Shown: positions 1 through 64,000 of the stretch, one piece after another
Layout: each line of letters starts with the position of its first letter
How positions within the stretch are numbered: position 1 is the stretch's first letter
Virus record (IMG/VR): IMGVR_UViG_3300034102_003113
Reading direction: 5' to 3' (one strand)
DNA length: 64,000 nt
DNA from: a virus
Notes under the pieces: model-generated
The model's input: only the letters and a program-made list of their open reading frames with translations
Told to the model about the DNA's origin: nothing
The model's database searches: none
Translations under genes and position numbers: made by a program

Positions 1-1
1 T

Positions 2-466
2 TGGTTCTATCCAACAGTGGTTGCCAACTACAATAATGTATTAGATTGCAATTCAGGTTATTATTCGTCTGGAAACGTAGGACCAAGATTGGAGATGAAT
101 AGTTCAGGCACTCTTGGCTGGGTATATTCAAACAACACTGGAAACAATAGTGAATTTTATTCCCACAATGTGATAAATAGTGGATTAGCAGCAAATACTT
201 GGCATTGCGCTGCGATAACATATAACGGAGGAGCAAATACTTCAACAACTTACTATAACGGAAATGCAACTGGAGTGACTAGAAGTACATCTGGAAGTCC
301 AATTGGATTTGCCGGTACGTTTAATAATTTAAACATCGGAAGAGGGTTTTTTAATGGTAGGTATTTTCAGGGAAGAATATCTCAAACACAGATATATAAC
401 AGAACATTGACAGCATCAGAAATCCAACAAAACTTCAACTCCCTCAGGGGGAGATTCGGTTTATAG
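2..466 (+). CDS. LamG/concanavalin-like domain virion protein, C-terminal part (5'-truncated by window)
   Basis: Frame is open from nt 2 (WFYPTVVAN...). LamG-type motifs NTWHCAAITY, YYNG, LNIG, YFQGRISQTQIYNRTLTASEIQQNF. Confidence 0.75.
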   Translation, partial: WFYPTVVANYNNVLDCNSGYYSSGNVGPRLEMNSSGTLGWVYSNNTGNNSEFYSHNVINSGLAANTWHCAAITYNGGANTSTTYYNGNATGVTRSTSGSPIGFAGTFNNLNIGRGFFNGRYFQGRISQTQIYNRTLTASEIQQNFNSLRGRFGL

Positions 467-489
467 GTATATAAGATAGTGCTGGAAGA

Positions 490-1170
490 ATGGCGAATTC
501 TGACAAGGATATTCTTATAACCGCGAATAGAGGATCCGCAACTGACGATCCCAAGATCGAGTTTAGGGGTGCCAGTTCTTCTTTAGGGCCGCAAACAATT
601 ACTGTTAAAGCATATCCATTATCCAATGGTACCGTAAGTTTTGAAGGATCTGCTGGGCAACTTTTTTCTGTAACAAATAACCTCACCAGCGGGTCGATTT
701 ACTCAGTTAATGATGTCTCTGGTATTCCAAGTATTGATGTAAATGCAGATGGAACTATTTCTCTTGCTCCATACACTGGAACAGTGGTTTTAAAACAAGT
801 TACTGAAACAGTAGCAAATACTTTTACCACCACACTTGCTCCTTCTTCTGGTACGTTTACAGTTGATACATTGCTGGGAACTGTTATTCTTGGAGATCTC
901 AATGCTTCTGTGACTACATGGGCATTCACTAATGTCCCAACAGCAAACAGCAGAGCAATAACAATAACTCTAATTATTGATGGTGATACAGCGCAAACCT
1001 ATGGTGATGCTTGTAGTGTAAATGGTAATGCTGTTTCTGGTGGAGTTAAGTGGTCTGGTGGTTCTGCTCCAACTGCAACAAACAACTTTGATATAATTAC
1101 ATTTACCATCGTAAGAGATAGTGCTGGAACTACTCACGTGTTTGGTTCAGGTAATACAAACTTTAGCTGA
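490..1170 (+). CDS. putative tail fibre/virion structural protein
   Basis: 226 aa, S/T/G-rich. SFEGSAGQLFSVTNNL and VKWSGGSAPT...DIITF segments are typical of phage fibre modules. Confidence 0.6.
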   Translation: MANSDKDILITANRGSATDDPKIEFRGASSSLGPQTITVKAYPLSNGTVSFEGSAGQLFSVTNNLTSGSIYSVNDVSGIPSIDVNADGTISLAPYTGTVVLKQVTETVANTFTTTLAPSSGTFTVDTLLGTVILGDLNASVTTWAFTNVPTANSRAITITLIIDGDTAQTYGDACSVNGNAVSGGVKWSGGSAPTATNNFDIITFTIVRDSAGTTHVFGSGNTNFS

Positions 1171-1178
1171 GGTGCACT

Positions 1179-2105
1179 ATGAGCCCGATAGCATTTGGAT
1201 TAGGAAGTAGCAGAGCATTTGGCATAGGAAAAGCAACAATACTCCCAGCAGTTCCGTTGAATTGGGAAATGTTATTAGTTGGTGGTGGCGGAGGTTCTTA
1301 TGCTCCATGGTATGGTACAGCATTTGATGATAATTTGATTTGGCCAACTTATTCTGGAGGCGGCGGCGGTGGTGGCGTAAGAACCACTAGCGGAACTACA
1401 GCAAACGGAAGTTCTTTATATCTTACTATTGGTGCTGGTGGTGCTGGTGCCGACAACTCTACTGGTAAAGGAAGTTCTACATATTATGCTTTATCTTCTG
1501 GGGGTGCTGCTGTTTTTACATCATTAGGTGGCGGTTCTGGTGGAAGTTCTGGCACAGATAAAAATGGTAGTTCTGGTGGTGGTGGTACTTCTTCTAGGTC
1601 ATCTGGGTTTCCAACAGCAAGACTTACTGCGGGAACAGGAACTGCTGGTCAAGGTAATAATGGAGGTGGCGCAAATATCTTGGATTATGGTGGTGGCGGC
1701 GGTGGTGGATATGGAGGTGCTGGCACTACTAGTAGTGTGGGACCTTTTGGTGGTACTGGAGGCAATGGTGGTGCCGCATATAATTTAACATCATTTTCTA
1801 CTACTTCTGATAGTTATGTTGGATGGGGAGGCGGTGGAGCAGGTGAAGGTACTACTGGAGTTAATGGAGATCCAACAAATAATCCATTCACAACAAATGC
1901 CCCAGCAAATAGTGGCGGTGGTGCTCACGGAGTAACTGCTAATTTTTCAGCTTCTTCATCTAGTGGTGGTTCTGGGGTAGTTGTAATTCGATATCCTGGC
2001 ACTGTTGCTAAAGCAACTGGAGGAATCATTACATATGTTACAGTGGGTGGAACTGCTTACGTTATACATACTTTTACAGGTTCTAATACATTTACTGTTT
2101 TATAA
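1179..2105 (+). CDS. glycine-rich virion-associated protein
   Basis: 308 aa with LLVGGGGG, GGGGGG runs, GGSGVVVIRY and IHTFTGS. GAGGT SD-like sequence upstream. Confidence 0.7.
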   Translation: MSPIAFGLGSSRAFGIGKATILPAVPLNWEMLLVGGGGGSYAPWYGTAFDDNLIWPTYSGGGGGGGVRTTSGTTANGSSLYLTIGAGGAGADNSTGKGSSTYYALSSGGAAVFTSLGGGSGGSSGTDKNGSSGGGGTSSRSSGFPTARLTAGTGTAGQGNNGGGANILDYGGGGGGGYGGAGTTSSVGPFGGTGGNGGAAYNLTSFSTTSDSYVGWGGGGAGEGTTGVNGDPTNNPFTTNAPANSGGGAHGVTANFSASSSSGGSGVVVIRYPGTVAKATGGIITYVTVGGTAYVIHTFTGSNTFTVL

Positions 2106-2107
2106 GC

Positions 2108-2362
2108 ATGGCGCACTTTGCTAAATTAGACGAGAACAACAAAGTAGTCGAAGTTATTGTGGTATCTAACGATGATATCGTTGATGAAAATGGAGAAGAA
2201 AACGAAGAGATTGGTATTCAATTTTGTAGAAAGATTCAAGGAGAAAATACTAACTGGAAGCAAACCTCGTATAATGGAAACACTAGAGGAAGGTATGCTG
2301 GCATTGGAATGTATTACGATGAAATAATTGATGAGTTTGTTATTCTTGCCGGAGATGAATGA
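2108..2362 (+). CDS. conserved small phage protein (MAHFAKLD-type), often adjacent to Gly-rich proteins
   Basis: MAHFAKLDENNKVVEVIVV...WKQTSYN...YAGIG..YD pattern; tight gene packing. Confidence 0.65.
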   Translation: MAHFAKLDENNKVVEVIVVSNDDIVDENGEENEEIGIQFCRKIQGENTNWKQTSYNGNTRGRYAGIGMYYDEIIDEFVILAGDE

Positions 2363-2976
2363 ATATAAAATTACTCGATGATCCATTCCCTCATGTATTA
2401 ATTGAAAACTTTTATAGTGAAAAAGAGTTAGCATTAATACTAGAAGAAATTAAATTTTTATCCCATCCAAACAAATTATACAAACCAGGAGTTCATCACG
2501 CTAGTAATTCAGAACTTACTGAAAGCAGAGCACTACACCTGGAAAAAGCATATGCTATGCCAGAGTTATCTAATATTCTTCAAGTTACAAAGAAGACATT
2601 AGATACCCCATTCATATCAACAATCGTAAATAAATGGCCTCATTTATTACGTCTCAGATATGTTAATATGATTATCACAAAGTTAAGATACTACCACGAT
2701 GGAGAGGGATACCAACCTCATACAGATATTGGACATGAGTTTTTAACCTTCTCATATTTCCACACCACACCAAAAAAGTTTAGTGGTGGGGAATTGTATT
2801 TTCCGCAATACAATTACGAAATTGAGTGTTCACATAATACTCTCATTTTATTATCTGGATATGTAGAGCACGGTGTAAAAAAAGTATCTATAAATGATGA
2901 TGCTTATTGGAATGGTGATGGGAGATACTGTATATCTCAGTTTATGAGTGTAAAGAATAGTGATAATTATGTCTGA
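2359..2976 (+). CDS. 2OG-Fe(II) oxygenase (prolyl-hydroxylase-like)
   Basis: HTD (HxD), FSGGELYF, distal H (EHGV) and 2OG-binding R (RYCI). ATGA overlap with the upstream gene. Confidence 0.85.
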   Translation: MNIKLLDDPFPHVLIENFYSEKELALILEEIKFLSHPNKLYKPGVHHASNSELTESRALHLEKAYAMPELSNILQVTKKTLDTPFISTIVNKWPHLLRLRYVNMIITKLRYYHDGEGYQPHTDIGHEFLTFSYFHTTPKKFSGGELYFPQYNYEIECSHNTLILLSGYVEHGVKKVSINDDAYWNGDGRYCISQFMSVKNSDNYV

Positions 2977-3700
2977 ACAAATACATCAAATCTATCACGT
3001 AGCAAGGTGCGGTTCTACACTAATGACCTCATTGCTATCTACAGTATGTAAAGCATATGCTGAACCATCCTGGGCAAAGTCTTTATTGATTGGAACCGAT
3101 CCATATAAAAACATAGAAAATTTCTATGGGTCTGTTGTTAAGTTTCCAAGCATGACTACTTGCTTTGAAACAAGCTTTCCTGGAAATAAAGTATTTCTAT
3201 ACAGACCTTTAGCACAACATCTGTGTAAAATTAAATCTGTTGATCCTATATGGATTAAACAAAGATTACCTAAGACAGATTATATTTTTAAAAATCATAA
3301 TCATCCAGCAATCACTTGGAACTCAGAAGATGACTTGGACAAAATAACATACGTGTGGTTGTGTAGCGTATTTCGTATGTTAGATAGTTCAAATGTTTTG
3401 TGGATAACTACAAATGATTTTCTACAAGATAAAAAAGAAACTTTGAGGAAGATATGTAACCACTTTAATTTACCAGAAGTAACTGACTTTTCTTTCTGTG
3501 ATATTGATGTAAAAAAGACAAGATTAAATGGAAGAGATGATACAGTTATCGATACATTTAATCAAACAAAACATATAGAATACACATTCCCCTCATATGG
3601 TTTGATAGAAACTAGCATGGCTTTATATGATCCAGATATAGAGAGAAGGGTGGAGATAATTGAAAAAATATTTCCTAAACTTAATAGGCTTTTGTATTAA
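2969..3700 (+). CDS. sulfotransferase-like (P-loop) protein
   Basis: HVARCGSTLM resembles the 5'-PSB motif; FLYRP resembles the 3'-PB motif. Likely start is ATG 2969. Confidence 0.55.
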   Translation: MSEQIHQIYHVARCGSTLMTSLLSTVCKAYAEPSWAKSLLIGTDPYKNIENFYGSVVKFPSMTTCFETSFPGNKVFLYRPLAQHLCKIKSVDPIWIKQRLPKTDYIFKNHNHPAITWNSEDDLDKITYVWLCSVFRMLDSSNVLWITTNDFLQDKKETLRKICNHFNLPEVTDFSFCDIDVKKTRLNGRDDTVIDTFNQTKHIEYTFPSYGLIETSMALYDPDIERRVEIIEKIFPKLNRLLY

Positions 3701-3750
3701 ATTGTTAAATATTCCACGTTATATGGGAGATAACCGCTCCGTGACTTTGA

Positions 3751-3758
3751 GTTTAAAG
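3751..3758 (+). promoter_or_regulatory. putative late promoter motif GTTTAAAG
   Basis: Intergenic octamer that recurs upstream of about 12 mostly structural genes. Confidence 0.6.
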
Positions 3759-3795
3759 TGATACTAGAAATACAGCAGTAATCAGAGTTTGCTCC

Positions 3796-6120
3796 ATGGC
3801 CCTTACTCGTATCGATTCATACCTCGTCGACCTAGATTCACTCGGAGGGATTACCTTCGATGACCAGGCGGGGACCCCGACGTTTAAAGTCGATGCGGTT
3901 AACCATAGGGTGGGGATTGGGATTGCGAGTCCAATAACAAAATTAGATGTTAGGAATGGAGTAATCACTACTGGTTCTAATCAATCCACAGATGGGTCCG
4001 AACTTTTAAGAGGATATTATTCCGAGGGGGCACTAACAGTTATTGGATCTGAATATAGTAGTGGTGGCCCAGTTATTGGATACGCCGTAAAGCCATCTAC
4101 TTCTGCAAATGGGGCGTTCTTAAGTTCTACTTCTATTACGGTTGGTAGAGGTGCATATTCAATAGATGGCAATGCTCATCGTTGGTATGGGGGAAGTGTT
4201 CAGACTGTTGCTGAAAATAGTTCAGTGACCACAAACGAAGTGATGAGAATCTCTTCGAGCGGTAATGTTGGTATTGGTACTAACAATCCTACTCATAGGT
4301 TAGTAGTTTACGGAACGGCACAGGCCAATGAAATAAGATCGTCTGATGGCACAGTAACTTCCCAGTGGTATCAAGATAGTAGCGGATTTGGTGTATTCGG
4401 AACAACTAGCAACCATCATCAGATATTCAGGACTAATGGTTCTGAGAAAATGAGAATCAGTAGTGGTGGTTATGTTGGAATTGGAACGTCAGGACCACTC
4501 GATGCTTTACACGTACATGCGGCTGGATTCGATATTGTCGGTGGCAATGCCATCAATGGCCAGACTATGGCCGGGATTAAAGTAACAAATTCACAAAACA
4601 CCGATTCTTCTGTCGGGATATGGTTTGGTACTACAACAAGTCATTGGAGCGGGATAAGTGGCCAAAGGTCTAATTATCTCAGTAACTGGGGAACAGATTT
4701 AAGATTCTACACCCATGAAGATGCTACGAATGATCTGACTTATACAAGAGAGCGCGTTCGTATAACTTCAAGTGGTAATGTTGGCATAGGAATCACAAAC
4801 CCGGCAACTAAGTTAGAAACGTCTTTAATAGTTCAGGGGCAGGGAGCAGAAAGATACACTCCAGTAGATGTTTTATCTATCAGTGCAGATAACCCAGGGG
4901 CTACTGTATATGGTGGATTTGGTCAAGGACTTGTGTTTAGAGGAAGGTCTTATAACGCCTCGACATACAGACCCCTTGGAAGAATTCTTCATAGGATATG
5001 GGATGATTCTATTAACACAACTTTAGGAAGTAGTTTAGAATTTCAAACATCAAATAATGGTTCCGTTGCCGCTGAACCAACTACAAAAATGATTATTGGT
5101 TACAATGGAAATGTCGGTATAGGCACCACAAACCCTGGGGTGCCTCTAGATGTCAAAGGTATCGATAGTTTGATAAGGGCCTCGGAGGCGGGGAGTGGCA
5201 CAGCATGGAGGTCCCGAATCATCTCCCAAAACCCCGACGGCGCAGTTCAACGAGCATCATTCTTAGGAATCTATGGCACTAGTGCCGGAGTTTTTGCCCA
5301 TAACTCCACATTAAATGGCTGGGCGCCATTGTTTGTAAACACTACCAACGGATCGAGTGATGGCGATAATGTTATATTAGCCGGTTCTGGTAATGTCGGC
5401 ATTGGCACCGTAAACCCACAAGTCCCCCTGACTATTCGCTCTGTTCACGCCACCGCATCAGCTACGACTTACACAGGCGCCCTTCTCATCCACGACGAAC
5501 CTAACGGAGTCCAGCCACACCTAGGCGCTGGAGTATCCTATAATGGCGGGTTTCAGCACTCCTGGATTCAAAGCAACAGTGCTTCCGGCGTGTATCCTTT
5601 AGCATTAAATCCGGCCGGAGGCAATGTAGGTATAGGAACCACAAATCCAACATCAAAGTTACATGTGCAGGGAAATGCAGTAATAACTGAAAAACTCACA
5701 TATGGTTCAATGAATAGAGTATCTCTCTCTATTCAAACTATTCCTACATCGCCTAGCAATGTGCAGTATCTACATATCAGTAGGTTGTCAAATAACAGAG
5801 TTGCTGGAAAAGTCCAAATATGGATATACGGAGAATGGGGAGGACAACAAACTGGTAACGGATTTAACTACTATGAAGCAATGTGGATGAGTTTTAATTA
5901 TATAGGTCCAGGAGCTTATTCAAAAGAACTTCAAGCTAATATTGACGTTGGGGGTAATACAGGTACAGGAGTTACAGGAGTTACTGTCTCCACAACAGAA
6001 GATGAAATTATTTATGCAATAGCATGTAATTGGTACGGCGAGATTGCATGCATTATTGAATGGCATGGAAATGATAATCTTCAGTATGTTTTAAATTCGA
6101 CCTCTACTAATGTATTTTAA
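3796..6120 (+). CDS. tail fibre protein with G(N)VGIGT-xxP repeats
   Basis: 774 aa with seven VGIG repeats separating variable modules. Confidence 0.75.
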   Translation: MALTRIDSYLVDLDSLGGITFDDQAGTPTFKVDAVNHRVGIGIASPITKLDVRNGVITTGSNQSTDGSELLRGYYSEGALTVIGSEYSSGGPVIGYAVKPSTSANGAFLSSTSITVGRGAYSIDGNAHRWYGGSVQTVAENSSVTTNEVMRISSSGNVGIGTNNPTHRLVVYGTAQANEIRSSDGTVTSQWYQDSSGFGVFGTTSNHHQIFRTNGSEKMRISSGGYVGIGTSGPLDALHVHAAGFDIVGGNAINGQTMAGIKVTNSQNTDSSVGIWFGTTTSHWSGISGQRSNYLSNWGTDLRFYTHEDATNDLTYTRERVRITSSGNVGIGITNPATKLETSLIVQGQGAERYTPVDVLSISADNPGATVYGGFGQGLVFRGRSYNASTYRPLGRILHRIWDDSINTTLGSSLEFQTSNNGSVAAEPTTKMIIGYNGNVGIGTTNPGVPLDVKGIDSLIRASEAGSGTAWRSRIISQNPDGAVQRASFLGIYGTSAGVFAHNSTLNGWAPLFVNTTNGSSDGDNVILAGSGNVGIGTVNPQVPLTIRSVHATASATTYTGALLIHDEPNGVQPHLGAGVSYNGGFQHSWIQSNSASGVYPLALNPAGGNVGIGTTNPTSKLHVQGNAVITEKLTYGSMNRVSLSIQTIPTSPSNVQYLHISRLSNNRVAGKVQIWIYGEWGGQQTGNGFNYYEAMWMSFNYIGPGAYSKELQANIDVGGNTGTGVTGVTVSTTEDEIIYAIACNWYGEIACIIEWHGNDNLQYVLNSTSTNVF

Positions 6121-6123
6121 GTA

Positions 6124-6153
6124 TTGACAAAACCACCATTTATGGTTTAAAAT
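6124..6153 (+). promoter_or_regulatory. sigma70-type promoter TTGACA-N18-TAAAAT overlapping GTTTAAAA
   Basis: TTGACA at 6124-6129 and TAAAAT at 6148-6153, upstream of ATG 6185. Confidence 0.5.
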
Positions 6154-6184
6154 AGATACGTATACATCACATAAACGTTTACGT

Positions 6185-6433
6185 ATGGAACCCACTGCAC
6201 TTAAGGAAAACTTCACTGCCCAACTGGAAAAGCTGGAGAAAGAAATCGGTCAACTCCGCACCGCCCTGGCCCAACGTCAAGAACTGGCCATCAAACTCCA
6301 AGGAGCCATCGAGGCAATGCAACTCCAACTCGGGGAAGAGCCCGGTCAAGGTGGCGCTGGTGGCGAAGGTGAAGTTGTCACCGAGGCCGTAGCCGAAGTG
6401 GTGCCAGGCGAAGTAACCACCGGCGCTGCTTGA
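6185..6433 (+). CDS. small coiled-coil protein
   Basis: Heptad-like N-terminal half, acidic tail, biased codon usage, flanked by a promoter and hairpins. Confidence 0.6.
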   Translation: MEPTALKENFTAQLEKLEKEIGQLRTALAQRQELAIKLQGAIEAMQLQLGEEPGQGGAGGEGEVVTEAVAEVVPGEVTTGAA

Positions 6434-6434
6434 T

Positions 6435-6524
6435 AAAGGCGGGCTATACTCCTTCGGAGTACGCCCGAATCCAACTCATAAAGAAATAGCGGGGGAGGAA
6501 CAACGTTCCTCTGCCCGCCTTTTT
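6435..6524. terminator. double-hairpin, probably bidirectional terminator between convergent genes
   Basis: TACTCC-TTC-GGAGTA and GAGGAAC-AAC-GTTCCTC hairpins with GC-rich outer stems, followed by a T-run. Confidence 0.6.
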
Positions 6525-6783
6525 ATTGTTTATAAATCAACTCAGGAGCGGAGTTTTTAGGGTTCCGTGTCCCCCCAGCCAGATCAATCCGACTAATTAT
6601 CATCCCCAAGTCATAATACTCATCAAAAATATCCACTCTCCGCCCCTTCACAATATCCACCATCACCCTATCCCCTTCCTCTTCTGAGTAGGAGATCACA
6701 TAACAATCATTAGTGAGATATTTAGTATCTACCTGAGGAAAATCTACGTCTTCCCCTATCACCTTTATTTTACTTTTTGACAT
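6523..6783 (-). CDS. hypothetical protein (cyanophage-type)
   Basis: 86 aa with DIV...VDIFDEYYD...GGTRNPK; part of an overlapping minus-strand trio. Confidence 0.55.
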   Translation of the reverse strand: MSKSKIKVIGEDVDFPQVDTKYLTNDCYVISYSEEEGDRVMVDIVKGRRVDIFDEYYDLGMIISRIDLAGGTRNPKNSAPELIYKQ

Positions 6784-7112
6784 CTTTCAGCGACCTCCAT
6801 GACTCTATCGATGAACCTTTCGATAAGTTTTTGATCGGCAGGGACAATATCATCGGGTCCGTAGTCAGTGAAGATGCTCAGATCGAAGAGAGCAGGAAGG
6901 TCGAATTTAGCACTTGATGGGTCAGGCCATCCACTAGAGACATAATGGAGAAACTCTTCCCTCATGGCCCTAGGAATAAACCTCCCACCTATGAGTTGCC
7001 AAATCCCTCCATCATATGAAAAAATGTCTCCATTAGCCAAGACAACCACATCACCGGGTTCTTTTGACTCAGGGAATTGGGCATTACCGCCCCGCAACCT
7101 GGTAATAATCAT
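6765..7112 (-). CDS. hypothetical protein
   Basis: 115 aa ORF translationally coupled to its neighbours. Confidence 0.5.
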   Translation of the reverse strand: MIITRLRGGNAQFPESKEPGDVVVLANGDIFSYDGGIWQLIGGRFIPRAMREEFLHYVSSGWPDPSSAKFDLPALFDLSIFTDYGPDDIVPADQKLIERFIDRVMEVAERCQKVK

Positions 7113-7294
7113 CAGTACTCGTCAGATAGAGAAGGACCTTCTGATTCTACCATAGCCTCACCTTCACCCTCACCAAAGATCTGATTCAATGCCTGCTCGA
7201 GCTGGGCGATCATGGTCTGGACAAGGTACTTATTACCTGAGGACTTGGCATCAGCATACGAGTCGATTAGGATCGCTAGTTCTTTCTTTCCCAT
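7112..7294 (-). CDS. hypothetical protein
   Basis: 60 aa helical, acidic ORF; its stop overlaps the next start. Confidence 0.5.
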   Translation of the reverse strand: MGKKELAILIDSYADAKSSGNKYLVQTMIAQLEQALNQIFGEGEGEAMVESEGPSLSDEY

Positions 7295-7315
7295 GGCTCT
7301 AATTTGCTATGTCTT

Positions 7316-7323
7316 GTTTAAAG
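7316..7323 (+). promoter_or_regulatory. putative late promoter motif GTTTAAAG
   Basis: Intergenic, about 42 nt before ATG 7366. Confidence 0.6.
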
Positions 7324-7365
7324 TTACTTAGACCTATAAACTAATATTCCGAGGTTTATTACCTG

Positions 7366-7674
7366 ATGGCTCTCAATATTAAAGATTTTGAGATCTCGAA
7401 AACGTTTAATAACGTTGTTCTCACTACGGTAACTGGATCACCAGACACCGACGGAGTACCCACCATCTCCATCCCATCCCTACTCGAGGGATATACCCAA
7501 CTCCGTGCTCAGGGTCGCCTTCAAGATGGATTTGGCACGGCAATTCCTCTTGTCCTCTCCCGTAATCTCATTGAGGTAGAGGCCGATCCACTCTCCGCAA
7601 ACTCTGTAATGCGCCGTCGTGACATCCACGCTATCCGCGCTCAGCAATACATCCACAACCTAATCTGGAGCTAA
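7366..7674 (+). CDS. hypothetical (probably virion) protein
   Basis: 102 aa; first gene of the long structural unit. Confidence 0.55.
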   Translation: MALNIKDFEISKTFNNVVLTTVTGSPDTDGVPTISIPSLLEGYTQLRAQGRLQDGFGTAIPLVLSRNLIEVEADPLSANSVMRRRDIHAIRAQQYIHNLIWS

Positions 7675-7689
7675 CTTCTCTTACCTCTC

Positions 7690-8094
7690 ATGGCAAACGT
7701 TCTTCTCCCCTCAAATATTTCCTCTAACGCCCTCCGTTCACCAACTAATGTTGAGAATGCTGAGGCTAATCGTCTTATCACCGTACCCGCGGCAACTAAC
7801 CCTCTCACAGAGGCCGAGCGTAACTTTGCCCTTGTTACCTCGTTGACAATCGCTAACAAGACACTCGGTGCTGTTGAGGTAAACGCAAAGATTGTAAACT
7901 CCACCTCATCTGCCTATATCCTCTATGGTGTAAGCATCCCCGCTGGAACAGCCTTCGAGGTCATCCAAGGCAATAAGTTTATCCTTAAGGAAGGAGATAG
8001 TCTTTACGTCTGGCACAATTCCACCTCGAGTAATGTAGTAGACGTAGTTGCATCCTACACCATCCACATTCCTAATACCCCATACACTGTCTGA
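7690..8094 (+). CDS. small beta-sandwich virion protein
   Basis: SLTIAN...IPAGTAFEVIQGNKFILKEGDSL...DVVASY pattern seen in phage structural proteins. Confidence 0.55.
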   Translation: MANVLLPSNISSNALRSPTNVENAEANRLITVPAATNPLTEAERNFALVTSLTIANKTLGAVEVNAKIVNSTSSAYILYGVSIPAGTAFEVIQGNKFILKEGDSLYVWHNSTSSNVVDVVASYTIHIPNTPYTV

Positions 8095-8297
8095 TGACTA
8101 ACGATCCTCTTAGTTCAGTGTATAAGATCGAGGGGATCTACGCTGATCCCTACGACGTAATTAAAGCAATCAAATCTACTCCTAAGGAGCAAAGACAGGA
8201 CATCATCGACGCAGTCAAGAGTGGACGACTCGATGCCAATCCAAATGTCCTTAGAGAAGTGCAAAAATTTGAGCATCAACGGGACATGTCATCCTGA
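8094..8297 (+). CDS. hypothetical protein
   Basis: 67 aa; TGATG coupling. Confidence 0.5.
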   Translation: MTNDPLSSVYKIEGIYADPYDVIKAIKSTPKEQRQDIIDAVKSGRLDANPNVLREVQKFEHQRDMSS

Positions 8298-8302
8298 AAG
8301 GA

Positions 8303-8310
8303 GTTTAAAG
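8303..8310 (+). promoter_or_regulatory. putative late promoter motif GTTTAAAG
   Basis: Intergenic, 22 nt before ATG 8333. Confidence 0.6.
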
Positions 8311-8332
8311 TAACTAAGACTAGCTCTTAGAC

Positions 8333-10666
8333 ATGAGATACATACCTGATACAGGAAAGCAATTTGTCCTTCAGGTTCCCGAGGATAAAAATTCTTACAT
8401 CAACGTAAAAAATTACGATGCCAGGGGACTCTCCACAGTTTTCACTGGGAGCATTTTTTCTGGGTTACAGGACGAGTTGTCCATCGGATCGATCAATGAT
8501 GGCGAAGGTGGTACTCTTCAGCAGTACTTCGACATCCTTTCCGTTGGCATTGAACTCCAGGCCCATATCTATCGCGGTGTAGGCGGCGGTGGTGGTGAAA
8601 CGCCTATTATTTCTGTATCGGGTGTAAATCTACAAGGTGTGGATTTCTCCAGTTCAGCGGTAAGTTCGAATCTTATCCAGCCTCTTAAGTATTATATCTT
8701 CGGTTATGATACCTCGACGGGTAAGATGCCTAATGCCGTGCAGATTGTTGGCTCAGCAGGACAATACTCCAAAGTCTTAGATCCAGATAAATGGAACCAA
8801 GATCAGTATGTTGATATTAATTTTACAAAGACTGGACAATATGTAGTTCCCATTGTCTATAGAGTATGGGGGACGAGAGTAGAGTTCCTTGGGATGATCG
8901 GAAACGCTAAGATTGGCTTCCCAGGAGCTTCTGTATTAACCTTTAGAGACTATGGTCTCAAGGAAATTCCAAGTTGGAATAATAATCCAGATTACTGGAC
9001 ACCTGACTTCTTGGATGGTGTAATCTCCATCCTTGGTGGAGTTCCTACTCAGCTTAAGAAGATTGTAGGCAAAGAACATCTTAAGATCATGCCTAGGATC
9101 GAGGGATCTCAACCTAACTATATTCAATGTGAAGCAGTACCCGACGGCCCTCTAGCTAATCCTGAAGATTATCAGTTTGGTGATGAAGTTAAGTTTGTTA
9201 TTGATGATACCCAACCCATCCGTAATGCTATTAACCTAGCGGCCCAAGGTAACATTAAAGAGATCTTTTTCCCGGCCGGTGTCTACAACTTTAGAAACTC
9301 ATCATTTACAAATACTAACTCTGCAAACTATAGCAATATCTCATTCAGGGGAGTTGGTGAAGGTTCAATGATCAAGCGCCTTCAAGCAAGTATCTCTGGC
9401 TCTATTAACCCCGGGCTGATTAACTTTTCTGGTGAGAGAGAATCCGTTCGAGTTGAAGGTATTCGGTTTAGATCCATTGTCTTCGATGGCAATAGGTCCT
9501 CTACTGCTTCTTTGGTCGGACCTATCTCTGGGTCAGTAGATCCTTCGAGATATGTAGCAGAAACCCTGGTTTTTTTAAAGTTTGCAGATAATGTATCACT
9601 AACCGAATGTAGATTTGTAGATGCTGGTGGAGCCGGCGTTCATACAGAATCTTGCTCAGCGGTTCTGATGACAAACAATATCTTCAGCAGACTTGGAAGA
9701 TCTTACGAGCCTGAAGTTCGTCCTATCGAGGTCTATGAGACATCTAACTCTATTGTCCAAGGTAATATCTTCGAGTTTTGCACCTCCAGCCCATACTTCT
9801 TTAACGTAGACTTCTCAACGATTAATAATAACATCATCCGCTCTTGTGGAGATCAAGGAGTTGTTCTTGAAACCTCGTATCAGTGGAATGCTTCTAACAA
9901 CCTAGCTTATTCCGATACTGACTCTCTCATCCGCTCTGTAGATCAGTACAATAACGAGTACTCTAAAGCGGCGATTGAGATCCGCAGAAACACTGCCCTC
10001 GAGCCTATTTACTTCACAGTAACAAATGGCGGCGAGACAATTGGCATCAAGAAAGACTCGATTATTGCAGATATCTACGGCCTGGACTCTCTTGGTCGCA
10101 AAAATGCTGCTAATAAAATCGGGTCTTTTAAAGTCATTCAAACTGCTGACCAACTTGAAGCGGGTATCTTCTCCGTCACTCTTCCCGGCCTTCAGTCGGC
10201 AACCATCGATGGAAACACAGTTCCTGCCACATCAGATTTTGCCCTTCTAGACCCTGCAAGTGGGCAATACGGTTATATGTATGAGATTGCAGGAACAGTA
10301 AGACTAGGTTCTTCTGGCCGGGGGTATGTCCCAGTGAATATCCGCGAAGCCAATATCGGAGGGACAGATTATCTGGCTATCCAACTCAGAAACTCTTCTG
10401 AGCTTCTCTCTTTCCTTATCTTTGACGCAGATAACCCTGAGAACGACTATATCATCATCGAGGGATTCTCTAACACCGACCTCGATGGATGGGATCAGAA
10501 TTCCGCATATAGAGTTATTGGCGTGGATATTAACACTAACTCTCTCTTACTTGACACAATCCCTAGCCTTTCGCCAGGGACATCTGGAATTGACTTCTTA
10601 GGAGGCCAACTATATATCCAGCGCACCAACTACCAAATTGCCGACGGCAACATCATCGTAAACTGA
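8333..10666 (+). CDS. right-handed beta-helix (pectate-lyase-like) tailspike/depolymerase
   Basis: DDTQPIRNAI...IFFPAGVY cap followed by parallel beta-helix repeats (ISFRGVG, VFDGN, NNIF, GNIF, NNII). Confidence 0.7.
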   Translation: MRYIPDTGKQFVLQVPEDKNSYINVKNYDARGLSTVFTGSIFSGLQDELSIGSINDGEGGTLQQYFDILSVGIELQAHIYRGVGGGGGETPIISVSGVNLQGVDFSSSAVSSNLIQPLKYYIFGYDTSTGKMPNAVQIVGSAGQYSKVLDPDKWNQDQYVDINFTKTGQYVVPIVYRVWGTRVEFLGMIGNAKIGFPGASVLTFRDYGLKEIPSWNNNPDYWTPDFLDGVISILGGVPTQLKKIVGKEHLKIMPRIEGSQPNYIQCEAVPDGPLANPEDYQFGDEVKFVIDDTQPIRNAINLAAQGNIKEIFFPAGVYNFRNSSFTNTNSANYSNISFRGVGEGSMIKRLQASISGSINPGLINFSGERESVRVEGIRFRSIVFDGNRSSTASLVGPISGSVDPSRYVAETLVFLKFADNVSLTECRFVDAGGAGVHTESCSAVLMTNNIFSRLGRSYEPEVRPIEVYETSNSIVQGNIFEFCTSSPYFFNVDFSTINNNIIRSCGDQGVVLETSYQWNASNNLAYSDTDSLIRSVDQYNNEYSKAAIEIRRNTALEPIYFTVTNGGETIGIKKDSIIADIYGLDSLGRKNAANKIGSFKVIQTADQLEAGIFSVTLPGLQSATIDGNTVPATSDFALLDPASGQYGYMYEIAGTVRLGSSGRGYVPVNIREANIGGTDYLAIQLRNSSELLSFLIFDADNPENDYIIIEGFSNTDLDGWDQNSAYRVIGVDINTNSLLLDTIPSLSPGTSGIDFLGGQLYIQRTNYQIADGNIIVN

Positions 10667-10686
10667 TTAACTAACTCCTCTCTACC

Positions 10687-13600
10687 ATGGCAAACAAAAA
10701 GACTATTATCGGAAAAACAGCTCCGGTGCCTCTTGGCCAACAGAAAGCTGTCAACTCTCTCCCAGTTGTTTTTGCTGAGGACCAGCCTCCTATTCCTGTT
10801 GAAGAGCAGAATAAAATTCAGTCGGAAGTTGCCCTTAGCCTTCTTGGTATTCCTAGAGCTGAAGTTGCCCTAGGTATCTTCGCTGACGTAAACACTTATG
10901 ATATCAACCCATCTGAATGGTCTCAGTTCCCAATTGAGAACGAGATCGATGGAGATGGGAACACAACAACCGGACTCAACCACCTTGCTGAGGAGGCAGG
11001 AGCCGAGTTAGTTGCACAGACCGGTAAAACAACCATCCTCACCTCTAAGCGTTTCTTCAGATACCAGCCTGGTCGTGTTTCATCCTCCACTATGGGTGTG
11101 AAGATGAATAAGACTGCATCTACCTACGATGCATCTACACCCAATCGTGATGAGATGAAGGGTGCTCCCACCATCAAAAAGTGGGGTATTTTTGATAAGT
11201 TTGACGGATATTACTTTGAAATTGTAAACGGTGGTGATAAGAATGACTTCCGGTGTATAAGAAGAACCCAGGCCCTTACTTACGACCAACCTGCCGGCAT
11301 TGAGACAACAGGCGATGGTTGGAATAAGATCGCCACATCTGCTACTGGCTCAAGCAATATTAAAGCTGGTAACTGGGGAGTTGTTGGAGAGGACCCCGTA
11401 ATTTTTAGAAATGGTCTAGCCTACGTTGCCGCTGCCATTTATGACCCTAGCCTATGTTATAGTCCAGATGATGTTCTCGCCATTGAAAACGGAGCAGATC
11501 TTAATGACTATGAGTTTGAAGAAGGGTACGCTGTTAGACTAGCATACAGGAACGCTGCTAATACTTTTGTTGAGCATCTTACAGGTCGTCAATTCCAGTT
11601 CCCCTTCGACCAAAAGAACATAGACAAGGCCAGCGCCGATTATCTCAACTGGAAGCAGAATGATCTATTCCTTAAACCTGCTTCTGAGTATATTCGCCTA
11701 GACGCCCACTGTAAATGGCAAGATATCATCACTAACTTAAGCCGTGGTGGTGGTAGCGCATTTAGTACAGAGATTGGTATTTCTGGAGATGCAATTCTTG
11801 CTAATACTACTGATGCAAGATTTGGACTTGACACTGACCCCTCTGAAGTAAACAGCGGAGTTAAGATTTGGAACCTTCTCGTGAGTGTTCAAGGTAGTAC
11901 TCAGGTAACTCAGACTCAATTCCGTAATAGATTTGGTGTTGATTCTCACCGCTCCTCCGCAAAAGAATACGATCCTGGAACTGGTATTTCTGATGCCGGT
12001 AAGAAGAATATCACTCTCAAGGAATGGTTTAAGCTTTGTGTTCCCAAGCAATATCGCATGGTGTATGAGTGGAGACCAGTGAGAGCTATGTTCTCAGGCG
12101 ACCAACTCAACGGACAAAATAACGTTGTTCGCTGGAGTGACACCTCAACTGCTAACGTAGATCCAACAGATATCTCGGTAAAACGCCCTGGTGATCCTGT
12201 GATCCTTGATGGTTCAACACTTACTGACCAGTCAGTGTATAACATTGACTTCACCAAGGTAACCATGTGGAAGATCGAGTTCTCATGGTACGGAGCTGTT
12301 GGTGCTCTGTTCCTAGTTTACGTTCCTGTGGCCAATGGCGAAGCAAGATGGGTAAGGGTTCATCACATGAGAGCCTCTAACCAACTTGACGTGGCGTCAC
12401 TTGGTAATGCTACACTGCCTATCACATACATGACCCACGCTGGTAGGGCCAATAACCTCCCAGAGGGAAGTCGCCTTGTTAAGTACGGAGCTTCGTACTA
12501 CATCGATGGTGGCGATAAAGGAACAGTTAGATTGCTTTCTAAGGCAACAGATTATCCAAAGAGCTCTAAGTATGGCGCACTAGGTGCTACTGTGGCAACA
12601 GTGCCATCCTCAAACTCATTTGAGATCACATTTAACCAGAATCTAAGAGATCAGTTAATTGGATCATATCTAAAATCCGATACAACTACCAAAGTGATCT
12701 GGGTAGAGAACAGTTCAACTGCTGGCCGAGTAGTTCTATACTTCAATCGTAATGTATCTACCTTCCTGTCACTAAGTGATGATGTTGAGATCATCATCCC
12801 ACGTCGTCAGAGAGCGATGATGGCGCTTAGAGCAAAAGATAATGTAATCAATACGTCTGGAGTAGGTGTAAGAAACCGTATTCAACTCTATCCCATTAAG
12901 TATGGTCTAGGTGTAACTGATTCGTCAGGAGAGGATAATGTGCTCTCTATCAACTTCATTAAGAATCCGCTTCTGATTACAAATAACCTAAATAACCTCG
13001 GTTTAGCGGCAACCTTAACTACTCCGATTTATACCAATTCGGCGGAAACTGCTAAGGGATTCGAACTTGGATCTGGCACTGTTCCTAAAAAGATCCTGTC
13101 TGGAACAAACATCTCATCGGGTAACTACACGACTCTGAGTGCGGTATTAAACGCAGATGGTAAGTATTTCTATGCTTACATGCGCTCTAAGCCCACCAAT
13201 GATGTAGGAAGTGGATTCTCAACAAACCCAGGTACTGATGAGAGCGAGATGCTCGTTAGATTCTTTAATAAGGCGGGGATTCTCTACATCCAAAATTATG
13301 AAGCTCAGGCTACTGACGTTAGCGTATATGGCAATCTAATGTACGCTAAGATGTATACCTTTAGTGCTGATGGAGATATCCAACTCTTCACAGGCACAAT
13401 CGGCTCTAGTAGTCCAACAGGAAACCATAGCAAGTACGAAAATCAGAAGAAGTGGGATGCTGCTGAGGTAGGAACATGGGAATCTATTGCCTCCCTCTCA
13501 GGAGCTAAAATCTCCCAAGATTTTAAACTCGCCCCTGTTGCCAATACTGGAAACAATATCTTCTCTATTTATGCAAATAGAGGTGGTGATCAGTACGACC

Positions 13601-13761
13601 TAGCAGATTACTTCTCATATAATAAAGAATATATCTCTTTCCCATTAACAAATGAGGTAGATATTCTTGGAATCTATGCCTTCTGGGAATCCACATCGGC
13701 AAGTACTCCACCCACCTCGGCCATCAATATCGTTAATTCTCTAACTTGGGAGGAGCAGTGA
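10687..13761 (+). CDS. large virion structural protein (paralogue A)
   Basis: 1024 aa; shares FRYQPGR, KIEFxWYGA and GASYYIDG blocks with the next gene. Confidence 0.6.
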   Translation: MANKKTIIGKTAPVPLGQQKAVNSLPVVFAEDQPPIPVEEQNKIQSEVALSLLGIPRAEVALGIFADVNTYDINPSEWSQFPIENEIDGDGNTTTGLNHLAEEAGAELVAQTGKTTILTSKRFFRYQPGRVSSSTMGVKMNKTASTYDASTPNRDEMKGAPTIKKWGIFDKFDGYYFEIVNGGDKNDFRCIRRTQALTYDQPAGIETTGDGWNKIATSATGSSNIKAGNWGVVGEDPVIFRNGLAYVAAAIYDPSLCYSPDDVLAIENGADLNDYEFEEGYAVRLAYRNAANTFVEHLTGRQFQFPFDQKNIDKASADYLNWKQNDLFLKPASEYIRLDAHCKWQDIITNLSRGGGSAFSTEIGISGDAILANTTDARFGLDTDPSEVNSGVKIWNLLVSVQGSTQVTQTQFRNRFGVDSHRSSAKEYDPGTGISDAGKKNITLKEWFKLCVPKQYRMVYEWRPVRAMFSGDQLNGQNNVVRWSDTSTANVDPTDISVKRPGDPVILDGSTLTDQSVYNIDFTKVTMWKIEFSWYGAVGALFLVYVPVANGEARWVRVHHMRASNQLDVASLGNATLPITYMTHAGRANNLPEGSRLVKYGASYYIDGGDKGTVRLLSKATDYPKSSKYGALGATVATVPSSNSFEITFNQNLRDQLIGSYLKSDTTTKVIWVENSSTAGRVVLYFNRNVSTFLSLSDDVEIIIPRRQRAMMALRAKDNVINTSGVGVRNRIQLYPIKYGLGVTDSSGEDNVLSINFIKNPLLITNNLNNLGLAATLTTPIYTNSAETAKGFELGSGTVPKKILSGTNISSGNYTTLSAVLNADGKYFYAYMRSKPTNDVGSGFSTNPGTDESEMLVRFFNKAGILYIQNYEAQATDVSVYGNLMYAKMYTFSADGDIQLFTGTIGSSSPTGNHSKYENQKKWDAAEVGTWESIASLSGAKISQDFKLAPVANTGNNIFSIYANRGGDQYDLADYFSYNKEYISFPLTNEVDILGIYAFWESTSASTPPTSAINIVNSLTWEEQ

Positions 13762-13762
13762 T

Positions 13763-16700
13763 ATGCCAGAGTATACTTCCGGTTCTTCTATAAGAGCGGA
13801 GGAAACTCCGCCTAGGAAGTCTATATCACGTAAGCAAATGGTGGACTTTAGGGGATTTCCCCTTTCCACCGAGGAAGGTAACCCTCTTACGACAGATAAA
13901 GAATCCTATCCAAAGAGTGAATATGGAGCTGCAAATGCTCCGTCTATTGTTCTTGACTCAGACTCGTATCTTAAGGATGGGATTAGTTCTGCCAATCAAT
14001 TTAGCAAAAGAAGTCCTGCTGCTCTGCCAATGGTCGAGCAGTTTGCTGATACATCTGAGGTCAGTCGTTCGCTGCTAGGTATTAATAGAGAGACGAGCCA
14101 ACAGGGTCTTTTTAGTAATGTTAGTACCTATGGCCTAGATGAAAAAGACTGGAGAGTTGATGGAACTGAATTTATACAACCAGAATTTTGGTATAATCGC
14201 CCATCTTCATCTGGAAATTACTTTTTTACAAAGTTCGAAGAGGATACAAAGAACTCTGCATTAGCCATCTCTGTATATCCTTCTCCATTCACTCCACCTG
14301 GCAAACCTTCACTCCAAGATCAGTTACTAAACCCTGGTGGTGCAGAAAGATACAGAGGTTGGGGACAATACCTCAATTCAATCATCGCTCAGTATCTCAT
14401 TGAGTACATGGTAAAGAATTTTACCAATGAGCAACTTGAAGAATTTAATCTCCTTTACCTATTAAATAAGTACCCGCCAAACATCCTCCCAGATGGATCA
14501 TATGAATTCAATCAACTCTACTGGGATAAGATTTGGTTGGATATTCAACAGACTCGTTTTGGTGCAGTATCTGATTACCCATTGATTCCTACCGGTAGAG
14601 CAATTAACTTTGTTCCAACTGATACTGACGAACTCCTTTTAACTCCGTTCAAGAGCGCCACATTATGGGGAGAGGATGCCGATCCTAGAGTGATAATCAC
14701 TCAGGCAGGGGCTGCTGTACCCAATACTTTAAGTTGTGCTTGGGACAGTTTCTTCTTTAGCACTACTCGAGTATATTACCCAGCTGGAAGTTCTGAGGAT
14801 CAAGGACATTATCGCATTAAAACAAATCCCACTCCAGAACTTTGGAGTAAATATTTTGGTCTAGACTGGGATTATATTCGCCAAGATCTTAAAGACTGGA
14901 ATTTTACAATCCACCAATCCTCGGCTACTGTAACCGATGTTGAAAAGGATCTTAAACTTCCACATTTTATTCTTGATTCGCCTATTGAAGCCAATCCTAC
15001 TAATATTTTTAGTGCTACTTGGCCAAATGAGCAGTTTGGTGAGGCCATCAATCTGCCTACCACTGAGAACAAGATCGGTGGATCTCCAGGTGTAAGTTCT
15101 GAGATTACTATTAAGTCTATTAGAGCTTTCCGTTATCAACCTGGTAGAATTAGCGGATTTACTTATGGTACTAAGGCTTCGGAAATTGGGGCAGGTCCCG
15201 GCACTACAATTGAGTGGGGAGTGGAGAATGACACTGATGGTTATTTCTTACGACTTCGTGATGGAGCAGACTTTACAATTATCCGTAGATCCATTATCCC
15301 ACTTGAGGAAACAACGTTCCTAGAAGGTTCTGGATACGCTGAGAATACACGTGAAATTTTCCGTAATGGCCGTAGACAATACGAAACGGTTATTGAACAA
15401 AAAAATATGAATGGCGATCCCCTTAATGGCGAGGGGAGTAGCGGGTATATTCTCAATCCAGATACAGTAACCATGTATAAGATTGAGTTTGGTTGGTATG
15501 GCGCCATTGGAGCAAGATTCTATGCCTATATTCCACAAGAAAATGGCGAATGTCGTTGGGTAATTATCCATACTCTGGTAATTGAAAACCAACTCGGTCA
15601 ACCCTGTCTAGGGGATCCATTCTTCTACTTTAAGTATAGACTCAATGTCTCTGACTCATCGACAATTAGAGTTGATCAATATCTGTATAAGTTTGGTGCG
15701 TCGTACTATATTGATGGGTATGATAAAGGCACTCTCTATTCGTCTTTTGCAAAATCTAAAAAGCGTGATCTTATAGACCCACAGTTTTCTGTATCTAAGA
15801 CCTATCTCAATGCAATTGACTGGACTGTGCTAATGGGTATTAAACCTAAACAGTATCTCTACAATCGCTTTGGATCAGAGGTCTATAATAAGAAAGAGAT
15901 TTTCCCCAAGAGTTTTTCTATCTTCTCACAAGAAGATTGCGAGATTAAGATTATCAGACAGAAGGCATGTCCAGAATTTGCTTATACTCACCAAGAAGGG
16001 TATTCATGGGCCCTACTTCCAGAATCTAGAAGGATAAAGGCTAAGTTTAGCGTTAATAACTTCAATATCAATGAGTCGACTCTTGGAATAACATTGGCTG
16101 ATGCCGCGTCTCATACCGCTACGTTGGCTTACGCTGGAACTCCAGATGGAACTTGGAGATCACCTAACAGTTCTGCTAATTATGCAGTAATTGGATCTGA
16201 AGTTATCAAAGTAGTTGGAGACGATCTATTCCAACTGGCAATGACGCAAAAGAACCTATCTGGTGTGAATAGTGTATTCAAACTTCAAAGAATCGCCGGT
16301 GGTGGGTATCTTTCCTCTAGAGCCCCAGAAGTTGAAGTAGAAAATGTATATCTTCCATTTACTTATGCTCCGGTAGGAGAGTATTCGAATGGTTATGAGG
16401 TAGAGTTCGATTATTATCGTAGAGATCAGGCACTCTTGTCATCCGTCAATGTTATCTCTGATGAGTTCTTTGTCTTCTGGACAGGTGGTAGTAGAGGTGG
16501 TATTGATTCTACTCACCGTTCAACCATAAGAATAGGATTTGTTTGGCCAGATGTCTCTAATCCATCGAGCCTAATCCACGTCTCCCGCGGAACAGATGAA
16601 TGGGGTATTCAAACTCCAGATGACGTCGGTGGAGATTTTGTTTCCTATGACGGACAAAAATTCTATGAGGGTATTCCAGTTGATTTTGTAAATGATTATC

Positions 16701-17818
16701 CAGAAAACACACTTTACGTTGAGACTAATACTGAATTAGATATTAATACATATAACCTAGAGACAAATGAGTACGACGATTTTGACGATTTCTGGGACCT
16801 AGGAGAAATTTCTGTTCCTGGAGTCGAAGGTGGAGAATGTCATGGGCTCGGATGCAAGGCCGGTAGAGAACTCCGCGAGGCCGAAATTGTTGTTTATGAA
16901 GAGGATCAAGGTGATGGTAACTTTGTTGATATCTATTACCTCCAAGATGTGTCTCCATGGCCATCCCTTGGAGAACCTTATTCCATCACAATCACTCAAG
17001 GCGCCAATGTAATAACCATTCAAGTAACTGATCCTGTTACTAAGATAGTTGGTGATGCTGTAGTATACCTCTTACCTATTGGTACGTCTCTACCCGTAGG
17101 ATTGACAACAGGTGGTATAGAAGCTACATATAATATTATTTATATTGCCACTATTGATAAGCAGTCTAAAGTCAGATCTATTTTGGCATCTAAAATTGCC
17201 CCAGGAGACTTGCCTTATGTAAGAGTCTTTATGCAAGGTAGACAAGGCACAAGCATGGGTGGAATGTGGATTGGACAAAAAACTCCGAGAGGTATTGTTC
17301 TAGACCCATTTACTCCGCATCGTTCCACTGTTAACATCAAGGACTCTGGGTCTGAAACTCATGGTGAGAGTTTCCCAACTCCTGAATCTGATGGAGCTGT
17401 GAAGGTTATTAATACCTACACCCAACTTGATGCTTTTGGAAGATCAACTGCCCCGACAAATGATATCGGAACAGATACTCTGGAGACTTATAAATCCATC
17501 CATTCCAACCCAAGAAAATGTGGAAGTTTCTTATCCGCGGGTGGAACTAATGCTGCTGGCATTCTCACTCCTACAGATTATCCAATCAGATGGCTAACTT
17601 CACAATCCTCTGGGCTTCCACTGGCTACGTTCTATGTCTCAAAGAACCAATCAGTTGAAATTTCATTAGAAGAGATTTTCAATGTCGATGCCGAATCCGT
17701 GGTGAATTCAGACGATGCCAATTTGGCTACTATGTTTATAGCAAGAAGTCTGAACAATCACACCCTGGCCGGGTCGGAAAAAGAAATCTATATGACACTT
17801 AACTACGACGAGCAGTAA
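13763..17818 (+). CDS. large virion structural protein (paralogue B)
   Basis: 1351 aa; same conserved blocks as 10687..13761. Confidence 0.6.
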   Translation: MPEYTSGSSIRAEETPPRKSISRKQMVDFRGFPLSTEEGNPLTTDKESYPKSEYGAANAPSIVLDSDSYLKDGISSANQFSKRSPAALPMVEQFADTSEVSRSLLGINRETSQQGLFSNVSTYGLDEKDWRVDGTEFIQPEFWYNRPSSSGNYFFTKFEEDTKNSALAISVYPSPFTPPGKPSLQDQLLNPGGAERYRGWGQYLNSIIAQYLIEYMVKNFTNEQLEEFNLLYLLNKYPPNILPDGSYEFNQLYWDKIWLDIQQTRFGAVSDYPLIPTGRAINFVPTDTDELLLTPFKSATLWGEDADPRVIITQAGAAVPNTLSCAWDSFFFSTTRVYYPAGSSEDQGHYRIKTNPTPELWSKYFGLDWDYIRQDLKDWNFTIHQSSATVTDVEKDLKLPHFILDSPIEANPTNIFSATWPNEQFGEAINLPTTENKIGGSPGVSSEITIKSIRAFRYQPGRISGFTYGTKASEIGAGPGTTIEWGVENDTDGYFLRLRDGADFTIIRRSIIPLEETTFLEGSGYAENTREIFRNGRRQYETVIEQKNMNGDPLNGEGSSGYILNPDTVTMYKIEFGWYGAIGARFYAYIPQENGECRWVIIHTLVIENQLGQPCLGDPFFYFKYRLNVSDSSTIRVDQYLYKFGASYYIDGYDKGTLYSSFAKSKKRDLIDPQFSVSKTYLNAIDWTVLMGIKPKQYLYNRFGSEVYNKKEIFPKSFSIFSQEDCEIKIIRQKACPEFAYTHQEGYSWALLPESRRIKAKFSVNNFNINESTLGITLADAASHTATLAYAGTPDGTWRSPNSSANYAVIGSEVIKVVGDDLFQLAMTQKNLSGVNSVFKLQRIAGGGYLSSRAPEVEVENVYLPFTYAPVGEYSNGYEVEFDYYRRDQALLSSVNVISDEFFVFWTGGSRGGIDSTHRSTIRIGFVWPDVSNPSSLIHVSRGTDEWGIQTPDDVGGDFVSYDGQKFYEGIPVDFVNDYPENTLYVETNTELDINTYNLETNEYDDFDDFWDLGEISVPGVEGGECHGLGCKAGRELREAEIVVYEEDQGDGNFVDIYYLQDVSPWPSLGEPYSITITQGANVITIQVTDPVTKIVGDAVVYLLPIGTSLPVGLTTGGIEATYNIIYIATIDKQSKVRSILASKIAPGDLPYVRVFMQGRQGTSMGGMWIGQKTPRGIVLDPFTPHRSTVNIKDSGSETHGESFPTPESDGAVKVINTYTQLDAFGRSTAPTNDIGTDTLETYKSIHSNPRKCGSFLSAGGTNAAGILTPTDYPIRWLTSQSSGLPLATFYVSKNQSVEISLEEIFNVDAESVVNSDDANLATMFIARSLNNHTLAGSEKEIYMTLNYDEQ

Positions 17819-17828
17819 GGAAACATCA

Positions 17829-20800
17829 ATGGCAGAATTTTTAGGATTCGGACAACTCACTCGCCCCGATATTGGTCTAATTGCTGACGGGGTGCAGAAC
17901 CTCGCCGAGATTTATACCTCGGATCAGCCTACTGCTCTGAGGAATATCCGCCTCAATCCAGAGATCCTAGATATTATCTATAAGCTCTCTAACACCATCT
18001 CCAGAGAAGATTTAAGGGCAGTAAGTGGATTATCATCCCTTTTGCTCCCTACTCTAGATCTTCAAGATGAGACATTTGAGCGGATCAATACGGCTCTTTA
18101 TGTCGATGAGAGTTACGTAAACTCCTCTAGGCAGATCGGTATTGACTCAAACCCCTCGCTTAGAGGGGACCTAGTCAAAGTGCCCAATGTTATTGTGTAC
18201 AATGGCTCGATTCAGTGCCAAGGTGTTCAGTACCGTACTAAGGTCCTTGGTGAGACTAGTCTATACTCTGGCGGAGAAAATAGACTAACGTCTGTCTCTA
18301 CGTCTAGAGCCAGTTTATTCAATTCAGAACAATTTGGCGAGAATGAGTCTAATACCGGGTATTTTAAATCTGCTTCTTATCCCTCGCTTATTCGCGTTCG
18401 TCGTAGATCACACGTAAATCGAATTACAATTAATAAATCTACTTTTATCCCTAGAGCACCGGTTAAAGAGAATCCCTCACATGAGATTCTTTGTTACATG
18501 GATAATGGGAACACTGGAACATCTCAGGCTCTCAAACTCCTATCGACAAAAAACTCACCACTAAGAATCCCATGCCGCATGGCATCAGGAAGTATTAAAT
18601 TTACCTTCACTGAGGTAGGAACGTTTTTCTTTGGATACCAGATCCAACCACTTCAATCAAGAGTTGTAGGTGAGCAACCCCAGTTCCTACCACTTACACC
18701 TATTTCTCAAACCGTTGCGTCTAACTCATTCACTCTTAACATAGATATCACAGCGACTGGTTATCAAAATTCCTACGATCTGTACCTTTATCTCTATTTA
18801 AATCCAGAAAAGATTCGTTCTATTGAGTTTAATGGGATAAATGTTTCTGAGTTTGTCGATGGTAAGGACATTGGCCTAGTTGGATTCAATAACCTTACAT
18901 CATTGGCACTTATCGGAACCTCAATAAAGATCCTTCCTATTTGGCTTAAAACGTTAAACACTAAACTTCAAGTACTTGACATAGCCTCTGATGGAGATAC
19001 TTATCGAAATGGGTTACTGAGATATTTTGATTACAGAAATGCTTCGGAATCACCGTCCACTTCCACGCCTCTATATACTGCTACAAGCTACCTCTCAATT
19101 CCTAAGAAAGGAGCCACCCTAAACGAAAATGGTAATGGTTGGAACGATACAATCTTCCAAAAATATATTACGTCCCAAGTCCCCACAACTACAAGTATTG
19201 ATAATGGTAGCGTGGTAACAAGGACCCCAGGCACTGACTTTAGAGTATTCAGTGCGATGAGAGTTCTTAATATCGGGGATAGGATGCTTGGTCGTAATCC
19301 TCGTCTTGATGATGTATTCCCAGGCTTAACAAGTCTTAACTGGAGAGGTTACGTTGGTAGAGGAGTATGGCCAATTTCTGGCACCCCTCCTAAAATCAAT
19401 AATCATGGCGGGGTCATTGACTCCTATATGATACACACGAGCGGAGCAAGTGGAAACATTACGGATATTGGCACATCAGAAGATATTGCTGACAATGTGG
19501 TAAATGGTCCGACACATATCTCTAAGTATAAAATTGATGCTATTGATATAGCCGGAGAGTATGGTTATGGGAAAATGAATATCTCTGGTGGCATCGCAAC
19601 ATCTAATTTTTCAGAGTGGTCAACGTGGTTCTCACAGACTAAGTCTATCAATATTTCTTGGAGTTATGTATCCATAGGTCTTCAACCAACAGGGTATGTA
19701 TGGGAAAATCTTCAAGGACTAGGGACAGAATACTCTGGAGGTATTGTATTTACACCCGCTTCAGGTACTGTCTCCAATCCAATTAAAGCCCCAAGAATCT
19801 CGTCCATTTCAGTCTATGGAACTTCGTCCACTGGGCCCATTCCATCATTAGGTACTGACCCTACTCAACACACATCTTCTATCACCTCCGTGCAATTTGG
19901 TGGGACGGAGTCTATGTCCACAGTGGCAGAGAACGGATATGCTTATATCTTACCTAGTAACTTTGCTCCAGATCGTCCGTCATCTCCACATAAACTCACC
20001 CTATTTGCAATTAACGACACTTCACGAGCAGGGAGATTTAGAGCCAATGACTTTAAGTATCTCTACGAGTTAAACAATCTTAATTTGCGTCGTGCTCCAG
20101 GAATGTGGGGTAAGTTTCCTATCTTCCCAACAAGAAAAAATCCAGAGACAGAGACTAAAAATATTTATATTGATATTGCTGACGGATGCAGGTTCTCTGA
20201 TCTAAGTACATTAGATATCACACCTTCTAATAGATACATTGCCCGTGACCTTATCTCATTAGATGCCTGGAATCAGAATATCGCAAGAGGTGGATGTAAG
20301 TTGCCTTCATTGGAAGGTATAGGAGGTTCGGATGCTACCCGAGTGCAATATATCCATTTGGGTAATTCACTGCGCTCTACCTATCCCTCTAACTGGATAG
20401 GGACTAATAAATCCCCTAACTCCTACGTATTTGATTCCGATATTTATTCGTCTGTGACTGGAATCACACCTGGCCGCCAGATTAACTCTGATGATGCAAT
20501 TTATTTTATAACAGGTGCTTCTGACTTTGATAGAAGAGTGCTTGTTAATGACTCTGTTCATTCCACCACTACAGGAGTAGAATTGGCCAGAGTCGTTAGT
20601 GTAGAGTTCGATAGAATCTATCTTGATAGAGATATTCCTGGTTCTTCCGCTGGAACATACTACTTCAAGCGCCATACTCAGTCAATTGATAATTGGTTCC
20701 AGGTAGGATTCACGGATATTAGCAAACTTAGACTCAACGGATGTAGATTGAGCGGGTCCATAAATATCCGTTCTGGATTTGGTAAAATTGTAGATGACAG

Positions 20801-21449
20801 TTATCCATGTTTTGATCTTTCAAATAACTGTCTAACCGGATATACCGCCGGCTTTGACAAAATCTTCTCTGGCAATAACAGAAAGATGACACTAGATCTT
20901 TCATATAATAACTTCTCTGCGTCAGTAATTAGAAAAATGCTTTCTGATCTCTTAGCCATTGAGGCCCAGAGCAAATTTACAAACGTAGAGATAAGACTAA
21001 ATAACACAAAGTTATCCACCTCTGACACGTATATCAACTATACCCAAGAAGATCTGTTCCCAACCACAATCTCCTCGGCCTCTAATCAAGTTATCTCTCT
21101 TACAAGAGTTGAAAGAGTCAAGATCTACACAGAAGTGACTACAGTAGATCAGAATGGTGTAGAAACTACAAACACAGTAGTAACAGGGTCCAAGAATATT
21201 ACTGTTCCTGGAGCGCTTATCGCTTCTCTTGGTGGGTATTATAAGACTCAGACAAATGGCAGACAACAAATTGTGGAAAATGAGTTAGGAGTTAAATTTA
21301 AAAATAATAGATATTGGGGATTTAATCTTGGTTTTACTTACCAATCACCTAATACCTCACCGACGGTTACATCCACATCTTACTCAAGCCCTACAACCCG
21401 TGCGGCGTCACTAGCCGAACTTGGTTATACCCTGGCAGACCTTGCCTGA
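17829..21449 (+). CDS. leucine-rich-repeat-containing putative virion protein
   Basis: LTSLALIGT, LQVLDIAS, LRLNGCRLSG, FDLSNNCLTG, LDLSYNNFS. Confidence 0.55.
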   Translation: MAEFLGFGQLTRPDIGLIADGVQNLAEIYTSDQPTALRNIRLNPEILDIIYKLSNTISREDLRAVSGLSSLLLPTLDLQDETFERINTALYVDESYVNSSRQIGIDSNPSLRGDLVKVPNVIVYNGSIQCQGVQYRTKVLGETSLYSGGENRLTSVSTSRASLFNSEQFGENESNTGYFKSASYPSLIRVRRRSHVNRITINKSTFIPRAPVKENPSHEILCYMDNGNTGTSQALKLLSTKNSPLRIPCRMASGSIKFTFTEVGTFFFGYQIQPLQSRVVGEQPQFLPLTPISQTVASNSFTLNIDITATGYQNSYDLYLYLYLNPEKIRSIEFNGINVSEFVDGKDIGLVGFNNLTSLALIGTSIKILPIWLKTLNTKLQVLDIASDGDTYRNGLLRYFDYRNASESPSTSTPLYTATSYLSIPKKGATLNENGNGWNDTIFQKYITSQVPTTTSIDNGSVVTRTPGTDFRVFSAMRVLNIGDRMLGRNPRLDDVFPGLTSLNWRGYVGRGVWPISGTPPKINNHGGVIDSYMIHTSGASGNITDIGTSEDIADNVVNGPTHISKYKIDAIDIAGEYGYGKMNISGGIATSNFSEWSTWFSQTKSINISWSYVSIGLQPTGYVWENLQGLGTEYSGGIVFTPASGTVSNPIKAPRISSISVYGTSSTGPIPSLGTDPTQHTSSITSVQFGGTESMSTVAENGYAYILPSNFAPDRPSSPHKLTLFAINDTSRAGRFRANDFKYLYELNNLNLRRAPGMWGKFPIFPTRKNPETETKNIYIDIADGCRFSDLSTLDITPSNRYIARDLISLDAWNQNIARGGCKLPSLEGIGGSDATRVQYIHLGNSLRSTYPSNWIGTNKSPNSYVFDSDIYSSVTGITPGRQINSDDAIYFITGASDFDRRVLVNDSVHSTTTGVELARVVSVEFDRIYLDRDIPGSSAGTYYFKRHTQSIDNWFQVGFTDISKLRLNGCRLSGSINIRSGFGKIVDDSYPCFDLSNNCLTGYTAGFDKIFSGNNRKMTLDLSYNNFSASVIRKMLSDLLAIEAQSKFTNVEIRLNNTKLSTSDTYINYTQEDLFPTTISSASNQVISLTRVERVKIYTEVTTVDQNGVETTNTVVTGSKNITVPGALIASLGGYYKTQTNGRQQIVENELGVKFKNNRYWGFNLGFTYQSPNTSPTVTSTSYSSPTTRAASLAELGYTLADLA

Positions 21450-21479
21450 TTAAAGTTTATTTAGAAATAAGAACATACT

Positions 21480-23249
21480 ATGGCCGGACTTTATAGTAAA
21501 AAGAATCTTGGAGAGGTTCAGTTAAATCTCAAGGACGCTTTACAAAAGCTCTATGCCCCAGGCATCCAAGAAGACCTAAGACTATTTGCTTTTTCCAATT
21601 CTCTTTATTCTGAGATCCGGTCTGGTATTACAAAGATAGATGCCAATACTAATGAGGAGATAGAGATCCCTAATGAGATTTATGGCTTTATCAATGAGCC
21701 ATTTACAGATGATAATGGTAACGTCATCAACCGTACAAAATTTATAACAAATAAACTCACCTTCTCTAGCAATAACAGGGTCTTTTTTAACAAAATTTCT
21801 AATGTTGCCTTTACTCTAGATCGCAGAACCAACCTTACCGAAGGTGCTCCTATTGTTGTATCCCAGAATGGCTCTATTGTTAATGTAGAGATTGTTGGTG
21901 CGGGATCACAATATCAGATTATCAACCCATCTGGGTCAGTAGTTACCCTTCCTGCATCTATCCAAGTGAATGTGAGAGGAAAGGAGTCTGGTGCCGAAAA
22001 TGCTATTGTAGAGATAACTATTCTTGCCAATGGTACAATTTCAAAAATAAATCCCCCAAATGTTATTTTTGGTGGTTCGGGATATTTTGAACAAGAGGAT
22101 CTCGAGTTAGTTACTCAATGTGGAGTTAATAGATTCGGTCAAGAAGAAACCCCAGTTCTCCATAAATGTAAAAATTATCCTACCACGGCAAATCGCCTTT
22201 ATCACAAGGAATTTAAATACACTATACCTAGTGCTGGACAGGACATTGACTATGACACTGTATCCTTAGGTTATAAAGCAACCTTACGTCAAACCAAGTA
22301 CTTCTATCAGACTAGAGATGCTGCTGAGGGCGGGTTTTTTCTATTCGATGAAAAGTCAAATAAGTGGATGTATCTAGGGGAGTTTTATGATAGCCAGTAC
22401 GCTATTGAACTCCGCACAGAACCATTGCTTACAATGAGAAGATATGACACGATTGCGTCTTTAAATCTTCTTAATCTTGATTCACTTGATTCTAACTCAT
22501 TCTTTTTCTCATACGACGAAGGGTTTAGTGTAGCAGATAACCTAGGCGCGCAGATTAGATCATTGAGTCAAAACGTTGAGAACATAAAAGACTCCTTTAA
22601 GTACCTCCTTCAAAATAACAAACGCCAAAGGTTGGTAACTGATGAAAAAAATACTCTAGGAACCCAGTATAATATTTTTGAAGGTAAAAACTTTGATAGT
22701 ACCTTCAGATTGATTATAAGAGACCCCGATGGAGTAGTGGATAGAAGCGATGTTGAGTTTACTGAATTAAGGACTTTGGAAGATCCAGAGCAAGTAGAAC
22801 TTACAGTTGGTGATCCTGGAGTAACTTATCATATCCCTGGCCTTTATCTCAATGTTGGTGGGGTCTATAAGAGAGCCTTTAGTACTGATGATAAACCATT
22901 CCTCAGTTCTAGAGACAAAAGTTTTATTAGTCCCCTTCTAGATAAAATTAGTGGATCTACTAACTATGCCACAGGAAGTTTTGTTCCTAGGGCCGAAAGT
23001 GGTGAAAATAAATATTCTATTTCTACAGCATATCTTCGCCCAGGTGGAGAGGTTCTAATCGGATTTAACACATTGATCGGATCGTTGGTACAAAACCTAT
23101 CCTCCACAGCAAGTAATGGAGGATTTGTGTTCCATAGAGCGCTAACAACCCCAACTATCAATGCTGGTCAGAATGTAAAAGGTTGGCCGATATTTGACTA
23201 TGAGCATCTGGGAGTTACATACTCCCCTGTAATCTTAGCCTATACCTGA
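21480..23249 (+). CDS. putative virion structural protein
   Basis: 589 aa with GAGSQY and GGSGY repeats; GATTAAAG promoter variant at 21448-21455. Confidence 0.55.
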   Translation: MAGLYSKKNLGEVQLNLKDALQKLYAPGIQEDLRLFAFSNSLYSEIRSGITKIDANTNEEIEIPNEIYGFINEPFTDDNGNVINRTKFITNKLTFSSNNRVFFNKISNVAFTLDRRTNLTEGAPIVVSQNGSIVNVEIVGAGSQYQIINPSGSVVTLPASIQVNVRGKESGAENAIVEITILANGTISKINPPNVIFGGSGYFEQEDLELVTQCGVNRFGQEETPVLHKCKNYPTTANRLYHKEFKYTIPSAGQDIDYDTVSLGYKATLRQTKYFYQTRDAAEGGFFLFDEKSNKWMYLGEFYDSQYAIELRTEPLLTMRRYDTIASLNLLNLDSLDSNSFFFSYDEGFSVADNLGAQIRSLSQNVENIKDSFKYLLQNNKRQRLVTDEKNTLGTQYNIFEGKNFDSTFRLIIRDPDGVVDRSDVEFTELRTLEDPEQVELTVGDPGVTYHIPGLYLNVGGVYKRAFSTDDKPFLSSRDKSFISPLLDKISGSTNYATGSFVPRAESGENKYSISTAYLRPGGEVLIGFNTLIGSLVQNLSSTASNGGFVFHRALTTPTINAGQNVKGWPIFDYEHLGVTYSPVILAYT

Positions 23250-26200
23250 TAGTAAGGGAGAATTAGAAACCAAGGGATTCTGTCTTGCGTTAACAAACAG
23301 ATAATAGGTATCCTTTACCTTCTCTTGGTTTCCAATATGCTCGTACACGTCTTCATTAAATGGTGTTCCATCAGACTTAAAGATCGGCAATTCAACCTTA
23401 ATCCGATGTGTGTAGTCTGAGTCATTGAGCGATTTTGACGAGGTTGTGATAATGTTTGTCGGGTTATCTGTGATTGAGTAGGAGAACTCAATCTTCTCAG
23501 AAATATTTAACTTATTTCCACCAAGGTTGGATAGAGTGTGATCTCCCCAGAATACATCGTAGTTACCTGCGGGCGTAGAAGGGTTGTATAGATTAGCATC
23601 ACTAATTGCAATATTTGCAAGTAATACGTCCGAAATTACATACGGAGGATAACAAATACCACTTGTGTAATTTGATGGTTGATCATAGCCAAATGGCGTT
23701 ACTCTTTCCGAAGGCACCTTTGGAACCTCGCTTAATGAGGATACAAAATCCCCACTACCAGAACTGTAGGTAATCTTCAGGGTATCAGAGAAACTAATAG
23801 ACTCTCCTGTATCAACTTTTGCGAATTGGAAGGCAATATCTTTCTCTAGGAAATATTTGACGTATTTTCCATTTAAAGATGTTCTGGCAGGCACAAAAGG
23901 TGTACCAAATGCTAATAACCAAATCTCATTTGTTCCTAGTGGGAGTTGATTATTGACAAAGGTATCTGTTAAAGTGTTATACTTTACTCTCTCAACGCTT
24001 AATACAAGAGGAGCGACAAATCCTTGGACGTTAGTGGTAAAGGCAAGGTTATCTGCGTTAGCAATAGCATTTACAATTATCGGTTTGGCCCAGTCACTCT
24101 CACTTGTAAAGGTTGGGAAACCATATGTAGTTGGATTATCAGATACAGTAATGGCCGTGAGGCTGGAGTGTAGATAGAATCGACTTGTAACTGTCCCTTC
24201 CCAATACATGAGGACAATTCGCTCTGTGATATTCCCTGCCGCAACGGTCTGGTGATTAGGAGATCCGCCTAGATCATTGGCTCCCAATGCCTCTGTGGAG
24301 TTGAAAAGAGCGTTATTTACAGGAATTCCAGTAAACTTAACTAAACCCCCTTCACCGAGAAGGTTGGGGACTAGTCTCATGCCGATATAATTAGAGGACT
24401 GAGTATCACCGGAGTAGTTTGCCTCGCCAAGGATTAAGTTAGGACGCAAGGTATAGGTTCCTGTTCCATTACCATACTTACCTACACCAGCAGCATTTGA
24501 TTGAAGTGATGCTTTAAATAAGTTATTTACAAACCCATCTAGTGGATCATTAGTTTTAGAGATTGCCGTATCAAATAGGTATCTATTTCCTTCACTTACT
24601 TTCCACCAAGATGGACGGGCATCAAATTCATACTTGTAGATACTGGGCTCGAAGTTTGTATCAAGTAAATCAGCATAACCATTATACCCATCTTTAGGAG
24701 AGACGATTAGTGAACTCCAAAGAGTCACCGATGAATAATCACCTTTATTAGGAACCAATCGAAGTACATAATTTCCAGACCCATTAGCAGGAAGCGCATC
24801 TGCGTAGATAACGTTTGCTACTGTAGTTAACGTGATCTCTTCTGGAGTTGATAGGGGAATAGTAGTGGTAATTGTTTCCTCAATGGGATCACCATTTTCA
24901 TCCTCACCAATAATCCTAGTTATTGTCTCATCAAAAGCCACGAGTTGGTAGGTAACGGACGCTGTAGTATCTAATACTACGGCCTCAAGATCAATCTCAG
25001 CATCAGCATCTGGTGTAATGATGATATCTGGAGAGACCTCGGATACATTAACAATTAACTCACCTGAGTAGAACGTATCAACAGAATTAGGATCGGTTGA
25101 GGATTGAGCATATTTAATAAATATGTTAGGCTCTAGAGGCACTTCTAGTTCTTCGTTAGCAGTATCAGGCCCACCATTCCACATCCTAATTGAGATGGGT
25201 ACATATCTATATCCTGTGGTTCCTAGCGCATTAGTTTTATAGATAAATCTGCTGGGAAGATTATCTAGATTAAAACTCATCTTGGAGATATACCTATCAC
25301 CCTCTTCAATAAACTTAGCATTCTTTGTTTTGTCAAAAGAACTAAATACTTCTGTCCATGTAGGGGCAAGATTTGTACCTCCATTAACAACATCAACTTT
25401 TATAGAAGTATTTGTCTCGATCTCAAAGATATATTTTCTGTCAGTTCCGTCATTATCTATTCTTAAAAACCCATCCCATCTCACTCCCCAGTTATCTTGA
25501 TTATCTCTGAGTACTCTTGGTGGACGCGAGAAACGCATATTAGAGTCTTTAGTGATATTGTTCCCGTCATAGACATAACGATTTACAACTGGAATGCGAG
25601 TCTCTACATAAGCCCCAGAGTTAAAATACTCTTTTTCTGAATAAAGTTCAAATGATCCTTGTTTAAACTCCAAAAGACTTTGGGTTGTCGCCGGATCGAT
25701 ATCATCAGCACTATAAGGAATATTATTACCCGAGTCATTTGGCGATTCAAGAAACCATTGAGGCGGATTAAGAACAGAGTATTCTCTTGAAAATACGTAT
25801 TCTATGTCAAGAAAATCCGAACCAACAATACTCTTAAGTTCCTTTAGTTTTAGTCTTGAGTTTGTATCTGTTGATTGAAATTGTCTAACATAAATGGTTT
25901 GTCCGCCATCTACATAAGAACTAACTACAGTACCCTTAATACTAATCCCCGTACCAACTAACGACACTTCTTGAAGCGTAGAGGGATTAATATAAGATTT
26001 TAATGTCCAGACAAGGGTATTCGGAGTGGCAATCTGCTCCTCATATGATGATAGTTGATCTGGATTGATAGAGATATCAGCGGAGTTAATACTTATCGCG
26101 CCTGTATTCTCATTAAAGGATGTAAATGCTAATGTACCAAATTCTTGATCGATTCCTGCTCTTGCTCTATAGAATAGGGCCGTTGGACCTGCATGAAGGC

Positions 26201-26630
26201 CATTAAGTGTTCCTTTTCCTGTAAAAGAGTTAATTTGATCGATACGATCTTCAACCCTGATACGTGGTGTTGTGGATACTGTAGCCCCTGCAACTCCACC
26301 AGCAATACTAATATCAGCCAATGGAGTTAGGAAACTCTTTGTAATCTCATTTTCAACAAACTCTCTTGTGATTTCAAAATCTTCTGGCTTGTACGTGCCA
26401 TAGATCGAAATCTCATTAGCATCATCAATGCGGGTAATATACTCCAGAACGTTAGTAAGAGCCTCTCCAGGATCCTCAAGATCGGAGAGGGCATTGTTTC
26501 TCAGTAGACCAATATAGTTAATATCATTAAGCTTCCTACCGGCCCTGCGCATCAGATAAGATTGCAGAGCCGAGTAGTTATTAGCAATATCTAAATTCTG
26601 AGAAACCTTCTTGTCTATTCTGGTTGCCAT
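23235..26630 (-). CDS. PA14-domain-containing putative virion protein
   Basis: DNWGVRWDGFLRI...YIFEIET...YVPISIRMWNGG is PA14-like; GTTTAAAG motif upstream. Confidence 0.6.
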   Translation of the reverse strand: MATRIDKKVSQNLDIANNYSALQSYLMRRAGRKLNDINYIGLLRNNALSDLEDPGEALTNVLEYITRIDDANEISIYGTYKPEDFEITREFVENEITKSFLTPLADISIAGGVAGATVSTTPRIRVEDRIDQINSFTGKGTLNGLHAGPTALFYRARAGIDQEFGTLAFTSFNENTGAISINSADISINPDQLSSYEEQIATPNTLVWTLKSYINPSTLQEVSLVGTGISIKGTVVSSYVDGGQTIYVRQFQSTDTNSRLKLKELKSIVGSDFLDIEYVFSREYSVLNPPQWFLESPNDSGNNIPYSADDIDPATTQSLLEFKQGSFELYSEKEYFNSGAYVETRIPVVNRYVYDGNNITKDSNMRFSRPPRVLRDNQDNWGVRWDGFLRIDNDGTDRKYIFEIETNTSIKVDVVNGGTNLAPTWTEVFSSFDKTKNAKFIEEGDRYISKMSFNLDNLPSRFIYKTNALGTTGYRYVPISIRMWNGGPDTANEELEVPLEPNIFIKYAQSSTDPNSVDTFYSGELIVNVSEVSPDIIITPDADAEIDLEAVVLDTTASVTYQLVAFDETITRIIGEDENGDPIEETITTTIPLSTPEEITLTTVANVIYADALPANGSGNYVLRLVPNKGDYSSVTLWSSLIVSPKDGYNGYADLLDTNFEPSIYKYEFDARPSWWKVSEGNRYLFDTAISKTNDPLDGFVNNLFKASLQSNAAGVGKYGNGTGTYTLRPNLILGEANYSGDTQSSNYIGMRLVPNLLGEGGLVKFTGIPVNNALFNSTEALGANDLGGSPNHQTVAAGNITERIVLMYWEGTVTSRFYLHSSLTAITVSDNPTTYGFPTFTSESDWAKPIIVNAIANADNLAFTTNVQGFVAPLVLSVERVKYNTLTDTFVNNQLPLGTNEIWLLAFGTPFVPARTSLNGKYVKYFLEKDIAFQFAKVDTGESISFSDTLKITYSSGSGDFVSSLSEVPKVPSERVTPFGYDQPSNYTSGICYPPYVISDVLLANIAISDANLYNPSTPAGNYDVFWGDHTLSNLGGNKLNISEKIEFSYSITDNPTNIITTSSKSLNDSDYTHRIKVELPIFKSDGTPFNEDVYEHIGNQEKVKDTYYLFVNARQNPLVSNSPLLSGIG

Positions 26631-26660
26631 AGCAGGGCACTAGGAGTATCTATAAAGATA

Positions 26661-26668
26661 CTTTAAAC
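26661..26668 (-). promoter_or_regulatory. putative late promoter motif GTTTAAAG
   Basis: CTTTAAAC on the + strand, 30 nt before the minus-strand ATG at 26630. Confidence 0.6.
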
Positions 26669-26671
26669 CTC

Positions 26672-27400
26672 TCAAGCCGGGGAATATAGATCGGAGTAAG
26701 CTCTAATGACAGACTTAACAAATCCAGAGCGGACAATCTCATCATAGCCAAAGTTAACATGGCCTACAGAATCATTAGAACTAAGTCTCCGAAGAGCATC
26801 GGAAAGACCGTCATTGCCATAGCGATTGGCAAGATCACGCTGAACCACGTCACCTAGAAGGGCGATGGAAGAACTATCACCGAGGCGGGTGAGGATTGTC
26901 ATTACGGAATGAGTAGTAGCGTTCTGCATCTCGTCGGCAATGATCATGCATCGGTGCAAAGAACGACCCCTGAGGTGTTCAATGGGCAAAAACTCAATAA
27001 CTTTTTTCTCTATGAGATAGTCTGCTTTACCTTTTTGCATAAATACTGCCAAGGAGTCACGGATTGGCATTATATGCGGAGCAATCTTCTCCTCAAGGTT
27101 ACCGGGCAAAAACCCTAACCCTTGTTCCCCAGGAGTGGAGACAATAGGCTTTACGTAATAAATCTTTTCAATCTCCCTCTTATGAAGTTTTTCGCAAGCT
27201 GCGTGGATCGAAAGGAGTGTTTTTGCTGTGCCAGGAGGCCCCGTGAGTATAGTCAGGGTCTTTGTCTTCAGGTACTTCATTGCATCAACCTGGGACGGAT
27301 TCATCGGAAGCAGAGGTTTATGCTCCTCGAATTTAGGATTTGATGCTTGAACCATGTCTCCTTGTTCGATTCTTTGACGTCTAGAGGATTTTCTTGCCAT
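26672..27400 (-). CDS. phoH: PhoH-family ATPase
   Basis: GPPGTAKT Walker A, LGFLPG, LRGRSL, IIADEMQN, LTRLG, GDVVQRD, IVRS. Confidence 0.95.
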   Translation of the reverse strand: MARKSSRRQRIEQGDMVQASNPKFEEHKPLLPMNPSQVDAMKYLKTKTLTILTGPPGTAKTLLSIHAACEKLHKREIEKIYYVKPIVSTPGEQGLGFLPGNLEEKIAPHIMPIRDSLAVFMQKGKADYLIEKKVIEFLPIEHLRGRSLHRCMIIADEMQNATTHSVMTILTRLGDSSSIALLGDVVQRDLANRYGNDGLSDALRRLSSNDSVGHVNFGYDEIVRSGFVKSVIRAYSDLYSPA

Positions 27401-27425
27401 TAGAGGTTAGGGTTTCCATGATACG

Positions 27426-27464
27426 AAAAAAGACCCAGGGAGATAAGGGTCTCCGCCGGGTCTT
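27426..27464 (-). terminator. intrinsic terminator-like hairpin in the phoH upstream region
   Basis: Minus strand reads AAGACCCGGCGGAGA-CCCTTA-TCTCCCTGGGTCTTTTTT. Confidence 0.6.
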
Positions 27465-27513
27465 ATGGTCTGTATGTCTTGAGAGACATTTAATATCTTC
27501 GTATCCTGACAAA

Positions 27514-27521
27514 CTTTAAAC
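27514..27521 (-). promoter_or_regulatory. putative late promoter motif GTTTAAAG
   Basis: CTTTAAAC on the + strand, upstream of the phoH leader. Confidence 0.5.
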
Positions 27522-27524
27522 CAG

Positions 27525-27872
27525 TTAAGCAACTCTAACTTTTAATATGCTACCGGTCCTATACATTCCACCGACAGGGACAGGGGGCACTGCGGCAGCA
27601 GCGGCGGTATCATCGGCAAAAGCTCTCAGCCCAGTAAAATTAATTCTATTAAAACTTACAGGGACAGTTGATCTATCACCAAATCTTCTTACCACGCCAG
27701 TAGTATCAGCGTAATATACTTCGTCAAGAGGCTCGTTGATAAAGAGTTCCCCTCTATACATCGATTCCGAGTTGTTATCAAGGAGATCTTGTAAGTATTC
27801 TTTGTCGTGGGTAGAGTCGGCGGTGAATCTAACTCCCCAGCGATGGAAAGGTGGTTCTGGAGTAGCGGGCAT
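27525..27872 (-). CDS. small putative virion/fibre-associated protein
   Basis: GELFINE..D.VYY and FADDTAAAAA...VGGMYRTG motifs; GTTTAAAG motif at 27901-27908 (minus strand). Confidence 0.55.
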   Translation of the reverse strand: MPATPEPPFHRWGVRFTADSTHDKEYLQDLLDNNSESMYRGELFINEPLDEVYYADTTGVVRRFGDRSTVPVSFNRINFTGLRAFADDTAAAAAVPPVPVGGMYRTGSILKVRVA

Positions 27873-27986
27873 ATTCCTGCTCGGTGACTAATATAGTAGT
27901 CTTTAAACTCTGGAGTTAAAGCGAGCGCCCAGCGCCAGCGCCCGAAAGTAACTATTACTTTTTACTCTTACTTTTCACCAACCAAC

Positions 27987-27997
27987 TATGATATAAT
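27987..27997 (+). promoter_or_regulatory. extended -10 promoter TATGATATAAT
   Basis: TGnTATAAT upstream of the kinase gene; the same motif precedes other nucleotide-metabolism genes. Confidence 0.65.
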
Positions 27998-28022
27998 ATT
28001 TTTGTATAAATCTCAGAGAAGC

Positions 28023-28586
28023 ATGTTTCCTCAAACCATTGTAGTCCTTGGAGCCGATCGAGTTGGCAAATCCACCATCGTAGAAAACACCAAGAACGAT
28101 CTGATCTCTCGGGATATTTGCGTCCGCTCATTGCATTTCTCTGGTCCTCAGCCCCATCATCACACTCCTATTCAGCAATATATCGATCCGTTCCAATCTG
28201 CACTTGATCAAGAAGCCCAAGTAGTTATCTGTGATCGTGGGTTTTCAGAAGTATGTTTTTATGAGAAGTTTCGTCGTCATATCGAGATCTCCGAAGAATG
28301 GGCCAATTCCGCTGAGTCGTTCTTCTCGGCATATAGTCAGAGCATTAAAGTCTTTCTTGTAGAGCGGACTTGGGAATGGAGTCTTCCTTTCCATATTATC
28401 GAGATCAATACTCTCTATCCTGAGTGTTCAGATTATTATCTTGAGATGCAACTCAAAGCCCGCTATAAGGAACACGTAGAGTATTATGCCTATATGAGAG
28501 ACTATCTTGCAAATCGTTCCCTGCTTTCGGATATCCAGATCATTGCTCCTACCTCAAGGCATTTCTCTCTGGCAGATGTGGTTTAA
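28023..28586 (+). CDS. thymidylate-kinase-like dNMP kinase
   Basis: GADRVGKST P-loop, HFSGP, VICDRGFSE..Y. Likely start is ATG 28023. Confidence 0.7.
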   Translation: MFPQTIVVLGADRVGKSTIVENTKNDLISRDICVRSLHFSGPQPHHHTPIQQYIDPFQSALDQEAQVVICDRGFSEVCFYEKFRRHIEISEEWANSAESFFSAYSQSIKVFLVERTWEWSLPFHIIEINTLYPECSDYYLEMQLKARYKEHVEYYAYMRDYLANRSLLSDIQIIAPTSRHFSLADVV

Positions 28587-28619
28587 AGATTATTGATTAG
28601 ATATAGGAATATTACCCCT

Positions 28620-29339
28620 ATGGCAACCGTACTTAACACCGGTCTTCACCGCAAGATCGGTATGGAGTTTGAATACAAAATCTCCTTTCAAGAGTTCCTA
28701 ACAGAAGCAATTGCTTCTCCGTTAGTATCTGCGTATAACTCAGGATCCAACACCCCGACTGCTCGTACAAACGCTAAAAACAAGTTCGTGGCCTGTGGTC
28801 CCTCGATGGGCTTTGAGGCTAAGAAATTTGCTTACGCTACCCTAGAGTTGGTTGTGGGTGCCCTGGCAGCCAATGCAAATGTCCCCGCTGCTGATAAGAC
28901 TGTTCTCAATGACCAACTTGTAAACATCACACGTTATGTGGGTATCGCGGGAGACGGAGACTTCCACTTCATGGTAGCTACCTTCAACCTTGCCGAAGCA
29001 ATCTCAGGCGTAGTTGCTGAAGTCGTCCCTGCTCCTCAGGCTCCTGTTGGCGCTATTGCAACCCTAGAACTCATTGATGAGGGCAGTGGTTATACCGATG
29101 GTACTGATGGTAATGGAACCATTAACGTTACGTTCCGTTCAACAGAGTCAACAAACCCTGCTGGATATACTAACGCAACTGGTACTGTCTCCATTGCAAC
29201 TGGTGAGGTTATCACAATCGATTCTATTGCCACTGGAGGCGTAGGATTCAAGGATGGTCAGATCGTATCTATTAACCCCGTCGCTCCTGGCACTAACGGT
29301 GGTACATTAGGCATGGCTGTCGTGCTTTCCGTCGCTTGA
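28620..29339 (+). CDS. putative virion structural protein
   Basis: ATG 28620 follows GTTTAAAG (28581-28588). C-terminal EGSGY and GGVGF repeats. Confidence 0.55.
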   Translation: MATVLNTGLHRKIGMEFEYKISFQEFLTEAIASPLVSAYNSGSNTPTARTNAKNKFVACGPSMGFEAKKFAYATLELVVGALAANANVPAADKTVLNDQLVNITRYVGIAGDGDFHFMVATFNLAEAISGVVAEVVPAPQAPVGAIATLELIDEGSGYTDGTDGNGTINVTFRSTESTNPAGYTNATGTVSIATGEVITIDSIATGGVGFKDGQIVSINPVAPGTNGGTLGMAVVLSVA

Positions 29340-29345
29340 TAAGAT

Positions 29346-32300
29346 GTGTCTAGTCTGTATCGTTGCCGAGCCAGAGTAGCTTATAAGCCTTTCAATTCTG
29401 AGAGGCTTATTGTCTTTGAGGAAAAACAGATCCAAGAGATGAGCGTAAAGCTCAAATGGAACAATACGTTCCCCTCAATGAACTCTCAGGGTACTAACTC
29501 AGCCGATGCCTACACATCTGGAATAAGTCAATCTACCTGCCAAGTAACCATCTCAGATCCTTATCTGACAGGGGCCGCTTGGCCAGCATTATTTGACGCT
29601 GCCTCAATGTGGTCGGCGTCTAATACCGCTCAGACAAATAACATTATTCTTCCTCCTTGTGGGGAGAACCAGGATCCTGTAAGAGATAAGTGCTTTCGTT
29701 ACGCTTCGATAGACGATAGCGCTCTTATCAACTCTGATGGTACCTCTAGAGAACTTTCTAGTACCTTCGCCCATATCATAATTTCATTATGGTACGAGGT
29801 TAATGGAACATCGTTCGGATCCGATTATTACTTCAGAGTAAATAGAATCAGTGTTAATCATGGGGCTAATTACCCCTCGGTTACGTTGGCCGGTACTGAA
29901 CCAAAAGCAGTTGTCTTCAATCAAAATCTTATCAATGTAAAATTTGATGAAGGAATGTCTGTTGAGGAAGCATTAAAGAAAATTGCTGAAGAAAGCGGAT
30001 ATAAAGCAAGTTTCTGTGTTCCACCTGGCGAAAAAACAACTGATCCATACATCCTCCCACGCTCAATTATCTATAAAGGCGTAACGCCTGATGAGGCGAT
30101 GAAAAAACTCATCGGAGCGACAGGAGGATCTATGCTCTCCCTCCCAGTCAAAGAATTTGGAAATCGAGTGAGCATATGTACTCGAGGCGAGATTACTCAG
30201 AGCTGCACTGTGTTCTATCTAGGTAAAGGACTCTATGAGTCATACCAGATTGATGGCGAACCGCCTGTCACGTTTGCTGCAAGAAACACTCAGAGTGGCG
30301 CAAGTATTAATAATGGCGATCCATACACCTCGGCAAGTTTTGCAGCGGAAAAATACTCTATAAAAGAAGTTATCAAAGAGAAAAGAATCAAAGCCCTAGA
30401 GCAGGTTAAAAAGGTAACTTTCCCAGATCTTTTTAAATCATGTGATAAGAGATGCCAAGGACCACTGTCCGATGGGTATGGATGGTCTGGCGCTGGTCCT
30501 AGTATTGAGAATAAAAGATACATTAAGACAAACTTTTATGGCATAGCACCTAACGGCACTCAGGCTATTTCCTATCTTCCTGGCAAGGTGGAGAGCGCAT
30601 CGGAGGATGAGGGGAAAGTTGTTATTAAGACAGAGTTCTGGTTTCAGGTGTGCAAAGAGGATAAATCAGAAAAATGCTTTGGCCGGTATATCTACCAAGA
30701 GTCGACAAACCTCTCCGATGTTAAAGTAAAGCGCGGAGATGAGGTTAAGATCTCTCAGGCTATCGGCTCATCTACAACAGATAAAAAAGAACTAACCAGG
30801 TTTTATATCCAAGGTCATAGTAATGAATTTACTACCATAGACCCACAGCTTATCTGGAATTGGGCATCACCTGCTGAAACTGCAGCGGATTTTCAAAATA
30901 AAGATGCTCCTTCCTCAACTCCTACTGGACAGACCCCACCACCATCAAACCAATCTACATCTGGAAGTTTATTAGTAGGCAGAGTAGGATCAACTGGGTC
31001 CTCAACTGGTCCTCATCTTCATGCAGAAAAATTTCCCCAAGGACAAACTGGAGGCCGTGGACAACGCATAGTATCTGCTGATGTAGACCCCTATGTATCC
31101 ATCGGTGGCACTCCAGCTAGTACTTGGGGAGTTTATTCTCCATATGGTCCTAGGTCTGGAGGAATGCATTATGGTATAGATTTTTCAGGACCGGGACCTG
31201 GAGGGAAGAACATAAATAGCCAACCAGTTACTGTAACTGGAGGCGCAAAGATACTAAAAACAGGATATGATGGGGGGTATGGTAACTTTGTTGAAATACG
31301 TACGCCTGCCGGATACGACTTACTTTTAGCCCACCTTCAAGACCAATCAATTCCTCCTAATTTACCTAGTTTGACTAGTTCCGACTCGGCGGGCAATACT
31401 GAGCCCACTATTGCAACGGCCCCGGCCAATAAGGCACTGACCATTGAAACTTCATTTAAGGGCGTACCACGTGCTCTTCGGATTACACCTGGTAGAACCA
31501 TTCTGTCTTTTATCACTGATTATGATAAGTGGGTGGAGAATGGCGGGCCACGTGGCCAGGATCCATCCACCGATCCCGGCGTATGGTTGCCTTCAAGGTT
31601 TAGGAACTGGTTTGTTGGAGAGGTCGAGTTTGTCTGGAGGCAAGGAGACCTTAGGGTTAATATTGAGGCAAATAACGCTTGGGGTAATAGCGTTATTTTT
31701 GCCCCCACTTTCCCCGATTATCTACAAGGACAGCAGGGCACTGGCGAGTTTGAAATTACAAAAGACTATTATGGGTATATAAGATCCATAGGTGATTTAT
31801 GCTTCCCAATAAAAAATAAAGATGGGAAGATGACTAACTCATGTAAAGAACTTTGCAAAGAGGCTCAGGAATTTTATAAGAAGTATGGTTCTGGGGAAGG
31901 AAGTACAGACACCACCACATCTGCCTCTGGAGATGGCGGAGCGGGGTCTCAGACGGGGTTCCCTGTTGCTAAATGTCAATACACAGGGACGAAATACGAC
32001 CAGGCCAAAGTCAACAAGATCATCAACGCAGCCTACTCTGGTGGAATAAGAACAAACATAGGTCTAGCGGGTGTAGTTGCAAACGCTATCTGGGAATCAC
32101 GTCTAGACCCTAAAGCCCGCGGAGATAACGGTGATGCCTGGGGTGTCTTCCAATGGAACTCACGTAGGCCCGGATTGATCGCCTATGCACAGAGCGTTGG
32201 TGGAGATCCGAATAACTTCGATGTGCAGATGGGATACTTTGTAAAAGAACTTAAGACATCTGAATCAGCAACAGTCCCAGCTGTTAATGGGGCAGGGACT

Positions 32301-32414
32301 CTAGCCGCAGCAACTGAGCAATTTGAAAGAAAATTTGAACGAGCTGGTATCCCAAAAATTCAGGATAGAATTGCAATAGCTAATGAAATCTTCCCATCAT
32401 TTAGTTGCTCATGA
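29346..32414 (+). CDS. baseplate hub-like tail protein with M23 peptidase and phage tail lysozyme domains
   Basis: Hub-like N-terminus (EEALKKIAEESGY); M23 motifs GSTGSSTGPHLH, HYGIDF, YGNFVEI; tail lysozyme motifs AGVVANAIWES.LDP, GVFQW, FERKFERAG. Confidence 0.75.
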   Translation: MSSLYRCRARVAYKPFNSERLIVFEEKQIQEMSVKLKWNNTFPSMNSQGTNSADAYTSGISQSTCQVTISDPYLTGAAWPALFDAASMWSASNTAQTNNIILPPCGENQDPVRDKCFRYASIDDSALINSDGTSRELSSTFAHIIISLWYEVNGTSFGSDYYFRVNRISVNHGANYPSVTLAGTEPKAVVFNQNLINVKFDEGMSVEEALKKIAEESGYKASFCVPPGEKTTDPYILPRSIIYKGVTPDEAMKKLIGATGGSMLSLPVKEFGNRVSICTRGEITQSCTVFYLGKGLYESYQIDGEPPVTFAARNTQSGASINNGDPYTSASFAAEKYSIKEVIKEKRIKALEQVKKVTFPDLFKSCDKRCQGPLSDGYGWSGAGPSIENKRYIKTNFYGIAPNGTQAISYLPGKVESASEDEGKVVIKTEFWFQVCKEDKSEKCFGRYIYQESTNLSDVKVKRGDEVKISQAIGSSTTDKKELTRFYIQGHSNEFTTIDPQLIWNWASPAETAADFQNKDAPSSTPTGQTPPPSNQSTSGSLLVGRVGSTGSSTGPHLHAEKFPQGQTGGRGQRIVSADVDPYVSIGGTPASTWGVYSPYGPRSGGMHYGIDFSGPGPGGKNINSQPVTVTGGAKILKTGYDGGYGNFVEIRTPAGYDLLLAHLQDQSIPPNLPSLTSSDSAGNTEPTIATAPANKALTIETSFKGVPRALRITPGRTILSFITDYDKWVENGGPRGQDPSTDPGVWLPSRFRNWFVGEVEFVWRQGDLRVNIEANNAWGNSVIFAPTFPDYLQGQQGTGEFEITKDYYGYIRSIGDLCFPIKNKDGKMTNSCKELCKEAQEFYKKYGSGEGSTDTTTSASGDGGAGSQTGFPVAKCQYTGTKYDQAKVNKIINAAYSGGIRTNIGLAGVVANAIWESRLDPKARGDNGDAWGVFQWNSRRPGLIAYAQSVGGDPNNFDVQMGYFVKELKTSESATVPAVNGAGTLAAATEQFERKFERAGIPKIQDRIAIANEIFPSFSCS

Positions 32415-33097
32415 TACCAAGGATAATAGCCAGCGGGGTAATGGCGGCAGTATTAAACTCTGCCAAAAAGGAACTACTTGAGACCGCAAAGTCTCAAATA
32501 ATTAAATCTCAAAAAGAAGCATTAAGAAAGGACCTCCTTGCGAAGGTAGCCGCACAATACACCCGCGAGGCAGAACATAATTTTAGCCAATACATCCAGG
32601 CTTTAGAATCATCTCAGGTAGAGATTAGTTTTCAAGGGAAACCTGGTGAGGCCCTTATTACAAGGGCACAATCTGCGGTAGATGAATTAGAAAACTACCT
32701 CGATAGGCAAAACCCTGACGGGGCCGTTATCCAGTTTCTTAAGAGGCGATATAATGAGGAGGGGATTAATATTATCACAGGGAGATTGTATGCAGGTCAT
32801 CTTGTCAATAAAAAATCCCAGGGTGTTTACGAGGTAGCTAATAAGATGGGTTACGCTGCTCCTGTAGATAAAAGAAAACCCTGGTTATCTAGCGAGAAGA
32901 CAACTCAGGGGGTCGAGGAATTATTGGCCAATGCAGCCAAAGAAATTTTTGAACTTACATTTGAGGATCTTGATTTAAGCTCAGATGCTGCGTTGTTGAA
33001 GTTTACGTCTGGAGGTATGGGATTTAAATCACCACAAAAGATGTCTAATAAACCTCCCACTCAAGTAAAATCAAAACGCAAGAAAAAGAAAAAGTAA
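32411..33097 (+). CDS. putative virion morphogenesis/tail-completion protein
   Basis: TGRL...VANKMGYAAPV...PWL resembles HK97 gp10-like proteins; Lys-rich tail; ATGA overlap. Confidence 0.4.
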   Translation: MIPRIIASGVMAAVLNSAKKELLETAKSQIIKSQKEALRKDLLAKVAAQYTREAEHNFSQYIQALESSQVEISFQGKPGEALITRAQSAVDELENYLDRQNPDGAVIQFLKRRYNEEGINIITGRLYAGHLVNKKSQGVYEVANKMGYAAPVDKRKPWLSSEKTTQGVEELLANAAKEIFELTFEDLDLSSDAALLKFTSGGMGFKSPQKMSNKPPTQVKSKRKKKKK

Positions 33098-33796
33098 CTA
33101 ACCGTAGTACTTAGATCCTTTCTCAAGGTTAGCCTTAGCGCTTAGGGCTTGTAGGTTTGCATTGATGGCATGATAGTCAAACCAACTCTCTGCAAGAGAC
33201 GTGTCTTTAAAATAACATTTTGTCCCTTTGCAATGCACGTCAATCCGTTCCAGATCAACCTTTTCCTCCCTGCACCACTCTTCGACAAGGTTTTTAAATG
33301 GATAAGAATGGTCTATATGAAATTCTCCAGCGTTAATAAATACCCCGTGGACAGGGCACCTCATTGGTTTTCTTTTGAGCTGACGGTTGACACTAAGCCT
33401 AAATGTTTTGATTTGTGGTTCTATGATTTGTCTCATAGCCACTAAGGCATCCTTCTTATTTTGCTTATATTCAGGGATTGGCTTCGCTCTAGGAAAAAGT
33501 TCATCAGTAACTTTACCCTTCCCAAGCCATACTTCCCTCTTCGACCTAGAGGTAATCATGACAATGCCTTTCACGGCTTTGCCTTGAAACTTTTTATTAC
33601 GAATTTTATATTTTACAGCACCGCGGTCCTTAATTACTTTCCATTTTGGGATTAGGTCAGTGACAGAGTTTAAAAACTCCTCATCATCCCCTTTTACAAA
33701 GTAGTTGCACTCTGTTCCATTGACGACTTCTGTCCACTTTTTTTCGAAGCCTCCCTTCGTGTACTCACTACCTTGGATGGATATGATGCGTCGCAT
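33098..33796 (-). CDS. DCL/DUF3223-like protein with HNH-type nuclease motifs
   Basis: AMRQIIEPQI, CPV, FHIDH..PF, W.DYH...A.LQ.L...N. Confidence 0.55.
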   Translation of the reverse strand: MRRIISIQGSEYTKGGFEKKWTEVVNGTECNYFVKGDDEEFLNSVTDLIPKWKVIKDRGAVKYKIRNKKFQGKAVKGIVMITSRSKREVWLGKGKVTDELFPRAKPIPEYKQNKKDALVAMRQIIEPQIKTFRLSVNRQLKRKPMRCPVHGVFINAGEFHIDHSYPFKNLVEEWCREEKVDLERIDVHCKGTKCYFKDTSLAESWFDYHAINANLQALSAKANLEKGSKYYG

Positions 33797-34479
33797 AATA
33801 TAAACTCAATAAGTTGTTCTGAATATTTTTTAATATCATCCGCGTTTTTAAGATGGGGATTCTTGCGGACAAGGGTAGATACAGACCTTTTCTTAACCAA
33901 ATAGTCCATGAGAAAAGTCTCATCATCTGGCTCAAGATCAGTGATTTTATGGAGAAGGTCACGATGACTCATCATAAAGTCCCCCATTGTCACTTCTGAT
34001 TCGTACTCTGGCTCAATAATGTTAGAGTACTCTGTTACAGGGGAAAAACTCATTGCAAATGCCTGTCGCACTGCACGAATCTTTTTAACAGACACCTGGA
34101 TCTTTTCGGCAATCTGATCATCGGTGATATCAGGATCCGTTGTTGTGTATTTGCGGATTTTTAGATACAGATCCGAGTAGGAGCGCGGAATCTTTACTAG
34201 GCGGGAGTTATCACGGAGGTAGTTAAGCATATGAAATTGTAGGCACCTATTCACCCAAGTAGAAAAATTTGCGCCCTTGCTCTGATCCCAGGAATCATAG
34301 ATCTTTACAATGTACTCTAGCGCTGCATCTCTAAGTTCCTCATAAGGCAACCCAGTAAACGACGAGATCTTCTTCGCCACCTGTGAAGCCTTCCACATCT
34401 GTGATATAATTTGCTCATCACGTTCGGATCTACCTCTCCGTGACTTGCGCTTCTCCTGCTTATCAGATTCTGTGGTCAT
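33694..34479 (-). CDS. RNA polymerase sigma factor (sigma70 family, SigB/SigF-like)
   Basis: Region 2 motif WDQSKGANFSTW...MLNYLRDNSRLVKIPR; region 3 HTH DQIAEKIQVS. Confidence 0.85.
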   Translation of the reverse strand: MTTESDKQEKRKSRRGRSERDEQIISQMWKASQVAKKISSFTGLPYEELRDAALEYIVKIYDSWDQSKGANFSTWVNRCLQFHMLNYLRDNSRLVKIPRSYSDLYLKIRKYTTTDPDITDDQIAEKIQVSVKKIRAVRQAFAMSFSPVTEYSNIIEPEYESEVTMGDFMMSHRDLLHKITDLEPDDETFLMDYLVKKRSVSTLVRKNPHLKNADDIKKYSEQLIEFILCDASYPSKVVSTRREASKKSGQKSSMEQSATTL

Positions 34480-34793
34480 ACTGCTTCAATTGCTCCAATA
34501 ATAAATTCTTTGAGTTGAGACTTTGCCAAAATACCCTCTGTATTTAGCCCAAGAAGATTCGATTCATTGCCAAACACGGCAAAGTTAGGTGTTCCGTCAC
34601 ACTCAATCTGGTCACAAAATGCCCAGTCATCGGTGGTTACATCCCACTCTCCAAACCCCACAGCATAATGTGGATACTCCTCGGCAATCTCATTTGCTGT
34701 TTCTGCCCAGACAGGTTTCATAGCATTGCATGCTGCGCATCCCGGTTGGTGAAAGAAAACAACTCTATGCTTAAATTGTTGTTGATCTGACAT
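34476..34793 (-). CDS. thioredoxin-family protein
   Basis: FHQPGCAACNAMKP (CxxC) and cis-Pro loop GTP. Confidence 0.85.
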   Translation of the reverse strand: MSDQQQFKHRVVFFHQPGCAACNAMKPVWAETANEIAEEYPHYAVGFGEWDVTTDDWAFCDQIECDGTPNFAVFGNESNLLGLNTEGILAKSQLKEFIIGAIEAV

Positions 34794-34824
34794 AATTTGT
34801 ATTCTTGCAAGTAATACGTTATGT

Positions 34825-34833
34825 ATTATACCA
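34825..34833 (-). promoter_or_regulatory. extended -10 promoter TGGTATAAT
   Basis: Minus strand, upstream of the trx-sigma-HNH genes. Confidence 0.6.
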
Positions 34834-36447
34834 TTAAAGATATCTTGTTGCAGACGTCTTAGGGTTAGTACCAGTGTCTATCTTGCCAATATCACTAGAG
34901 AGTCTTCTAGACCCACCACGGTAGAATGGGTCATGGACGAGTCGGGGAAGTTGTTTTCTATCTCCACCATGAACCGTCCTACCACCCATAATCTCATCGC
35001 GATAGACCGTGATTCCGTAGACAAATGCGTCTACAAAGTCATCGTTTTTAATAAATGGGAATGATGTAAGTTCGGACATCCGCTCCCCCAGATTAGGTAG
35101 ATTCTCATATAGAGAGACCAGACCGTCCTCCGCAAGTGGGGCAATTGCGTTTGCCCTCAACACCTTATCCTTATTAGGTACTAACTCTTTAATTGAGACA
35201 TTGATGGTTCTTTTAAGCGTTTGAATAAGCGGGACTCCTTGCGCTCGACCCTCAATGTATATGCATCTAATCTTCCACGTCTTTACGAGTTGTGGGAAGA
35301 TCTTTTCAAGGTCTGGGAACTCCATCCGTTCTAGGATATAATGCACAAGATGGAGTTTTGATTCCCGCTTATCATATCCCCAGATACATATGGCAGTATA
35401 GTCGTTCATTCGATCGGCCTTATACGCCGTGTCGATGGTCGCGTAGATATAGGCATACTTCGATTTATTTTTGGCATGGTAGTCAAACCAATGCTCTTTA
35501 AAGATTGCACCCTGGTCACCTGCAGGTCGACCTTGGTATAGGGAATTGAAATCTTTGTCCCCGATGGATTTTTTAATCGCCTCAAGGTTTTCTACTGGAA
35601 AGAATTGTGGCCAATGCGACTCACCAAGTTTCCTCCCAAGCACGTCGTTTTCCTCATTGGTGCATAAAGCCGGTACATTAAGTTCTTTCCAGCCTTCTGG
35701 GTCGGCCTTAAGCAACCTACCAATTACATCGTCGGTATGAAACCTTGTGCCCATGGAGATGATTGCATGGTTAGGAAGACCACGTGTCAAGAACTGCGCC
35801 TGAGTCCAAGCAAAAGTGCTCTCCATAATAGTCAATGAGTTACCATCCGCAAGAAGGTCGTCTAGAATCCCGACTCCAGGGAGTTCCTCGTCACTAATCA
35901 CACCAAAACCAAAACCGGTAACATTACCACCTGCCGAAGCAATCTTAATCAGGCCCCCATTACCATTGCGAATAGCGCTGAGATTACATTTATCCTTATC
36001 GATTTCACACTCTGGAAAAAGCCATGCAAAACTCTTATGTGAGATGTACTCAATCACCGCCCTAGAGTTCTCATTTGTCAGAGACAGGGCATAAGAACTC
36101 ATAATAAACTGAGCTGTAGGACTCCGGCCCATCTGCCAGGACGGAAATACCTTGGAGATCAGCAATGACTTTCCTGTACGTGGAGGAAGGGAGATTGCAC
36201 TCTGCTTATATCCCTTTTCACCATCTCCGATCTTCTGGAGAAAATCTCCAATAACCTCATGGACATGAAAAGGTTGGAATTTTCCGGCGATAGGGACCTC
36301 CGAAGTGATAAAACGTGCGTACGTTAAGAAATCAGTTCGGCATTTTAACCGGAGTAGTTCTTGCTTGTCTGTGGGAGAGAGGGACAAGATATCCCCCTCC
36401 ATCTCCTTAACAATCTGCCTTTCCTTCTTTACGTCTGCCTTGTTCAT
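34834..36447 (-). CDS. terL: terminase large subunit
   Basis: LPPRTGKS Walker A, GILDD Walker B, MGTRFH, LYQGRP; nuclease-domain IDTA and DDFVDA. Confidence 0.92.
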   Translation of the reverse strand: MNKADVKKERQIVKEMEGDILSLSPTDKQELLRLKCRTDFLTYARFITSEVPIAGKFQPFHVHEVIGDFLQKIGDGEKGYKQSAISLPPRTGKSLLISKVFPSWQMGRSPTAQFIMSSYALSLTNENSRAVIEYISHKSFAWLFPECEIDKDKCNLSAIRNGNGGLIKIASAGGNVTGFGFGVISDEELPGVGILDDLLADGNSLTIMESTFAWTQAQFLTRGLPNHAIISMGTRFHTDDVIGRLLKADPEGWKELNVPALCTNEENDVLGRKLGESHWPQFFPVENLEAIKKSIGDKDFNSLYQGRPAGDQGAIFKEHWFDYHAKNKSKYAYIYATIDTAYKADRMNDYTAICIWGYDKRESKLHLVHYILERMEFPDLEKIFPQLVKTWKIRCIYIEGRAQGVPLIQTLKRTINVSIKELVPNKDKVLRANAIAPLAEDGLVSLYENLPNLGERMSELTSFPFIKNDDFVDAFVYGITVYRDEIMGGRTVHGGDRKQLPRLVHDPFYRGGSRRLSSDIGKIDTGTNPKTSATRYL

Positions 36448-39355
36448 AATTAATTTGGTCTAGGATGGATGAGATTTCCTGTTGTTCATTTGGAGATAGG
36501 CCAGAGCTTGGAAGGTCGAAATACTTAGATGGTAGGGAATTACCGAGTAGTGAGATCGGTTCTGGTGGGGTAGGGGAGTTTATCTTGGCTTCTAAAGAAT
36601 CCTTAAGCACTTTATTTTTATCCCGCTTTGTTTTGCATTTGCCAAATGTTGGTGGGAGTTCTTTGGGGATTAGGCCCAATACAAAGTCGGCAAGATCTAC
36701 TAAGTCTTTTGCAGGTTCTAACTCTTTCCATTCTCCATGAGCAGTTTTTAGGAAGTTATTAGTTATAAATAATGCTTCTTTCTTTGATGTAGCATTTAAC
36801 CGTGCTATTCTTGTTATATTTTTGAATACGTTTAGTAAACTATCAGTAGGTACAACTCCAACTCTTCCGCCATCTTTGGTATGGTCCAGACGTTTTACGT
36901 AGTTAAATGTATCTTTTATTGCTTTGGATGTTTCAATAATACTGAGTAATGTCTGAGAGAAGAATGACGAATTACCCACCATGAGTTTATTAATCAATCT
37001 GTATTGAGCATCAATAAGTTTTCTTTCAATAGACTCTACTTTCGTTATATTATTATCTGTTTGCTTAAATGCTTTCTCTATAGCTTCAAAGGTGTATGTA
37101 AGTTCTGACCATAACTCCGGCCAGTCAGCATGTTTTGCCCCTTCAATCCTATCGGCCATCTCCGAAAGTCTTTTGACCCCCTTGATAAGTTGAGTTAGGT
37201 CCCATTGATTACCACCAGAATCGCATAGATCTTCACCTACCTTTGTCGGAATCAGATCCAGGATGTCAGAGAGCGGGTTATTATTGTTATCAGTTGGATC
37301 ACCTTTTGGAGAATAGGAACTATTATTTGTTGATACAACGCTTCCGCATGGATCGAGTAACTTATTCCCATCGGAATCTTCGCCATGCTGAGTCTTTCTA
37401 CATTTTGGGTCGCATGGGCAATCCAACCCTCCCCCACCAAATAACCCACCAAGGCCAGGTATTCCTCCTAGGATAGATGAGACCGGATTTATTCCAGTGA
37501 GCGCAGAGAACGCACTCAACCCTAACCCTGCAGGACCAAGGAACGAAGTAAATTGCCCTCCTAATCCAACAAGTTGGAGAGCAGATGTTGCTAATTGCGG
37601 AACACCCTCAAGCCCTCCTAAGTTAGGAATTCCAGGTAGATTTGCAAAACTAGTGGCCATTTGGGCGATCTCACCAAGATCCCCACTTGAAAGCTTATTA
37701 ATAATATCCCCAGAGAGAACATTAGAAAGACCACCAATCCCACCCGCAGTAGAGATGATCTGATTGATGGAGTCTGGGAGGGAAAGATCTAAAGCGCCTA
37801 CCGCGCTTCCGATAATATTATTTATAGAGACAGGTTGGTCATTAAGAATATCTTTACCTATGTCCCATATTGGTGAGACAAACTGCGCCACTTCAGGAGG
37901 TAGTTGAGAAAGACCGAGCATCGCAGCACTATCGATTGCCCCTAAAGCCCCTCCGGCCATATATGCTGAGTATACTCCAGCTACTTGAGAAGGCAGAGCA
38001 TTAAATGCCTGGTTTAGGGAGTTCTTACCAATAATCTGAAGAGCATCATCCAGGGTATTATTTCTAATCCCCCGAGCAAGTACATCTCCAGCACCTCCTA
38101 GGGTGCGGAGGATTGCTACCAACTCATCATCAATGACTCCACCGCGGTTAATTGCAGAAACTATTTGTGAGGTGATAGCATCTACGGACTGATTGGAGTT
38201 ATTTGCAATAGCAATCTTTGCTAAGTTGCTTAATGTATCCGCCCCATTAAACTTACCAGGTAGAGCATTGGCTGCAATCATTGCCACCTTAAGTGCTGGG
38301 TCAGAAGCAATAGGAGCTATGGCTCTCCCAGCGGCCTCTAAGACTGCCTTTCCAGCCTTACCAACAAAGTCTTGGGAGGATGGAGAAGCTTTTTGAGCCA
38401 GAGCTGGCATCGGTTTTTTAGAAGCCAGGAAATCCTTTCTTGTCGGAGGCGGATCGTTAGGATAGAACTGGATTGGTTTCCTAGACCCGGAACTCACCCA
38501 CTTCATCTGCTTCTGGTATCTGAGGCAGATTGCCAACTCTGAATCTAACCCCGTATCAATAACAGCTTCCATCCCGTGGTTTTTCTCTGTGCAAGATGGA
38601 AGAGTTGTACGGAATACTACCGGAGGTGAAGATAAAGGCATCCATGAGAAATCACCATTCTCATCTCTCCGACACATTAACATTGTCGATCTAAACTTTT
38701 TATCCTCAGTGAACTCTCTAACTTCTCCTTCTAGAGCCTGAGAGCATTTTGGCATTCCAGATTCCTTAGAAAGGTTTGTAGTCACTGGGGATTCTACAAC
38801 TCCAGGGTCGAATCCTTTCTCAACTATTTTGCCATGGGTAAGAGACTTCCAGGCATAGACCGAATCCTCACCCTCTTGGGTGTTGTTACGACGAAGGCAA
38901 ATAACAACGTCCTGATTTACTTCATTTTCGAGTAGGTAGATCCGCCCGGCATTATCCTCATTGCATCTCATACCTGGATCTGAAGAAGCATTTCCTGCCT
39001 CCATCTGCTCACCAAGTATTGTGAGTTGGACAGGGGTTCCTACACCACTCCCTCTGGGGTCTTTGTTAAAAATCTGACTAACAAATGCATCATTAGTATT
39101 CCCGCTGGCCTTAGAAATCAGACATGGTGACCCAATATATTGCGAACTTAGATGGCCTTTATGACTCCCTTGGACATACATCCAATCCGACGTCATCCCA
39201 GCATAAAGTGCCTTCACCCTCCCAAGTCTCTTAGGATCTGAAACCGAAACAATCGTACCTATTTCATTAAATGGGTCACCAAAAGGTCCGCCAATAGCCT
39301 CTGAACTACGTGTGGCTAATTCCTTAAGTCCTTGGAGCTCATCAAAAAATCCCAT
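36407..39355 (-). CDS. baseplate spike-like (gpV/gp5 OB-fold) protein with a long C-terminal extension
   Basis: GTIVSVSDPKRLGRVK...SDW OB-fold start; three Cys-Trp repeats; Gly/Leu-rich helical region. Confidence 0.65.
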   Translation of the reverse strand: MGFFDELQGLKELATRSSEAIGGPFGDPFNEIGTIVSVSDPKRLGRVKALYAGMTSDWMYVQGSHKGHLSSQYIGSPCLISKASGNTNDAFVSQIFNKDPRGSGVGTPVQLTILGEQMEAGNASSDPGMRCNEDNAGRIYLLENEVNQDVVICLRRNNTQEGEDSVYAWKSLTHGKIVEKGFDPGVVESPVTTNLSKESGMPKCSQALEGEVREFTEDKKFRSTMLMCRRDENGDFSWMPLSSPPVVFRTTLPSCTEKNHGMEAVIDTGLDSELAICLRYQKQMKWVSSGSRKPIQFYPNDPPPTRKDFLASKKPMPALAQKASPSSQDFVGKAGKAVLEAAGRAIAPIASDPALKVAMIAANALPGKFNGADTLSNLAKIAIANNSNQSVDAITSQIVSAINRGGVIDDELVAILRTLGGAGDVLARGIRNNTLDDALQIIGKNSLNQAFNALPSQVAGVYSAYMAGGALGAIDSAAMLGLSQLPPEVAQFVSPIWDIGKDILNDQPVSINNIIGSAVGALDLSLPDSINQIISTAGGIGGLSNVLSGDIINKLSSGDLGEIAQMATSFANLPGIPNLGGLEGVPQLATSALQLVGLGGQFTSFLGPAGLGLSAFSALTGINPVSSILGGIPGLGGLFGGGGLDCPCDPKCRKTQHGEDSDGNKLLDPCGSVVSTNNSSYSPKGDPTDNNNNPLSDILDLIPTKVGEDLCDSGGNQWDLTQLIKGVKRLSEMADRIEGAKHADWPELWSELTYTFEAIEKAFKQTDNNITKVESIERKLIDAQYRLINKLMVGNSSFFSQTLLSIIETSKAIKDTFNYVKRLDHTKDGGRVGVVPTDSLLNVFKNITRIARLNATSKKEALFITNNFLKTAHGEWKELEPAKDLVDLADFVLGLIPKELPPTFGKCKTKRDKNKVLKDSLEAKINSPTPPEPISLLGNSLPSKYFDLPSSGLSPNEQQEISSILDQINYEQGRRKEGKADC

Positions 39356-39363
39356 AACTTATA

Positions 39364-41529
39364 TTAACCTTCTTGTATAAGTTCTGGTTCAAAGAAACCA
39401 TCACCTACAGCCCAGAGATCCGCTGAGAGATACGCATATTGTGTTCTTTTATTTAAGTTATCTGGGAGCCAGTTCTTAGTTATATAATCCACTCTATCCC
39501 AAGACTTTCCATTACGATTGTAATAGTAAGGAACTCTAAAGAATACATTTTTACTATCTTCGAGTGTGGTAACTCTTGATACCCCCGCAACAATTTGATT
39601 AGAGTAGTTATTGATACTTAAGTCACTTTCTCCGCCTACTTGAAGTATTTCTGACTTATACGGCCATAAGGGCGGAGCGGATAACTCAGCGTTTCTAAGT
39701 CCGTTTTTAGGTTTTTTAATGATTACCTGATATTCACTATTGTTATCATTTTTTCCACTAACTAACTCACTGACTTCAACTTCCTCACTCGTATGGGATT
39801 TTAAATCAAATACTGACGTTAGGAACGCGAATGAAAGCATACTTCCCTTGGCTTCCATGAGACCATTCCACTTCCCATCATAGATTTTAACGGAATTTGT
39901 AGGTTGTAAAGAAACGATTTTTGTGTTGGGGTTATATACTTTTTGTTTAAATGTATTTTCTGATAATAGATTTGTTCCGTCGTATGTTAGTGTATGAGTC
40001 TCATCTAACTTGATTCTATTACTGTTATCCTGGGAAGAATTTGATGTCCAAAGTGAACTACTTAAGAAAGGAAATTGACTCAATGCCTCGCCCTTAGGAG
40101 TTTTTACTTCTCCGACAGTAGGAAGAGTTACTGTTTTCTCTCGCTCGTACCAACCAAAAGCATTTTTAATAAGCGCTACCTTTATTTTCCTTTCCCATCT
40201 TACATCCCAAAGATTACCTGTAAGACCAACATGTTGCGCTAACCAATCTAAGGTCAGTGGAGAACAAGTTTCTGGATCTAAGTAATCTTGGTAGAAAGAA
40301 GAGATCTGATCTTTCTTCTTAGATAAAAAGTCATCTGCACCACTAGTCAACCACTGAGCAGGGGACTCACTTTCTGAGAATAAAGGATCTGAACGATATG
40401 CTTCTGAAATACCTGGAAGTCTGGAGTAGATAGGCCTTGATATCGAAGTTTTTTTGTAATCAAGCGCAGATCTTTTAAATGAACTTTTGGTGATTTGAAT
40501 GATATTCTCAAAAAGATCTTTTATACGATCATATACTGCCACTATGAAACTAAAATTAGTATGTATCCTAGTCTCTCTATAGAGATACTCATCCTCTATG
40601 ATAATTGAACACTGCTCATACCACTTATCAGGAAGAGTAGAGAACGTAGAGAGCAATTTAGTTTTTATTTCTTCTCTTACGCCATCTTCATATAAAACAT
40701 CAGAGATAAATCCTTCCGATGTTTTTGGATACACAAGGACTATGAATGAGGAGATAAATTTATCCTTCCTATTCTCCAGTCCCACTAAGTTAGTCTTTGG
40801 TGGATTGTTTACATCACCCAGTCTCTCATCTATAACTCTTATAGCGGTATCAATAAAATCCTCTGAAAAATAATATTTAGGAGGAAGAAGTACCCTAGAG
40901 TATTTTGATGCTGGAGAGTTAATATTTAATGTTACACTAGACTCATTGCTAAAACTCGAGACTTTTCCTCTTAGTACAGAATGTAATCTAATCTCCTCAG
41001 GACCATTTAAAAAATATATGAGAGGAGAATCTGCGCCATTAGGTGCTTCATCAGTGGCATATGTATTATATGATTCATACTTCCACTTTTTATTTTTTAC
41101 ATATGATAGTTTTCCAATGAGGCATTTTCCAGGATTACAAAGATCATCCGTCCCCTCGCCATTTTTGCATATCATACCCTCCCTAGAGCAACTCTCCATG
41201 CCACCATGCTCAGTGCCACCCAACGGATGCCCATGGGAGTAAATTGGAAATCCCCCAAGATCTTGATCTTCTGCAATTACTTCCTCATCGGAATAAGTAT
41301 GGCCAATATTTTTATATACAAATCCGTTCAGATCCAGGTTCTCTTTTTGAAACTCAATTACCTCATTTCTAGGAGAATTTAGATCTCTGGTCTCGAATGC
41401 AATTCGACCAAGTTTATGCGCGAAAATCTTCTGCTTCTTAGTTCTATCAAACTCCAGGGTAATATGACCTGAAGAAAGAGAGGGGTTTCTTCTTCTCGAC
41501 TTTATACTATCCCAGGATGTTAGATTCAT
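39364..41529 (-). CDS. baseplate wedge/tail protein I-like
   Basis: LDPETC...LDWLAQHVG...W motif of P2 gpI-like proteins; adjacent to the J-like gene. Confidence 0.6.
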   Translation of the reverse strand: MNLTSWDSIKSRRRNPSLSSGHITLEFDRTKKQKIFAHKLGRIAFETRDLNSPRNEVIEFQKENLDLNGFVYKNIGHTYSDEEVIAEDQDLGGFPIYSHGHPLGGTEHGGMESCSREGMICKNGEGTDDLCNPGKCLIGKLSYVKNKKWKYESYNTYATDEAPNGADSPLIYFLNGPEEIRLHSVLRGKVSSFSNESSVTLNINSPASKYSRVLLPPKYYFSEDFIDTAIRVIDERLGDVNNPPKTNLVGLENRKDKFISSFIVLVYPKTSEGFISDVLYEDGVREEIKTKLLSTFSTLPDKWYEQCSIIIEDEYLYRETRIHTNFSFIVAVYDRIKDLFENIIQITKSSFKRSALDYKKTSISRPIYSRLPGISEAYRSDPLFSESESPAQWLTSGADDFLSKKKDQISSFYQDYLDPETCSPLTLDWLAQHVGLTGNLWDVRWERKIKVALIKNAFGWYEREKTVTLPTVGEVKTPKGEALSQFPFLSSSLWTSNSSQDNSNRIKLDETHTLTYDGTNLLSENTFKQKVYNPNTKIVSLQPTNSVKIYDGKWNGLMEAKGSMLSFAFLTSVFDLKSHTSEEVEVSELVSGKNDNNSEYQVIIKKPKNGLRNAELSAPPLWPYKSEILQVGGESDLSINNYSNQIVAGVSRVTTLEDSKNVFFRVPYYYNRNGKSWDRVDYITKNWLPDNLNKRTQYAYLSADLWAVGDGFFEPELIQEG

Positions 41530-42815
41530 AGCGAATATAGGTCAGTGTATGTGTAGGTTAATGGACTAAAATCATTTATCGAAGTAAAAGTAATTTGTGC
41601 ATTATATAACTTATAAGAGACAATTCCAGACGGAGAAGAAAACACCTGATTATCAGAGTTAATCACATCCAGGTAGTTATATAGGCATTTATTGAGTGTT
41701 TCATTCTCTACACCACTAAACCCTGCACATAAACCCTCCACTTCTGTACTATCTTTGATCATTAATTTTAGATCAAAAGTATTTACTGTTTTTACAAATG
41801 AGAACTCATAGATCTTTCTTAGAAGATCTTGGTAAGACAGATCGGACCCAAGCGGAAGGTTAAGTGGATTAATATAGTCCTGTAATGCCTGCAATATTTC
41901 ATTTGATCGTAGATCTGTATTTCCTGTGATTTCTGTTGGATCATAGTACATCTCTATGACCACATCTATAGGAATTATCTCTGGTGCAAGAATAGAAATA
42001 TTTGTGCCTAGCGTAACACGATTTCTTATAGACTCTACGACATACTGAAGGGTTGTGTCAGAAAGGGCATTACCACTTTCATCGCCCATGCAGATTACAA
42101 TGTTTCCAGATAACGCCGAGGAAAGTTGATATCTTTCTTCATATGTAAGAACTTTAACAATAGAAGCTTCTGGTGCAAGTACTGATACTTCGTTTTCAAA
42201 GTCAGATGATGTTGTAAGGTTTCTCCTACTCAGAACTTCAAATGCTCTCTGCTTCATTGCATTTACAGACTCTAAATCTTTACCCCCAGCTGCATCGGAG
42301 TTATTTCGTAAAAAATCTAGTCCTACAAAAGCTTTCTCGATTTTATTAATTTCTCCAGCACTTACGTTATATACTGAGCCCCACTTACTAGAACGACAGA
42401 TCACAGTGGATGAGTCTTCAGACTCCAATATCCTGACTTCTTCTAAAATCTCGTACTCTAATCCGCTGTTTGCAAATACTTTTGTACCTTGTGGTATAAC
42501 TACGACTCTGTTATAGCCAGGAGTTCTATAAAATGTTATATCAACTAGGGCCTTGGCTCCGATCCTTCTCTGAATTCCAAGTTGTCTGAGCCATTGTAAA
42601 CTGAACGCCTCTGGTAGGTTATTTAAATAATAAAGAAGTTCTGCTTGAGCAAAAGCCTGACCTTCACTAATAGCAGCAAGAGGGGAGGCAGGGGTAAAAT
42701 CATTTAGTTCTCCACCTGACTCTAAATTCATCCGAGTCTGTATCGCACGAACTAAAGCTGCGGTATTCCGACTATCTAACTGAAGCGGGAGAATAGGTCC
42801 GTAGATGTTTGACAT
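41526..42815 (-). CDS. baseplate J-like protein
   Basis: LGIQR..G, VIPQGT, GSVYNV.AGEI, AAGGKDLES, R..LTT.SDFE. Confidence 0.85.
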   Translation of the reverse strand: MSNIYGPILPLQLDSRNTAALVRAIQTRMNLESGGELNDFTPASPLAAISEGQAFAQAELLYYLNNLPEAFSLQWLRQLGIQRRIGAKALVDITFYRTPGYNRVVVIPQGTKVFANSGLEYEILEEVRILESEDSSTVICRSSKWGSVYNVSAGEINKIEKAFVGLDFLRNNSDAAGGKDLESVNAMKQRAFEVLSRRNLTTSSDFENEVSVLAPEASIVKVLTYEERYQLSSALSGNIVICMGDESGNALSDTTLQYVVESIRNRVTLGTNISILAPEIIPIDVVIEMYYDPTEITGNTDLRSNEILQALQDYINPLNLPLGSDLSYQDLLRKIYEFSFVKTVNTFDLKLMIKDSTEVEGLCAGFSGVENETLNKCLYNYLDVINSDNQVFSSPSGIVSYKLYNAQITFTSINDFSPLTYTYTDLYSL

Positions 42816-43873
42816 TAGAATGTATTTGAGGAGTTACGAGAAGACATGGGCACCCCATCTTCTTTATCTGCATTAAGAATCTTTGGTAGTGATCCTGTAT
42901 CAAAGTAGTCCCCATTGGACATAGTTGCAGGATCAAATGTTAAGAAATTATTAATTCTTGGGCCAATAAGACTGATTTCGTAGATATCTCTGTCACCTTT
43001 ATCCAAACCTGGAATATTTTCCAGTTCTCCGAGTACTGAAGTAGCGTTCCATATATCCGAGTCCGTTAATACCGATGAGAAAGTCGATGCAAGGTCTCTG
43101 ATGGATTCCGCTCCTGCGGGATTAAATACAGACTCTAGAGAAATACCAGAAGGATAACCTACATATCCATCAAGTACAGAATCTTTAAACGTAGTTGGCA
43201 CTGAGGAAGAGTTTTCAAAGCCGGGATATGCTACGCCGGAGTAATAATCTTGAGGAGTTAAATATCCCGTAGGAAACGATATTCCTCTGAAATCTTTGTC
43301 AAGATCTATATTATCGATAAGTGCAACAGTAGTATTTGATGGAGGAGTATGTAGTTTTGTGTGCGGATTATTTCCAACAACTGAAGCGATAAAATCTATA
43401 TCTTTACCCAGGGCAGGATCAGAAGCTATAGAAAGGAGGATTTTATCTCCTAGCTGTGAGATCTCTTCATAACCTGGTAGTAAGTACCCCAAGGTATTTA
43501 CTAAATAGTTTTTAAGTTTATTTCCATAACCAGATAAAGAGTCCATCTCAGAGAATAGATCTTTGAGTAAAAGAGAACGGATTTTAGTTAACCAATCAGC
43601 CCCCAACTTCTCATCTATATAATCAGTAAACTCTTCCTCAAGATCATATTCTGTTTGTATGGCATCTAAAACCACGTTAACAAAATAGGTTTCAGAACCT
43701 AAGAAGCTTTGAAAAATATCAGAGGGTCGCTGGACATCAAATGCCCTTGTAGGGGAAGCTCCTATTACCTGATTTTGTACTTCTCTGAATGAATCGGCAC
43801 TGCCATATGCCACCGAAGCCAGTCCGCTTAGTGTACTAAAATCATCGGTAATATACCCTATTTTCAAGGCCAA
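42815..43873 (-). CDS. baseplate-associated protein with a LysM/gpX-like N-terminus
   Basis: STLSGLASVAYGS...FREV; TTG start; GTTTAAAT motif at 43893-43900 (minus strand). Confidence 0.45.
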   Translation of the reverse strand: MALKIGYITDDFSTLSGLASVAYGSADSFREVQNQVIGASPTRAFDVQRPSDIFQSFLGSETYFVNVVLDAIQTEYDLEEEFTDYIDEKLGADWLTKIRSLLLKDLFSEMDSLSGYGNKLKNYLVNTLGYLLPGYEEISQLGDKILLSIASDPALGKDIDFIASVVGNNPHTKLHTPPSNTTVALIDNIDLDKDFRGISFPTGYLTPQDYYSGVAYPGFENSSSVPTTFKDSVLDGYVGYPSGISLESVFNPAGAESIRDLASTFSSVLTDSDIWNATSVLGELENIPGLDKGDRDIYEISLIGPRINNFLTFDPATMSNGDYFDTGSLPKILNADKEDGVPMSSRNSSNTF

Positions 43874-43944
43874 AACTCTTTGCTCTATTAGAATTTAAAC
43901 CATAGTAAGTAGGTTAAAGGTTATCAGACAAACTCGTATTGTTG

Positions 43945-44496
43945 ATGGCTGAAGCAACGTTTCAACAACTCACTACCCTCCTTCCAGGGGAAGAACCTTT
44001 CATTGGCGACCTCGAAGAAGGCGAAGTATGCGTTAATGTTGCAGACGGGAGATTGTGGGCAGGTGACTCCATCGGGACACCAGTGGAACTCGGAGGGGCT
44101 GTAAAAAATAGTCCCATAGGCCAACTTCTCACTTCTAATTATCTAGATGTAGATGTTTCTTCTCCAGATAATTTACCCATCTCAAATACGAATCCGTTGG
44201 ACATTCCTCCTGGGTATTACAGAGAACAGAGAATACTACTTAGATTCCCAGAGATCCCCCTAGAGAACTTTGTCACCTACTTCGACTATCCAGTGAATTG
44301 GGGAAGCGAGGTAATATGGAAAGCGTACTCTACCGGATTTACCTGGGGTGGAGGCGATGAGATCTTAAATCCAACGGCTAATAATCCTATCGATTTTTAC
44401 AAAGCCCAAGGAAGAATTATCTTGGTAGAACTGAGTTCTTTCGGTCCGAGTGCTTACTGGATGGGAAGAGTTCTATGGGTTAACTCTAATTCTTAA
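43945..44496 (+). CDS. putative fibre-associated protein
   Basis: LEEGEVCVNVADGRLWAGD motif; GGTTAAAG at 43912-43919. Confidence 0.5.
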   Translation: MAEATFQQLTTLLPGEEPFIGDLEEGEVCVNVADGRLWAGDSIGTPVELGGAVKNSPIGQLLTSNYLDVDVSSPDNLPISNTNPLDIPPGYYREQRILLRFPEIPLENFVTYFDYPVNWGSEVIWKAYSTGFTWGGGDEILNPTANNPIDFYKAQGRIILVELSSFGPSAYWMGRVLWVNSNS

Positions 44497-44511
44497 TTTA
44501 TACCCCCAATC

Positions 44512-47500
44512 ATGTTAGATAAAATCCAGTTCCAGAACGGAACAATTGTAACCAAAGAATATCTTAACGAGGTTCAGAAAGGCTCGAGCTTTTCTGCCGA
44601 TACCTCCCGCGCGGATTTTTACTCGGAACCTACTAACTCTGAGCATGCTGGTTGGGCAATTAGTCAGAGAGACTCACTCAAAGACTGGGAAGTAGCTGAT
44701 CCTAGAGAGGATAATGAAACTGCCATTGGTCGTTTAGCCCATGATGGCGTTGTTCTAAATTCTTATAATCCGACCACTGGAGCAAAAATCTGGGGTCCTC
44801 CTGCACTTATTGAAACGTCCCCTAACACCGGCGTATATGGTGTATGGGTAGAAGCAGGAAGTATTATTCTTAGCGACGGACAACCCATCTCGTGGGGGAT
44901 TCAATTTGTACAGTTGTTAAGTGGTGTAGAAGTAAACTATCTATATATTTCTGAACAAGGTGCAAGAGATAATATTACAAATAATGAGGCCATAGAGATC
45001 TCTATCGGTTCAGCTCTACCATCTGTATCTGAACCCCACATCCCCCTCGCCAAACTCACCTTTGGCGCTGATGGCGCTTCTCTAGAAACCAATGAAGATG
45101 GCGACGTAGTTGGAGCCGGGTATGTTGATCTCCGTCCTTCTCTATATATCGGTAATCTTAATACTTACCCGCGCACTCTTCGTAATACGGCCATCAAAGA
45201 GGATTCCTATATTGCAAAGAGCTGGGAAAGAGTTATTGCCGACACCTCTAATGGTTCGCTGATCGTATCTCTACCTTCTATCCCCACAGACTCCGATCGT
45301 ATTGCCATCGTTGATATCTCGGGTACATTTGATAGGTTCCCTATCGTCATCCGTCCAGGTGCTGATACCAAGATCAATGGTTCGGTAGATGATTGGATTG
45401 TAAATATCCGTGATGCTCACCTGGAACTTTTCTATCATGAGGCGACATCTGAATGGAAGTTTGAAGAAACCCCTGGTGGTGATTGCAATCCCGTCCTTGG
45501 TACGTTCCTAAGTTGTGGTGGTAAAGAGTTTATTGGTCAGAGACTAGCCACTGAATGTCCAGATGGTGATGTTGTTCCTGTAACGTTCCCTAATACCCCA
45601 GATGGCGTATATCGTTACGAGGCCTCATCTCAGAAATGTTATAAAGAATACTACCCCAAAGTTGCCGTTTATGCAAATGGCGAGGGTGGTCTGATTGCAA
45701 TTAACAATGCCCCACGTTGTTCAAAGGATTCGAGTTCCTCGCTCTCAGCAACTGCTGTTAAAAATATTATTTACGTTGACCCTGCTGTTGGGGACGATGC
45801 ACTTACCAATAATGGATTCGACGCTGACCGTCCTTTCAGAACAATCGAAAGGGCCCTGATTGAAGCTGTAAGAGAGAGTCGCAGAGCAGGTCAATATAAT
45901 GATCGTTACGACCGCGTGATGATCGAGTTGGCTCCTGGAGATTATTATGTAGATAACTCACCAGGTGTGAGTAGCGTACCTTCTCTATCGTCTAATAGTG
46001 GACTCATCCAGAGAGTATTCACTGGTTTCACGGTACTCCAAGTAGTTGAGTCGGATAGATCGATTAGAATTGACATCGACGCCCTAGACCCAACTCTAAC
46101 CCAACCACCAAAGTCCCTAAATCTTGGACGTATTCTTTACGCTCAGAGTGGTGGTACGGGTAATATCGTTAAGATTGAGAAGCAGACTCTTAGTTCTTCT
46201 GTATGGACAGTAACTCTAGAGTATGTAAGAGGAACGTTTGCCTTTAACGACGAACTTTACTATGACAATCTGTCCGTAGTCAATCCATCGGGTGGTGGTC
46301 TAATTGTCCCAAGAGGTATCTCGGTGGATGGTGTGGATCTACGTAAGGTTCGTATTCGCCCAATGTACGTTCCTGAACTCACTCCTACTGAGATCGAGCC
46401 CCAGACAAAGCGGACTTCTATCTTCAAGGTTACTGGCGGTACTTATATTTCACTACTTACCTTTACCGACAACCCTCAGTACGCAAGAACGCATAATACT
46501 GTTACTTCAGTAACATTTGCATCAGAAGCCGAGATTTTTGGTTCAGGTGATGAAGTCTCCTATTACTCCAAACTCAACTCCCTCTTCAATACATTTGATG
46601 GATGGGGTAGTGAGGGTCTTGAGCCAATCCGCGCAGAGACAACAATTGTTGCTCCTATCGCCTCATCTAAGGATCTCCGTCAGACCGACCTTGAGGAGAA
46701 CCAGACTGGGCTTCCTTTCCCAGACTCCAGAGACCTTTCATCGGTAACCTATCCTGGTCCTACAAGACTTGTTCGCACAGACTCTTCTGGCAATCAACTC
46801 TTCAACCTACCGGATATCAACTCCACAAGATCTTCTTCACCATACGTCTTCAATTGCTCTGTAAGATCTATCTTTGGTCTTAATGGTATGTGGGCGGAAG
46901 GATCCAGAGTGTCTGGATTCAAGTCGATGGTTACTGCGAACTTCACCCAAGTATCGCTTCAAACCGATCCCAACTGTTTCAATGACCAAGGATACTATCT
47001 TGATCCCCCTACAAATAAAGAAGTTGGATCGGGTAAACAATACCGTGTAAGTCCTAATGATAGATTCAAGTATCGTCACTTTGGATTTAGAGGTAGTAAC
47101 GACTCAACAATCCAGATCGTTTCCTGCTTTGTAATTGGTAATGCTGATCACTTTATTGCTGAGAGCGGCGCTGATCTTTCTATTACTAATTCCTGCTCTG
47201 ACTTTGGTGATATCTCACTTAGAGGCATAGGTTATAAGGCAAGACCATTCAGCCAAGACCAAGGAATTCCTGGTCCAGGTTATGCTGGAACACGTCTTGC
47301 TCAGGTGATCCCACCACTTCCACTAAAGTATGGTTGTAAGTCCGACTTAACTGGTAAGTGCCTTAAGACGGCAGATTGCCTTTGCAAACCAACTCTAGTA
47401 AATACTGAAATCAATACAAGTCTTGTTATAAATTACGATAAGACAGAGACATATATCCTTGATAATGCTGTTGGATTCTCTGCTCCATCATCTATCAGAG

Positions 47501-49494
47501 TATACTTTGATAATGCTGACAATGCCAATCCTTTCACCCTAGATAATCCACCAAGCGCTGATATTGCCGCCTTTGGTCAGTTCTCCTATACCAAGAAGAA
47601 TCTTGAGGGACAATACATCCATGCTGGTGGAGTAGCATATGCAAATCGTCGTCGGATCTACATCAATGGATTTGACGAGGAAGGAAATTCCATAGTCTTC
47701 TCTGGCGAGATTCAGATTTCTTCATCAACAACTCCCGGGTTTGATAAGCTTGATGACAGATCTAAAGTCTTTGGATGGGACGAGACCCAGGCATCTTGGT
47801 ACTTCTTGGTACAAACAACAAATATTGTCGAGGAGTCAGTTGACGACGACGGAGATGGTTACCTACTCAAGCGTTTGGACTATGCCTTTAGATTCAAACT
47901 CGCTCCAGGTTCTGCTCCTAATGTTGCAATCAGAGATATTGACTTTATCTTCGACCGTTCAGCCATCAAAATCCTTCGTGGAATCGACTCTAGAAAGAAC
48001 GATGATAGAGTCTATCGCGTAATCCTATCTGGATTTGATAAGAATCTTGGGATCAGAAGACCCCAACCCTACTATGTAATAGAGAAGCAAACATCGGCAG
48101 CGGGATATCCTCTCAATGGTTCTGCTGATCTACTTGACGATCCACTTACAGTAACTCAGATAATCCCATATAACAATGTATTTAGACCAGGTGTAAAAAC
48201 TGATCTTGATGCCGATAAGTTTATTACTTACCTAACCACCGGTTCAACTGCACGTCAAGTCTTTACCGCGGATGTTTTCCCATCTGTTGATCTTGACGAA
48301 CCAGAACTCACGGAGGATCCAGCTGACTCAATCACTAAGATTGCTCTTCAGCAACTCCAAGAAAGACCGGGGGTATACTTCGATGCAGAGGTGACTCCTA
48401 GTACCGAAAGATTTAATGTAAAACTCAGGGCAAATAGTACTGATATCGGCATCCTAATCAACCTCCGTAGACCATCGGTAATCCGCGCTTCCAACCATAC
48501 TTGGGAATGGACCGGCTATCTAAACTACGACACTGCCTTCCCAACCTTCCAAGGTGATCCACTCGAGGCAGAGTTTGCGCTTGGTAAGATCATTGTTGAG
48601 GAGAATGGTGGTAGAGTGTATGCTACCGGCATGAACGAAGAGGGTAGTTACTATATTGGTACTACTGTATTCGACTTGCGTTCTGGTGAGCAGTTCGCCA
48701 TTCCACTCAAGGCAGATACAGAACCTGGTAACGTAACAAACCAGGTACTTAATAATGTTATTATTAAGAATACTCTACTCATGGCGGATGATAGCAAGAT
48801 CATCTTCCAAGACGGAACTCAGATCATTCTTAATAAGAACACCGAAATCGTATCTAATACCGGTCCGATTACTCCTGATACCAGAGCCAAGTCCTACGCC
48901 ACCGAGGAATACGCTGGATTTGTTCAGTTGGCAAAACGTCAGGATATCGAAGGCGCAAGAAACCTTATCGGACTCAAGGGCGTTTCAGATAAGGTAGTTG
49001 TTTCGGCCCTCCAACTTGCTCAAGAACTTGATACTCGTCTCTCAGGATTTATTTCTGCTGGTACAGGCGTAACAATCCAGGTCACACCTAATAACAATGG
49101 CACTGAAGATGAGACTGATGACTTCAACACCTACGCAGTTTCTATCGGCCAAGATGTCTCCACTACCGCTAACGTCACCTTCAATAGCGTAACTGCTGCG
49201 GCTGATATCTGCGCTTTCTCCGATATCAGATTAAAGCAAAATGTTCTTTCTATTGATAACTCACTAGAGAAGATCGAGAATCTCCGCGGTGTATCCTACG
49301 AACTTAAGGCTGATCCAGGTGTACCTCACCTTGGCCTCATTGCCCAAGAGGTCAAGGCAATCGTCCCAGAGGTAGTGTCTCATGATGAAGTTTCTGATAT
49401 GTACAAAGTATCCTATCAATCTCTCATCCCCGTCCTTATCGAGGCAATCAAGGAACTTTCAGACAGAGTTAAGAAGTTAGAAGGAAACCAGTGA
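44512..49494 (+). CDS. long tail fibre/spike with C-terminal peptidase S74 intramolecular chaperone
   Basis: gp34-like ADTSNGSLIVSLP repeat; YVDP..GDD...RPFRTIERAL domain; SDIRLK...GLIAQEV...YQSLIPVLIEAIKEL. Confidence 0.8.
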   Translation: MLDKIQFQNGTIVTKEYLNEVQKGSSFSADTSRADFYSEPTNSEHAGWAISQRDSLKDWEVADPREDNETAIGRLAHDGVVLNSYNPTTGAKIWGPPALIETSPNTGVYGVWVEAGSIILSDGQPISWGIQFVQLLSGVEVNYLYISEQGARDNITNNEAIEISIGSALPSVSEPHIPLAKLTFGADGASLETNEDGDVVGAGYVDLRPSLYIGNLNTYPRTLRNTAIKEDSYIAKSWERVIADTSNGSLIVSLPSIPTDSDRIAIVDISGTFDRFPIVIRPGADTKINGSVDDWIVNIRDAHLELFYHEATSEWKFEETPGGDCNPVLGTFLSCGGKEFIGQRLATECPDGDVVPVTFPNTPDGVYRYEASSQKCYKEYYPKVAVYANGEGGLIAINNAPRCSKDSSSSLSATAVKNIIYVDPAVGDDALTNNGFDADRPFRTIERALIEAVRESRRAGQYNDRYDRVMIELAPGDYYVDNSPGVSSVPSLSSNSGLIQRVFTGFTVLQVVESDRSIRIDIDALDPTLTQPPKSLNLGRILYAQSGGTGNIVKIEKQTLSSSVWTVTLEYVRGTFAFNDELYYDNLSVVNPSGGGLIVPRGISVDGVDLRKVRIRPMYVPELTPTEIEPQTKRTSIFKVTGGTYISLLTFTDNPQYARTHNTVTSVTFASEAEIFGSGDEVSYYSKLNSLFNTFDGWGSEGLEPIRAETTIVAPIASSKDLRQTDLEENQTGLPFPDSRDLSSVTYPGPTRLVRTDSSGNQLFNLPDINSTRSSSPYVFNCSVRSIFGLNGMWAEGSRVSGFKSMVTANFTQVSLQTDPNCFNDQGYYLDPPTNKEVGSGKQYRVSPNDRFKYRHFGFRGSNDSTIQIVSCFVIGNADHFIAESGADLSITNSCSDFGDISLRGIGYKARPFSQDQGIPGPGYAGTRLAQVIPPLPLKYGCKSDLTGKCLKTADCLCKPTLVNTEINTSLVINYDKTETYILDNAVGFSAPSSIRVYFDNADNANPFTLDNPPSADIAAFGQFSYTKKNLEGQYIHAGGVAYANRRRIYINGFDEEGNSIVFSGEIQISSSTTPGFDKLDDRSKVFGWDETQASWYFLVQTTNIVEESVDDDGDGYLLKRLDYAFRFKLAPGSAPNVAIRDIDFIFDRSAIKILRGIDSRKNDDRVYRVILSGFDKNLGIRRPQPYYVIEKQTSAAGYPLNGSADLLDDPLTVTQIIPYNNVFRPGVKTDLDADKFITYLTTGSTARQVFTADVFPSVDLDEPELTEDPADSITKIALQQLQERPGVYFDAEVTPSTERFNVKLRANSTDIGILINLRRPSVIRASNHTWEWTGYLNYDTAFPTFQGDPLEAEFALGKIIVEENGGRVYATGMNEEGSYYIGTTVFDLRSGEQFAIPLKADTEPGNVTNQVLNNVIIKNTLLMADDSKIIFQDGTQIILNKNTEIVSNTGPITPDTRAKSYATEEYAGFVQLAKRQDIEGARNLIGLKGVSDKVVVSALQLAQELDTRLSGFISAGTGVTIQVTPNNNGTEDETDDFNTYAVSIGQDVSTTANVTFNSVTAAADICAFSDIRLKQNVLSIDNSLEKIENLRGVSYELKADPGVPHLGLIAQEVKAIVPEVVSHDEVSDMYKVSYQSLIPVLIEAIKELSDRVKKLEGNQ

Positions 49495-49512
49495 TAGTAG
49501 GTAGGTAGTTCT

Positions 49513-51618
49513 ATGTCAGTTTTACGATTTACAGCTTCTGGAAACCTTAAGTTAGATAGAAATGTTAAGTATGTAAGGGCTAGTATTAATATTAGTTGGA
49601 ATGACGAGTCGGCTCTTTGGGGTACTGCATTAAAGAGTCTCTCATTCAATGATGATAACAACACGGTTCAGTGGTCTACAACCCAAGATAGTGGAAATGC
49701 CTCAAGGAATTTTAAAATATCTGGTAGTACAACCTCAGCAACTGAAGTTTCAGTAACTTATCAATCTCAGAACACTCCACTTAACATAGATAAAAAGAGT
49801 GATACAAGACTTGCGTTTCTTGATGGGGATGGTACTGATGCTAATGCTACAGTTACACTTAGTATCGATGAGGTGGTATACTTTACTCCTGCCGAAAATC
49901 CACCTCCGCCAGGAACTACACCATCACCTGTTGGACCTACTTCTTGCCCCGCTCCTACAGACTGGGTAAATATCCTTCCACCATGCGGACGACCACCATC
50001 TGGATTAAGTTCTCCTGACGGACTACAAATTTCAAAATCTGGGCAGAATCAGATAACTCTTAATCTAAGAAACTATACAAATAAGTTAGTAACTTTAAAA
50101 ATTACGCATGAGAGAGACCCTGGATCTGTTTGGACCCAGAGTTTTGATTTTAATATACCTAACTGTTCAGATATTAGTCCCAACACAGGCGGTACTCCAT
50201 ACGCAAAGGCCGGATATTCCAACTCAAATATAACTGGAGTTAACACATTTTACGTATATAACGTAGATGGTGGAGATTACAATTACGTTTTCAATCATAG
50301 TTCTAATCCTGGTCCTCGCCCTTTGCGCACAAACTATAACTTAGTATGTAACACCGAGTGTTCTACTAACCCAGATGGGACTCAAAATTGCGTTACAACT
50401 TGCAGTTGTGAACCCTACCAGGAAACCTATGGTGGCTCATGGCCTCATTGCCCCACTGGAGTAGCAGTTTCCAAAAATGGAGGGAGCAGAGTCCAATGGC
50501 AGTTTGAAGATGGCGGCGGTGGAGACTATAATGACCAGAAAGTTACCATCGAGGTGGTGAGTGTAAGGAACGCGATTAGTTCCACTGGTCCTATCTGCAC
50601 TTCAGCGCTTAAGAGCAGTGTATGGATCTCTGATGGAAGTGATCTCGCTGCAAATGGTAATTGCATTAGTGACTATAAAGACCACTCTAACAAAATCAGG
50701 TTTAGAATCCCATCTCTGAAAACATCAAAAACTACATTCACCTCCCCTGTTTGTTCTTCTTCATTCAGAGGTGTTGCAGGAGCCGCGGCTCCAGGTGAAG
50801 ACCAAGGATCATCTAGTTCAGAGTACTCTGTTCTTCATATTTTTAATAGAGACTTCAAAAACACTGAATCATTAGTATCTGGTTCGGGTCTAATTGTCAC
50901 GCCACAGAGCGAAGGTGATGTATACATCGGGACCCTCCCCAATCCTAGTTTAAATACCACTTCAAGAAAACATTACTTAGTTCAATTCACCGATGGAACA
51001 ACAGTTTCAGCAGGTGCAAGTAATATTGATGTTACCATAGGGCAGAATTTAACTGCCGATGGATTAGTCTCTCCTATAGTTGTATCTAAAAAAGAACAAG
51101 TAAGTACAAGTTCTCTTCGTGTATGGTTTTATATCAACCTACAACAAAATGAGAGTTCTACCGAGGATGTTATCCATGTCTTTAATGACGATACAAACAC
51201 AACAGATGATGGGCTTAGCGACCTAGTATTCCCTGGAGTTACTATAGTCCCTCAACAACTTACAGACCCTGGCAATGAGACCGCGGGATTTGAAACATTA
51301 GATGCAACAAATAAAAAGCATTATCTACTTACTTTTACAGACTCAACAATCGTTAATTCGGACGCATCGAATATTAATATCATTATAAACCAAAATAAAA
51401 CCGCGAGCAATATCACTGCTAGAATCGGCATCTCTAAAAAAGAACGAGTCGATAATAAGAACGTTAGGGTATGGCTCACGGCTTATTACACTACTCGTCC
51501 AGTGGGTAAAGAACTCGATAACACTTTTGTGAGAGATTGGTCTGTAAATCGCTCCAGAGTTGAGGATTTCTCTGGTAATGTATTTGTTAGAAACTGGAAT
51601 CTTAAAAAGATAGTATGA
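49513..51618 (+). CDS. Cys/Pro-rich putative virion adhesin
   Basis: DGDGTDAN and FEDGGGGDYND motifs; duplicated C-terminal domain. Confidence 0.55.
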   Translation: MSVLRFTASGNLKLDRNVKYVRASINISWNDESALWGTALKSLSFNDDNNTVQWSTTQDSGNASRNFKISGSTTSATEVSVTYQSQNTPLNIDKKSDTRLAFLDGDGTDANATVTLSIDEVVYFTPAENPPPPGTTPSPVGPTSCPAPTDWVNILPPCGRPPSGLSSPDGLQISKSGQNQITLNLRNYTNKLVTLKITHERDPGSVWTQSFDFNIPNCSDISPNTGGTPYAKAGYSNSNITGVNTFYVYNVDGGDYNYVFNHSSNPGPRPLRTNYNLVCNTECSTNPDGTQNCVTTCSCEPYQETYGGSWPHCPTGVAVSKNGGSRVQWQFEDGGGGDYNDQKVTIEVVSVRNAISSTGPICTSALKSSVWISDGSDLAANGNCISDYKDHSNKIRFRIPSLKTSKTTFTSPVCSSSFRGVAGAAAPGEDQGSSSSEYSVLHIFNRDFKNTESLVSGSGLIVTPQSEGDVYIGTLPNPSLNTTSRKHYLVQFTDGTTVSAGASNIDVTIGQNLTADGLVSPIVVSKKEQVSTSSLRVWFYINLQQNESSTEDVIHVFNDDTNTTDDGLSDLVFPGVTIVPQQLTDPGNETAGFETLDATNKKHYLLTFTDSTIVNSDASNINIIINQNKTASNITARIGISKKERVDNKNVRVWLTAYYTTRPVGKELDNTFVRDWSVNRSRVEDFSGNVFVRNWNLKKIV

Positions 51619-51926
51619 GGGTCACATCAATATCCGCTTCGGGTCGTAGAGCCCGACCACCCAAGTGGTGGTGCGAGTTAGTAGAAAAAGTACCCAAGGT
51701 ATATTTACCCTGGCTCAGACCAAAAGTCTGGACACGTGAACTGGCACAGAAGTGGATGGATAGCATCCCATCAAAATGCCCCTTTGAAAGGCAGTGGTGG
51801 ATAGGGGACAAACTGGTACTTTTTATCCCGGCTCTATGCTCCTTGAATCCGCTCTCCACCCAACTCTACTCGCTACGTCTTGAAGCGCAGACTTATCTAT
51901 CTAGACTTGAAGTACCCCAAGAGTAG
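51615..51926 (+). CDS. Mo-nitro_C-like domain protein (cyanobacterial; not a nitrogenase)
   Basis: IPSKCPFER...IPALCSLNPL..QL..LR..A..YL matches the family pattern as I recall it. Confidence 0.75.
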   Translation: MRVTSISASGRRARPPKWWCELVEKVPKVYLPWLRPKVWTRELAQKWMDSIPSKCPFERQWWIGDKLVLFIPALCSLNPLSTQLYSLRLEAQTYLSRLEVPQE

Positions 51927-51967
51927 TTTAAAGAAATGTATCAAGGTCCAGACCTGAAATCTGGATC

Positions 51968-51978
51968 CATGATATAAT
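51968..51978 (+). promoter_or_regulatory. extended -10 promoter CATGATATAAT (GTTTAAAG also at 51926-51933)
   Basis: Upstream of ATG 52040. Confidence 0.6.
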
Positions 51979-52039
51979 ATCTAAGTGAGCAAAGAGAGAT
52001 CTTTCCTCCAAGAGACCCTAACCCAAGAGAATTTTTAAC

Positions 52040-52969
52040 ATGGCAACTTTTAGCATCACGACCATTGACCTGAGCACCAATGCTCCTCAACTCGCTCCTC
52101 TCTCTGGTCGCGAATACACCTCTGAATACACCCAACTCCCCAACGCTAACCTTCCTAAGGTAATGCGTAAGGAACTCGATACTGTGTTCACATTTCTGAC
52201 AGGCGAAGACCTCCCTCTCGATGAGAACACTTTCCTGATCAAGTCCCGCGATGGTGTATACTTCCGCCTTTTTGGCCCAGTCCTCAAGGTTGGTGCTGAT
52301 GGCGTAGAAGGCACTGAGACTGGTAAACTTTATGTCCAATGGGGACCTCGCTTCATTCCTGTTGGCATTGCAAAGGGTGGTTTCACCACCGCCGATGGTC
52401 GTGAAATGGAAGCCGAGTTTGGTTCGTTTAACTTCTCCGGTCGTGGTGAGGACCCGTGCCTCTTCATCTCTGTTGATACCGAAGATGGCCAAACCGTCCT
52501 CCCTGTGGCCGTTCGTTTCAGCGACTGGGAAAATCCCACCGAACCCAAGGCCCTCAATGCCCTTCTCAAGAAGAAGCCCGAAGACGTAGTCGCCCTTCTC
52601 CAACCTGTGACCGCCAAAGGCGCAGCATCTGGTCCTCGTATCGAAGCCGATGAGGAAATCGATTTCCGCGAACTGGATGTAAATGTTCCTTATGAGGTGG
52701 TTGGATATTACCCTTGCAAAACCTCCTATGGTTTGACCTACCGCATCTTGATTGACAACCTCCCTGAAGAGGGTAAGGTGTCCGGTGCATGGGCTCATAG
52801 TTCCATCCGTCCTCTCCTGGCCACTAAACCTGAGATCAATCGCGATAAGCCTGCTACTCTCACCCTGCGTAGCAAAGAGGAACTGGATACCGGCAAGATC
52901 CGTATCCGCTCCACTCTGCTTCTCGCACAACAAGAAGCCGATGAGTCGGCTCTCAACCTCGATTTCTGA
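52040..52969 (+). CDS. putative single-stranded DNA-binding protein
   Basis: Strong codon bias, beta-rich, acidic C-terminus ending EADESALNLDF, own promoter and terminator. The function is inferred. Confidence 0.4.
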   Translation: MATFSITTIDLSTNAPQLAPLSGREYTSEYTQLPNANLPKVMRKELDTVFTFLTGEDLPLDENTFLIKSRDGVYFRLFGPVLKVGADGVEGTETGKLYVQWGPRFIPVGIAKGGFTTADGREMEAEFGSFNFSGRGEDPCLFISVDTEDGQTVLPVAVRFSDWENPTEPKALNALLKKKPEDVVALLQPVTAKGAASGPRIEADEEIDFRELDVNVPYEVVGYYPCKTSYGLTYRILIDNLPEEGKVSGAWAHSSIRPLLATKPEINRDKPATLTLRSKEELDTGKIRIRSTLLLAQQEADESALNLDF

Positions 52970-52991
52970 TAACTCAGAGGTCTGATATATT

Positions 52992-53022
52992 GCCCTGGAG
53001 GATTAACCCCCTCTGGGGCTTT
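52992..53022 (+). terminator. intrinsic terminator-like hairpin
   Basis: GCCCTGGAGG...CCTCTGGGGC-TTT. Confidence 0.5.
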
Positions 53023-53055
53023 ATAGTTTAAAGACCTATTACCACTAGGTTTATT

Positions 53056-53583
53056 ATGGATAATGAATTAAGAGTCCCAGAGGGATGGGGATTGGCAGAG
53101 TACGCCGAACCTGGAAAGGATACGGGAAAGACCCAAAAGAATGTTGAGTTGGTTTCTCCTGGTCCTCAATCAGGCGAAGATGATTATCACTCTCAGTATG
53201 TAGATCCAGAAGGAAAGTTTGGTGCTGCAAAAACAGGACAAGGTGCGTCTAGTCCATCCTCGTATAGTGGAGAGGAGACGGCCCAAGAGGAACCTAAAGG
53301 ATCCCAACCTTACGATGTTGGTCAACTCCATCTTGAGGATAAAGAGGTGGTTGTTGAGGATGGAAGACAACGTGGCTATCATTACTATCTAGTCACCCAT
53401 CCAGACAAGGAGTACTTCTACTCAGTAATTCCTAAACTCCGCGGAAACAAAGAGACCTATAAGAGTCCACACAAGTCGACTCGAAAGGAGGCTCTTGAGG
53501 CCGCCTATAAGGTCCTAAATGTTACATTACCCGCCTCTATCTCAGATCAGATGCACTATACCTATCCAGAGAGTGAAATCTGA
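53056..53583 (+). CDS. hypothetical protein
   Basis: 175 aa; GTTTAAAG at 53026-53033. Confidence 0.6.
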   Translation: MDNELRVPEGWGLAEYAEPGKDTGKTQKNVELVSPGPQSGEDDYHSQYVDPEGKFGAAKTGQGASSPSSYSGEETAQEEPKGSQPYDVGQLHLEDKEVVVEDGRQRGYHYYLVTHPDKEYFYSVIPKLRGNKETYKSPHKSTRKEALEAAYKVLNVTLPASISDQMHYTYPESEI

Positions 53584-53590
53584 TCCAAAC

Positions 53591-53601
53591 TATGATAGAA
53601 T
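53591..53601 (+). promoter_or_regulatory. extended -10 promoter TATGATAGAAT
   Basis: Upstream of nrdB. Confidence 0.65.
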
Positions 53602-53633
53602 GAAATTCTTTTCTACAGATCCCAGTACCCCCC

Positions 53634-54629
53634 ATGAGTAGCATCCTAGAGCATAACAAGATGATCTTTAAGAAGGACACTGGGTTTGATTTCCCAGAGT
53701 TCTACGACTACTATGAGCGTACAGTGGCAAGTGTATGGCGTCATCAAGAGGTAGCCATGGAATCCGATCTCCGCGATTGGCAATTCAACTCTACACCTGA
53801 CGAGAGGGCTGTTATCGCCGGGATCCTCAAGGGATTTGTTAGCGCAGAGTTGGGAATCGGATGCTACTGGGCAGATGAAGTATGCCGAATCTTCCCCAAA
53901 CCAGAGATTCAGGCTATGGCTAAAGCCTTCTCATTCTTTGAGACTATCCATGCCGCTGCCTATTCCTACCTCAATGATGTTCTTGGACTCAAGGAGTACG
54001 AGGAATTTATCAACGATCCCGTCACCTGTTCTAAGATCGATACATTTTTCTCTAAGTATCCAGATAAGGTCGCTCTTGCAGTGTTCTCTGGAGCGGGGGA
54101 AGGTGTAAGTCTATTCAGTTCATTTGCTGTGCTCCTTAGCTTCAATAAGGATGGTAGGTACAAGGGTCTGGCTCAGATTATTTCCTGGTCTGCCATTGAT
54201 GAGCAGACTCACTCCGAGGCTGGATGCCAACTCTTCAAGAGATTGGTGGAAGAGACAGGACTATCAGACTCCGATCGCCAAGCCATCTATGAAGGTTTCC
54301 AACTCGTAGTAGACAAGGAATCCTCCTTTATCGACCATATCTTTAACTCAGCGTATATCTCCTCAATCGACGCCAGTGAGTTGAAAGCTTATATTAAGAA
54401 CAGGGCAAATGAACGCCTACTTCTCCTTGGTCTTGACCAGATGTTCAAACTATCAACCGAAGAACTTACAAAGGCTAAATCAATCTCATCTTGGTTTGAT
54501 CCGATGGTCAAAGGGGCAAGTAGCACAGATTTCTTTGCCGCTTCTAAAGATGGTGCTAATTACGTAGCCAAAATCTCCCAAGATTTCATGGCTGTAGATC
54601 TTTCCGCCTTAGACCTTGTTCTTGTCTAA
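53634..54629 (+). CDS. nrdB: class I ribonucleotide reductase beta subunit
   Basis: W..EV.M..D..DW, ETIHAAAY, EGVSLFSSF, DEQTH, C-terminal DFF...NY. Confidence 0.93.
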   Translation: MSSILEHNKMIFKKDTGFDFPEFYDYYERTVASVWRHQEVAMESDLRDWQFNSTPDERAVIAGILKGFVSAELGIGCYWADEVCRIFPKPEIQAMAKAFSFFETIHAAAYSYLNDVLGLKEYEEFINDPVTCSKIDTFFSKYPDKVALAVFSGAGEGVSLFSSFAVLLSFNKDGRYKGLAQIISWSAIDEQTHSEAGCQLFKRLVEETGLSDSDRQAIYEGFQLVVDKESSFIDHIFNSAYISSIDASELKAYIKNRANERLLLLGLDQMFKLSTEELTKAKSISSWFDPMVKGASSTDFFAASKDGANYVAKISQDFMAVDLSALDLVLV

Positions 54630-54632
54630 GAA

Positions 54633-54788
54633 ATGATCAAAGAACCTATTTGCACCAAGGGTTATTGGGTGGTTGAACTTTCTGATGGTTATCAAATCAA
54701 ATTCAATGACGGCGAAACAGCCCAAGATTTTTATCTACTAAATAAAGCTAGAGAAGAACAAATTTATGGCAATCCATCCAAACCCTGA
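54633..54788 (+). CDS. small hypothetical protein (51 aa, not in the ORF track)
   Basis: Hand-translated MIKEPICTKGYWVVELSDGYQIKFNDGETAQDFY...; fills the gap after nrdB. Confidence 0.45.
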   Translation: MIKEPICTKGYWVVELSDGYQIKFNDGETAQDFYLLNKAREEQIYGNPSKP

Positions 54789-54972
54789 CCGAGATGAGTC
54801 TTTGATGATCAAAGACCATGGCACAACATGTCTAATCACTGACATCAAAGCCGATGGATATCTCCGCAGGGCACGAATGAAAAAGAATACAACACCACCA
54901 ATCGACCGATACTCTAGACCTTGTGGTGGTAGAGGCGGGTTTGATGACTTTGTGGAGAGATGGCATGAATGA
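54766..54972 (+). CDS. small hypothetical protein (cyanophage-type)
   Basis: MAIHPNPDRD...GTTCLITD. Confidence 0.5.
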   Translation: MAIHPNPDRDESLMIKDHGTTCLITDIKADGYLRRARMKKNTTPPIDRYSRPCGGRGGFDDFVERWHE

Positions 54973-55375
54973 CTTTAGAACTCCAGATGGTTGGAGTGTA
55001 AGAGGACGGGAGCAAGGTGGCCGAGATTTCTCAGACTCCAAGGAAATGTGGAAGCAATGGAGAAACTCACCCTATGAGGTAAGTAATAAAGGCCAAGTAA
55101 GACGAAAAGGAAGCGGTGAAGTCCGTAAACCTAGAGACGATGGACGTAAGCATCACAGAGTTAATCTAACTTGGGATGGTAATCGTGAGGAACCAATGCT
55201 CCATCAAATGGTTATGGAACTATTCGGTCCGCCAAAGCCTAAAGGAAAGAATATAGTAATCCTCCATAAAGATAACAATGGAACAAACAACTCCATCTCT
55301 AATCTAAAATGGGGAACTAAGTCAGAGAACGTACAACAGGCGCATGACGATGGGTTAATCGATAACTCAAAATAA
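54965..55375 (+). CDS. NUMOD4-HNH homing endonuclease
   Basis: YEVSNKGQVR (NUMOD4); HQMVMELF, ILHKDNN..NN.ISNLKWGT.SEN. Start is ATG 54965. Confidence 0.85.
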   Translation: MNDFRTPDGWSVRGREQGGRDFSDSKEMWKQWRNSPYEVSNKGQVRRKGSGEVRKPRDDGRKHHRVNLTWDGNREEPMLHQMVMELFGPPKPKGKNIVILHKDNNGTNNSISNLKWGTKSENVQQAHDDGLIDNSK

Positions 55376-55401
55376 TCGTCCACTAATTAACCAAATAGCA
55401 T

Positions 55402-55466
55402 TTAACCTAGACGCGGAGTAACAGACCATTACATCTAGGTTAATTTGTTATGCTCTATGATAAAAT
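55402..55466 (+). promoter_or_regulatory. 10-bp inverted repeat plus extended -10 promoter of nrdA
   Basis: TTAACCTAGA (55402-11) and TCTAGGTTAA (55434-43); TATGATAAAAT at 55456-66. Confidence 0.55.
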
Positions 55467-55487
55467 TAATTTACCCACTTTGATCAG

Positions 55488-57404
55488 ATGCCAGAACTTC
55501 AAGTACCAGAATGGATGAGTAAGGAAGCCGTGGATACCCTCTCAAGGGGGTATCTATGGAATGCGGAGACCCCCCGTGGGATGTTTGAACGAGTCTCAAA
55601 TCAAGCCGCTAAGATCCTTGAATATCCAGAATTAGCCGATGATCTTTTCGAGGTACTCTGGCGTGGGTTTTTAGGTCTTGCTACTCCAGTAGCCAGCAAC
55701 TTTGGCACGTCTCGTGGGTTACCAATTAGTTGCTACTCAACTCATCTCTCCGACTCGGTCCAGTCCATCTACTCCCACCTCAAGGAAGTCGCTGCTCTAT
55801 CAAAGAATGGTGGTGGAGTAGGAGTATATCTCGGTGACATCCGCCCTTCTGGATCTCCTATTGCCTCTGGTGGGAAGAGCACCGGCATTGTTCCTTGGGC
55901 TCGGCAATATGACCAGTGTGCTTCTGTAGTCAGCCAAGGTGGAGTGAGGAGAGGAAGTTTTGCAATGTATGTCCCTATCGACCACCCTGATCTTGCAGAG
56001 TTGCTCCGCACTAAAGACCACTCTCAAGGTGACCCGCGGGATTTTGTTGATAGCAATATCGCCGTCTCTATCACCGATGAGTGGGTAGAGAGCATGTTGG
56101 CTGGAGATCGTGAAAAGCAAAAGATCTTTGGCGAGGTGCTTAAGGTTCGGATGATCAGCGGGTCACCATACATCATTTATATTGATAATGCCAACCGCGC
56201 CAATCCTGAATGCTATACCCAACGTGGTCTTAAAGTAAGTCTTAGTAATCTCTGTTCAGAGATCTTCCTCCATACAGATGAGAACCATACCTTTGTCTGC
56301 GTACTCAGTTCTATCAACCTTGCCCGATGGGAAGAATGGAAAGACTGGAGAGGAGCAAAAACTGGCAAATCTGTACCTGAGTTGGCCGTGTACCTCCTCG
56401 ATGCGGTCGTAGAGGAGTTCTGTCATAAGGGCGATCGCACTGCATCCATGGGACGGAGTGTTCGTTTCGCTCGTAAATCCAGAGCTCTTGGCCTGGGTAC
56501 TATGGGTCTCCATGCACTCTATCAGTCTAAGAATCTTCCGTTTGCATCTGAGGAAGCCCGTGTCCTAAACATCGAGACACATAGATTCATCAAAGAGCAG
56601 GCAATTAAGGCCTCTGAGGAGATGGCAATCAGATATGGCGAACCAGAATGGTGCGAGGGAAGTGGCCGGAGACACACTCACCTGATGGCCATTGCTCCAA
56701 CTCGTTCTAACTCTGTTATCTGCGGAGCTGTGAGTCAGGGCATCGAACCCATCGATGCTAATTACTATGTCGCTAAGCAAGCAAAAGGTACTTTTGTTCG
56801 TAAAAATCCCTACCTTGAAGCGTACCTAGACTCAGTCGGGAAGAACACCGAGGAGGTATGGGAAAGCATATTGGAGTTCAGAGGATCTGTCCAGCATCTC
56901 GATTTCCTATCCGAGGAGACCAAGGGTATCTTCCTCACAGCTCGTGAGATGGACCAGTTTGAACTTGTTAAACAAGCCTCAGATCGTCAACCCTATGTTT
57001 GCCAAGGGCAATCCCTCAACCTCTTCGTAGACCCTGAGTCCTCCCCAGAATATCTCTTCAAGCTCCACCTAAGTGCCTGGAAGGGTGGCCTGAAGTCCCT
57101 TTATTACCTCAAGAGTAGTTCTTTACTCGTCAAGAGAAAGAAACTCGAGACGGTATCTAAGACCGCAAAAATCATCACAAAGGAAACTTGCCCTTATTGC
57201 ACCATGGCAAAGTCCCTGCTCAAAGCAAAGGGATACAAGATTGAGGAGATTGATCGCGCCAATGTGCCTGACTCTGAATTCCCCTACCGCACTGTGCCTC
57301 AGATCTGGATCAATGGACAGTACATTGGTGGATACACAGAACTGGCAGAGAAGATTGGCACTCCAGAAAAACAATATGGTGAGTGTACTGCCTGCGAGGG
57401 TTGA
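55488..57404 (+). CDS. nrdA: class I ribonucleotide reductase alpha subunit with fused glutaredoxin domain
   Basis: ISCY, GGGVG, SQGGVRRG, SNLCSEI, VCVLSS, IAPT, KSLYY; then TCPYC...TVPQIWINGQYIGGY and terminal CTAC. Confidence 0.95.
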   Translation: MPELQVPEWMSKEAVDTLSRGYLWNAETPRGMFERVSNQAAKILEYPELADDLFEVLWRGFLGLATPVASNFGTSRGLPISCYSTHLSDSVQSIYSHLKEVAALSKNGGGVGVYLGDIRPSGSPIASGGKSTGIVPWARQYDQCASVVSQGGVRRGSFAMYVPIDHPDLAELLRTKDHSQGDPRDFVDSNIAVSITDEWVESMLAGDREKQKIFGEVLKVRMISGSPYIIYIDNANRANPECYTQRGLKVSLSNLCSEIFLHTDENHTFVCVLSSINLARWEEWKDWRGAKTGKSVPELAVYLLDAVVEEFCHKGDRTASMGRSVRFARKSRALGLGTMGLHALYQSKNLPFASEEARVLNIETHRFIKEQAIKASEEMAIRYGEPEWCEGSGRRHTHLMAIAPTRSNSVICGAVSQGIEPIDANYYVAKQAKGTFVRKNPYLEAYLDSVGKNTEEVWESILEFRGSVQHLDFLSEETKGIFLTAREMDQFELVKQASDRQPYVCQGQSLNLFVDPESSPEYLFKLHLSAWKGGLKSLYYLKSSSLLVKRKKLETVSKTAKIITKETCPYCTMAKSLLKAKGYKIEEIDRANVPDSEFPYRTVPQIWINGQYIGGYTELAEKIGTPEKQYGECTACEG

Positions 57405-57418
57405 TCTAAGCCCAAATC

Positions 57419-57429
57419 TATGATAGAAT
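57419..57429 (+). promoter_or_regulatory. extended -10 promoter TATGATAGAAT
   Basis: Immediately upstream of the dNTP pyrophosphatase gene. Confidence 0.65.
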
Positions 57430-57439
57430 CTACAAGTAA

Positions 57440-57907
57440 ATGCTACCCCAGCAAGATATGAATTTCGACTACGCCAGGTTTATCGATGAAGGCTATGCTT
57501 CTCAGCAAAAGTACGCTAAAGCTGCAGGACAACCTGGCCCTTTGGATGAAAACCTCTCCAGTAATGATCGCCATGCAAAGGTGATTGAGTACATGGGCCA
57601 TCTCATCGAAGAGACTATTGAGGCCCGAGTGTATGTCCCACGGCGTAGTTGGAAAACCAATGAACCCTCGTTCCTTGACTCCAATAAAAACCGTGAGGAG
57701 TTTATCGCTGAATGCTTTGATATTCTTCTCTTCCACCGGGCAATTTTGGCTTATGCCGGAGTTACTGGGGATGAATTTGCTGAGGTTGCAGCACGGAAAC
57801 TCGACTATAACTCAAAACGTAAAGATCACATCACCAATGGCACCGAGTCCGCTCCTGTTGATCCGTCTAAAGAACTTCAAGGAGACTGCCCTTCAGCTTC
57901 TTTCTAA
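57440..57907 (+). CDS. all-alpha dNTP pyrophosphatase (dimeric dUTPase / T4 gp56 dCTPase-like)
   Basis: EETIE, RSWK, AECFDILLF, K..YN..R. Confidence 0.7.
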   Translation: MLPQQDMNFDYARFIDEGYASQQKYAKAAGQPGPLDENLSSNDRHAKVIEYMGHLIEETIEARVYVPRRSWKTNEPSFLDSNKNREEFIAECFDILLFHRAILAYAGVTGDEFAEVAARKLDYNSKRKDHITNGTESAPVDPSKELQGDCPSASF

Positions 57908-57915
57908 ATGATACA

Positions 57916-58092
57916 ATGAACAAACGACCGATTCAAAGACTCCTACAGGATACCTCTGAAGACCGGTGTTTAAATTGTGACGGGAGGGGGTTTGAGATCA
58001 TCACTCATACCTCTCCTGATGGATACGTAGAACCAAACGAGGTACAGGAATGTGAACATTGCAATAGCACTGGAAAACGCATGGGGAATTAA
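57916..58092 (+). CDS. small DnaJ-type zinc-finger protein (58 aa, not in the ORF track)
   Basis: Hand-translated ...CLNCDGRG...CEHCNSTG... Confidence 0.6.
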   Translation: MNKRPIQRLLQDTSEDRCLNCDGRGFEIITHTSPDGYVEPNEVQECEHCNSTGKRMGN

Positions 58093-58549
58093 ACCGGAGT
58101 CTTCGGTTTTAGTTCTTAATGCCACCTATGAACCGATAAACATCACAAGTTGGAAAAGGGCTATCATCCTTCTTGTAAAGGAGAAAGCTACGATTATCTC
58201 GGAGAAGGTAATCCGTCTTATCGACTATGTTCGTGTTCCTGTATCCAAAATTATGGAAGCAAAGCCATCTCGGGCGATGATTTACAAACGAGATGGGCAT
58301 AAATGCCAATATTGTGGCTCTACGAGGGGATTGACAATTGACCATGTAATTCCTAAGAGTCGTGGAGGTGGGGATACTTGGCAGAATTTAGTTGTTGCGT
58401 GTAGCAAATGTAATACATTTAAGAGCAATAAACTCTTAGAGCATACAGGAATGAAACTTGTACGAAAACCCACAGCCCCGGTAAATAAGATCATCTTCGT
58501 GATTTCCCAAACTAAAGACCCAGAATGGCAACAGTATAATTATATTTGA
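58052..58549 (+). CDS. HNH endonuclease (McrA-like, cyanobacterial type)
   Basis: VLVLNATYEP, RD...CQYCG, TIDHVIPKSRGG..TWQNLVVAC..CN..K. Exact start uncertain. Confidence 0.9.
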   Translation: MNIAIALENAWGIKPESSVLVLNATYEPINITSWKRAIILLVKEKATIISEKVIRLIDYVRVPVSKIMEAKPSRAMIYKRDGHKCQYCGSTRGLTIDHVIPKSRGGGDTWQNLVVACSKCNTFKSNKLLEHTGMKLVRKPTAPVNKIIFVISQTKDPEWQQYNYI

Positions 58550-58559
58550 TTAAAGTTCG

Positions 58560-58589
58560 GAGGGGAGTTAAATCTTCCCTCTTTTTTTT
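58560..58589 (+). terminator. intrinsic terminator
   Basis: GAGGGGAG-loop-CTTCCCTC followed by T8. Confidence 0.7.
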
Positions 58590-58598
58590 ATTGTCATC

Positions 58599-59165
58599 AT
58601 GGACTTTTATTTCTCTTTTGGTAAAAAGAAACCATCAGAAAGATCAATGATTATCTCCGCAGCATTTATCTGGGGAATCTTTGAGGCCATAGTAGATCCA
58701 TTACTTGATTTCATCAATCGTAAGGTTTTAAATAGTTTTGATGGAGAGAAATTAAAGTTGGTATTTGATGAGTTAGATATTTTTTGGCTTAGAAATGGGC
58801 AAAATAAGCATTATTCTAACTCTGACATTCGTCTTATTATATGTTTATTTTTGAGATCAGTAGAAGATAACCAACTAACTAGAAAAGAACTCTTAGCGCT
58901 CACTAACTTTATCCAGAGACATTGGGTAGCATCTGAAGCTTTAAAGAAGACTTTTACTCAAACTGATGAAGTTATCGAGGCGCATGTGGAATCCACTGTG
59001 GATCAGGCCATCGAGTTATATGAAAAAACATATATGGAAAAACCACAAACCCCAGAAGAGTTTGTGGCCAGTACTGCAGAGATAATATTCCATGAACCAG
59101 ACGGGAGTAAGGCTCAAGAACTGCTTGGTGGGATGATGGAGATAAAGAATAAGTTTTTTTACTAA
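58599..59165 (+). CDS. hypothetical protein
   Basis: 188 aa ORF with a moderately hydrophobic N-terminal segment. Confidence 0.55.
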   Translation: MDFYFSFGKKKPSERSMIISAAFIWGIFEAIVDPLLDFINRKVLNSFDGEKLKLVFDELDIFWLRNGQNKHYSNSDIRLIICLFLRSVEDNQLTRKELLALTNFIQRHWVASEALKKTFTQTDEVIEAHVESTVDQAIELYEKTYMEKPQTPEEFVASTAEIIFHEPDGSKAQELLGGMMEIKNKFFY

Positions 59166-60376
59166 ATAACCCAAAGAGGCTTCATAGGATCCTTGGAAGC
59201 AGTGTTATTTTGTCTCAGGATTTTATATGTCCCATCATCCTGGGTCTCTGGACTGACCCACTCTCTATTACCATCTAGTGCCTCAGAGATTTCTTTAATC
59301 CAGTCTCCGGCTGTACATGCCGGGACGTTCTGGCAGATCACGTTACTATGCTTTGTAGGAATGTGTACTTTAGCTGCGTAATCGTCAGGGAATCCCATTA
59401 AGGCCAACCCTTCCGCGATAGTCAACCATCTATCTTCGTAGGGATGCATGAGATAAGGAAGTGACTTCCACATTAGACTCTGTGTTCTATACCAGGATAG
59501 TTTAATACTTCCATCCATAATATTTTTTCCAGCTTTTTTCTTTTCAAGCGTGTAATTCAACCAGCGATTAGCCTTCTCATCCTTGACAACTCTCGCCGCT
59601 TCTTCTAACCACCCAGAGTCGTAGATTACGTTCCAGGCAGAGGTCATTCTCTGAGATGCAACATTGGAGAGAATATCTTGCTTAGTAGAACCAACATACT
59701 TCGACTCAATAAACTGCCATAATGGATCTTCACTTGGTTTTGTTCTTGACTTATTAACAGATTCTGACTCAGCAAACTTACCTTCTTTGAGGAATTGATG
59801 AAAAGGAACAAAATCTTTTTTAATTGGTGAAAGTACTGGGACTTTATCTCCCTTCCATAAGAAAAAGAAACTTCTTGTCCGTTCTTGTGGCACTCCATGA
59901 TTAATCGAGGTGGTCTTTACCAGACTCATCGTATAACCATGACCCTGAGCTAGAGTGTTAATTCTTTCCGCAAACTCCTCGCCCATCTTAGAGTAAAGAG
60001 CAGGAGCATTCTCTACCATAATTGCCTTAGGTTTAATCTTTGACATAGCAAATTCTGCTGCATTGTACATATGTACGTTGCTAGGAGCTGAGCATCCCCG
60101 CGGATTATTTGCTTTATCCCCAGATGTGGTATTTGCCATAGACAACCCAGCACAAGGTGGAAGTGATGTAATGATGTCTACATAGGCATTAGGAAACTGC
60201 TCCTCCTCAAAGTCATAGAAAGGCACTTTGTTCATGTATTGAAGACAATACTGATCATTGGCTCCAAACACACTCCCCCATGAGGCGATCCATTCAGGAT
60301 CTGATCCTAATGCCATAGAAGTTCCAACAACACTTCCTCCCACTAGAGGGATGATATGCCCATGAGTATACGCCAT
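59162..60376 (-). CDS. C5 cytosine methyltransferase-like protein
   Basis: PPCAGLS (motif IV), VENAP (VI), GVPQERTRSFF (VIII), R.LTIAE..LMGFPDDY (IX), QNVP (X). Motif I is atypical (IPLVGG). Confidence 0.8.
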   Translation of the reverse strand: MAYTHGHIIPLVGGSVVGTSMALGSDPEWIASWGSVFGANDQYCLQYMNKVPFYDFEEEQFPNAYVDIITSLPPCAGLSMANTTSGDKANNPRGCSAPSNVHMYNAAEFAMSKIKPKAIMVENAPALYSKMGEEFAERINTLAQGHGYTMSLVKTTSINHGVPQERTRSFFFLWKGDKVPVLSPIKKDFVPFHQFLKEGKFAESESVNKSRTKPSEDPLWQFIESKYVGSTKQDILSNVASQRMTSAWNVIYDSGWLEEAARVVKDEKANRWLNYTLEKKKAGKNIMDGSIKLSWYRTQSLMWKSLPYLMHPYEDRWLTIAEGLALMGFPDDYAAKVHIPTKHSNVICQNVPACTAGDWIKEISEALDGNREWVSPETQDDGTYKILRQNNTASKDPMKPLWVI

Positions 60377-60423
60377 GTGATATAATTAATTAAGTCTAGA
60401 GTTCCTTAGACTGAAAATCCCTG

Positions 60424-60431
60424 GTTTAAAG
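60424..60431 (+). promoter_or_regulatory. putative late promoter motif GTTTAAAG
   Basis: 23 nt before ATG 60455; TGTGATATAAT also present at 60376-60386. Confidence 0.55.
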
Positions 60432-60454
60432 ACTATGGAGGATAGATTTTAGCA

Positions 60455-60754
60455 ATGGATAAGAGACTTTCTACGCAAGATTACATGGAGATCCTGAAAA
60501 AGAAACGTCAGGATGGAACATATGACTACGCTGATCGAGTCTTTTATAAGGGCAAAGTAATGCTTAAATGCCCTCCAGGAGCTACTAAACTTGGCAATAC
60601 CTGCGTCCCATCAGCCGCTGCTACTGCAAAGGGTGCTGGTCCAGGAAAAACATGGCAAAAAGATCTCGGAGGCATTAATCCTCAACAAGTTCAACAATTA
60701 GGTGTCGCAAAAACATCCAAAGATATAAAAAAAGCTAGAGAAAAGAATGGATGA
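60455..60754 (+). CDS. small basic protein with a CPPG-x7-CVP motif
   Basis: 99 aa ORF preceded by a promoter motif. Confidence 0.55.
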   Translation: MDKRLSTQDYMEILKKKRQDGTYDYADRVFYKGKVMLKCPPGATKLGNTCVPSAAATAKGAGPGKTWQKDLGGINPQQVQQLGVAKTSKDIKKAREKNG

Positions 60755-61901
60755 TCCGCTTATCATCACAAACGGAAAGTTTTCTATCTCAATTGAGACA
60801 AAAAAATCTCTAAAGAATGTAAACTTTGGAGCAGGATCTATTACTCTACGCCCAGGTAAACCCAAAGAAGCTACCCAGTGGTACGACGTAAATAACAGAC
60901 AGGTATATAAACGTCCGAGCGGGCACTGGAGTTATACTAATCCAGAACAATCTAAAAAAAGCCTAGAGAAGAGAATGTCTAGCGCCTATGACCGTAATGC
61001 CGGATCATCAAGTGCGCAAAAACCCTCTGCTCAAGGGACAAAAACATCAGCGCACACTCTCTCCGAGAATCTAATCAAGGATTTATTACTGACTAAGAAC
61101 GATAGTTCTAAAGTTAAACTTAAGGGGATTTTTGAATCCGAGATTAATAAATTAGAATCGGATGATAAAACAAAAAGAGACTGGATTGACTCCACTTACA
61201 ATTCAGCACAAGCGATTCAAACTTACTTAGATAGTAGTGGAGAACAAATAAAAAACATAGATTATGTCGGGAACAAAACTCAATCAGAAGAGTTTTACAC
61301 AGCGGATATAATCATACAAACAGATAAAAGAAAATTAGGAGTTTCCTTAAAGAAAACTGGAAACGCTAGGATGTATAATACATCTATTAACAAAGATAAT
61401 AGAGTCCAAGAGTTCTTTGCTGCCCAAGATGATCTGTTAAAGAGATTTGTACCTCAAGGGACAAAGTTAAATAGAAAGCTCAGGAAAGAAATTTTTAGTA
61501 ATAACAAAAATCAAAAAATAGACGGATTGACTCTAGAGAAACATCTCTCTAATCTAAGAGTGGATCTACAAAAAAATTTAAAAGATGACATTGACAATGT
61601 ACTAGGCTCTAGTAACATAGTAGGTAAAGTACAAAAGATATTCAATGCCATTAATAAAAACACACTAATACTCGTGTCCAATAAAGATGTGATTGACTCT
61701 TCTAATTTAAAAAAATTAGGGCAAAATCACCTCGAACCAAGACACGCTAACGACGGATCTAATTTTATATATTACGGGAATACGGCCGTAGCTAGATTAG
61801 GTATCCGTCAGGACGGAATGGGTTATGGAACTTCGATAAAACTAGAAGCCAATTTCACCCAACAATTTATTCGTGAATTAACAAAGAATACCAATGATTG
61901 A
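60747..61901 (+). CDS. putative PD-(D/E)xK-superfamily endonuclease
   Basis: Helix with E (LSENL), then TADIII...GVSLKK; AT-rich, Lys/Asn-rich. Confidence 0.55.
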   Translation: MDDPLIITNGKFSISIETKKSLKNVNFGAGSITLRPGKPKEATQWYDVNNRQVYKRPSGHWSYTNPEQSKKSLEKRMSSAYDRNAGSSSAQKPSAQGTKTSAHTLSENLIKDLLLTKNDSSKVKLKGIFESEINKLESDDKTKRDWIDSTYNSAQAIQTYLDSSGEQIKNIDYVGNKTQSEEFYTADIIIQTDKRKLGVSLKKTGNARMYNTSINKDNRVQEFFAAQDDLLKRFVPQGTKLNRKLRKEIFSNNKNQKIDGLTLEKHLSNLRVDLQKNLKDDIDNVLGSSNIVGKVQKIFNAINKNTLILVSNKDVIDSSNLKKLGQNHLEPRHANDGSNFIYYGNTAVARLGIRQDGMGYGTSIKLEANFTQQFIRELTKNTND

Positions 61902-62136
61902 AAGAATCTCAAAACCAATTCGCTTTGATAAGCAAATCCCCTGGCTCATTGTAGCTCGCGATGGAGAAAAGTTTTTTGTCGCTAAAGAAGATGTAATCGC
62001 CGAGGACCCTAGCATGGAACTCATTGAGATGGGAAGTCGCTCATTACTTCAGTGGGCAATGGAGTATGATTATCCTCTTCGCAAGTTTGTAAAACTCCAG
62101 AAGATCCTTGTTAAGAAGTATTTCGACATTGAATGA
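61894..62136 (+). CDS. hypothetical protein
   Basis: 80 aa; overlaps the upstream stop. Confidence 0.55.
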   Translation: MIERISKPIRFDKQIPWLIVARDGEKFFVAKEDVIAEDPSMELIEMGSRSLLQWAMEYDYPLRKFVKLQKILVKKYFDIE

Positions 62137-62149
62137 CTAGTTAGTTTCC

Positions 62150-62160
62150 TGTGATAGAAT
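62150..62160 (+). promoter_or_regulatory. extended -10 promoter TGTGATAGAAT
   Basis: Upstream of the ThyA-family gene. Confidence 0.65.
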
Positions 62161-62189
62161 GATCATCTAATCATTCACCACGGGAGATT

Positions 62190-63026
62190 ATGACTCTGTC
62201 ATTTGATTATCAGTACATTAAGATTGCAAAAGAGATCCTGACCGAAGGTACCGAGGTTATCGGCCGAAACAATCTCCGCTATAAGCAGATGTTCGGTCAG
62301 ACAATCAAGATCGATCTTCGGGAGGGATTTCCTGCTCTCACGATCCGTAAGATGCCCGTACGTAATCTCTTCCGAGAGTTTATGTGGGATGTCAATGGAG
62401 ACTATCAAGTAACCAATCTCGGTCCTGCCAAGCACTTCTGGGACTTTTTGGCCGATACCGAAGGCCGTCTTGCAGGGTCTTACGGACGTTCCTGGCGATC
62501 CTGGCCTCAAGTCTGCCCAGAGCAAAATATGCAATGGGAGAAATTCCGTAATGAACCATTCGACCAACTCAAGTGGATCTGGGAACAACTTCGCACAAAT
62601 CCAACCAATCGCCAACTTGTTCTTCAGACTTTCAATCCTGCTTACGATTCTCTTCACTGTCCTCCTTGTCATCCTAACCTCACTTTTTCTAGTGATGGGA
62701 CTTATCTTGATTTGATGGTTAATGCTCGGAGTAATGACATGGCCACAGGAGTCCCTCTGGATATGTTCCGTTATGGCCTCCTTACTACAAAGATGGCGCA
62801 GGATGCCAATCTTACTCCTCGATTTGTGATGTTCGCCTCGGCCAATAACCACATCTATTCTCAGAATGAGATGGCCATTGAATCGATCATCAAGAACGTG
62901 CCCATGGCACCGTGTGATGTCTGGATCAATAATGAGAAGTCACTTTTCGATCTTGATCCTGAGGCTGATTTTGAACTGATTGATTACTTCTCCCATCCCT
63001 CAGCTCGTATGGAGGTGGCTAACTGA
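62190..63026 (+). CDS. thyA: thymidylate synthase (ThyA)-family enzyme, predicted dCMP-specific (methylase or hydroxymethylase)
   Basis: DLREGFP, YG..WR.W, DQL, PPCH (Cys160), RSND...GVPLD (Asp191 where TS has Asn), HIY. The symbol is family-level only. Confidence 0.85.
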   Translation: MTLSFDYQYIKIAKEILTEGTEVIGRNNLRYKQMFGQTIKIDLREGFPALTIRKMPVRNLFREFMWDVNGDYQVTNLGPAKHFWDFLADTEGRLAGSYGRSWRSWPQVCPEQNMQWEKFRNEPFDQLKWIWEQLRTNPTNRQLVLQTFNPAYDSLHCPPCHPNLTFSSDGTYLDLMVNARSNDMATGVPLDMFRYGLLTTKMAQDANLTPRFVMFASANNHIYSQNEMAIESIIKNVPMAPCDVWINNEKSLFDLDPEADFELIDYFSHPSARMEVAN

Positions 63027-64000
63027 TGCCTATTCCCTCCTACGATTACACTTCATCCCTACTCGAAGATGTATTTGAGCCCGTCATCGATCCTTATTGT
63101 CCGGTTGTCGTTATTGATTTCAAAGTATACGCTCATGCCATTAATAAGTACGCTGAGTTGGCTTCGGAAGTTGCTAGGAATGATGATGAGTTAAAGACAA
63201 TCATGAAGGCCATGTGGGCCTATAAACTCAACCGGGGACCTGACATGCTCCAGTCATTCCCCTTTGTTGGATTGATTGTAGATGACCTTAAAGGCCAATT
63301 TGAGCCAGAGTTTTCTGAGGCATCTACCACTGGAGTTGGGTATTGGAGGCATATCGAAGCTCATAAGATTAATCTTGCAGAGTACAAGGGTGGTAGAGGA
63401 GAAAAAACGCCGTTCTTCTACCTAACAGAGGCCGCCGGGTATGAATACATTCTCTCCCAAGGCTCCACCTTCCCCTACTTTGCTAAGGAGTTCTTTGAGG
63501 CAGATGATATTGCAGGACATATCTGCAGACTGAAAAGAAAAGCCAAAAAGAACTCTGTATTAGCCCAAAGACAGATCATCCTCTCCACGGTGGATGGGGA
63601 CTGGCAAGGACTTGTATCCGACTCTCATGATATTGTCTGGGCCAATACCGGCCCATGGCTCCCTCGCCTCCGTTCTGAGACAGAAGTTTGCGATTACTAT
63701 CTCCGCAAAGACAAACTAATTATCGACTCCGCCTATGGTTGCTATACTGTAAAGGAGAAGGTCGGTGATGCCGGAGATAACCTTATGCCTGGAACACCAC
63801 TGCGATTTTTTGACTTATACAATGAAGATTCTGAATGGCGTTTTACAAAAGAAGACACCCAAGCCATATCAAAAGTACTTAACTCTGACACTCCTTCAAA
63901 CAGGGAAGATCACCTACAATCCGCAAAAAAATTTCTCTCCTCTAAGGGACTTTTCATGCCAGAGATTGGTGAGACCCAGTATGATGAAAAACAATTCTTC
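63026..64000 (+). CDS. 5'-3' exonuclease/flap endonuclease (T4 RNase H / T5 D15-like), 3'-truncated
   Basis: Not in the ORF track. Hand-translated from ATG 63026: VVVIDF, YWR, YKGGR, FEADDIAG, STVDGDW, VGDAGDNL. Confidence 0.85.
   Translation, partial: MPIPSYDYTSSLLEDVFEPVIDPYCPVVVIDFKVYAHAINKYAELASEVARNDDELKTIMKAMWAYKLNRGPDMLQSFPFVGLIVDDLKGQFEPEFSEASTTGVGYWRHIEAHKINLAEYKGGRGEKTPFFYLTEAAGYEYILSQGSTFPYFAKEFFEADDIAGHICRLKRKAKKNSVLAQRQIILSTVDGDWQGLVSDSHDIVWANTGPWLPRLRSETEVCDYYLRKDKLIIDSAYGCYTVKEKVGDAGDNLMPGTPLRFFDLYNEDSEWRFTKEDTQAISKVLNSDTPSNREDHLQSAKKFLSSKGLFMPEIGETQYDEKQFF

What the first reader, a model, noticed from the sequence alone, without database searches (positions are those of the whole stretch)
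57419..64000. Putative cytosine-modification and host-DNA-degradation system
Seen: within 6.5 kb lie a gp56-like all-alpha dNTP pyrophosphatase, a Zn finger, an HNH nuclease, an atypical C5-MTase-like gene, a PD-(D/E)xK-like nuclease, the Asp-type TS homologue and a 5'-3' exonuclease. A TMK-like kinase (28023-28586) shares the TGnTAnAAT promoter motif with the pyrophosphatase and the TS homologue. Established: T-even phages use dCTPase, dCMP hydroxymethylase, dNMP kinase and C-specific nucleases to replace cytosine. Inference: this phage runs an analogous pathway (dCTP to dCMP to modified dCMP to modified dCTP), unusually combined with a DNA-level C5-MTase fold. An alternative is that 5m-dCMP is deaminated as a bypass route to dTMP.
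Basis: partly seen in the sequence, partly recalled or inferred. Interest (0 to 1): 0.8.

Follow-up and report, generated by a model that had tools for sequence, protein, structure and literature searches.

The report
Cyanophage cytosine-modification gene set
An uncultured marine cyanophage of the S-TIM5 group carries a thymidylate-synthase look-alike built to act on dCMP rather than dUMP, plus helper enzymes, so it probably swaps cytosine in its DNA for a modified base as phage T4 does; the chemistry is untested, and the claimed host-DNA-degradation part has only weak, strain-specific support.

Summary
The window is part of a 135-kb contig of a TIM5-like (Aurunvirus-related) cyanophage. Almost all the listed genes are real:
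- a MazG-fold NTP pyrophosphatase;
- a DnaJ-type zinc-finger miniprotein;
- an HNH nuclease;
- a divergent C5-methyltransferase;
- a ThyA homologue with Asp at the Asn177 position;
- a flap endonuclease;
- a Tmk-like kinase 30 kb away.

The core genes are syntenic in every relative examined.

The same contig also encodes ThyX. Relatives encode dCMP deaminase and a true homologue of T4 DNA alpha-glucosyltransferase, but no DHFR or TET. This matches the T4 layout, so a pre-replicative dCMP-modification pathway is well supported by inference.

The product is open. The enzyme belongs to a separate Asp177/Cys143 clade that fits none of the published signatures for methyl, hydroxymethyl or hydroxy products. 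I favour 5-hydroxymethyl-dCMP followed by glucosylation.

Three parts of the finding are weak:
- The 'PD-(D/E)xK nuclease' is a strain-variable, restriction-enzyme-like accessory gene behind a late-type promoter.
- The TGnTAnAAT motif is a general early promoter, not a pathway marker.
- Host-DNA degradation is not shown.

First-stage readers of this scan noted the same thyA/thyX and Asp points on this same genome. Verdict: new variant of a known kind.

The parts
28023..28586 (+). Tmk/dNK-like P-loop nucleotide kinase (187 aa). Candidate kinase for the modified dCMP.
   Evidence: P-loop GADRVGKS and a CDRGFSE motif are invariant in 23 relatives. Weak hits: Thymidylate_kin E 0.0099; phrog_761 thymidylate kinase 3e-5; Plasmodium TMK E 0.0036 with the family profile; ESM Atlas 0.96 to viral Tmk clusters. 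Present in S-TIM54 and in 4 of 4 related viral records. TGATATAAT lies 34 nt upstream.
53634..54629 (+). Ribonucleotide reductase small subunit (NrdB), same early promoter class.
   Evidence: PF00268 1.2e-47. TGATAGAAT lies 41 nt upstream.
55488..57404 (+). Ribonucleotide reductase large subunit fused to a C-terminal glutaredoxin.
   Evidence: PF02867 1e-100 and PF00462 1e-10. TGATAAAAT lies 30 nt upstream.
57440..57907 (+). All-alpha (MazG/HisE-fold) NTP pyrophosphohydrolase. Inferred dCTP (and perhaps dUTP) pyrophosphatase.
   Evidence: PRA-PH 17.7 bits, below the cut-off; phrog_12184 1.9e-5. Invariant EExxE and ExxD. AF2 pLDDT 87.6. Foldseek top hits are mouse and human DCTPP1, iMazG and DR2231, probability 0.96-0.98, E 0.05-0.2.
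57916..58092 (+). 58-aa zinc-finger miniprotein with two CXXCXGXG boxes; role unknown.
   Evidence: DnaJ_CXXCXGXG E 2.2e-6. The cysteines and the GRGF box are invariant in relatives.
58052..58549 (+). HNH endonuclease, conserved in the whole lineage; target unknown.
   Evidence: PF01844 1.5e-15; phrog_16726 2.3e-60. 56-81% identical in relatives.
58599..59165 (+). 188-aa protein of unknown function, variably present.
   Evidence: Only phrog_3316, unknown function. Absent from S-TIM5/54 and several other loci.
59162..60376 (-). Divergent DNA cytosine-C5 methyltransferase-fold protein, conserved in all relatives.
   Evidence: PF00145 3e-21; PADLOC Type II MTase 1.6e-24. Nearly all matches start near residue 50-65. 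PPC, ENA and QERTR motifs are present, with IPLVGGS in place of FxGxG. 70-86% identical in relatives.
60455..60754 (+). 99-aa ORF homologous to the C-terminal end of a 553-561-aa S-TIM5/54 virion protein. First gene of a late-type unit.
   Evidence: tblastn to S-TIM54 144835-145089. S-TIM5 gp079 is annotated as a virion structural protein. GTTTAAAG lies 31 nt upstream.
60747..61901 (+). 384-aa strain-variable accessory gene, probably a type II restriction-endonuclease-like (PD-(D/E)xK-type) nuclease.
   Evidence: No Pfam, PHROG, NCBIfam or PADLOC hit. ESM Atlas structure TM 0.55/0.64 to a cluster in which 19% of members carry RE_HaeIII. Invariant E107, D187, S200-L-K202. AF2 pLDDT 71. HinP1I gives Z 6.2 over 179 residues and is the only hit spanning the domain. 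Among related loci it is found only in L013/L014, at 42%.
61894..62136 (+). 80-aa conserved protein always found directly upstream of the ThyA homologue; function unknown.
   Evidence: 65-99% identical in all relatives. No family hit.
62190..63026 (+). ThyA-family enzyme with Asp at the Asn177 position and Cys at the Leu143 position. Inferred dCMP C5-modifying enzyme.
   Evidence: PF00303 2e-54. Residue table. Clade analysis. TGATAGAAT lies 38 nt upstream.
63026..64000 (+). Flap endonuclease / 5'-3' exonuclease. 425 aa in full; it runs off the window.
   Evidence: phrog_26716 3.5e-93; PF02739 weak. Annotated as flap endonuclease in S-TIM54. Full length seen in L009.

Best explanation
This is the early-expressed nucleotide-metabolism block of a TIM5-like cyanophage. 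It includes a pre-replicative cytosine-replacement pathway laid out like that of T4 but built mostly from unrelated parts.

Proposed flow:
1. The MazG-fold enzyme turns dCTP (and perhaps dUTP) into the monophosphate. This keeps dCTP out of DNA and feeds dCMP.
2. The ThyA homologue (Asp177) adds a one-carbon unit from methylene-tetrahydrofolate to C5 of dCMP. The most likely product is 5-hydroxymethyl-dCMP.
3. The Tmk-like kinase and host NDP kinase raise it to the triphosphate, and the phage polymerase incorporates it.
4. After replication, the T4-type alpha-glucosyltransferase encoded elsewhere in genomes of this lineage glucosylates the base.
5. dTMP is made separately by dCMP deaminase plus ThyX.

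What is shown and what is inferred:
- Shown: the genes, their folds or families, the specificity residue, their conservation, and their co-occurrence.
- Inferred: every substrate and product, and that the virion DNA is modified.
- The conserved C5-MTase-fold protein is not explained by this scheme.
- The restriction-like 384-aa gene is a strain-specific addition. It could cut unmodified DNA.
For: - Asp at position 177, with Glu58, Trp80, Tyr94, Cys146, His147, Arg166 and Asp169 all kept, in the window and 12 other TIM5-like sequences.
- The published rule that Asn177 selects dUMP and Asp selects dCMP (PMC13326640, PMC8670742).
- In the 1.84-billion-protein library the enzyme sits in a clade of 18 representatives, all with Asp177 (support 0.93). 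109 of the 156 aligned sequences (150 best hits plus 6 references) are ordinary Leu143/Asn177 ThyA.
- The window's own contig also encodes an intact ThyX.
- The complete relative G001 (159 kb, terminal repeats, ThyA homologue 88% identical) has ThyX, dCMP deaminase and an alpha-glucosyltransferase, but no DHFR and no TET/JBP.
- The glucosyltransferase is a true T4 a-gt homologue: BLASTP 3e-20 over 382 residues, phrog_2888 2.4e-86 over its full length.
- The cluster NrdB-HNH-NrdA-MazG-ZnF-HNH-MTase-80aa-ThyA-FEN is syntenic in about 12 distinct relatives.
- The pyrophosphatase's nearest solved folds are dCTP pyrophosphatases.
- The pathway genes sit behind the same sigma-70-like extended -10 elements as NrdA and NrdB.
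Against: - No biochemical or DNA-composition data exist for this lineage in the papers I could search.
- The enzyme lacks the published hydroxymethylase signature. It has Cys, not Asp/Glu, three residues before the catalytic Cys, and it keeps the C-terminal tail (PMC6400193).
- A strictly conserved DNA C5-methyltransferase would have no substrate if all cytosines were replaced. This argues for partial replacement or another arrangement.
- The alpha-glucosyltransferase could not be checked in the window's own genome, because the contig lacks that end. The window's sample did not appear in the metagenome scan.
- The specificities of the pyrophosphatase and the kinase are inferred from fold only.
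Confidence: 0.6

Rival explanations
1. An Xp12/PaMx74-type pathway. The ThyA homologue is a dCMP methyltransferase making 5-methyl-dCMP, and the DNA carries 5-methylcytosine in place of cytosine. The glucosyltransferase homologue would then act on something else.
For: - Apart from position 177 the enzyme is a full-length ThyA. It keeps His147, Asp169 and the C-terminal Val-Ala-X tail that seals the site for hydride transfer, and position 143 is not acidic (PMC6400193).
- Engineered Asn-to-Asp ThyA methylates dCMP (cited in PMC8670742).
- Known 5mC phages pair such an enzyme with a PRA-PH-type pyrophosphatase (bioRxiv 10.1101/2024.12.05.627091).
Against: - No DHFR in the complete relative, whereas PaMx74 has one two genes from its ThyA homologue, with the deaminase between them.
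- A T4-type alpha-glucosyltransferase needs a hydroxyl acceptor.
- Trp83 and Leu143, which shield the intermediate from water, are replaced by Leu and Cys.
- No TET/JBP is present to oxidise 5mC.
Confidence: 0.25
2. There is no nucleotide-level modification. The ThyA homologue is a redundant or relaxed dTMP synthase, the MazG-fold enzyme is a house-cleaning or dUTPase-type enzyme as in many cyanophages, and the only DNA modification is site-specific methylation by the C5-MTase.
For: - A conserved DNA C5-MTase makes most sense on cytosine-containing DNA.
- NCBIfam TIGR03284 (thymidylate synthase) scores above its cut-off.
- MazG-type genes are common in phages without modified bases (my own knowledge).
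Against: - Asp177 is invariant across a deep clade. Purifying selection on a residue that excludes dUMP is hard to reconcile with dTMP synthesis.
- ThyX is already present.
- The glucosyltransferase would be left without a substrate.
Confidence: 0.1
3. One reading: 5-methyl-dCMP or 5-methyl-dCTP is made only to be deaminated, as a bypass route to thymidylate.
For: 5mC-selective deaminases that produce dTTP from 5m-dCTP are described for Xp12-like phages (bioRxiv 10.1101/2024.12.05.627091). The lineage has a dCMP-deaminase-family gene.
Against: - The phage has its own ThyX, so no bypass is needed.
- That paper names the S-TIM5 deaminase as a solved cytidine deaminase (Marx and Alian 2015). From memory, it is the classical dTTP-regulated dCMP deaminase.
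- The deaminase lies about 80-90 kb from the ThyA homologue, not next to it as in the 5mC phages.
Confidence: 0.05

Closest known systems
T-even phage hydroxymethylcytosine pathway (T4 gp56 dCTPase/dUTPase, gp42 dCMP hydroxymethylase, gp1 dNMP kinase, cd, td, alpha- and beta-glucosyltransferases)
   Same: - Same logic and division of labour: a pyrophosphatase of the all-alpha NTP-PPase superfamily, an Asp-type ThyA-family enzyme, a nucleotide kinase, dCMP deaminase plus a separate thymidylate synthase, and a DNA alpha-glucosyltransferase.
- The glucosyltransferase is a genuine homologue.
   Different: - No detectable sequence similarity to gp56.
- Only 19% identity to gp42. The gp42 signature is absent: Cys not Asp at -3, and the C-terminal tail is kept.
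- The kinase is Tmk/dNK-like; T4 gp1 did not appear in the profile search of solved structures.
- ThyX replaces td.
- No EndoII/EndoIV counterpart was found.
- A DNA C5-MTase is present.
Xanthomonas phage Xp12 / Pseudomonas phage PaMx74 5-methylcytosine pathway
   Same: A ThyA homologue with Asp177 and a PRA-PH/MazG-type pyrophosphatase; a deaminase-family gene in the genome.
   Different: - PaMx74 has its deaminase directly beside its ThyA homologue and DHFR one gene further on.
- TIM5-like phages have no DHFR, a distant deaminase, ThyX and a glucosyltransferase.
- The ThyA homologues belong to different clades.
5-hydroxy-dCMP synthases of RB69, DLP3 and RL38JI (PMC13326640)
   Same: ThyA-family enzymes with Asp177 that feed glycosylation of cytosine.
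   Different: Their diagnostic Asp169-to-Asn change is absent here: Asp169 is invariant.
Cyanophage S-TIM5 and relatives (genus Aurunvirus)
   Same: Gene-for-gene synteny with 57-80% protein identity across the region. The homologous genes are annotated ThyA, DNA methylase, HNH, NrdA/B, flap endonuclease, ThyX, deaminase and DNA alpha-GT.
   Different: - The window's phage is a different, uncultured species-level lineage.
- It carries the 188-aa and 384-aa accessory genes that S-TIM5/54 lack.
- A 99-aa remnant stands in place of a 553-561-aa virion protein.

Membership tests
Thymidylate synthase family (Pfam PF00303) | Full-length match to the family profile with the catalytic Cys146, Glu58, Arg166 and Tyr94. 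| tested here: met
   PF00303 2.1e-54 over residues 8-277. All four residues are present.
Canonical dTMP-forming ThyA | Asn177 (selects dUMP), with Leu143 and Trp83 shielding the active site. | tested here: not met
   Asp177, Cys143 and Leu83 in the window and all TIM5-like sequences.
T4-type dCMP hydroxymethylase (dCH) | Asp at the 177-equivalent position. | tested here: met
T4-type dCMP hydroxymethylase (dCH) | Asp/Glu three residues before the catalytic Cys, Ser/Thr two residues before the catalytic Tyr, and no C-terminal tail (PMC6400193). | tested here: not met
   Cys at -3, Gly at -2 and Ser at -1 before the Tyr, and the C-terminal Val-Ala-Asn tail is kept.
5-hydroxy-dCMP synthase | Asp169 replaced by Asn (PMC13326640). 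| tested here: not met
   Asp169 is kept in all 13 TIM5-like sequences; one of the 18 sequences in the wider clade, P0016, has Cys at this position.
Xp12-type dCMP methyltransferase | Asp177 with a water-excluding active site, and a route to recycle dihydrofolate. | tested here: inconclusive
   Asp177 is met. Residue 143 is Cys and 83 is Leu. No DHFR in the complete relative. Alignment of PaMx74 around residue 143 is ambiguous because of a 4-5-residue insertion.
All-alpha NTP pyrophosphohydrolase superfamily (MazG/HisE/DCTPP1) | Four-helix fold with EExxE and ExxD metal-binding motifs. | tested here: met
   The motifs are invariant. AF2 pLDDT 87.6, with the best Foldseek rows almost all of this superfamily, probability up to 0.98 but E only 0.05-0.7. 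Pfam PRA-PH is below its cut-off.
T4 gp56 dCTPase family | Sequence similarity to gp56. | tested here: not met
   BLASTP E 7. Only the ExxD helix lines up.
DNA cytosine-C5 methyltransferase (PF00145) | Motifs IV (PC), VI (ENV) and VIII (QxRxR). | tested here: met
   PPC, ENA and QERTR.
DNA cytosine-C5 methyltransferase (PF00145) | AdoMet-binding motifs I (FxGxG) and II (acidic residue). | tested here: inconclusive
   IPLVGGS stands in place of motif I. No clear motif II acid. Profile matches start at residue 50-65.
PD-(D/E)xK type II restriction endonuclease | Restriction-enzyme core fold with an acidic/Lys catalytic motif. | tested here: inconclusive
   Invariant D187...S200-L-K202. HinP1I Z 6.2, rmsd 5.4, 179 residues. 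Atlas TM 0.55/0.64 to a cluster in which 19% of members carry RE_HaeIII. No sequence-family hit.
Thymidylate/deoxynucleoside kinase fold | P-loop plus a DR(Y/F)-type motif and a lid Arg. | tested here: inconclusive
   GADRVGKS and CDRGFSE are invariant. All profile hits are below the curated cut-offs. Atlas score 0.96.
T4 DNA alpha-glucosyltransferase (AGT) | Homologue present in the same genome. | not testable with these tools
   Present in the S-TIM54, G001 and G004 records. The window's contig lacks the corresponding genome end, and the metagenome scan returned no contig of its sample.

The most novel reading that the evidence does not exclude
The Asp177/Cys143 ThyA clade is a fourth functional type of phage pyrimidine-C5 enzyme. 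It would either reach hydroxymethylation by a water-activation route different from the Asp/Glu of T4 gp42, or make a so-far-undescribed C5 product. The conserved C5-MTase-fold protein with a rebuilt cofactor site would then act on the resulting DNA rather than as an ordinary methylase. TIM5-like cyanophages, widespread in the oceans, would carry a new cytosine hypermodification.
Probability: 0.15. Interest if true: 0.85.

Novelty: new variant of a known kind. Interest (0 to 1): 0.6.

Why it matters
- Marine cyanophages are generally treated as having ordinary cytosine. Modified DNA in a globally distributed cyanophage lineage would affect three things: how these phages escape host restriction, how well they are recovered by sequencing and PCR-based counting, and nucleotide budgets during infection.
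- The Asp177/Cys143 enzyme clade breaks the residue rules now used to predict ThyA-homologue products from metagenomes. One expression assay would therefore refine those rules.
- S-TIM5 and its relatives are in culture, so the prediction can be tested directly.

Tried and rejected
- **No whole genome held.** The contig was reconstructed in part by look-ups. I could not reach the region expected to hold the dCMP deaminase (about 20 kb upstream of the window) within the look-up cap.
- **Alpha-glucosyltransferase scans.** Scans of viral and metagenome contigs found many TIM5-like copies, but none from the window's sample.
- **TET/JBP route (C5-MTase, then oxidation, then sugar).**
  - PF12851 was not found in the four related viral records searched, including the complete one. 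The control genomes gave no signal either, so the search is weak.
  - The window's only 2OG-Fe(II) oxygenase (2359-2976) is of the common cyanophage type, phrog_61, with Tet_JBP E 0.071. It lies among fibre genes and has no S-TIM54 homologue.
- **384-aa protein.** Foldseek against solved structures gave nothing significant.
- **Pyrophosphatase.** Neither the single sequence nor the family profile found any solved structure by sequence.
- **Restriction-site avoidance.** No 4-mer palindrome is strongly depleted: GGCC O/E 0.92, GCGC 1.04, CCGG 0.79, lowest AGCT 0.62. This gives no clue to MTase or nuclease specificity.
- **Neighbourhoods of more distant Asp177/Cys143 enzymes.** They are phage-like but added no glycosyltransferase or deaminase linkage.
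- **Sabehi et al. 2012 (the S-TIM5 description).** It is not held in the library, so I cannot exclude that it already comments on DNA modification.

Full report
**What the window is**

The region matches cyanophages S-TIM5, S-TIM54 and S-TIM66 (genus Aurunvirus) at the DNA level, but only over the ThyA gene, at 77%. At the protein level the whole window is syntenic with S-TIM54 positions about 83-147 kb, with 25-80% identity.

Exact-protein look-ups place the window at positions 50276-114275 of a 135,174-bp metagenome contig, Ga0453725_0000009. So this is an uncultured TIM5-like cyanophage.

**Check of the listed genes**

Pfam and PHROG scans confirm:
- the ThyA-family protein (62190-63026, 2e-54);
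- an HNH nuclease (58052-58549);
- a C5-methyltransferase-fold protein on the minus strand (59162-60376, 3e-21). Nearly all profile matches to it begin near residue 50-65;
- a 58-aa protein with two DnaJ-type CXXCXGXG zinc boxes;
- a flap-endonuclease-type 5'-3' exonuclease that runs off the window (425 aa in full).

The 155-aa 'gp56-like' protein is below the Pfam cut-off for PRA-PH.
- It carries invariant EExxE and ExxD motifs.
- It folds with high confidence (pLDDT 87.6) into a helical bundle.
- Its best solved matches are nearly all MazG-superfamily enzymes, led by mouse and human dCTP pyrophosphatase DCTPP1 (probability 0.96-0.98, though E only 0.05-0.1).
- It shows no sequence similarity to T4 gp56. 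'gp56-like' therefore holds only at superfamily level.

The kinase at 28023-28586 has a P-loop and a CDRGFSE motif invariant in 23 relatives. It gives several weak thymidylate/deoxynucleoside-kinase signals.

**The 384-aa gene**

It has no hit in Pfam, PHROGs, NCBIfam or PADLOC. Three lines point to a restriction-endonuclease-like nuclease:
- Its eleven environmental homologues (eight of them aligned here) conserve E107, D187 and S200-L-K202.
- The ESM Atlas places its model next to a cluster partly labelled RE_HaeIII (TM 0.55/0.64 over 264 residues).
- In an exhaustive structural comparison, HinP1I is the only hit that spans the domain (Z 6.2, rmsd 5.4, 179 residues). Foldseek alone found nothing significant.

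I read it as probably restriction-like, at about 60%. It is not part of the conserved cluster.
- Among related loci only L013/L014 have a copy, at 42% identity. S-TIM5/54 have a 553-561-aa virion protein at that site instead.
- Together with a 99-aa remnant of that virion protein, it follows a GTTTAAAG box at 60424. This motif is enriched (12 copies against 2.7 expected) and lies upstream of structural genes.

**The ThyA homologue**

Alignment to E. coli ThyA, T4 gp42 and the PaMx74 enzyme shows the following.
- Glu58, Trp80, Tyr94, Cys146, His147, Arg166, Ser167 and Asp169 are kept, as is the C-terminal Val-Ala-X tail.
- Asn177 is Asp, Leu143 is Cys, Trp83 is Leu, and Ala142 is His in all but one sequence (Val in L029). 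Apart from position 142, this holds for the window and all 12 other TIM5-like sequences, which are 75-93% identical.

The literature gives three residue rules:
- Asn177 to Asp switches the substrate from dUMP to dCMP (PMC8670742, PMC13326640).
- An Asp or Glu three residues before the catalytic Cys, together with loss of the C-terminal tail, marks hydroxymethylases. The T4 D145N mutant makes no product (PMC6400193).
- Asp169 to Asn marks 5-hydroxy-dCMP synthases.

The enzyme here meets the first rule and neither of the other two. It also lacks the Leu143/Trp83 pair that shields the ThyA active site from water.

A full HMMER search of 1.84 billion representatives shows that this is not an oddity of one phage.
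- 18 representatives form a clade with support 0.93.
- All 18 have Asp177, 14 have Cys143, and most have Leu83.
- 109 of the 156 aligned sequences (150 best hits plus 6 references) are ordinary Leu143/Asn177 enzymes.
- Members whose context could be read sit in phage, often cyanophage-like, contigs.

**Genome context**

| Gene | Window's own contig | Relatives |
|---|---|---|
| ThyX | Intact, about 21 kb downstream of the ThyA homologue (PF02511, 161 bits) | Annotated in S-TIM54; found in G001 and G002 |
| dCMP deaminase | Not reached | Annotated in S-TIM54; found in 4 of 4 related viral records |
| DNA alpha-GT | Contig lacks that genome end | Annotated in S-TIM54; found in G001 and G004 |
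| DHFR | Not searched | None |
| TET/JBP | Not searched | None |

- G001 is the complete relative: 159 kb, terminal repeats, ThyA homologue 88% identical.
- The glucosyltransferase is a real homologue of T4 a-gt. It is 25% identical over 382 residues (E 3e-20), shares the RGLEGCGV and HDH motifs, and matches phrog_2888 over its full length at 2.4e-86.
- The S-TIM5 deaminase has a solved structure, according to a preprint that cites Marx and Alian 2015. From memory, it is the classical dTTP-regulated dCMP deaminase.
- The cluster from NrdB to the flap endonuclease is syntenic in about a dozen distinct relatives. The kinase is present in all of them.

**Interpretation**

The arrangement parallels T4 point for point:

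| Step | T4 | TIM5-like phages |
|---|---|---|
| dTMP supply | cd + td | dCMP deaminase + ThyX |
| dCMP C5 modification | gp42 | ThyA homologue (Asp177) |
| dCTP clearance | gp56 | MazG-fold enzyme |
| Phosphorylation of the modified dCMP | gp1 | Tmk-like kinase |
| DNA glucosylation | a-gt | AGT homologue |

A phage that already has ThyX has no evident use for an enzyme whose specificity residue excludes dUMP, other than to modify dCMP.

I therefore hold that the phage makes a C5-modified dCMP before replication, at about 0.7. Three things favour 5-hydroxymethyl-dCMP as the product: the glucosyltransferase, the missing DHFR, and the opened active site. The ThyA-like tail and the non-acidic residue 143 keep 5-methyl-dCMP a serious rival.

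From memory, not checked here: Fritz et al. 2002 reported that E. coli ThyA mutants at Trp80 and Leu143 let the exocyclic methylene intermediate react with solvent nucleophiles. That would fit a Cys143/Leu83 enzyme adding water.

**What does not fit or is not shown**

- The conserved C5-MTase-fold protein would have no substrate on fully substituted DNA. It has intact catalytic motifs but an unusual N-terminal cofactor region. Its role is open.
- Nothing identifies a cytosine-specific nuclease. The HNH and the flap endonuclease are generic. The restriction-like gene is strain-specific. So 'host-DNA degradation' is speculation, although a restriction-like enzyme in a phage with protected DNA could serve that end.
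- The window shows no avoidance of 4-bp palindromes.
- The TGnTAnAAT motif is a genuine promoter-like element: 11 of 19 copies lie just upstream of gene starts, P about 1e-12. But it serves the nucleotide-metabolism genes generally (kinase, NrdB, NrdA, pyrophosphatase, ThyA homologue, the MTase on the other strand) and others. Over the whole window it is not enriched, at 19 copies against 14 expected.

**Novelty**

The searchable literature on TIM5-like phages annotates these genes as ThyA, ThyX, deaminase, DNA methylase and DNA alpha-GT. It does not discuss modified DNA. The original S-TIM5 paper could not be read.

First-stage readers of this scan noted the Asp residue and the thyA/thyX redundancy on this same genome. 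I tested both here.

The pathway type is known from T4 and Xp12. What is new is its occurrence in a cyanophage lineage, its assembly from non-orthologous parts, and an enzyme clade that escapes the current product-prediction rules.

Noticed in passing
window 3751, 7316, 8303, 26661(-), 27901(-), 28581, 53026, 60424 and others: GTTTAAAG occurs 12 times against 2.7 expected. 8 copies lie 12-50 nt upstream of same-strand gene starts, mostly structural genes. This is a candidate lineage-specific late promoter.
   Followed up: partly
window 2359-2976 (+): A 2OG-Fe(II) oxygenase (phrog_61 4.7e-13; PF13640 26 bits, just under the cut-off) sits among tail-fibre genes, next to a glycine-rich-domain protein. 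It has no homologue in S-TIM54. It is probably a protein hydroxylase rather than a DNA oxidase.
   Followed up: partly
window 55488-57404 (+): The class I ribonucleotide reductase large subunit carries a C-terminal glutaredoxin domain fused in frame.
   Followed up: no
window 54923-55375 (+): An HNH_3 plus NUMOD4 homing-endonuclease-like gene sits between nrdB and nrdA. It is conserved at this spot in relatives.
   Followed up: no
window 57440-57907, C-terminal 15 residues: The MazG-fold protein ends in a conserved tail, P..EL.G.C.SA.F, lying beyond the catalytic helices. Residues P142, E145, L146, G148, C150 and S152 are invariant in 25 sequences. Its purpose is unknown.
   Followed up: no
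window 60377-62189 and the same interval in related loci: The interval between the MTase and the 80-aa gene is a hot spot of gene turnover. It holds a 553-561-aa virion protein in S-TIM5/54, only a short ORF in L011/L012, and a 99-aa remnant plus a restriction-like gene here.
   Followed up: partly
L064:14409-16796 (same phage, about 11 kb beyond the window's end): A 795-aa protein with an ADP-ribosyltransferase toxin-type domain (PF03496), followed by a lysozyme/peptidase C39-like protein and a MoxR-type AAA ATPase with a DUF2201 partner.
   Followed up: no
window 51615-51926 (+) and L117:4845-5198: A small protein with a Mo-dependent nitrogenase C-terminal domain (PF06967, 1.2e-14). The domain recurs in a distant phage contig that also carries an Asp177/Cys143 ThyA homologue.
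   Followed up: no
window 33694-34479 (-) and 34476-34793 (-): A phage sigma-factor gene sits directly downstream of a thioredoxin gene. The thioredoxin gene is preceded by a TGGTATAAT element.
   Followed up: no

Follow-up and report, generated by a model that had tools for sequence, protein, structure and literature searches.

A ThyA-fold protein with the dCMP-type aspartate in a TIM5-like cyanophage, a candidate enzyme of pre-replicative cytosine modification

Thymidylate synthases (TS) of the ThyA family select uracil nucleotides through a conserved asparagine, Asn177 in E. coli. In a 64,000-nucleotide stretch of viral DNA (IMG/VR record IMGVR_UViG_3300034102_003113; hereafter the window), the product of one open reading frame is a ThyA homologue with aspartate at this position, which raises the question of whether the enzyme makes dTMP at all or instead acts on dCMP, and, if so, whether it leaves a methyl or a hydroxymethyl group. 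The source of the window is a phage related to cyanophage S-TIM5, whose ThyA homologue shares 80% amino acid identity with the one studied here. We conclude, with a probability of about 0.8, that the protein is a dCMP C5-modifying enzyme with 5-hydroxymethyl- or 5-methyl-dCMP as its product, feeding pre-replicative modification of cytosine. The features on which this reading draws are collected in Table 1.

Table 1. Features of the window discussed in the text, with coordinates, strand and basis of assignment.
Feature	Coordinates	Strand	Basis
ThyA-fold, dCMP-type (Asp177-type) pyrimidine C5 one-carbon transferase (predicted)	62190..63026	+	PF00303, AF2/Foldseek, all-Asp clade
Codons of Cys157-Pro-Pro-Cys160: nucleophile Cys160 (Cys146), Cys157 at the Leu143 'water gate', followed by His161 (His147)	62658..62669	+	alignments
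GAT codon of Asp191 (E. coli Asn177), pyrimidine-specificity residue	62760..62762	+	alignment
Flap endonuclease / 5'-3' exonuclease, running off the window	63026..64000	+	phrog_26716 E=4e-93; PF02739 weak
C5 cytosine DNA methyltransferase (1.8 kb upstream of the gene for the TS homologue)	59162..60376	-	PF00145 E=3e-21; phrog_116
Ribonucleotide reductase (RNR) genes with intervening HNH endonuclease ORF	53634..57404	+	PF00268, PF02867, PF00462
nrdB	53634-54629	+	
nrdA, fused to a glutaredoxin domain	55488-57404	+	
Candidate all-alpha MazG/dCTPase-like nucleotide pyrophosphohydrolase, directly after nrdA	57440..57907	+	sub-threshold PRA-PH; phrog_12184
Candidate modified-dCMP kinase, P-loop NMP-kinase-like ORF (weak)	28002..28586	+	AAA_28, Thymidylate_kin, phrog_761
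2OG-Fe(II) oxygenase-like ORF	2359-2976		

A ThyA fold with aspartate at the specificity position

The 278-residue protein has a full-length ThyA fold. It matches PF00303 (Thymidylat_synt, E=2e-54) over positions 2-265 of the 266 in the profile, bearing out its initial description as a full-length TS-like protein, and matches phrog_160 at E=4e-64. Its AF2 model (pLDDT 95.7) aligns with E. coli TS at a TM of 0.87-0.92 in Foldseek, where the matches include L. casei N229D with dCMP (1NJC), and the residues of the PF00303 superfamily are complete (catalytic Cys, Glu58, Tyr94, Arg166, Asp169, His207 and Tyr209). The protein carries the motif RSNDMATGVPLDMFRY, and in phmmer alignments with TS of solved structure GVPLDMFRY falls over GVPFNIASY, making Asp191 the equivalent of Asn177 and Cys160 that of Cys146. 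The sequence-only reading had proposed the same assignment of Asp191 and an intact catalytic Cys160, and both hold.

Aspartate occupies this position in 86/86 informative homologues (42-99% identity), drawn from 88 close homologues of which 83 matched the motif as a regular expression, three full-length sequences were read by eye and two were fragments that stop before the motif. Had close homologues all carried Asn, a sequencing error would have been suspected; the opposite was found, and because every informative homologue has Asp, Asp191 is real, which rules out both sequencing error and a strain-specific mutation. Among the matches, Asn occurs at this position only in P0089, at 28% identity. 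Alignment with ThyA, T4 gp42 and other phage TS homologues, which had been suggested from the sequence, was followed by a tree in which a monophyletic all-Asp clade (31 representatives, support 0.89-0.99) stands apart from the Xp12 and T4 gp42 lineages; Asn is found in 113 of the 156 sequences at the tree node, making up the remaining radiation. Searching IMG/VR for intermediate relatives with a profile of the clade gave nothing beyond TIM5-like and very distant loci. The N177D/N229D exchange is known to turn TS into a dCMP methylase, Asp typifies TS homologues on cytosine-modified contigs (PMC8670742; 10.1101/2024.12.05.627091), and Asn177-to-Asp is already a routine predictor of cytosine-modifying TS homologues (PMC8670742; 10.1101/2024.12.05.627091; PMC13326640), so the TIM5-like protein belongs to a kind already known.

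Automated annotation misses this specificity, as had been anticipated: in GenBank records the gene is labelled 'ThyA' or 'thymidylate synthase', and the protein passes the NCBIfam TS equivalog TIGR03284 (137.5 bits, cut-off 108.35). These assignments, together with the canonical fold and the otherwise intact TS catalytic residues, would suit a working TS with dUMP as substrate and dTMP as product, or an enzyme accepting both dUMP and dCMP, retained beside ThyX as a further source of dTMP, with no DNA modification. N177D mutants, moreover, keep some dUMP activity. We nevertheless consider such an enzyme improbable. True TS hardly ever depart from Asn177, whereas Asp is fixed in the TIM5-like clade; scores against four strict TS equivalogs fall far below the cut-offs (NF002497, 157 against 327; NF002496, 135 against 325; NF002499, 133 against 405; NF002495, 89 against 327); and Gln stands in place of Arg127, which the partner subunit contributes as a phosphate ligand. 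ThyX is also present in S-TIM5 and in its IMG/VR relatives G002, G003 and G005, so that dTMP synthesis does not require the ThyA homologue, and DHFR was not found in S-TIM5. The first reading had called a ThyA-family gene unusual in cyanophages, a claim that stands insofar as the related genomes have ThyX besides the ThyA homologue.

Elsewhere in the active site, His147, Trp80, Tyr94, Glu58 and Arg21 are kept, and the Asp169 equivalent, Asp183, is nearly invariant. Trp83 and Leu143, described as solvent-access controls in E. coli TS (PMC6400193), are replaced by the smaller Leu87 and Cys157. Most TIM5-like homologues have Cys at position 143 and four have Thr, while basal clade members combine Ile143 with Trp83 and His147; neither Asp nor Glu ever occurs there. 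Cysteines occur at positions 109, 157, 160 and 242, and a redox switch between Cys157 and Cys160 was considered, but is weakened by the Thr and Ile of these relatives. The C-terminus, ...RMEVAN, which had looked TS-like at first sight, indeed aligns end-to-end with ...KAPVAI of E. coli, 55 residues following Tyr209 in both, and the tail ends in V-A-x in 74/80 full-length homologues by a tally of the listed four-residue endings.

Partner genes in the window and in related genomes

The TS homologue of S-TIM5 (AEZ65733.1) and its orthologues in S-TIM54, S-TIM61 and S-TIM66 (Aurunvirus), all annotated simply as thymidylate synthase, are 80% identical in amino acids to the window protein; the S-TIM5 protein shares with it the Asp, the CPPCH motif and the tail. 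At only ~77% nucleotide identity to S-TIM5, confined to the gene, the window represents another species within this lineage. The gene neighbours are the same, with the C5 DNA methyltransferase kept at the equivalent place upstream and the flap endonuclease downstream. The latter gene overlaps the stop codon of the TS homologue, an order conserved in S-TIM5 and in distant relatives, and this overlap puts the TS homologue in the context of the replication module. The searched literature contains no published word on the specificity of these orthologues and no report of modified cytosine in the TIM5-like lineage.

Several further genes of the window may serve the same nucleotide module, to which nrdB and nrdA would supply dNDPs. 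The ORF that follows nrdA encodes a possible pyrophosphohydrolase: it scores 17.7 bits against PRA-PH (cut-off 21.3) and matches phrog_12184, 'nucleotide pyrophosphohydrolase', at E=2e-5, and an acidic EExxE...ExxD motif is invariant across 31 homologues. Its four-helix AF2 model (pLDDT 89.7) has mouse/human dCTPase DCTPP1, iMazG and DR2231 as best Foldseek matches, all weak (E 0.1-1, probability ~0.96); a profile of the family found no match among PDB sequences, and in S-TIM5 and G003 the MazG Pfam model gave no match, PRA-PH matching below threshold. The candidate kinase likewise scores below the cut-offs of AAA_28 (21 bits) and Thymidylate_kin (E=0.01), matches phrog_761, 'thymidylate kinase', at E=3e-5, and has no match among PDB sequences. 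A dNK-type kinase encoded on the contig of a distant relative has no homologue in S-TIM5 or G003, and an annotated 'kinase' of S-TIM5 is actually a HAD/PNKP-phosphatase domain. Among the distant clade relatives, Guanylate_kin or dNK genes, as well as genes for all-alpha NTPases, lie near the TS homologue, in flanks where neither a glycosyltransferase nor DHFR was found, so that these flanks favour neither product.

The remaining partners, a glucosyltransferase, ThyX and dCMP deaminase, were seen in relatives with TS homologues 80-88% identical, not in the 64-kb window. S-TIM5 encodes a dCMP deaminase, 90 kb from its TS homologue, and a 'DNA alpha-GT' that matches PF11440 at 37 bits, above the cut-off, and the alpha-glucosyltransferase family phrog_2888 over its full length (E=3e-150), with T4 AGT as its only meaningful match among PDB sequences (E=2e-14). 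G003, a complete relative of 159 kb, and G004 each have an AGT-like ORF as well, and numerous small contigs carry it with 83-99% conservation. Judged from sequence, these co-occurring genes and the clade-fixed Asp support the original proposal that the enzyme methylates or hydroxymethylates dCMP and is not a TS, and the TIM5-like phage probably carries chemically modified cytosine in its DNA.

A hydroxymethyl or a methyl product

Genome context, with a glucosyltransferase and no DHFR, favours 5-hydroxymethyl-dCMP as the product. We infer from it a hydroxymethylation-glucosylation pathway in this cyanomyovirus, including its substrate, product, order and enzymatic activities, and hold it tentatively, at a little short of even odds. 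ThyX would supply the phage's dTMP, leaving the ThyA homologue as the committed step of cytosine modification. NrdAB would provide dCDP/dCTP, and the MazG/dCTPase-like protein would convert dCTP back to dCMP. Cys160 would then attack C6 of dCMP while Asp191 holds the cytosine N3/N4 face, CH2-THF being opened by Glu63 (E58) and the C5 proton taken by Tyr98 (Y94), to give an exocyclic methylene whose hydration would yield 5-hydroxymethyl-dCMP and THF. Phosphorylation by the candidate P-loop kinase and host NDK would precede incorporation into DNA, where the homologue of the T4-type DNA alpha-glucosyltransferase known from the related genomes could glucosylate hydroxymethylcytosine (hmC).

Alternatively, the ThyA homologue would be a methyltransferase of dCMP (a 5-methyl-dCMP synthase), as are the enzyme of Xp12 and the N229D/N177D mutants engineered from TS. 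Hydride from THF would then reduce the exocyclic methylene to give 5-methyl-dCMP and DHF; the product would be phosphorylated and incorporated, 5mC fully or partly replacing C, and/or deaminated to dTMP. We regard this as a real possibility, well short of even. It would leave a well-conserved T4-type DNA alpha-glucosyltransferase without an acceptor, so that this homologue would need another target, and would offer no DHFR to recycle the DHF from methylation of every cytosine, whereas Xp12 has one and the TIM5-like lineage relies on ThyX, which avoids DHF. A hydroxymethylase needs no DHFR, since THF is regenerated. Moreover, another source of hydroxylated pyrimidine is lacking: no Tet_JBP match was obtained in S-TIM5 at E<=1, and the window's 2OG-oxygenase-like ORF has no counterpart in S-TIM5 or in four IMG/VR relatives, which discounts a TET/JBP route to hmC and leaves this ORF outside the core partners of the glucosyltransferase. 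The dCTPase-like ORF and the kinase and NTPase genes near clade relatives would be the supporting pool enzymes of a hydroxymethylase, although the pyrophosphatase and kinase candidates score under curated thresholds. The smaller residues at positions 83 and 143 also speak for hydroxymethylation: the crown-group changes W83L and I/L143C/T fall on solvent-exclusion positions. In addition, the protein lies outside the Xp12 clade and differs from the Xp12 enzyme at positions 143, 147 and 83.

The active-site residues, in contrast, favour 5-methyl-dCMP as the predicted product: Cys or Thr, and no acid, three residues before the catalytic Cys (Cys-3), His147, and a TS-type tail. The rule that hydroxymethylases carry an acid at Cys-3 has been stated twice (PMC6400193; PMC13326640), and the published residue rules would assign the combination of Asp177, a non-acidic 143 and a retained Asp169 to methylation (PMC13326640). 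TS homologues of all five phages examined that are known to make hmC or hmU (T4, gp42; SPO1; M6; ViI; phiW-14) have Asp at Cys-3 and a non-His after the Cys, as does MilA (PMC13326640); the absence of both from the ThyA homologue argues against a hydroxymethyl product. In the T4 enzyme, the inactivity of D145N shows the acid to be mechanistically required (PMC6400193). Conserved His147 and Trp80 and the TS-length tail, along with Tyr94, Glu58 and Arg21, would fit hydride transfer and hence methylation, and the basal Ile143/Trp83/His147 reads as a plain N-to-D TS, from which Ile-to-Cys is a conservative hydrophobic change. Further points for a methylase are that the model is nearest to canonical TS (TM ~0.9), with 1NJC among its matches, that S-TIM5 and Xp12 both have a dCMP deaminase, and that natural 5-methyl-dCMP synthases are common in metaviromes (10.1101/2024.12.05.627091).

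The TIM5-like enzyme may also be a dCMP hydroxymethylase that evolved independently, with no acidic water-activating residue, unlike every hydroxymethylase compared, and with the closing tail of TS; an enlarged gate at 83/143 (Leu87, Cys/Thr157) would then admit water to the methylene intermediate. We see this as plausible, though somewhat below an even chance. The nearby C5 DNA methyltransferase would be pointless were all cytosines already C5-substituted, so its conservation suggests that replacement may be partial. That some cytosines may stay unmodified is also compatible with a dCMP enzyme of other product or role, either forming 5-hydroxy-dCMP, which TS homologues can make with flavin (PMC13326640), or serving salvage, in which the deaminase would turn 5-methyl-dCMP made from dCMP into dTMP and the DNA would stay unmodified, much as 5-methyl-dC nucleotides of Xp12 are partly deaminated to thymidine nucleotides (10.1101/2024.12.05.627091). 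We consider this the least probable of the readings. The retained Asp183 rules out a 5-hydroxy-dCMP synthase, for which D169N is diagnostic, and salvage alone would be redundant with ThyX and dCMP deaminase and would leave the glucosyltransferase unexplained.

Replacement of cytosine by a modified base in these phages would bear on the evasion of Synechococcus restriction and CRISPR-type defences, on how infected picocyanobacteria manage folate and nucleotides and, where TIM5-like phages are sequenced or counted by PCR-based methods (polony assays, for example), on how well they are recovered. The enzyme further puts the residue rules for methyl, hydroxymethyl and hydroxy products to a stringent test, as residues and genome context disagree, and with S-TIM5 in culture the question is directly testable. 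Should the independently evolved hydroxymethylase be confirmed, a widespread marine cyanophage lineage would package alpha-glucosyl-hydroxymethylcytosine DNA, T4-style hypermodification of cytosine being otherwise unreported for cyanophages in the searched literature, and the current rule separating hydroxymethyl from methyl enzymes would be broken; a plain dCMP methylase would be an annotation correction of modest interest.

Comparison with known enzymes

The 5-hydroxy-dCMP synthases of the RB69 gp48 type are distinguished by D169N (RSQN) and Glu143, where the window protein has Asp183 and Cys. With T4 gp42 dCMP hydroxymethylase (PDB 1B5E family; ternary complex, PMC6400193) the ThyA homologue shares 19% identity, the Asp at position 177 and the catalytic Cys, Glu and Tyr. 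The genomic setting is parallel, in that T4 has a dCTPase (gp56), dCMP deaminase and alpha-glucosyltransferase, and S-TIM5 has an AGT homologue and a deaminase, G003 and G004 have AGT, and the window has the dCTPase-like ORF that scores below thresholds. The marks of the gp42 type (an acid at Cys-3, Ser/Thr-x-Tyr, loss of the tail and a non-His after the Cys) are all absent: T4 Asp145 corresponds to Cys157 and the Thr after the catalytic Cys to His161, Ser-x-Tyr is Gly-Ser/Ala-Tyr in TIM5-like homologues, and gp42 has no C-terminal tail, ending 28 residues past Tyr209 compared with 55 here.

The TS homologue of Xanthomonas phage Xp12 is a 5-methyl-dCMP synthase of confirmed activity (10.1101/2024.12.05.627091). 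It has the ThyA fold, Asp177, a retained Asp169 and a non-acidic 143, features that recur here as Asp191, Asp183 and Cys157. The two proteins are 23% identical and sit on separate branches of the tree, and Asn143, Pro147 and Phe83 of Xp12 are Cys, His and Leu in the window protein. In Xp12, genes for a deaminase, DHFR and a HAD hydrolase form one cassette with the TS homologue, while S-TIM5 has a glucosyltransferase and no DHFR; given the separate clade, shared descent with the Xp12/PaMx74 enzymes was not found, and the deaminase-DHFR cassette is also missing.

The ThyA homologue is 27% identical to E. coli ThyA and L. casei TS, the latter known as the engineered dCMP methylase N229D (1NJC), with a TM of ~0.9 and an identical tail length. 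It differs from them in being a natural protein with the additional changes L143C, W83L, E82F and R127Q and an 11-residue insertion after the WRxW motif. The catalytic residues are otherwise common to all three except at Asn177, and the engineered mutant has the same single switch.

Fold and specificity residue of the TS homologue

The candidate thymidylate synthase (TS) homologue matches Pfam Thymidylat_synt across nearly the entire model (E=2e-54), as well as phrog_160, and contains the motif RSNDMATGVPLDMFRY. HMMER comparison with TS enzymes of solved structure, like each of two independent MAFFT alignments, places its Asp191 at Asn177 of E. coli ThyA, and its Cys160 and His161 at Cys146 and His147 (positions 83, 143, 169 and 177 below follow E. 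coli ThyA). In the alignment its C-terminus reaches the final residue of ThyA, with 55 residues after Tyr209 in both proteins. An AlphaFold2 model built from 77 homologues has a mean pLDDT of 95.7 and finds E. coli and L. casei TS as its top structural matches (TM about 0.9). The protein belongs to the ThyA superfamily, and what an earlier sequence-only reading had observed here, a ThyA-like ORF with its motif, alignment, Asp191 GAT codon and TS-like C-terminus, is borne out in every part.

Relative to E. coli ThyA, an insertion of ~11 residues at candidate residues 106-124, following the WRxW motif and preceding the DQ helix, has the lowest pLDDT of the model (83-87). In most TIM5-like homologues the catalytic cysteine lies within a CxxC (CPPC or CPGC), an arrangement that might permit a disulfide or redox switch; the CxxC is not obligatory, since four close relatives have Thr at its first position and basal relatives have Ile there.

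Features of the window that bear on the TS homologue and its gene context
Feature	Position	Strand	Remarks
2OG-Fe(II) oxygenase-like ORF	2359-2976	+	PF13640 26 bits, just below cut-off; phrog_61 E=5e-13
P-loop / kinase-like ORF	28002-28586	+	weak P-loop and thymidylate-kinase matches
Small ORF, Mo-dependent nitrogenase C-terminus domain	51615-51926	+	PF06967 E=1e-14
HNH endonuclease ORF	54923-55375		between nrdB and nrdA
nrdA (class I ribonucleotide reductase large subunit) with C-terminal glutaredoxin domain	55488-57404	+	PF00462, residues 562-613
Pyrophosphatase-like ORF	57440-57907	+	155 aa; PRA-PH and PHROG matches
HNH endonuclease ORF	58052-58549		after pyrophosphatase-like ORF
C5 cytosine DNA methyltransferase	59162-60376	-	1.8 kb upstream of TS homologue; conserved
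TS homologue ORF	62190-63026	+	278 aa
Cys157-Pro-Pro-Cys160 codons	62658-62669	+	catalytic cysteine inside CxxC
Asp191 codon GAT	62760-62762	+	in TS homologue

Searching 5.8 billion proteins recovered 88 homologues (42-99% identity), and every one reaching the motif has Asp at position 177; Asn occurs only in the 28%-identity match. In a maximum-likelihood tree, built after HMMER had been run exhaustively over 1.8 billion cluster representatives, the window protein and its orthologue in cyanophage S-TIM5 fall within a monophyletic all-Asp clade (n=31 representatives, support 0.89-0.99), and 113/156 sequences at the enclosing node carry Asn177. Together, the invariant Asp among homologues and the all-Asp clade rule out chance or error as the source of Asp191. 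Both the Xp12 5-methyl-dCMP synthase and T4 gp42, a dCMP hydroxymethylase, lie outside the TIM5-like clade, which therefore represents an independent Asn-to-Asp lineage.

Two Asp177-type homologues carry additional domains: a metagenomic protein of 504 aa (P0160) is fused to a C-terminal LOG/SLOG 'lysine decarboxylase-like' domain, and one of 447 aa (P0092; locus L038, 8021-9364) begins with a NUMOD4-HNH endonuclease, perhaps a homing endonuclease joined in frame or else a gene-calling artefact.

Phage lineage and gene context

Among cultured phages, the closest to the window are the Aurunvirus members S-TIM5, S-TIM54, S-TIM61 and S-TIM66, cyanophages whose hosts are marine Synechococcus and whose orthologue, annotated 'ThyA', shares 80% protein identity. 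DNA similarity to these phages is only about 77% and limited to the TS-homologue gene, marking the window as a more distant TIM5-like member. The window's sequence occurs on a JGI metagenome contig of 135 kb; gene context beyond the 64 kb was taken from relatives. S-TIM5 encodes a complete ThyX (E=5e-48), a dCMP deaminase, whose crystal structure has been solved according to published work, and a 426-aa 'DNA alpha-GT' that scores above the Pfam AGT (DNA alpha-glucosyltransferase) cut-off. T4 DNA alpha-glucosyltransferase is the only meaningful PDB sequence match of the latter (E=2e-14), and phrog_2888 'alpha-glucosyltransferase' covers it end-to-end (E=3e-150). Neither Tet_JBP nor DHFR was found in S-TIM5. 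The sole complete relative in IMG/VR (159 kb, TS homologue 88% identical) encodes both an AGT-like ORF and ThyX, and the IMG/VR fragments without one or the other end before the region concerned.

Within the window, the TS homologue sits in a nucleotide and replication module, ordered nrdB, HNH endonuclease, nrdA-glutaredoxin, a 155-aa ORF, another HNH endonuclease, an ORF of unassigned function, the C5 DNA methyltransferase, three further such ORFs, the TS homologue and a flap endonuclease. The glutaredoxin domain is a fused reductant for the ribonucleotide reductase. The 155-aa ORF has sub-threshold matches to PRA-PH and a nucleotide pyrophosphohydrolase PHROG, an invariant EExxE...ExxD motif in its protein family, and a confident four-helix model with best but weak structural matches to mammalian dCTP pyrophosphatase, iMazG and DR2231. 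It probably encodes an all-alpha NTP pyrophosphatase, a candidate counterpart of T4 gp56; this assignment and that of the kinase-like ORF are plausible but weak. In distant clade relatives, Guanylate_kin, dNK or dUTPase_2-type genes lie <=10 kb from the TS homologue.

The conserved C5 methyltransferase lies beside the TS homologue, for which nucleotide-level replacement of cytosine is predicted; the functions of the two seem either to duplicate or to exclude each other. The methyltransferase sits uneasily with both full-replacement models, which suggests that replacement is incomplete or that its target is not phage DNA. The oxygenase-like ORF has no homologue in S-TIM5 or four large IMG/VR relatives and is thus an accessory gene of this phage. 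On unrelated cyanophage-like contigs (L106 4845-5198, L107 8164-8628), a PF06967 domain and an NblA-like ORF lie a few genes upstream of an Asp-type TS homologue.

Substrate and product

Position 177 fixes pyrimidine specificity, and Asp marks the TS homologues of cytosine-modified phages (PMC8670742; 10.1101/2024.12.05.627091; PMC13326640). The clade-wide Asp, the presence of ThyX as an independent source of dTMP and accessory genes like those of pre-replicative cytosine modifiers point to a dCMP-specific C5 one-carbon transferase feeding such modification (probability roughly 0.8), and the sequence-only proposal of a dCMP methylase or hydroxymethylase is supported as it was stated. The protein departs from a canonical dTMP synthase at the defining residue. 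That this ThyA-fold protein, encoded in a lineage with its own ThyX, is an ordinary or dual TS is very improbable, and some other product or role is about as improbable.

For the product, a bulky hydrophobic residue at 143 shuts out water and yields methyl, and Asp or Glu yields hydroxymethyl (PMC6400193; PMC13326640); D169N gives a 5-hydroxy product (PMC13326640). We checked these rules on TS homologues from GenBank records of phages with known DNA chemistry. In the hmC or hmU phages T4 (gp42), SPO1, M6, ViI and phiW-14, Cys-3 is invariably Asp and Cys+1 is never His. The two positions are Leu and His in both E. coli ThyA and RB69 Td, and the 5-hydroxy-dCMP synthase homologue of RB69 combines Glu at Cys-3 with D169N. 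In the candidate Cys-3 is Cys, and across the Thr and Ile variants of its clade it is acidic in none; His at Cys+1, Asp169 and a conserved TS-type tail with a V-A-x ending are retained. On residues alone, a 5-hydroxy-dCMP synthase was rejected by Asp169 and membership of the gp42-type hydroxymethylases by Cys-3 and Cys+1.

These residues together resemble a dCMP methylase, and 5-methyl-dCMP is a possible product, though a somewhat doubtful one: the lineage's well-conserved T4-type DNA alpha-glucosyltransferase requires a hydroxyl acceptor, and the lineage is without a TET-like oxygenase to hydroxylate 5mC or a DHFR to recycle the DHF made per methylated cytosine. Moreover, side chains 83 and 143 are linked to solvent exclusion (PMC6400193), and the crown-group changes W83L and I/L143C/T make both smaller. 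We therefore commit, narrowly and tentatively, to 5-hydroxymethyl-dCMP, which the enzyme would form and which would be alpha-glucosylated as hydroxymethylcytosine at the DNA level.

Residue-based and context-based predictions are thus in conflict, a clash that is new, as is the assignment of an Asp177-type cytosine modifier to TIM5-like cyanophages; that Asp177 TS homologues are cytosine modifiers is established and already used at metagenome scale. The TIM5-like phage literature searched, apart from the original 2012 description, annotates 'ThyA' and 'DNA alpha-GT' with no remark on DNA modification. If the hydroxymethylase reading is true, an ocean-wide cyanophage lineage would hold a hydroxymethylase of unusual mechanism and have glucosyl-hmC in its genome.

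The sole match of the S-TIM5 'kinase' gene (L008 19523-19987; S-TIM5 167522-167986, minus strand) is to the HAD phosphatase part of polynucleotide kinase-phosphatase (PF25109, E=2e-18), and a kinase domain was rejected on this basis. The candidate fits the 5-methyl-dCMP synthase residue pattern yet lies outside the lineage of the 5mC phage Xp12, whose own TS homologue has Asn at Cys-3 and Pro at Cys+1. In Xp12, unlike the TIM5-like lineage, a DHFR adjoins the TS homologue; a HAD hydrolase adjoins it as well, and the S-TIM5 'kinase' gene encodes a HAD phosphatase domain.
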